Assembly (NCBI RefSeq): GCF_025526975.1
Contig: NW_026515697.1
Span: 372,001 to 399,099 of the forward strand
Direction of reading: 5' to 3'
Length of the DNA stretch: 27,099 nucleotides
DNA from: Fimicolochytrium jonesii
Lineage: Eukaryota
How positions within the stretch are numbered: the first letter of the stretch is position 1; every line of letters begins with the position of its first letter. Below are positions 1 through 27,099 of the stretch, in pieces. Position numbers and translations under genes: made by a program. The notes under the pieces were generated by a model that was not told the origin of the DNA, did no database searches, and saw only the letters and a list, made by a program, of their open reading frames with translations.

Positions 1-1272
1 ACCTGCATTGAATGCCACGAACCGGCCGAGAAAGGAAGAATCTATGAAATTTTTGATGCTGACTGGTGTCGCTGCAAGAAGCAACAATGCCTGCCGAGAG
101 AGCCCTGCACGATATGCGGTCTCGAATGTGTTATAAAGCTACGAAGCCCTAGAATATGTGTCCTATGTTACGACAAATCGGACCTGCAACCTAAACGCGA
201 GTGCATCGAATGCGGCGAAAACAAGAAAATCATAGCGAAAGATCTTTGCATGGGTTGCAATCGTATCATCCGCGATTCCGGTCGAAAACGAGCCGTTTGT
301 GGCGGCAGGTGCGGTGTAGAAGAAGAGCAGATCATTGTCGCCGCCGGAATGTGCGCCCTCTGCTACAAACATCGCGAAGTCACCCCGCCAGCATTCAAGT
401 CGGATCTATCAAGTTTGCGTGATCGGCTGAAGAACCGCGATGATATGATCTTACTGGATTGTGAGACTTTGCATCACCCTGGACCGCTAACAGACAAATC
501 GCCGCAAACATTGATTCAGTTCGCACTGCTATACAAAGCAGAAAGGTTAGAAGTCATCATCGACCACGGGAACGGGTTGGGGCAGGTCGAGCGATTGAAC
601 CTACTGCGCGCCATGGTCCGGCCTCCACGCCAAGAAATGGGCTGGAATCACGTCGAGATGAACCTAAAGACGCTTTGCAATGTTCTCGATGTCAAACTTC
701 GGGAGTTCCCGAGCAAGTCGGACGTTGAAGCATTTGAAGCGGCTTTGAAGGAGCTGGATAGTCGTTTGGCAGAAAAAGGCAGGTCTCCTACGGACGCGAT
801 CGATGAGTTGGAACTGTGGATGAACATCCCTATTGAAAACGGTACGTGGCGGCGGAAAATGGGTCCACGCACCAATCGGCTAACAGCGTATCTCAATTCA
901 CAAGGTCACAATACGATATGTTATTGGGCCGCCACACACTTTGATCAAATCAGCCTAGACAATTGGTATCAGAGCGTCACGGACGAACCCGTCTCGAGAT
1001 GGCATTACGATAAAAGTATACTTCCAAATGTGCAGCGAAGTATAGAGAAGAAAGGAGAGAACAGAGGCTCTGCAGCGCTTCATTCGCTTTACATTTCTTT
1101 GGTGGATCCTACGCGCAAAATACCTGTTTCAATGCGATGGCATACGGCGTTGGCGGATTGCTTGATCATGAAGGCAGTGCTGAACGAGCTTTGGAAGATC
1201 TGTGGGGATACACAACCGGGGCAAAGGAACATGTCGCAGACGAAGTTAAAACAGTGGTGGAAGTTGACATAA
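1..1272 (+). CDS. 5'-partial ORF: tandem CxxC..CxxC zinc-finger-like modules followed by a DEDDh (DnaQ-like) 3'-5' exonuclease domain
   Basis: Frame 1 is open from base 1 to TAA at 1270-1272, so the ORF extends beyond the track's 250 start. The N-terminus has repeated Cys pairs (CIEC, CTIC..CVLC, CIEC..CMGC, CGGRC..CALC). The C-terminal part has Exo I LLDCET, Exo II HFDQISL and Exo III HTALADC. Confidence 0.7.
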   Translation, partial: TCIECHEPAEKGRIYEIFDADWCRCKKQQCLPREPCTICGLECVIKLRSPRICVLCYDKSDLQPKRECIECGENKKIIAKDLCMGCNRIIRDSGRKRAVCGGRCGVEEEQIIVAAGMCALCYKHREVTPPAFKSDLSSLRDRLKNRDDMILLDCETLHHPGPLTDKSPQTLIQFALLYKAERLEVIIDHGNGLGQVERLNLLRAMVRPPRQEMGWNHVEMNLKTLCNVLDVKLREFPSKSDVEAFEAALKELDSRLAEKGRSPTDAIDELELWMNIPIENGTWRRKMGPRTNRLTAYLNSQGHNTICYWAATHFDQISLDNWYQSVTDEPVSRWHYDKSILPNVQRSIEKKGENRGSAALHSLYISLVDPTRKIPVSMRWHTALADCLIMKAVLNELWKICGDTQPGQRNMSQTKLKQWWKLT

Positions 1273-1855
1273 AGTTAGGGACAAGGGACGTTTTTTTCTA
1301 TCTGGACAGTGTTATTTAATCAATAGACCTATTAGGCTGTGTGTAGCTTTGGATAGGTGACGTGAAAGAAGGCCGCTGTCGTAAGTGGGTCGTCACATTC
1401 TGCTTTTATGGAGACCGCTTCGCTCAGAAGGATAGCTCTGCCAGACGCCCTCGGCATCTTCAAGACGTGCCGACGAGTGGACGGCCTCCGCACACACCTC
1501 AAATGAGCTCGAACCTGAGCACGTCCAGCGCTTCGAGCAGGCAAAAACCCAAATTCTAAGCTGGCCACTGTCGGCTTCGGTAAATCAGCTTGGGGTGTTG
1601 CTTTTGGCTGAAAAGCGAAACCTTCCCCCGCCTGTAAGTTTTTCCTTCCTCTTTGTGGTCAGCCAGCAAAGCAATGTCAGCTATCTGCCGTTGTCCATCA
1701 GTCCCAACATGAACAGTCCTGATCCGTCAATAAGTGCGATTTTGTGTAGCATACGATAACGAGCGGCGGTCCCGACCAATACAGGTTTGCAAAGGGCATA
1801 AACAGTGTTCAAAGAAATTGTTTCGTACGGCCACATGCTATATACATGAACTAAA

Positions 1856-1923
1856 ACATACGTTGACAATGTCTTCCTGAATACTGGAAACGGTGGGGTT
1901 CAGATAGTGAACGTCGCGGGCAA
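1856..1923 (-). pseudogene. Isolated exon-end fragment paralogous to exon 3 of the coiled-coil gene at 4890-6223
   Basis: Aligns without gaps to 5689-5756. VARDVHYLNPTVSSIQEDIVN|gtatgt matches LARNVRYLSPTVSTIQDDIVN|gtatgt at 15/21 aa, with the donor site in the same position. Confidence 0.6.
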
Positions 1924-2923
1924 CCCGAGCCGCTCCCCACGAAAGCAACAACACGCCCACAGCCTGCGACTTCCACCTCCCTGTCCACAGTGCCTTGGCC
2001 AGACCAGTCAACTGCGCATCGACCTTGTCTGCCGCCTCTAAAGAAGCCTAGAGTAGCCGGACCATGGTAAGGAACCCGACGGCACCCACAGACTCTCCGA
2101 AGGGGGTTAGGCCTCAATGAGGGCTCCAGTAGGGGCGGGTCCTAGCCTTCTTGAAAGCCCTTCCTCCTCCGCTTCATCGGCACATCGGCATCGCTTTCTA
2201 GTTCAACGACTGATTCCAGGGATGGAAAAGGGGTAAGCTTCACCGAATTCCTTCCTCTTTTGTGCGTGGCACAGCACGGGAGCTTACCACCGGCTCTCCA
2301 TCCTTCAGGTTTTGCCCTTTCTCCTGCTTTAAGCCGGTGCTCGTAGAGGGTCTTTGATGACTTGGGAGTTTTGCATTCCGTGCGCCACAGCCGTGCCGAC
2401 CACGACGCTCGTCGCGGCCCACCATGACGTGAATCGGGTCAGAGATAGCCCACATGAATCCACGTCCTGGACGACTTCGCGTTGACCGCTGACTACTCAC
2501 CTCCCGCTTTACTGGTGTCACAGCCAGATCCTCCACAATCTTCTTCCCCATAGGGTCGACGAGGCAGGGCCCCACGGTGAGTTGCACTTGCACGTTGTAG
2601 CCCTCAGCGCGCATGAATGGTACTTGCGTTGTAGCCCCTCAACGTCTCACCGACTCGATCATCAAGCGAACATCACAAAACATATGTACTGTACCTGAGT
2701 CACCTCCATTGAGTATGCCGCTTTGACGTGATATCGCGTTCCCGTTGATCGTGTCGAAATCGTGACGCTGCTTCTCTATCCCTTAGGCGTCCCTCGGCGT
2801 CCACGCACTCTGACAAGATTGGGAGCCGCCGTAGGCGGGATGCCGCTATGGCTGCAAAGCCCCTGCAATGCCAGTTATCCTTACTAGCCAGTGGGCAGTC
2901 TCTGCCTTAGAGGAATGTCAGGA

Positions 2924-2963
2924 GGGGGTTAGGGTTAACCCGAATGGGTTAACCCTAACCCCC
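2924..2963. repeat. Perfect 18-bp inverted repeat (4-nt loop) built from telomere-like sequence
   Basis: GGGGGTTAGGGTTAACCC-gaat-GGGTTAACCCTAACCCCC read directly from the sequence. Confidence 0.9.
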
Positions 2964-3168
2964 ACGTGGAGCTAGATTCACGTCACGCCGCAGGGCGCAG
3001 GGGCTGATGGGGGAGATAAGAACCTTTTCTTCCCCCGTACGGGACGCCAAACATTTCACCGTAGGGCTCTGTCTGCTTTGCAGCCATAGAACATTTAGCT
3101 AATACTGTCAGTCTAACTCCTTGCCCTCTTTGAGCATCGCCTGCACGATGTCCAACGTATCCAGATAA

Positions 3169-4492
3169 ATCTCCATTCCTGTCTGCGGGCATCCCTGTAG
3201 AGGGTCTATTCTAGATCTTCTAGACGATGCCCCCACCTCGCCAGAGGAGTTCCCTATCGAACACATCCTTTCTGAACGTCAATGCCGCGGCAAGAACGTC
3301 CAAAAGGAATACCTGGTCAAGTGGGTTGGTTTTACTACCCCTACCTGGCAACCACGCTCTGATCTCCTTCAGACTGAAGCGTTGGACATCTGGGAAACAC
3401 GTCCAGCCGCTTTCCACGCCCGAACCTTTGAGGCCTACTCGACCGCCTTCAACACGCGTACCGCAGACACTCCTCAATCCGTCACTATGACCTGGCGCCA
3501 AGCGATGGCATCCCCTCAGGCAGCCGAATTCAAACTCGCTGCCGATAAAGAGTTCCAAGCTCTAGTCGATAACGGCACCTGGGAACTCGTACCTCGTCCG
3601 CGCGACCAGCGCGTACTTGGCAGTACTTGGGTACTACATCAAATTTTCAATCCAGACGGTACTTTCAAGAAATTCAAGGGCCGCGGTGTTGTTCAAGGCT
3701 TTCGTCAATCCAAGGGCATTGATTATAACGAAACCTACGCTCCAACCCTACCTATGTCAGTTCTTCGCCTCTTCCTATCCATAGGCGTCTCCCTTGGTAT
3801 GGAAATCCATCAACTGGACGTTCCCAACGCCTTCCTACAAAGTGACATCGACGGTCCCGTCTACGTTGAACAATTTCAAGGCTACGAAGATCCGCGCAAA
3901 CCGCGCGGTGACTGGGTATACCTTCTCCGGAAGGCTCTTTACGGTCTTAAGCAGTCTCCGCTGCTCTGGTACCGCACTCTTCGCGAAACCCTCGCTTCTT
4001 TCGGCTTTAAACCGCCAAAAAACTGCCCCTGCGTCTTCTTCCGCTACGCGACCAAGACGCGCACTCTGGACACTCTTCAGATGCTCCTTATATACGTTGA
4101 CGACTTCGTCGCCTGTTGTATGCCCTTATACGTCAAGCAAGTGAAATATGAACTCTGTTCTCATTTCAACTGTACGGATCTTGGACCCATCAAGAACTGT
4201 TTGGGTCTGGTCTTCGACTACACGCTCTTGCCTTCCGGCAACCAGCTCCGGATCAGCAATGTTACCTACATCGACGGTTTACTCGAAAGATTCGGTCAAC
4301 ACAACGCTACCCCGGTGTCCACACCCTGCGCCGTCTCCGCGCGCAACCGACCCGCCTCTGCCAGTCCCCCATTCCAATCGGCTTGGGTAGGAGCTGAGAC
4401 TTGACGTGCGACGAAGCCGACGGCAGTTGAAATATCCCAGCGCCAGGTAATGGATGCCCATGTGAGGGCCCCCACTGCTTCCTGGTAGAAAA
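3169..4492 (+). mobile_element. Ty1/copia LTR-retrotransposon pol fragment: chromodomain + RVT_2 reverse transcriptase, with the last ~120 bp inverted; no LTRs seen
   Basis: The frame is open from 3169 to 4404. Copia RT motifs: NGTWELVPRP, KFKGRGVVQGFRQSKGIDYNETYAP, IHQLDVPNAFL, LRKALYGLKQSP, YVDD, DLGPIKNCLG. The upstream in-frame segment EEFPIEHILSER..EYLVKWVGFTTPTWQP is chromodomain-like. The continuation YQEAVGALTW..RWDISTAVGFVARQ..PTQADW lies on the minus strand at 4371-4492. Confidence 0.9.
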
Positions 4493-4496
4493 GCTT

Positions 4497-4615
4497 GCGA
4501 CAAATCCCCTGTGACCTCGCTGTTGTCTGTTTCATGTTCCACCCCCCTGCCAAATACGCCAGCAGGGGGGTGGAACATGAAACAGACAAAAGCGAGGTCA
4601 CAGGGGAATTGTCGC
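4497..4615. repeat. 54-bp inverted repeat (52/54 matches, 11-nt loop); foldback/MITE-like hairpin
   Basis: Arms 4497-4550 and 4562-4615 are reverse complements with 2 mismatches. TT flanks both sides. Confidence 0.9.
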
Positions 4616-4889
4616 TTGAAAGTGTGCTGCGAAAAGATGCTCAGAAAATATGATTGAAGGCTAAGTAAAACAATTTTGAAAGTTTACCTTCTGTGCCAGC
4701 ACGGATAACCTGACGGTGCCCCGGTATGTCCCTGTCCAGCTTTCCTTGCAATTCAGCCGCCACAGCGTTGACGTTCGCTTGGTCGCCATGGAGAGCCAGA
4801 ACACGGAACAACAATCCATCGACCTGTACTGTTTTTTCCCGGTGGAGAACGAATGTCAGGTTGCGGTTCTTGACACACTCTATCAAAAA

Positions 4890-6223
4890 CTACAAAATGT
4901 TCAAGAGCAAGTAAGCGCCGATGAGCTTCGAAGCAACGAAGCGCAGGGTTTAGAGAATTGTCAATCAAGAACATACGTTTTTATGCATCAACACCCCCGC
5001 CGCCTGTGCAGGTATCAAAAGGTAATAATGGCGGCTGTCCATTTCTTGCATAAACAACCGAGCTTCCGCAATCTGAGAATTGTATGGCACAATAAGTAGA
5101 GAAAAGAAATGTTTGTAAGCTGTTTGATGAAGACTTTTTAGTAAAGGACTTGATATTCTTTGCCTACCTGGCCAGCGATTTGCTCCACGGTGGCTCGGTT
5201 CTCGTAGAGGGCTATTGAATGGCTTTGGAGTTCTTGCATCCCTTGAGCTACCGCGGTGCCGACCATATTTTCGAGGTGTGATATTCGCTTGCGTTTCTGG
5301 CCGTTTATCACAACATCGCCGCGAGAGTTATCACGTTCCAATGTAAGTAGGCGATCGTCGTAAGTAGTGATTTCTGCATGCATGCGCTTCAGGCTTGCTG
5401 TATGGTCGCCGGAGTCCTTTTCTAACGTTGCCAAGCGATCGTCGTGGGCAGTGATCTTGAGTCTTTCTAGACCAATTTCGTCCTTGACTGACTGAAGCTC
5501 GGACGTGATCTTGAGCTTTTCTAGACCACTCTCGTACTTGACTGACTGAAGCTCGGACGTGATTTTGAGTTTTTCTTGCTCATGGTCGTCCTTGACTAGC
5601 TTGAGCTCGGACTTGATCTAAAAAGTGAAAACCATTAGAAGACAGAAGAGTATGCATGCTACCCAAGTCGGGGGACCACCGCTGGGTTACATACATTGAC
5701 AATGTCGTCCTGGATAGTTGAAACGGTTGGGCTCAGGTAGCGGACATTGCGGGCAAGCTCCGCGAACGCATGCTGATCCGAGCGCATCTGGTGCTGTAGA
5801 CGGAGGGTCTAGATGTAAGCAGGTTGAGAGTAAGGCAGCCATTAGGCGACGAAGGGTGTACGAACCAAGGTAGCCTTTAAAAGATCCAGAGTCGCCGCAT
5901 GTCCGGATTGCATGGCCTCCTGTCCGGATTTCATGACGGCTAGCATGGCCTTCATGTCCGCACTGATTGTCTCCTTCTGCTTCTGGGGACTCGTTGATGG
6001 AACGTCGCCCTCGATGGGAAGCTCGGATAGTTTTTCAGCCAGCAAAGACTCTAGCTCAGGAACCTTGAGACTCTGCATGACGAAATCCAAACCAAAGGTC
6101 AGCGCGAGATTAGGGGGGAAGACCCGGAAGAAAGGGTCATACTTAGTTCATTACCTCAAGGTAAGCCTGATTCCCTCCCAGCTTGGTGAGGTGGGAAACC
6201 AATGTTTTCTTTGGAAAACCCAT
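4890..6223 (-). CDS. Predicted 6-exon gene encoding a ~323-aa coiled-coil-rich protein of unknown function
   Basis: Manually spliced exons are 6223-6155, 6072-5866, 5808-5695, 5617-5168, 5072-4977 and 4925-4890. The five GT..AG introns are 82, 57, 77, 95 and 51 nt, all phase 0, and give one uninterrupted frame (MGFPKKTLVSHLTKLGGNQAYLESLKVPELESLL...). A TATA-like TATATATA lies near 6390. The last two exons are less certain; unspliced exon 4 would stop at 5138. Confidence 0.65.
5451..5612 (-). repeat. 3 x 54-bp coding tandem repeat (18-aa unit, approximately SELQSVKxExGLEKLKIT)
   Basis: Units at 5451-5504, 5505-5558 and 5559-5612, in frame within exon 4. Confidence 0.85.
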
Positions 6224-6619
6224 GGTAGAAGAATCCGCCGCGTGCAAACCGAAAGAAGAATCCAAGAGGGGTGGTAGCCAGAAACTGCTTAGTACGCAGC
6301 CGGAGGTGGGGGAGGGAAGTTCAATAACAACGGTGGGAAAAACAACGGTGGAATGCTTGAGAAAGGGGGTGGGCTTCGGCCACGTTCTATATATAGGGGG
6401 TGGTGGGAAAAGAAGGGACCGAAACCACTGTAGTCCGCTTTCGACGCCGTATCCTACATATCATATGATAGGGGGGTGGGTTGGGTTGGGATGAGCAGCG
6501 AAGGCGGCGATGAAAAAAGGGGACTGCAGCAGAATGGCGGGGTACCACTGCAGACACCGAGGCAGACACCGCGTATATTACATAATACAGTGCTGTTCAT
6601 AAACCAAGGCAGGCCCCCT

Positions 6620-6652
6620 GTCCGGCCTCCCGGACGCGTTGCCCCGCCTAGT
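6620..6652 (+). other. Possible Helitron-type 3' terminus (GC-rich hairpin, spacer, CTAG|T)
   Basis: GTCCGG-cctc-CCGGAC at 6620-6635, a 12-nt spacer, CTAG at 6648-6651, then T. No Rep/helicase or 5' end was identified. Confidence 0.3.
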
Positions 6653-6666
6653 ATTTGGTTCTAGAG

Positions 6667-6887
6667 TAGGGGGTCGTCCCGCAGCGGGATATCCCGTCCC
6701 GTCCTGCATGGGACGGGACGCGGGACCGCCGCAGAAGTCTTATCCCACACCGGTGCTATTGGAGACCAGTGCTATTCGAAAATCAAATAGCACCAACTTC
6801 GCGTCGCACCTATGCGCTGGAATAGCACACCTGTGCTATTCCAGGACCAGCATTGCGAGATCTTGAGATCAGCATTCCAATTAGCAC
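6667..6887. repeat. Cluster of short motifs in both orientations (CGGGAC/GTCCCG; GTGCTATT/AATAGCAC) resembling DNA-transposon subterminal repeats
   Basis: 10-bp stem at 6695-6704/6711-6720. GTGCTATT at 6753, 6769 and 6833; AATAGCAC at 6786 and 6821. 12-bp stem at 6817-6828/6833-6844. Confidence 0.55.
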
Positions 6888-7616
6888 CCCAACCGCTGAC
6901 ATGCTGTCTGACATAGGTGATGATCACTACCCTATCCTCACTCTAATGGAGGCAGAGGACAAAAATCTTGTCCCGCACTCCGGCCATGCCACTGCAATTA
7001 TGGCACTCCTTGAAGCTGGGGTCCACCAGGATTACACCCAGAAAACTTCAGGACACCGCGGCGCCGCAGGCCTTGCATTGTTCGCACGCAACCCATCAAT
7101 TCCTGGACGGCTACGGAGACAAAAGTCAGCACCATGGCGCATCCCCCCAAGTCTCCTATCAAGCGATTGGCGATTGAGGGTCAGGATTCCTGCGAGACCC
7201 AAATCAGCCATTGCGGATGATAATGATGAAGCATCTAAGCTTCCTGACAGTAGTGCCGGAGCGGAATCAGATGCAGCCCATGCAGCCCGTAACTTTGGTA
7301 GTTTCCTGGCCAACCAATGCAAAGGTTGGCCACATGACCCGTTATCAACTGTGTCAACTATAAATCTTAGGCAGAATATTTGTTGTATGGTGTGTGTGAT
7401 AAATATGTTATAACCTTTGTCCTCTCGGGAAATTGCTCAAATCGCTCCTCAGGCCCTTGTCTTGGCCTTGCAAAGAGTCCCTCGGCAAGCCTTGGGCCAA
7501 CTTCTAAAGGCCTCGACGCGTCCCTCGGAGCGATTTCTCGCAAAATTCCCTTAGACGTGGGCTATATCTGCTACGAATCCCGCAGCACTCTCTTGACAGC
7601 ATTTCAACAGCATCTC

Positions 7617-7640
7617 AACCTAAGCCTAACCCTGACCCTA
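7617..7640 (-). repeat. Degenerate interstitial telomere-like tract (~4 units), opposite in orientation to the terminal telomere
   Basis: AACC TAAGCC TAACCC TGACCC TA on the + strand. Confidence 0.45.
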
Positions 7641-8153
7641 TGGCAGTTCCCCAGATGAGGTTGGCACTGCACAGGCATCTAGAAAAGTACCTACCTGGAG
7701 TGTGTAGACGGTCTTAGAGTGTAATTCCTGCTGAATAGTCTCGTTTTCATGTTACCAGTTACTAAAGACCCCGTGTTTGGGTGTGCTGTGAGTGGGATTG
7801 CGTTCAAGGTTGTGCTTACTAAGCTTCTTTTCTTTCGCTCGAGCGAAGATATAAATACATACAGCTCCCCAAACCCCCTCCTTCACGTCTATCTCTATCT
7901 CCCGTCCTACACTCTCCAGACTAAGCATTTGCTCTTGACCCCTTTGACAATTAGCCTGTACTCACGGACAACTCTGCCTTCATGCACAGAATCCCTTACA
8001 CATAGATACGGTACGGGCAGCGCCGCAAACGGCGTTTGAAAGGGTTTTCACCCAGAGTGCATTAGTCACTTTGTGAGAAATGACATTGAGCCTAACAACC
8101 TCATTGTCCTTCTCAGCCCAAAACTCAACACAATGTTGGAAGCTGAAGCTTGA

Positions 8154-8694
8154 TGTTATGGACGAGGCGCCCATACCATAAGCTTACCTACTGACAGCCG
8201 CCAAATGTCAACCGCCAAATGTCAAACGCCAATGTCAATGTCAATGTCAGTGTCAATGTCAGTGTCAATGTCAATGTCAATGCCACTCCCCCTCTCTCCT
8301 CCCATTTTGCCAATCCTCTTGCAATATCGCCACTCCTCCTCTCTCCTCTCATTTCGCCAATCCCCCCTCAACTTCTCCACACCCCCCACTACTTCCCCAT
8401 AGCCAGCAGCTGTAGCAATGCTCTCTACGCTCGCCACGCACGCTCTAGGAGCATAGCTGGCGCCCCCCCAGTCTCCTCTTGTTGTTGTTGTACCCTCATC
8501 TGCTGGGTTGCCTATCTATAAATAGCCGGCCTCTCTTCGTCCATTCCCTTCCTCCCCAGCAGATCAACACCAGTTCTTCTCATCTCCTGTCCTAGTCCTT
8601 GTTTCTCGTTTCGCCAATACAATGTTCTTGTCGCCTTTCACACTTGCCCTGTCTTCTCTACTTCGCTTCCGCCCCCGTCGTCGAGATCATAACA
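8154..8694 (+). repeat. 5' LTR (541 bp)
   Basis: Bounded by the 7-bp inverted termini TGTTATG...CATAACA. Contains an (A[A/G]TGTC)n hexamer minisatellite at ~8204-8284. The first 256 bp match 13656-13911 with 7 substitutions by manual count. Confidence 0.92.
8517..8525 (+). promoter_or_regulatory. LTR TATA box
   Basis: TATAAATAG lies ~40 nt upstream of the inferred transcript start at ~8558. Confidence 0.6.
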
Positions 8695-8696
8695 GT

Positions 8697-8706
8697 TTGA
8701 TCTGCT
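8697..8706 (+). promoter_or_regulatory. Self-priming primer-binding site (Tf1/sushi type)
   Basis: TTGATCTGCT, just after the LTR end, is the exact reverse complement of AGCAGATCAA at 8558-8567 within the LTR. There is no TGG-type tRNA PBS. Confidence 0.8.
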
Positions 8707-8763
8707 CCAATACTGCGAAGTTCAGAACCTGTCCAGCCCTGCATCCGACAAACCTTTTTCGCC

Positions 8764-9762
8764 ATGTTCCAACCCGAATCCGTACCTTTCACCGCCAAGC
8801 AATGGAACGATATGTGCCAAGCCATCGCCGCCTTGCAAAGCCAAAACGCCAACTTGCAGGCCAACCTAGCGCAAGCCCAAGCCGACGCTCAAGCTGCCCA
8901 GAGCATCGCCGCCCAGGTTCAAGCCGATACGTACACCCGTCCCCAAGTCGCCAACCCTGCTCTGGAGCCAAGAATCAGCTTGCCCGAGAAGTTTGATGGT
9001 ACCCGCAGCAAATTCCGTGGGTGGTTGAACAACATCCGGTTGATGTTTGCTCTCCAGCCCGACCGCTACCCCAGCGACATCATCAAGATCCAAACTATTG
9101 GCACCTACCTCACCAGCACTGCGCAAGCCTGGATGGCGCCCCTAGTCGAACGCCAAGATCACAGCCTTCAGGACTTCAATAGTTTTATCAGTCAGATGCA
9201 ATCGGTCTTCGGAGACAGCGACAGGGTCCGCACCTCTGAAAACAAGCTCCAGAACCTTCGCCAAACCCGTGCAGCAACCGAGTACGTCGCTGAGTTCCGC
9301 CAGCTACAATGCGATGTCTCCTGGAACGACCAGGCCCTGATTGCTACCTTCCGCCGTGGCCTCAAAGAAGACGTCAAAGACCTGATGCTCACAATGCCCC
9401 CTGCGGCCACCATTGATGTGGTGATGGAGCAGGCTATCCAGTGCGATGACCGGCTGTTTGAGCGCCGCCTGGAGCGAAACAGAAGCCGCCAGACCTTCCC
9501 GGTTCCCCACACCTTGTTTACTACTACCACCACTGTCGACCACAGCGAGCCTATGCAGATTGACGCCGCTCGTCCCCGCGGCCCTCTGAGCCCTCAGGAA
9601 CGCCAACGCCGCATTTCCGACAACCTCTGCCTTTACTGCGGCGGCGCGGGGCACATTGCAAAAGTCTGCCCCGTCAAGAACAAGACCACCACCCGTGCCG
9701 CCAACGTCGACATCAAAGAACCCTCCACCGAACAGGGTTTTCCCAAAGTCCAGCCGCAGTAA
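8764..9762 (+). CDS. gag: Retrotransposon Gag (capsid domain + CCHC zinc knuckle)
   Basis: Intact 332-aa ORF. Motifs: PRISLPEKFDG, LQNLRQ..EYVAEFRQL, FRRGLKEDVK, EPMQID and CLYCGGAGHIAKVC. Confidence 0.93.
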   Translation: MFQPESVPFTAKQWNDMCQAIAALQSQNANLQANLAQAQADAQAAQSIAAQVQADTYTRPQVANPALEPRISLPEKFDGTRSKFRGWLNNIRLMFALQPDRYPSDIIKIQTIGTYLTSTAQAWMAPLVERQDHSLQDFNSFISQMQSVFGDSDRVRTSENKLQNLRQTRAATEYVAEFRQLQCDVSWNDQALIATFRRGLKEDVKDLMLTMPPAATIDVVMEQAIQCDDRLFERRLERNRSRQTFPVPHTLFTTTTTVDHSEPMQIDAARPRGPLSPQERQRRISDNLCLYCGGAGHIAKVCPVKNKTTTRAANVDIKEPSTEQGFPKVQPQ

Positions 9763-9779
9763 AGCCCCAGCGACTGGAC
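9735..9779 (+). promoter_or_regulatory. -1 programmed ribosomal frameshift signal (G GGT TTT + stem-loop)
   Basis: The heptamer at 9735-9741 is in X XXY YYZ register with the gag frame. A 6-nt spacer precedes the stem 9748-9757/9770-9779 (9 of 10 paired). The -1 frame is open from here into the protease. Confidence 0.75.
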
Positions 9780-12700
9780 AACACACACCGCCCCGGGCCT
9801 CCTAACCTCGCAGCTCCTGCAACGGGAGAGGCCACCCCCCTGGTTCCCGACTCCGTTATAGCCGACACAACCCTCCTAGCCGCTGCCCATGTCGAAAACT
9901 CCGAAATTAACCCCCGCGCCGTGCTTGCGCTGGGTCCCGTCGAACCCTTCAACTACCCCGTTACCATCATGGTATCATCCAGCCGCGCCCCGATACCTAC
10001 CTCAGCCATGATGGACAACGGTGCCCTGTCCTGCTTCATCGAAAGAGACTTTGCCCGCAAACACCGCATCGCCCTAGTCCCGCATCAGCGTCCACTGACG
10101 ATCGAACTCGTTGACGGTCAACCCAGCTCTGCTGGGCCAATCACCCATCACACCCTAGGCATGTGGGTCGACGACCACTTCGAAGAACTCTTCTCCCATG
10201 TCACCAAATCACCCCATGCTCCAATCCTCCTTGGTCTCCCCTGGCTCCGCCTCCACGACATTAACCTTGACTTCAAGAACCTTTCGGTCGGTTTCCGTTG
10301 CGACTGTCAGTACCATGAATTCGCGAATTGGGACAACTCTCCAGCACCCCCGAGCCCAGCACCCGCCAGAACCCCCGAGCCCTTGATCCGCATCCCCCAG
10401 GATGAAGTCCCCGTCAACGAAACATGGTCGATTCCAGTACCCAAGGTATCTCGCTCCAGCACCCCAGAACCGGCTTCCACGCCGCTCTGAGTATCGTTCA
10501 TCTCCGCCCCAGCCTTCCGCGTCGCGGCAAGGCATGACCAGGTCCTTGTCGCCTACGCCAACCCTGCGAAACCCGATCTCCGGGCCTCGCCTAGCCCCAG
10601 TAACCCCCCGACACCCCAGAAGGACATCAAAGACTTCCTGCCCCCCGAGTATCAAGACTTCGCCGACGTTTTTGAAAAGAGAAATGCTGACACTCTCCCC
10701 AAGCACCAGCCCTACAACTGTCCAATCGATCTGGAAGAAGGCAAGCAGCCACCTTTCGGCCCGATCTACAGCCTCAGCGAACCAGAAATAAAGGCACTCT
10801 GCAAATACCTCGAAGAAAACCTCGCCAAAGGATTCATCAAACCCTCAAAGTCCCCTGCCGGTGCGCCAGTCTTATTCATGAAGAAAAGGGACGGTTCTCT
10901 CCGCCTCTGCGTCGATTATCGAGGCCTGAGCAGCATCACGGTGAAGAATCGCTACCCCCTGCCCCTGATCAACGGTATCATGGATCGTTTGCGCGGCGCC
11001 CGCCGTCTCACCAAGATCAACCTCCGCGGCGCTTATAACCTCTTACGCATGCGCCCGGGCGATGAATGGAAGACCGCCTTCCGCTGCTGCTACGGCCTAT
11101 TCGAATACAATGTCATGCCCTTTGGACTCAGCAATGCTCCTGGCGTCTTCCAGTACCTGATGAACAACATCTTCTGCGACATTCTCGATGTGTTTGTTTT
11201 CGTCTACCTCGACGATATCCTGATATTCTCCAAGAACCCCGAAGATCACCCCAAACATGTCCGCAAAGTCTTGTCCCGCCTCCGACAGCATGGGTTGTAC
11301 GCCAAACCAGAGAAGTGCGAATTCAACCGCGAATCCGTTAAGTTCCTAGGCTTCATCATCTCCGGGAAAGGCATCCAGATGGACCCCAAGAAGATCGCTG
11401 CCATCACGGATTGGGAACCTCCCAAGACTGTCAAAGGCATCCAGCGGTTCCTCGGCTTTGCCAACTTCTATTGCCGATTCACCCAAGGTTATTCCAAGAT
11501 CGCTACCCCGCTCACAGCCCTGACCCGGAAAGACATCCCGTACGCCTGAACACCCGCCGCAAACACCGCCTGCGAGAACCTGAAGAAAGCATTCACCACC
11601 GCCCCCATCCTTGCTCACCCTGACCCAGAGAAGCCCTTCGTCGTCGAAACTGACGCCTCCGACTTCGCTCTTGGCGCAGTTCTCCTCCAACCTGACCAGG
11701 ACAATCAGCTCCACCCCGTGGCCTTCCACTCTCGCAAATTCACGGCCAAAGAGATCCACTACGAGATCTACGACAAGGAACTTCTGGCCATCCAACACTC
11801 CTTTGCCCAGTGGCAACACCACCTCATTGGCGCCCGTCACAAGATCACCTTTACTGCGACCATAAAAACCTTCAGTACTTCATGACCACCCGCACCCTGA
11901 ACCGCCGCCAAGCCCGCTGGTCGATATTCTTCTCGGATTTTGACTTTGTCATTACCTATCGCCCCGGTTCCCAGCAGCACCAAGCCGATGCCCTCTCCCG
12001 ACGCTCCAAACATGAGCTAAAAGAGGGGGAAGAAGCGTTCCGCTCCCAGGCAACCACAATTTTGACTCCCGAACGCCTTCAACTCGCCGTGGCCTACCTC
12101 ACACTCATGGATACCACGCTGCTTGACAAGATTAAGGCCGCGCAGGCCTCTGATCCCCTCGCTAAGACCATTCGCGAAAAGCTCAAGATACCCCTCGCCC
12201 AACGAACCGAGGAAACCCAAGATCGTATCAAGCGGTTCTCAGATGAAGATGGGATCCTGCTGCACGATAACCTGGTCTATGTCCCCACCAACGAGCTCCG
12301 AGCTGAAGTCTGCCACGACATGCACGATACACCCCTAGCCGGCCACTTTGGGATGTCCAAGACGCTCGAACTCGCCTCCCGCAACTACTGGTGGCCCGGC
12401 CAGTGGCGCTTTGTCAAGGCCTACGTCAAGTCCTGCGATACCTGTAGCCAAGCGAAATCCAGTCGACACAAACCATATGGCCTACTCCAGCCCAACAGTA
12501 TCCCTACCCGCCCTTGGGGATCTTGGTCCCTGGACTTTATTCACCGGTCTGCCTCCCGTGGACGGGTACGACTCCATCCTGAACGTCAACTGTCGCCTCA
12601 CCAAGATGGCCCACTCCATCGCCTGCAGCAAGTCAGAATCCGCCGAATCCACCGCCGACCTAGTCTTCCACAACATCATCCGTCTCCACGGGCCTCCCCG

Positions 12701-13593
12701 ACGACGTCATCTCTGTACCGAGGACCCCAGTTTAAGTCCCGGTTCTGGCGTCGACTTCTCGAACTCCTTGGGGCAAAAGCCAACCTCTCCTCGGCCTTCC
12801 ACCCCCAGAGCGATGGCCAGACGGAACGCACCAACCAGATCCTGGAGCAGTATCTCTGATGCTTTTGCAACCACCAACAGGACAACTGGAAACAGCTTCT
12901 GTCGTCCGCCGAGTTCGCCTACAACAACACCCACCAGTCCGCCTCCCAGACCACCCCCTTCTACGCCAACAAGGGTCTCCACCCCCGCTTCAGTTTCGCG
13001 GCCTCTGCTACCTCCGAATCCGTCAACCCCTGCCGCTGAAGCCCGCGCTAAACAAATCAGGGAAGTCCATGAACAGCTCGCCCTCGAGCTCAAGGAAGCC
13101 CAAGATCAAATGAAGCGCTACGCCGACGCTAAACAAATTCCTGGACCGGACTTCAAGCCTGGCGACCACGTCTGGCTCCTCCGCAAAAACCTCCAGACAA
13201 CCCGGCCCTCTCAGAAACTCGACCATCGCAAGATTGGGCCATTCCCCATCGTTGAAAAAATCAATCCCGTCGCCTACCGGCTCAAGCTCCCGCCTATGTA
13301 CAAAATCCACGATGTCTTCCATGTCTCGCTCCTCGAACCCCGCTTCACCATCCCCGAACGACACGAACCCGAACCCGCGCCCCCAGAGACCGTTGAGGGT
13401 CAAGAAGAGTGGGTTGTCGAAGCCATCCCTTGACTCTCGCATCCATTGTCGTCGCCTTCAGTACTTGGTCAAATGGCAGGGCTGGCCTGACTCCGAGAAC
13501 ACCTGGGAGCCCGTGGAACACCTCACCCATACCGACGCACTCCCCAGGACCTCCACAGCGCATACCCCAACAAGCCTTCCTCTGTCCCTGTAG
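9735..13593 (+). pseudogene. pol: Disrupted pol: protease, RT, RNase H, integrase, chromodomain
   Basis: Protease AMMDNGA (D-S/T-G site altered); [31 protein letters not shown]; RNase [21 protein letters not shown]; integrase HDTPLAGH..CDTC, HPQSDGQTER, KIGPF; chromodomain QYLVKWQGWPDSENTWEP. In-frame TGA stops at 10488, 11547 and 12857, plus several frameshifts (near 11840, 12540, 12700, 13000, 13430). Confidence 0.93.
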
Positions 13594-13641
13594 CACCTCC
13601 TCTGCGGCCACACCAAACTCGACGCCGCCGCCGCCGCCGCT

Positions 13642-13652
13642 AAAGAGAGGGG
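13642..13652 (+). promoter_or_regulatory. Polypurine tract
   Basis: AAAGAGAGGGG ends 3 nt before the 3' LTR start TGTTATG. Confidence 0.85.
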
Positions 13653-13655
13653 TGA

Positions 13656-13911
13656 TGTTATGGACGACGCGCCCATACCATAAGCTTACCTACTGACAGC
13701 CGCCAAATGTCAACCGCCAAATGTCAAACGCCAATATCAATGTCAATGTCAGTGTCAATGTCAGTGTCAATGTCAATGTCAATGCCACTCCCCCTCTCTC
13801 CTCCCATTTCGCCAATCCTCTTGCAATATCGCCACTCCTCCTCTCTCCTCTCACTTCGCCAATCCCCCCTCGGCTTTTCCACACCCCCCACTACTTCCCC
13901 ATAGCCAGCAG
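13656..13911 (+). repeat. 3' LTR, truncated (256 of 541 bp)
   Basis: Matches 8154-8409, then switches to (GGGTTA)n at ...CCAGC-AG-GGTTAGGG. Confidence 0.95.
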
Positions 13912-14079
13912 GGTTAGGGTTAGGGTTAGGGTTAGGGTTAGGGTTAGGGTTAGGGTTAGGGTTAGGGTTTGGGTTAGGGTTAGGGTTAGGGTTAGGGTTA
14001 GGGTTAGGGTTAGGGTTAGGGTTAGGGTTAGGGTTAGGGTTAGGGTTAGGGTTAGGGTTAGGGTTAGGGTTTAGGGTTA
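13910..14079 (+). repeat. Innermost TTAGGG tract (170 nt; TTTGGG and TTTAGGG variants)
   Basis: Read directly from the sequence. Confidence 0.98.
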
Positions 14080-14529
14080 CAGGACTGTTCCCGGTTATGG
14101 GTTATTTTTGGCCATCCAAAAAGTGTCATATAAAGTTGCTAGCAATGTTCAGGGGCATCTTACTGTAATGTGCTTCAAGTTTTGGGGCATGTTTTCCACT
14201 CAATGCCCCGGGAAAATCTGTTTTTCCGATTTTTGACTATGAAAATATTGCCAAAATGCATTTTCTGAAACTCTGAGTGGATGGATTTCGCTTAAAGTGG
14301 AATATGTCTCAGAAAACATCCCCAAAAACATCTAGGAACCTTCATCTACTCTAGTATTCATCAACTCCTGGCACTTTTTGTTTCCAGGCAATATGGGGGT
14401 GTTCTCCAGTTGGTGGCGAATGACTCATTTTGGTTTGCTCTCAATTTGCTACATGTTCAAATCCTTTTGAGGCCCAAATACTTTCTTTTCTTCCACTGCT
14501 CCTCCTGATGGTGGAGGAATGCAAATGCC
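14080..14529. mobile_element. Telomere-embedded cassette A, copy 1 (450 bp, non-coding), followed by a 51-nt TTAGGG spacer
   Basis: Starts CAGGACTGTTCCCGG and ends AAATGCC|TTAGGG. Colinear with the first 450 bp of cassette B. Confidence 0.85.
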
Positions 14530-14580
14530 TTAGGGTTAGGGTTAGGGTTAGGGTTAGGGTTAGGGTTAGGGTTAGGGTTA

Positions 14581-16754
14581 CAGGACTGTTCCGGGTTATG
14601 GGTTATTTTTGGTGGTCCGGAAAGTGTCAAAAATAGGTGCTAGCAATGTTCAGGGGCGTCTTACTGTACTGTACATAAAATTGTGGGGCATGTTTTCCAC
14701 TCAATGCTCCCGGAAAATCCGTTTTTCAGATTTTTTACTATGAAAATGTGACCAAAACGCATTTTCTGAAGCTCTGAGTGGATGGAATTTGCTTGAAGTG
14801 GAATATGTCTCAGAAAACATCCCCAAAAACATCTAGGAACCTTCATCTACTCTAGTATTCATCAACTCCTGGCACTTTTTGTTTCCAGGCAATATGGGGG
14901 TGTTCTCCAGTTGGTGGCGAATGGCTCATTTTGGTTTGCTCTCAATTTGCTACATGTTCAAATCCTTTTGAGGCCCAAATACTTTCTTTTCTTCCACTGC
15001 TCCTCCTGATGGTGGAGGATGGCAAATGCCTTTTTGCATTGCAATACATGGATATGACAGGGTGTTTGTCAACCAGCAAATCATGCAAAAAGCATGCAGT
15101 GCATGTCCGTTTGCATGCACTATGTCATCCGCACCACCTTGGACACCTGAGGAAAGTTGTGCGGATTTGAAAGATAATATAGTTACGGAAGTGGAACCAG
15201 GGAGATTCAATGACTATTGAAGGAGCTATGGCACACGTAAGTCCCCAGGGGTGGGACTTAGAGAATTTTCAAAGATTTTGGTGACTCATGGCGCAGGTTT
15301 GATTCTCAGAGGGGGCCAGGCCTTCTTTTCTTTTTTTCCTCCTTCAAAATGTCTTTAAATACGTCTAGCATTGCTTGACAGTGTCAGGAAACAATCAAAA
15401 AGCTGAGAAGTGCAGGTAAAAAGTGTTTTTGGCCGATCTACAAGCAAAACATGCGAAAAACCGGCGGTGCGTGTCCATTCGCATGCACTACATCATCCGT
15501 TCCACCTTGGCCATCCAAGGCAATGGTGCGGATTCAAAAGATAGTATAGGTACGGAAGGGAAACCAGGGAGATTCAATCACTATTGACAGAGCTATGGCA
15601 CCCGCAAGCTCCAATGGGTGGGACTTAGAGAATTTTCGAAAATTTTGCATTTTGCGCCGTCTGGTTGACCTGACCAAACACAGGTAACATTCTACCGACA
15701 GACATTGGCATAGTGGCAAGTGCTAATGTTATCTGAACTAGTGCCCCAAGTTCCAACCCCGGTTTTGCTGGGGATACTTTTTTTTTTCTTTTTCCCGCGC
15801 CACCCGAAACACGATGTGGGCGTAACGAAAGTTGTAGCCAGATATATGTTCTCATAGTTAAAGTCATCTCAGATGTGCAATTAAGCTGTAAACGGCTGCA
15901 GAAAATGCAAAAAACAAAATAGGATTGACGCTTTTCTCAAAATCCAACACCACCTGGAATGCATTAAAGCCAGTCCATACACATGTCCTTTACCTAGGAA
16001 CCCCCTACAGATGAATTCCCATAGTCCCCGGACACCCATAGCGCACTCTATACAACTCTACTATGCACGCATACTGGTTAGGGTTAGCCTGCGCCCTATC
16101 TGGCGAATACGTTTTCAATGCATTTCATCGATGGCAAATAGCGCAGTTGCATAAGATACTCAATTCACAACCGAGGGTGCATGGTTCAAACCTTGCGTTC
16201 GACACAACAACAGAGGGATTTTTCCGGGGGCAAAATAAATATCACCATGCACCCATATCAATACGATGTGGACTGGATGGCGGTTACGATCAGTTTAACT
16301 GATCTTAACCAGCTGTTCGATAGGTCCACCATTGTCCAAATGGCGGGCGCTCGTCCGCCGTTCAAGGATGACCCATTCTATAAGGAATGGATTACGGTTG
16401 TGAGCCAACCGTTCATACTGAGCATCCCGCCGAGTCGGGGTGTTAGAGAGGGGATCATTGAGGGATTATATAGGGACCATGGAATAATTGTGCGGGGGAG
16501 TGACAGCCCTAATAGCACGATTCAGGGCAGACAGCATGTGGCGTTGGATACCCTGATTGGGACCTTGTCGGAATGCGTTGAAGGGGGAATGGTTAGGATA
16601 GTGCAGTACGGGATGAAGGCTTACTGGGAGACCATGGCAGCGAAGGATGCGGTCTACGAGAGTTCAGGGGGCCGGTCGAATACCTTCGACATAGGATTGA
16701 TGATCAGGAGCATGGATATCCCGGTGCTGAGGGGACGAGATGAGGCAGGGGATG
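14581..16754. mobile_element. Telomere-embedded cassette B, copy 1 (2174 bp), followed by a 49-nt tract
   Basis: Starts CAGGACTGTTCCGGG and ends GGGGATG|AGGGTTAGGG. Repeated at offsets 2223, 5598 and 8651 with identical ORF tracks. Confidence 0.85.
15075..15647 (+). repeat. Two diverged ~205-bp direct repeats inside cassette B (15075-15280, 15443-15647); present in all B copies
   Basis: Shared blocks include GCATGCACTA, CCACCTTGG, ACCAGGGAGATTCAAT and GGGTGGGACTTAGAGAATTTTC. Confidence 0.85.
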
Positions 16755-16762
16755 AGGGTTAG
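16181..16762 (+). CDS. Cassette B ORF (193 aa, unknown function); stop codon supplied by the telomere tract
   Basis: ATG-initiated ORF with globular-protein-like composition. It ends at the TAG of the first TTAGGG. No motif recognised. Confidence 0.45.
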   Translation: MVQTLRSTQQQRDFSGGKINITMHPYQYDVDWMAVTISLTDLNQLFDRSTIVQMAGARPPFKDDPFYKEWITVVSQPFILSIPPSRGVREGIIEGLYRDHGIIVRGSDSPNSTIQGRQHVALDTLIGTLSECVEGGMVRIVQYGMKAYWETMAAKDAVYESSGGRSNTFDIGLMIRSMDIPVLRGRDEAGDEG

Positions 16763-16803
16763 GGTTAGGGTTAGGGTTAGGGTTAGGGTTAGGGTTAGGG
16801 TTA

Positions 16804-18977
16804 CAGGACTGTTCCGGGTTATGGGTTATTTTTGGTGGTCCGGAAAGTGTCAAAAATAGGTGCTAGCAATGTTCAGGGGCGTCTTACTGTACTGTACATA
16901 AAATTGTGGGGCATGTTTTCCACTCAATGCTCCCGGAAAATCCGTTTTTCAGATTTTTTACTATGAAAATGTGACCAAAACGCATTTTCTGAAGCTCTGA
17001 GTGGATGGAATTTGCTTGAAGTGGAATATGTCTCAGAAAACATCCCCAAAAACATCTAGGAACCTTCATCTACTCTAGTATTCATCAACTCCTGGCACTT
17101 TTTGTTTCCAGGCAATATGGGGGTGTTCTCCAGTTGGTGGCGAATGGCTCATTTTGGTTTGCTCTCAATTTGCTACATGTTCAAATCCTTTTGAGGCCCA
17201 AATACTTTCTTTTCTTCCACTGCTCCTCCTGATGGTGGAGGATGGCAAATGCCTTTTTGCATTGCAATACATGGATATGACAGGGTGTTTGTCAACCAGC
17301 AAATCATGCAAAAAGCATGCAGTGCATGTCCGTTTGCATGCACTATGTCATCCGCACCACCTTGGACACCTGAGGAAAGTTGTGCGGATTTGAAAGATAA
17401 TATAGTTACGGAAGTGGAACCAGGGAGATTCAATGACTATTGAAGGAGCTATGGCACACGTAAGTCCCCAGGGGTGGGACTTAGAGAATTTTCAAAGATT
17501 TTGGTGACTCATGGCGCAGGTTTGATTCTCAGAGGGGGCCAGGCCTTCTTTTCTTTTTTTCCTCCTTCAAAATGTCTTTAAATACGTCTAGCATTGCTTG
17601 ACAGTGTCAGGAAACAATCAAAAAGCTGAGAAGTGCAGGTAAAAAGTGTTTTTGGCCGATCTACAAGCAAAACATGCGAAAAACCGGCGGTGCGTGTCCA
17701 TTCGCATGCACTACATCATCCGTTCCACCTTGGCCATCCAAGGCAATGGTGCGGATTCAAAAGATAGTATAGGTACGGAAGGGAAACCAGGGAGATTCAA
17801 TCACTATTGACAGAGCTATGGCACCCGCAAGCTCCAATGGGTGGGACTTAGAGAATTTTCGAAAATTTTGCATTTTGCGCCGTCTGGTTGACCTGACCAA
17901 ACACAGGTAACATTCTACCGACAGACATTGGCATAGTGGCAAGTGCTAATGTTATCTGAACTAGTGCCCCAAGTTCCAACCCCGGTTTTGCTGGGGATAC
18001 TTTTTTTTTTCTTTTTCCCGCGCCACCCGAAACACGATGTGGGCGTAACGAAAGTTGTAGCCAGATATATGTTCTCATAGTTAAAGTCATCTCAGATGTG
18101 CAATTAAGCTGTAAACGGCTGCAGAAAATGCAAAAAACAAAATAGGATTGACGCTTTTCTCAAAATCCAACACCACCTGGAATGCATTAAAGCCAGTCCA
18201 TACACATGTCCTTTACCTAGGAACCCCCTACAGATGAATTCCCATAGTCCCCGGACACCCATAGCGCACTCTATACAACTCTACTATGCACGCATACTGG
18301 TTAGGGTTAGCCTGCGCCCTATCTGGCGAATACGTTTTCAATGCATTTCATCGATGGCAAATAGCGCAGTTGCATAAGATACTCAATTCACAACCGAGGG
18401 TGCATGGTTCAAACCTTGCGTTCGACACAACAACAGAGGGATTTTTCCGGGGGCAAAATAAATATCACCATGCACCCATATCAATACGATGTGGACTGGA
18501 TGGCGGTTACGATCAGTTTAACTGATCTTAACCAGCTGTTCGATAGGTCCACCATTGTCCAAATGGCGGGCGCTCGTCCGCCGTTCAAGGATGACCCATT
18601 CTATAAGGAATGGATTACGGTTGTGAGCCAACCGTTCATACTGAGCATCCCGCCGAGTCGGGGTGTTAGAGAGGGGATCATTGAGGGATTATATAGGGAC
18701 CATGGAATAATTGTGCGGGGGAGTGACAGCCCTAATAGCACGATTCAGGGCAGACAGCATGTGGCGTTGGATACCCTGATTGGGACCTTGTCGGAATGCG
18801 TTGAAGGGGGAATGGTTAGGATAGTGCAGTACGGGATGAAGGCTTACTGGGAGACCATGGCAGCGAAGGATGCGGTCTACGAGAGTTCAGGGGGCCGGTC
18901 GAATACCTTCGACATAGGATTGATGATCAGGAGCATGGATATCCCGGTGCTGAGGGGACGAGATGAGGCAGGGGATG
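16804..18977. mobile_element. Cassette B, copy 2 (ORF 18404-18985), followed by a 199-nt tract (18978-19176)
   Basis: Same ends, length and ORF translations as copy 1. Confidence 0.85.
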
Positions 18978-19176
18978 AGGGTTAGGGTTAGGGTTAGGGT
19001 TAGGGTTAGGGTTAGGGTTAGGGTTAGGGTTAGGGTTAGGGTTAGGGTTAGGGTTAGGGTTAGGGTTAGGGTTAGGGTTAGGGTTAGGGTTAGGGTTAGG
19101 GTTAGGGTTAGGGTTAGGGTTAGGGTTAGGGTTAGGGTTAGGGTTAGGGTTAGGGTTAGGGTTAGGGTTAGGGTTA

Positions 19177-19626
19177 CAGGACTGTTCCCGGTTATGGGTT
19201 ATTTTTGGCCATCCAAAAAGTGTCATATAAAGTTGCTAGCAATGTTCAGGGGCATCTTACTGTAATGTGCTTCAAGTTTTGGGGCATGTTTTCCACTCAA
19301 TGCCCCGGGAAAATCTGTTTTTCCGATTTTTGACTATGAAAATATTGCCAAAATGCATTTTCTGAAACTCTGAGTGGATGGATTTCGCTTAAAGTGGAAT
19401 ATGTCTCAGAAAACATCCCCAAAAACATCTAGGAACCTTCATCTACTCTAGTATTCATCAACTCCTGGCACTTTTTGTTTCCAGGCAATATGGGGGTGTT
19501 CTCCAGTTGGTGGCGAATGACTCATTTTGGTTTGCTCTCAATTTGCTACATGTTCAAATCCTTTTGAGGCCCAAATACTTTCTTTTCTTCCACTGCTCCT
19601 CCTGATGGTGGAGGAATGCAAATGCC
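19177..19626. mobile_element. Cassette A, copy 2, followed by a 51-nt spacer
   Basis: Same ends and length as A copy 1. Confidence 0.85.
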
Positions 19627-19677
19627 TTAGGGTTAGGGTTAGGGTTAGGGTTAGGGTTAGGGTTAGGGTTAGGGTTA

Positions 19678-20127
19678 CAGGACTGTTCCCGGTTATGGGT
19701 TATTTTTGGCCATCCAAAAAGTGTCATATAAAGTTGCTAGCAATGTTCAGGGGCATCTTACTGTAATGTGCTTCAAGTTTTGGGGCATGTTTTCCACTCA
19801 ATGCCCCGGGAAAATCTGTTTTTCCGATTTTTGACTATGAAAATATTGCCAAAATGCATTTTCTGAAACTCTGAGTGGATGGATTTCGCTTAAAGTGGAA
19901 TATGTCTCAGAAAACATCCCCAAAAACATCTAGGAACCTTCATCTACTCTAGTATTCATCAACTCCTGGCACTTTTTGTTTCCAGGCAATATGGGGGTGT
20001 TCTCCAGTTGGTGGCGAATGACTCATTTTGGTTTGCTCTCAATTTGCTACATGTTCAAATCCTTTTGAGGCCCAAATACTTTCTTTTCTTCCACTGCTCC
20101 TCCTGATGGTGGAGGAATGCAAATGCC
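19678..20127. mobile_element. Cassette A, copy 3, followed by a 51-nt spacer
   Basis: Same ends and length as A copy 1. Confidence 0.85.
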
Positions 20128-20178
20128 TTAGGGTTAGGGTTAGGGTTAGGGTTAGGGTTAGGGTTAGGGTTAGGGTTA

Positions 20179-22352
20179 CAGGACTGTTCCGGGTTATGGG
20201 TTATTTTTGGTGGTCCGGAAAGTGTCAAAAATAGGTGCTAGCAATGTTCAGGGGCGTCTTACTGTACTGTACATAAAATTGTGGGGCATGTTTTCCACTC
20301 AATGCTCCCGGAAAATCCGTTTTTCAGATTTTTTACTATGAAAATGTGACCAAAACGCATTTTCTGAAGCTCTGAGTGGATGGAATTTGCTTGAAGTGGA
20401 ATATGTCTCAGAAAACATCCCCAAAAACATCTAGGAACCTTCATCTACTCTAGTATTCATCAACTCCTGGCACTTTTTGTTTCCAGGCAATATGGGGGTG
20501 TTCTCCAGTTGGTGGCGAATGGCTCATTTTGGTTTGCTCTCAATTTGCTACATGTTCAAATCCTTTTGAGGCCCAAATACTTTCTTTTCTTCCACTGCTC
20601 CTCCTGATGGTGGAGGATGGCAAATGCCTTTTTGCATTGCAATACATGGATATGACAGGGTGTTTGTCAACCAGCAAATCATGCAAAAAGCATGCAGTGC
20701 ATGTCCGTTTGCATGCACTATGTCATCCGCACCACCTTGGACACCTGAGGAAAGTTGTGCGGATTTGAAAGATAATATAGTTACGGAAGTGGAACCAGGG
20801 AGATTCAATGACTATTGAAGGAGCTATGGCACACGTAAGTCCCCAGGGGTGGGACTTAGAGAATTTTCAAAGATTTTGGTGACTCATGGCGCAGGTTTGA
20901 TTCTCAGAGGGGGCCAGGCCTTCTTTTCTTTTTTTCCTCCTTCAAAATGTCTTTAAATACGTCTAGCATTGCTTGACAGTGTCAGGAAACAATCAAAAAG
21001 CTGAGAAGTGCAGGTAAAAAGTGTTTTTGGCCGATCTACAAGCAAAACATGCGAAAAACCGGCGGTGCGTGTCCATTCGCATGCACTACATCATCCGTTC
21101 CACCTTGGCCATCCAAGGCAATGGTGCGGATTCAAAAGATAGTATAGGTACGGAAGGGAAACCAGGGAGATTCAATCACTATTGACAGAGCTATGGCACC
21201 CGCAAGCTCCAATGGGTGGGACTTAGAGAATTTTCGAAAATTTTGCATTTTGCGCCGTCTGGTTGACCTGACCAAACACAGGTAACATTCTACCGACAGA
21301 CATTGGCATAGTGGCAAGTGCTAATGTTATCTGAACTAGTGCCCCAAGTTCCAACCCCGGTTTTGCTGGGGATACTTTTTTTTTTCTTTTTCCCGCGCCA
21401 CCCGAAACACGATGTGGGCGTAACGAAAGTTGTAGCCAGATATATGTTCTCATAGTTAAAGTCATCTCAGATGTGCAATTAAGCTGTAAACGGCTGCAGA
21501 AAATGCAAAAAACAAAATAGGATTGACGCTTTTCTCAAAATCCAACACCACCTGGAATGCATTAAAGCCAGTCCATACACATGTCCTTTACCTAGGAACC
21601 CCCTACAGATGAATTCCCATAGTCCCCGGACACCCATAGCGCACTCTATACAACTCTACTATGCACGCATACTGGTTAGGGTTAGCCTGCGCCCTATCTG
21701 GCGAATACGTTTTCAATGCATTTCATCGATGGCAAATAGCGCAGTTGCATAAGATACTCAATTCACAACCGAGGGTGCATGGTTCAAACCTTGCGTTCGA
21801 CACAACAACAGAGGGATTTTTCCGGGGGCAAAATAAATATCACCATGCACCCATATCAATACGATGTGGACTGGATGGCGGTTACGATCAGTTTAACTGA
21901 TCTTAACCAGCTGTTCGATAGGTCCACCATTGTCCAAATGGCGGGCGCTCGTCCGCCGTTCAAGGATGACCCATTCTATAAGGAATGGATTACGGTTGTG
22001 AGCCAACCGTTCATACTGAGCATCCCGCCGAGTCGGGGTGTTAGAGAGGGGATCATTGAGGGATTATATAGGGACCATGGAATAATTGTGCGGGGGAGTG
22101 ACAGCCCTAATAGCACGATTCAGGGCAGACAGCATGTGGCGTTGGATACCCTGATTGGGACCTTGTCGGAATGCGTTGAAGGGGGAATGGTTAGGATAGT
22201 GCAGTACGGGATGAAGGCTTACTGGGAGACCATGGCAGCGAAGGATGCGGTCTACGAGAGTTCAGGGGGCCGGTCGAATACCTTCGACATAGGATTGATG
22301 ATCAGGAGCATGGATATCCCGGTGCTGAGGGGACGAGATGAGGCAGGGGATG
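20179..22352. mobile_element. Cassette B, copy 3 (ORF 21779-22360)
   Basis: Same ends, length and ORF translations as copy 1. Confidence 0.85.
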
Positions 22353-22730
22353 AGGGTTAGGGTTAGGGTTAGGGTTAGGGTTAGGGTTAGGGTTAGGGTT
22401 AGGGTTAGGGTTAGGGTTAGGGTTAGGGTTAGGGTTAGGGTTAGGGTTAGGGTTAGGGTTAGGGTTAGGGTTAGGGTTAGGGTTAGGGTTAGGGTTAGGG
22501 TTAGGGTTAGGGTTAGGGTTAGGGTTAGGGTTAGTTAGGGTTAGGGTTAGGGTTAGGGTTAGGGTTAGGGTTAGGGTTAGGGTTAGGGTTAGGGTTAGGG
22601 TTAGGGTTAGGGTTAGGGTTAGGGTTAGGGTTAGGGTTAGGGTTAGGGTTAGGGTTAGGGTTAGGGTTAGGGTTAGGGTTAGGGTTAGGGTTAGGGTTAG
22701 GGTTAGGGTTAGGGTTAGGGTTTAGGGTTA
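22353..22730 (+). repeat. Longest interstitial TTAGGG tract (378 nt; TTAG and TTTAGGG variants)
   Basis: Read directly from the sequence. Confidence 0.97.
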
Positions 22731-23180
22731 CAGGACTGTTCCCGGTTATGGGTTATTTTTGGCCATCCAAAAAGTGTCATATAAAGTTGCTAGCAATGTT
22801 CAGGGGCATCTTACTGTAATGTGCTTCAAGTTTTGGGGCATGTTTTCCACTCAATGCCCCGGGAAAATCTGTTTTTCCGATTTTTGACTATGAAAATATT
22901 GCCAAAATGCATTTTCTGAAACTCTGAGTGGATGGATTTCGCTTAAAGTGGAATATGTCTCAGAAAACATCCCCAAAAACATCTAGGAACCTTCATCTAC
23001 TCTAGTATTCATCAACTCCTGGCACTTTTTGTTTCCAGGCAATATGGGGGTGTTCTCCAGTTGGTGGCGAATGACTCATTTTGGTTTGCTCTCAATTTGC
23101 TACATGTTCAAATCCTTTTGAGGCCCAAATACTTTCTTTTCTTCCACTGCTCCTCCTGATGGTGGAGGAATGCAAATGCC
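22731..23180. mobile_element. Cassette A, copy 4, followed by a 51-nt spacer
   Basis: Same ends and length as A copy 1. Confidence 0.85.
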
Positions 23181-23231
23181 TTAGGGTTAGGGTTAGGGTT
23201 AGGGTTAGGGTTAGGGTTAGGGTTAGGGTTA

Positions 23232-25405
23232 CAGGACTGTTCCGGGTTATGGGTTATTTTTGGTGGTCCGGAAAGTGTCAAAAATAGGTGCTAGCAATGT
23301 TCAGGGGCGTCTTACTGTACTGTACATAAAATTGTGGGGCATGTTTTCCACTCAATGCTCCCGGAAAATCCGTTTTTCAGATTTTTTACTATGAAAATGT
23401 GACCAAAACGCATTTTCTGAAGCTCTGAGTGGATGGAATTTGCTTGAAGTGGAATATGTCTCAGAAAACATCCCCAAAAACATCTAGGAACCTTCATCTA
23501 CTCTAGTATTCATCAACTCCTGGCACTTTTTGTTTCCAGGCAATATGGGGGTGTTCTCCAGTTGGTGGCGAATGGCTCATTTTGGTTTGCTCTCAATTTG
23601 CTACATGTTCAAATCCTTTTGAGGCCCAAATACTTTCTTTTCTTCCACTGCTCCTCCTGATGGTGGAGGATGGCAAATGCCTTTTTGCATTGCAATACAT
23701 GGATATGACAGGGTGTTTGTCAACCAGCAAATCATGCAAAAAGCATGCAGTGCATGTCCGTTTGCATGCACTATGTCATCCGCACCACCTTGGACACCTG
23801 AGGAAAGTTGTGCGGATTTGAAAGATAATATAGTTACGGAAGTGGAACCAGGGAGATTCAATGACTATTGAAGGAGCTATGGCACACGTAAGTCCCCAGG
23901 GGTGGGACTTAGAGAATTTTCAAAGATTTTGGTGACTCATGGCGCAGGTTTGATTCTCAGAGGGGGCCAGGCCTTCTTTTCTTTTTTTCCTCCTTCAAAA
24001 TGTCTTTAAATACGTCTAGCATTGCTTGACAGTGTCAGGAAACAATCAAAAAGCTGAGAAGTGCAGGTAAAAAGTGTTTTTGGCCGATCTACAAGCAAAA
24101 CATGCGAAAAACCGGCGGTGCGTGTCCATTCGCATGCACTACATCATCCGTTCCACCTTGGCCATCCAAGGCAATGGTGCGGATTCAAAAGATAGTATAG
24201 GTACGGAAGGGAAACCAGGGAGATTCAATCACTATTGACAGAGCTATGGCACCCGCAAGCTCCAATGGGTGGGACTTAGAGAATTTTCGAAAATTTTGCA
24301 TTTTGCGCCGTCTGGTTGACCTGACCAAACACAGGTAACATTCTACCGACAGACATTGGCATAGTGGCAAGTGCTAATGTTATCTGAACTAGTGCCCCAA
24401 GTTCCAACCCCGGTTTTGCTGGGGATACTTTTTTTTTTCTTTTTCCCGCGCCACCCGAAACACGATGTGGGCGTAACGAAAGTTGTAGCCAGATATATGT
24501 TCTCATAGTTAAAGTCATCTCAGATGTGCAATTAAGCTGTAAACGGCTGCAGAAAATGCAAAAAACAAAATAGGATTGACGCTTTTCTCAAAATCCAACA
24601 CCACCTGGAATGCATTAAAGCCAGTCCATACACATGTCCTTTACCTAGGAACCCCCTACAGATGAATTCCCATAGTCCCCGGACACCCATAGCGCACTCT
24701 ATACAACTCTACTATGCACGCATACTGGTTAGGGTTAGCCTGCGCCCTATCTGGCGAATACGTTTTCAATGCATTTCATCGATGGCAAATAGCGCAGTTG
24801 CATAAGATACTCAATTCACAACCGAGGGTGCATGGTTCAAACCTTGCGTTCGACACAACAACAGAGGGATTTTTCCGGGGGCAAAATAAATATCACCATG
24901 CACCCATATCAATACGATGTGGACTGGATGGCGGTTACGATCAGTTTAACTGATCTTAACCAGCTGTTCGATAGGTCCACCATTGTCCAAATGGCGGGCG
25001 CTCGTCCGCCGTTCAAGGATGACCCATTCTATAAGGAATGGATTACGGTTGTGAGCCAACCGTTCATACTGAGCATCCCGCCGAGTCGGGGTGTTAGAGA
25101 GGGGATCATTGAGGGATTATATAGGGACCATGGAATAATTGTGCGGGGGAGTGACAGCCCTAATAGCACGATTCAGGGCAGACAGCATGTGGCGTTGGAT
25201 ACCCTGATTGGGACCTTGTCGGAATGCGTTGAAGGGGGAATGGTTAGGATAGTGCAGTACGGGATGAAGGCTTACTGGGAGACCATGGCAGCGAAGGATG
25301 CGGTCTACGAGAGTTCAGGGGGCCGGTCGAATACCTTCGACATAGGATTGATGATCAGGAGCATGGATATCCCGGTGCTGAGGGGACGAGATGAGGCAGG
25401 GGATG
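23232..25405. mobile_element. Cassette B, copy 4 (ORF 24832-25413), followed by an 85-nt tract (25406-25490)
   Basis: Same ends, length and ORF translations as copy 1. Confidence 0.85.
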
Positions 25406-25490
25406 AGGGTTAGGGTTAGGGTTAGGGTTAGGGTTAGGGTTAGGGTTAGGGTTAGGGTTAGGGTTAGGGTTAGGGTTAGGGTTAGGGTTA

Positions 25491-26905
25491 CAAGACCCCC
25501 TGGGTTGGGTTTTATTATTGGGTTGCCTGGAACCCTAGGGACTTAGAAATTTTCGAGTTTTCTGGCTTTTGGGTGTGTTCTACAGTTCGAATTTTTGACT
25601 CTGAGGGAGGTAGTGGCGGGGGGTATTGCGCACCTAGGCAAGTCGGGGAGGACTAGGTGTGCAAGGGCAAGTGATGGGTCATATGGGCGGTGGTGCGGGT
25701 ACGGGGGGGGGGGGTTGATATAAAGGGGACATATATGTTATATATACGTTATAGGACTTGTGCAAATTGGGATTTTTCTAGTGCCGATCCGGAGTTGGCG
25801 TCCTAATTGAAAAGTTGGCCCCATATCATATTCTCTAATTGAAGTACTCTCGGATTGGCAATCCGTGCGGAAACGGCTTCAGAAACTTAGAAAAACGAAA
25901 TTTTCACGCGACGGGGGGTAAAAAGTTGGAAAATGTGGTGATATCTCAACATCTGGCTGACTATCCAGTGTAGGGCACTTAATGAAAGTTGATTGTAGCC
26001 TATGGTTTGCATAGCTGATGTGGTAGCAAATCTTGTGTAACCTTGCTTTTGGCTGAAGAACAGGGCCCCTTTTCAATTCTCAAGTCGTGATCCCCAAGAC
26101 CTCCTAACAAAAGACACGAGTACGCATGTGCAGGCAAAGGGGTTTGGCCGTGTTCTCCAGTAAACATTTTGTGAATTCCGCTGTGCATCGTAGACTGTTT
26201 GTAGGACCCTTGCGGTCTGTTATTTACCAAAACTGTTGAACATTTTCCGGTTAAAGCAGTGTTCTACAGTTTGTCCATGCAGGTTAGAGCACGTGACCTG
26301 GGCTTGCTTGCAGGGTACGCAGAGTGAGAGGGTTGGGGTTAGAGATTTCCCAGATCACTTATTAAATTCAGCCAAACTGTCTCTGTCATGGAACATTTAA
26401 AATGGTGGAAAGTAGTATTGCATTTATTGATTTAGAGTACATTGGAAAAGCGCACATTCAGAAAAGGGTTTTGGTGTAAAGTTCTCAACGACATTCAACA
26501 GTACTAAAGGACTTCCGCAAGCATGTCACGGACTTGGTTCTGTCCAAAAGTCGTACAGCACTCAGGGTACCTGGCGCAGCGGAGACGGAAACGATGCTGA
26601 CCGCCAATGCTATGAAAGCTGAGCCTCCACAGTTGGGACATTGAAGCTGATCACGATGCTGATGGAAGAGTTCACGGATATTGCCAATGGGAGCAGCATC
26701 AGGCACTTCCCCATCCCCATGACCCCACCAAGCACGAGCAGGATCAATGACGGGTGCAATGCCTTTGAACCATCCGGGATTGAAACCAAAAGAGTTGAGA
26801 ACATCTCGGAAGCGCTGACAGTCTGTCACAGTAGTCTGTCTATTGCGATCTCCTCTGAATAGAACTCTGGTGGCAGCGTCCATGATGCCATTGATGAGAC
26901 TGTAG
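25491..26905. mobile_element. Telomere-embedded cassette C (single copy, distant relative of A/B)
   Basis: Starts GGGTTA|CAAGAC. Shares GGGACTTAGA(G)AATTTTCGA and GTGTTCT(C/A)CAGT motifs with A/B. Ends GTAG|TAGGG. Confidence 0.7.
26485..26905 (-). CDS. Cassette C ORF, probably 5'-truncated by the terminal telomere; contains a CPNCGG zinc-ribbon-like motif
   Basis: The 132-aa ORF (26883-26485) stays open upstream (YYSLINGI) up to and into the telomere repeats. Confidence 0.45.
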
Positions 26906-27099
26906 TAGGGTTTAGGGTTAGGGTTAGGGTTAGGGTTAGGTTAGGGTTAGGGTTAGGTTAGGGTTAGGGTTAGGGTTAGGGTTAGGGTTAGGGTTAGGGT
27001 TAGGTTAGGGTTAGGGTTGGGTTAGGGTTAGGGTTAGGGTTAGGGTTAGGGTTAGGTTAGGGTTAGGGTTAGGGTTAGGGTTAGGTTAGGGTCTAGGGT
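26906..27099 (+). repeat. Terminal telomere (TTAGGG)n; probable chromosome end
   Basis: G-rich strand runs 5'->3' to the end of the window, with several TTAGG/TTGGG variants. Confidence 0.93.

Follow-up and report, generated by a model that had tools for sequence, protein, structure and literature searches.

Identical telomere-capped stumps arrayed at a chromosome end of Fimicolochytrium jonesii: probable block copying and a predicted Rep_trans-like nicking enzyme

The window analysed here, i.e., the whole stretch of 27,099 nt from 372,001 to 399,099 of contig NW_026515697.1 (forward strand) of the chytrid Fimicolochytrium jonesii, ends in an array of cassettes, A, B, and C, separated by telomere tracts and lying in the order healed LTR -170- A1 -51- B1 -45- B2 -195- A2 -51- A3 -51- B3 -374- A4 -51- B4 -81- C - terminal telomere (tract lengths in nt; Table 1). 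The reading that we favor, by a modest balance of probability, is a joint one. A, B, and C would all derive from a single DNA element family, encoding a predicted Rep_trans-like nicking enzyme, as broken stumps capped with telomere repeats; the A-51-B block would have formed once and then been multiplied by telomere-primed DNA copying. Such array copying is a known process, described in Magnaporthe; what is new here is the shared fixed start, a paralog on the opposite strand in C, and the predicted nickase fold.

The four A copies are identical over 450 nt and the four B copies over 2178 nt (4/4 in both cases). Identity of the B copies had been suggested before; alignment bears it out and extends it to A. 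A and B differ from each other at 33 sites, their first 12 nt being the same, and the cassettes succeed one another irregularly (A B B A A B A B). B carries the beginning of a gene whose product, P0121 (523 aa), is complete in a F. jonesii record, the intact gene being recorded at two consecutively numbered loci. Because B is cut at codon 170 of 523, its outer end does not represent a natural terminus of the kind that would recur with each insertion. Hence, a one-off break was healed with TTAGGG, and the four B are copies of copies. The original prediction had already argued from the identical breakpoints against repeated insertion, and this is borne out, the copies descending from single break-and-heal events. 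The retrotransposon on top of which the array sits has LTR copies (8151-8407 and 13653-13909) with 97% identity, and its 3' LTR is itself broken, at about nt 259, and TTAGGG-capped (junction CAG|GGTTAGGG). The canonical repeat tracts are seeded at 2-nt matches (AG or TT), which is what telomerase healing would give.

Table 1. Features of the array and of its base (positions in the window)
Feature	Position	Strand	Remark
Ty3/Gypsy LTR retrotransposon, base of the array	8151-13909	+	Pfam gag, RVT_1, integrase zinc finger
170-nt telomere tract	13910-14079	+	one TTTGGG; last unit TTTAGGG
A1, 450-nt stump	14080-14529	+	92.7% identity to B over its initial 450 nt
A2, A3, A4	19177-19626, 19678-20127, 22731-23180	+	same sequence as A1
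Invariant 51-nt spacer (TTAGGG)8TTA	14530-14580, 19627-19677, 20128-20178, 23181-23231	+	after A, 4/4
B1, 2178-nt stump	14581-16758	+	internal 212-nt duplication (82%)
B2, B3, B4	16804-18981, 20179-22356, 23232-25409	+	same sequence as B1
Imperfect 88-nt palindrome near the fixed end of B	14695-14782		z -5.6, 0/200 shuffles; second-lowest of 42 sliding windows
P0121 gene (523 aa), first 170 codons, interrupted by the telomere tract	16247-16756	+	100% identity to residues 1-170
Further copies of the 170-codon fragment	18470-18979, 21845-22354, 24898-25407	+	
Tracts after B	16759-16803 (45), 18982-19176 (195), 22357-22730 (374), 25410-25490 (81)	+	
C, stump from a diverged member of the same family	25491-26905	+	start TTA|CAAGAC
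12-bp hairpin near the fixed end of C	25626-25664		z -5.5, 0/200 shuffles; lowest of 27 sliding windows
Paralog of B's gene in C, C-terminal part (P0121 residues about 292-430)	26504-26907	-	46% over 98 aa, E 4e-23
Terminal telomere	26906-27099	+	7/31 inner units non-canonical

The 51 nt after every A, reported from the start, were found again as (TTAGGG)8TTA in all four cases, and the lengths first given after B (49, 199, 378, and 85 nt) correspond to our 45, 195, 374, and 81 nt plus the terminal AGGG of B, i.e., to another boundary convention. The equal-length quartet is one of the 126 ways to pick 4 of 9 tracts, and with independent draws from 10-60 possible lengths such equality would have a chance of 1e-3 to 5e-6. 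As had also been noticed, the tracts leading to A1 and A4, but not those leading to A2 and A3, close with TTTAGGG as their final full unit; with 171 full units in all, both variants would by chance stand in the last position before an A with a probability of about 4e-4. The 374-nt tract includes a TTAG in addition to this last unit. Upstream of the cassette, A1 and A4 have 109 identical nt in common, variant included, and copying therefore began inside the telomere tract.

Several routes proposed earlier for the expansion are not supported by this layout. Rolling-circle copying of a uniform A-51-B unit, or in-register exchange of single units, would equalise the post-B tracts, yet these have four different lengths. 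Crossovers within the sequence shared by A and B should leave hybrids, but none is found among the 8 copies in spite of the differing sites, so that an A/B crossover could have taken place nowhere but in the 12 identical nt at their start. The A-A neighbours had been attributed to an out-of-register crossover; however, A2-51-A3 holds exactly 51 nt, and this join was therefore made in register. In the mechanism that we propose, the enzyme would nick TTA^CA, keep the 5' end bound to its tyrosine, and ligate this end to a telomeric G-strand whose last letters are TTA. A stump would then be left, either by premature termination or by breakage at a later time, and telomerase would cap it at a 2-nt seed (AG or TT). 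Finally, a free telomere would invade the TTAGGG tract before A or B (by BIR or a D-loop) and copy outward. Since copying outward from a tract would place a variable tract upstream of the new block and an invariant spacer within it, constancy after A and variation after B is the predicted pattern. Random telomere invasion fits the exact register of A2-51-A3 and the variant-less A2 only awkwardly.

These joins might instead be explained if the element's own nickase, supplied by intact copies elsewhere, had re-mobilised the stumps by nicking at the A or B start, peeling the strand outward through the spacers and joining it to another telomere or fixed-start site. Such nick-site exchange would yield A2-51-A3 in exact register and new A copies devoid of the variant (A2, A3); moreover, the fixed end is retained in 9/9 stumps and the intact gene is recorded at the two loci mentioned above. 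Nonetheless, nicking at the start would leave behind the TTTAGGG and the 109 nt upstream of A1 and A4; this route could account for some joins only, and we hold it to be unlikely. Another explanation, which we judge improbable, is that the array is partly an artefact of assembly or polishing, fewer true copies having been duplicated or homogenised by the assembler. The absence of any difference among the four A and among the four B copies would suit it, as would the fact that even the upstream variant is common to A1-51-B1 and A4-51-B4, and the last 500 nt carry error-like changes (the non-canonical terminal units, a frameshift in C). These terminal units would fit a consensus of reduced quality where the contig ends. 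On the other hand, four post-B lengths and an irregular order are unlike a simple collapse or duplication, and copy number has no bearing on block C, on the fixed start, or on the truncation of B within its gene.

All cassettes begin at the same junction, TTA|CA(G/A)GAC (9/9 for A, B, and C), and the window contains 9 occurrences of the motif TTACA[AG]GAC, each at a cassette start and on the + strand. C is related to B at the DNA level (71% over 94 nt, bit score 51, with 200 shuffles giving at most 28.3), and the likeness of their first 35 nt is matched in 3/2000 shuffles. The paralog in C, recovered as two tblastn pieces, reads away from the telomere; its N-terminal side is cut off, a frameshift lies near 26617, and its stop comes after the zinc-ribbon region. 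The gene is on the + strand in B and on the - strand in C. In simulations, the open-frame length of C was not significant (186/1000), that of B being reached in 24/1000. With C's frame as query, no longer homolog was found; in an atlas search this frame had no match and B's frame matched only unnamed viral clusters under 0.9, and a metagenome scan for the junction motif gave 15 loci, none with similarity to B or C in blastn or tblastx. No whole element, intact gene, or second chromosome end lies within the window. Neither the kinship of C nor the mid-gene cut of B figured in the original prediction.

Predicted structures suggest that the gene likely encodes a Rep_trans-like nicking enzyme. Two AlphaFold models of the family (pLDDT 88.1 and 88.6) both have RepDE 4cwc as best Foldseek match (E 3.3e-3 and 1.5e-3, prob 0.96). 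In the VIA wide search, RepSTK1 4cij ranked first for one model (Z 6.5, rmsd 4.0, 177 aligned) and second, tied with helical bundles, for the other (Z 6.2, rmsd 4.0, 176 aligned); in a second structural look, the best 20 rows were all Rep_trans or TBP. These scores are moderate (Foldseek E never reaches 1e-3, TM-scores are 0.20-0.35, and Z stays <8, middling per the tool), and structural identity to Rep_trans proteins is 7-11%. The models point to the TBP-like catalytic fold of Rep_trans (PF02486), with Rep_trans first or tied first and TBP next. Counting rows with a residue, and taking in near-identical cluster members, D9 is conserved in 23/23, D148 in 24/24, Y197 in 21/24, R247 in 19/19, and E249 in 18/19, their succession along the protein being that given for the Rep_trans motifs in PMC5714925. 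Both the Asp of motif N' (D9, which faces RepDE D46 at the start of the VIA range, if ungapped) and motif IV W/LxRxE (R247, E249) are present. At motif I (RxD), the D148 common to all rows is preceded two residues earlier by R in just 4/24; at the position of motif II (T/SxY/ExG), the family shows G-Y/F-G; and at motif III, Y197 lies on strand E192-198 in the context YPRxxH, not YxKxxE, a consensus from which Rep-Arvir likewise deviates (PMC13107129). Profile comparison (hhalign) with 7 Rep_trans proteins gave a probability of 0.2%, the N' motif alone being aligned, and 0/29 members matched Pfam Rep_trans above cut-off; the family is classed as one that works like Rep_trans, not as a member. 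The Pfam families of the HUH Rep domain and of the PIF1 helicase likewise matched 0/29 members, the predicted fold being TBP-like. A PDB sequence search and PHROGs gave no significant match, and insensitive pattern searches of viral contigs, prokaryote genome contigs, and plasmids found no relatives of P0121 or of the family alignment. The family protein carries a C4 zinc ribbon, and one relative has an OTU fusion. The family alignments omit P0126 (a repeat protein) and P0141, and in one of them P0149 (longer, same cluster) stands for P0129.

Yeast type I survivors, which arise without telomerase, carry Y' arrays, i.e., tandem subtelomeric blocks with telomere tracts between them, amplified by recombination. 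Tandem blocks separated by telomere tracts are also seen here, and a likeness to ALT and to these survivors had been put forward, but nothing in the window shows telomerase loss and the tracts reach 374 nt. The MoTeR1/2 arrays of Magnaporthe oryzae (TEL3, TEL14, TEL-D) are closer: their identical truncation points and junction tracts were read as D-loop/BIR or rolling-circle amplification, the same copying argument as ours (PMC7367193), and a passage of PMC8381367 offers a further precedent for telomeric MoTeR arrays. As in MoTeR1/2, truncated elements lie head-to-tail with TTAGGG tracts between them and telomerase healing. As in TEL3 and TEL-D, truncation points are identical, here in 4/4 A and 4/4 B, B being cut mid-gene; the identical tracts that these show at equivalent junctions are found here in 4/4 after A, with four different lengths after B. 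However, MoTeR1 has a reverse transcriptase with a restriction-like endonuclease, whereas the sole gene seen here has a predicted TBP fold. The endonuclease-less Penelope-like Coprina/Athena (PMC8557442, PMC13159263) also have a fixed, telomere-primed inner end and a capped, truncated outer end. A Coprina- or MoTeR-like retroelement was our initial reading, dropped after the full-length gene and the fold matches.

We now consider it quite improbable that the cassettes are 5'-truncated telomeric retroelements of Coprina/Athena or MoTeR type, with an RNA already holding B-51-A and the gene as cargo, even though the fixed inner end at telomere repeats, the variable capped outer ends, and the head-to-tail arrays match such elements (PMC8557442, PMC5537684, PMC7367193, PMC12857005). 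Indeed, neither the cassette stumps nor P0121 contain a reverse transcriptase, four independent cDNAs would not all end at codon 170, and the gene direction is opposite in B and C. No hammerhead ribozyme of the Coprina/Athena kind was found either: an Rfam scan of 13500-27099 gave 0 matches at E<=1, and a search with a crude hammerhead pattern returned a single match in B, unconvincing and on the + strand. The opposite orientation, the TA|CA junction, and the similar termini of B and C would also be expected of an element whose ends are alike (as terminal inverted repeats or as a pair of origins), inserted at TA either way, B being its left end and C its right end, broken later. This is very improbable: the top structural matches include no DDE or recombinase fold, the second end is absent from the window, and telomeric Helitrons of a single polarity also vary in gene orientation against their fixed ends (PMC13085455). 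These telomere-inserted Helitrons of Paramecium aurelia, which are rolling-circle elements, resemble our predicted rolling-circle family in lying inside telomere repeats, in fixed end polarity, in family-dependent gene orientation, and in interstitial telomere blocks. Helitron transposases combine HUH and PIF1 helicase (PMC10288648, PMC8788227); in contrast, the protein here shows neither. With the Rep_trans initiators and MOBT relaxases (PF02486: RepDE 4CWC, RepSTK1 4CIJ) and the archaeal Rep-Arvir (PMC13107129), it has in common the predicted TBP-like fold and the succession Asp, Asp, strand Tyr, Arg-x-Glu, but it differs from them by the lack of a Pfam or profile match, YPRxxH, the C4 zinc ribbon, the fungal host, and the telomere location.

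Judging from the models, the element is likely an undescribed telomere-targeting transposon. Rep_trans-fold initiators have been described from bacteria and, newly, archaea (PMC13107129, 2026), and the eukaryotic rolling-circle transposons of the literature considered here, Helitrons and Replitrons, use HUH enzymes. If our reading is true, this fold would extend to the third domain, through the Rep_trans-like nickase of a fungal element that targets telomeres, and chromosome ends would gain one more way of being lengthened, based on DNA. More tentatively, and with somewhat less than an even chance in our estimation, fungi might harbor a separate order of rolling-circle transposons, with a TBP-fold, Rep_trans-type tyrosine nickase (not HUH) self-ligating to telomeric TTA ends, of which the window would show two subfamilies whose genes face in opposite directions, both active not long ago at a single chromosome end. 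The compact intact protein of 523 aa and the exact candidate junction make the idea of a telomere-targeting nickase open to testing.

Hairpins were also seen near the fixed ends of B and C (Table 1). A hairpin exactly at the fixed junction has no support (z -1.3, -0.35, and +0.77), and the palindrome of B is degraded in A, where 5 pairs are broken and 3 are kept.

It is the element, rather than the copying of the array, that carries the interest of this chromosome end; it comes here with an intact compact protein and an exact junction. All 9 occurrences of TTACA[AG]GAC in the window are cassette starts. The 450-nt stump A matches the opening 450 nt of the 2178-nt stump B at 92.7% identity; the first 12 nt are identical and 30 of the 33 differences fall within positions 13-215. 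B and the distal block C share a 94-nt DNA stretch at 71% (bit score 51; maximum of 200 shuffles, 28.3), and their first 35 nt are alike (3/2000 shuffles). B's frame matches a Fimicolochytrium jonesii protein at 100% identity over 170 residues and, with HMMER against 1.84 billion representatives, gave 26 matches at E<=0.001, the best being P0121, an intact 523-aa product recorded at two consecutively numbered loci. Given the 100% identity, F. jonesii is very likely the host species. B carries codons 1-170 of the P0121 gene, in a frame that points toward the telomere, and C, on the minus strand, has a paralogous stretch corresponding to residues ~292-430 (46% over 98 aa), with a frameshift near 26617 and a stop shortly after. 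The bulk of the matches are unnamed environmental sequences; relatives with a name are those of Sorochytrium, Tilletia and Ustilago, and Ustilago contributes only an OTU-bearing C-terminal piece in a cluster with a 660-aa member. In the P0146/P0152/P0153 branch, an OTU protease domain is present at the C-terminus (E 4e-10), with a Ustilago hordei record in the cluster. On a metagenome contig (L010, 917-934), a short degenerate telomere tract ends in the same junction word, near a terminal telomere-like tract; similarity between L010 and B or C was not found.

No Pfam family scored above cut-off with the core of the P0121 family. AlphaFold models of P0121 (pLDDT 88.1, 26 alignment rows) and of its natural 339-aa homolog P0149 (pLDDT 88.6, 29 rows) have most alignment rows in common. 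For both, Foldseek placed RepDE (4cwc) on top, with a prob of 0.96 and E values of 3.3e-3 and 1.5e-3, respectively, never down to 1e-3; a search against viral models placed A0A345MNV4, an Inoviridae Rep_trans protein (PMC13107129), fourth. In a VIA search of 48,161 chains, RepSTK1 (4cij) came first with P0121 (Z 6.5, rmsd 4.0, 177 aligned) and second with P0149 (Z 6.2, rmsd 4.0, 176 aligned), both Z values being below 8 and the latter tying with helical bundles that align ~88 residues. In a repeat structural look, the top 20 rows were all Rep_trans or TBP. D9 (23/23), D148 (24/24), Y197 (21/24), R247 (19/19) and E249 (18/19) are retained, counting rows that have a residue there and including near-duplicates; they lie on, or start, predicted strands of the P0121 model and follow the Rep_trans motif order (PMC5714925). 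Motif III, however, is unlike that of Rep_trans, and hhalign of the family against 7 Rep_trans proteins gave a probability of 0.2%. We regard the family as probably a Rep_trans-like nickase, kept outside PF02486.

The fixed end is the cassette 5' end on the G-rich strand, i.e., the strand that bears the free 3'-OH at the chromosome end. Rep_trans-type enzymes hold the 5' end on a tyrosine, and a free 3'-OH can attack (PMC5714925). Attack by the telomeric 3'-OH on the tyrosine-held 5' end would yield the TTA/CA junction every time. The polarity may also be the opposite one, in which the fixed inner end would be a C-rich-strand terminus; this has been proposed for the Helitrons of Paramecium, whose gene orientation differs from family to family (PMC13085455). 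B (z -5.6) and C (z -5.5) each have a palindrome 115-135 nt in from the fixed end that could be a binding site, but B's palindrome pairs are not retained in A. The element is likely a rolling-circle unit that targets telomeres and has a non-HUH nickase. The Rep_trans fold is presented as bacterial and archaeal in PMC13107129, and the literature matches listed (15 of 250 in one case; subscription journals, Repbase and supplements lying outside this scope) included none that describes a eukaryotic element of Rep_trans type.

The array reads A1-51-B1-45-B2-195-A2-51-A3-51-B3-374-A4-51-B4-81-C-telomere, where numbers are telomere tract lengths in nt. The original prediction noted the constant 51 nt after A and B copies that appear identical, and both observations are confirmed, with zero differences among the four A and zero among the four B. 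As also described there, TTTAGGG is the last full repeat unit only ahead of A1 and A4 (chance of this placement about 4e-4), which have 109 nt upstream in common; four equal tracts have a chance of 1/126 by permutation.

B is cut within a gene, so its four identical ends go back to a single break, and repeated insertion of a natural unit cannot account for them. Thus, if the assembly is right, recombinational block copying, the core of the original prediction, is very probable. Some of the routes proposed with it fare less well. The varying tracts after B argue against a single circle and against a fixed unit exchanged in register, and, as A/B hybrids are absent, crossovers within the sequence common to A and B are excluded past its first 12 nt. 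The variant upstream of both A1 and A4 indicates that copying began within the telomere tract. The variable tracts, the absence of hybrids and this variant are all consistent with BIR or D-loop copying primed by a telomere. The join in A2-51-A3 has to be in exact register, as would result from exchange at the fixed start; a mixed array history is possible. The same inference was drawn for MoTeR TEL3 and TEL-D (PMC7367193), and similar arrays are reported from wild strains as well as following telomerase knockout (PMC8381367). Block copying, as read from the sequence, is real and of a kind already known.

Where the outer ends meet the telomere repeats, 2 nt match (AG at both the LTR break and B, TT at A, and probably AG at C), from which we infer healing by telomerase. 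At this chromosome end with TTAGGG repeats, the Ty3/Gypsy element breaks inside its 3' LTR, and telomere repeats cap the broken end. Its LTRs differ at 7/257 positions and the array copies at none, so its insertion predates the array. The best identity of its RT, among the 120 matches listed, is 76%, to a Powellomyces hirtus protein.

Features of the window by position
Feature	Coordinates	Strand	Observation
423-aa open frame	1-1272	+	N-terminal part cysteine-rich; acidic/histidine motifs
Hairpin	2924-2963		perfect, ~18 bp; telomere-like arms; z -8
Chromodomain-like stretch	3169-4404	+	E 7e-5, short of Pfam cut-off; in frame upstream of Copia-type RVT_2
Inverted repeat	4497-4615		~120 nt, 88%; MITE-like; directly 3' of Copia frame's end
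Ty3/Gypsy element	8151-13909		gag, RT, integrase zinc-finger matches (Pfam)
Telomere-phase word	16076-16087		perfect, 12 nt; in every B copy; ~160 nt upstream of gene's start codon
Block C	25491-26905

The 423-aa frame had no match in Pfam and PDB sequence searches; we take its motifs, by eye, to be DEDDh-exonuclease-like. Chromodomains are usually a Ty3/Gypsy feature. The hairpin is possibly a relic of end fusion or fold-back.
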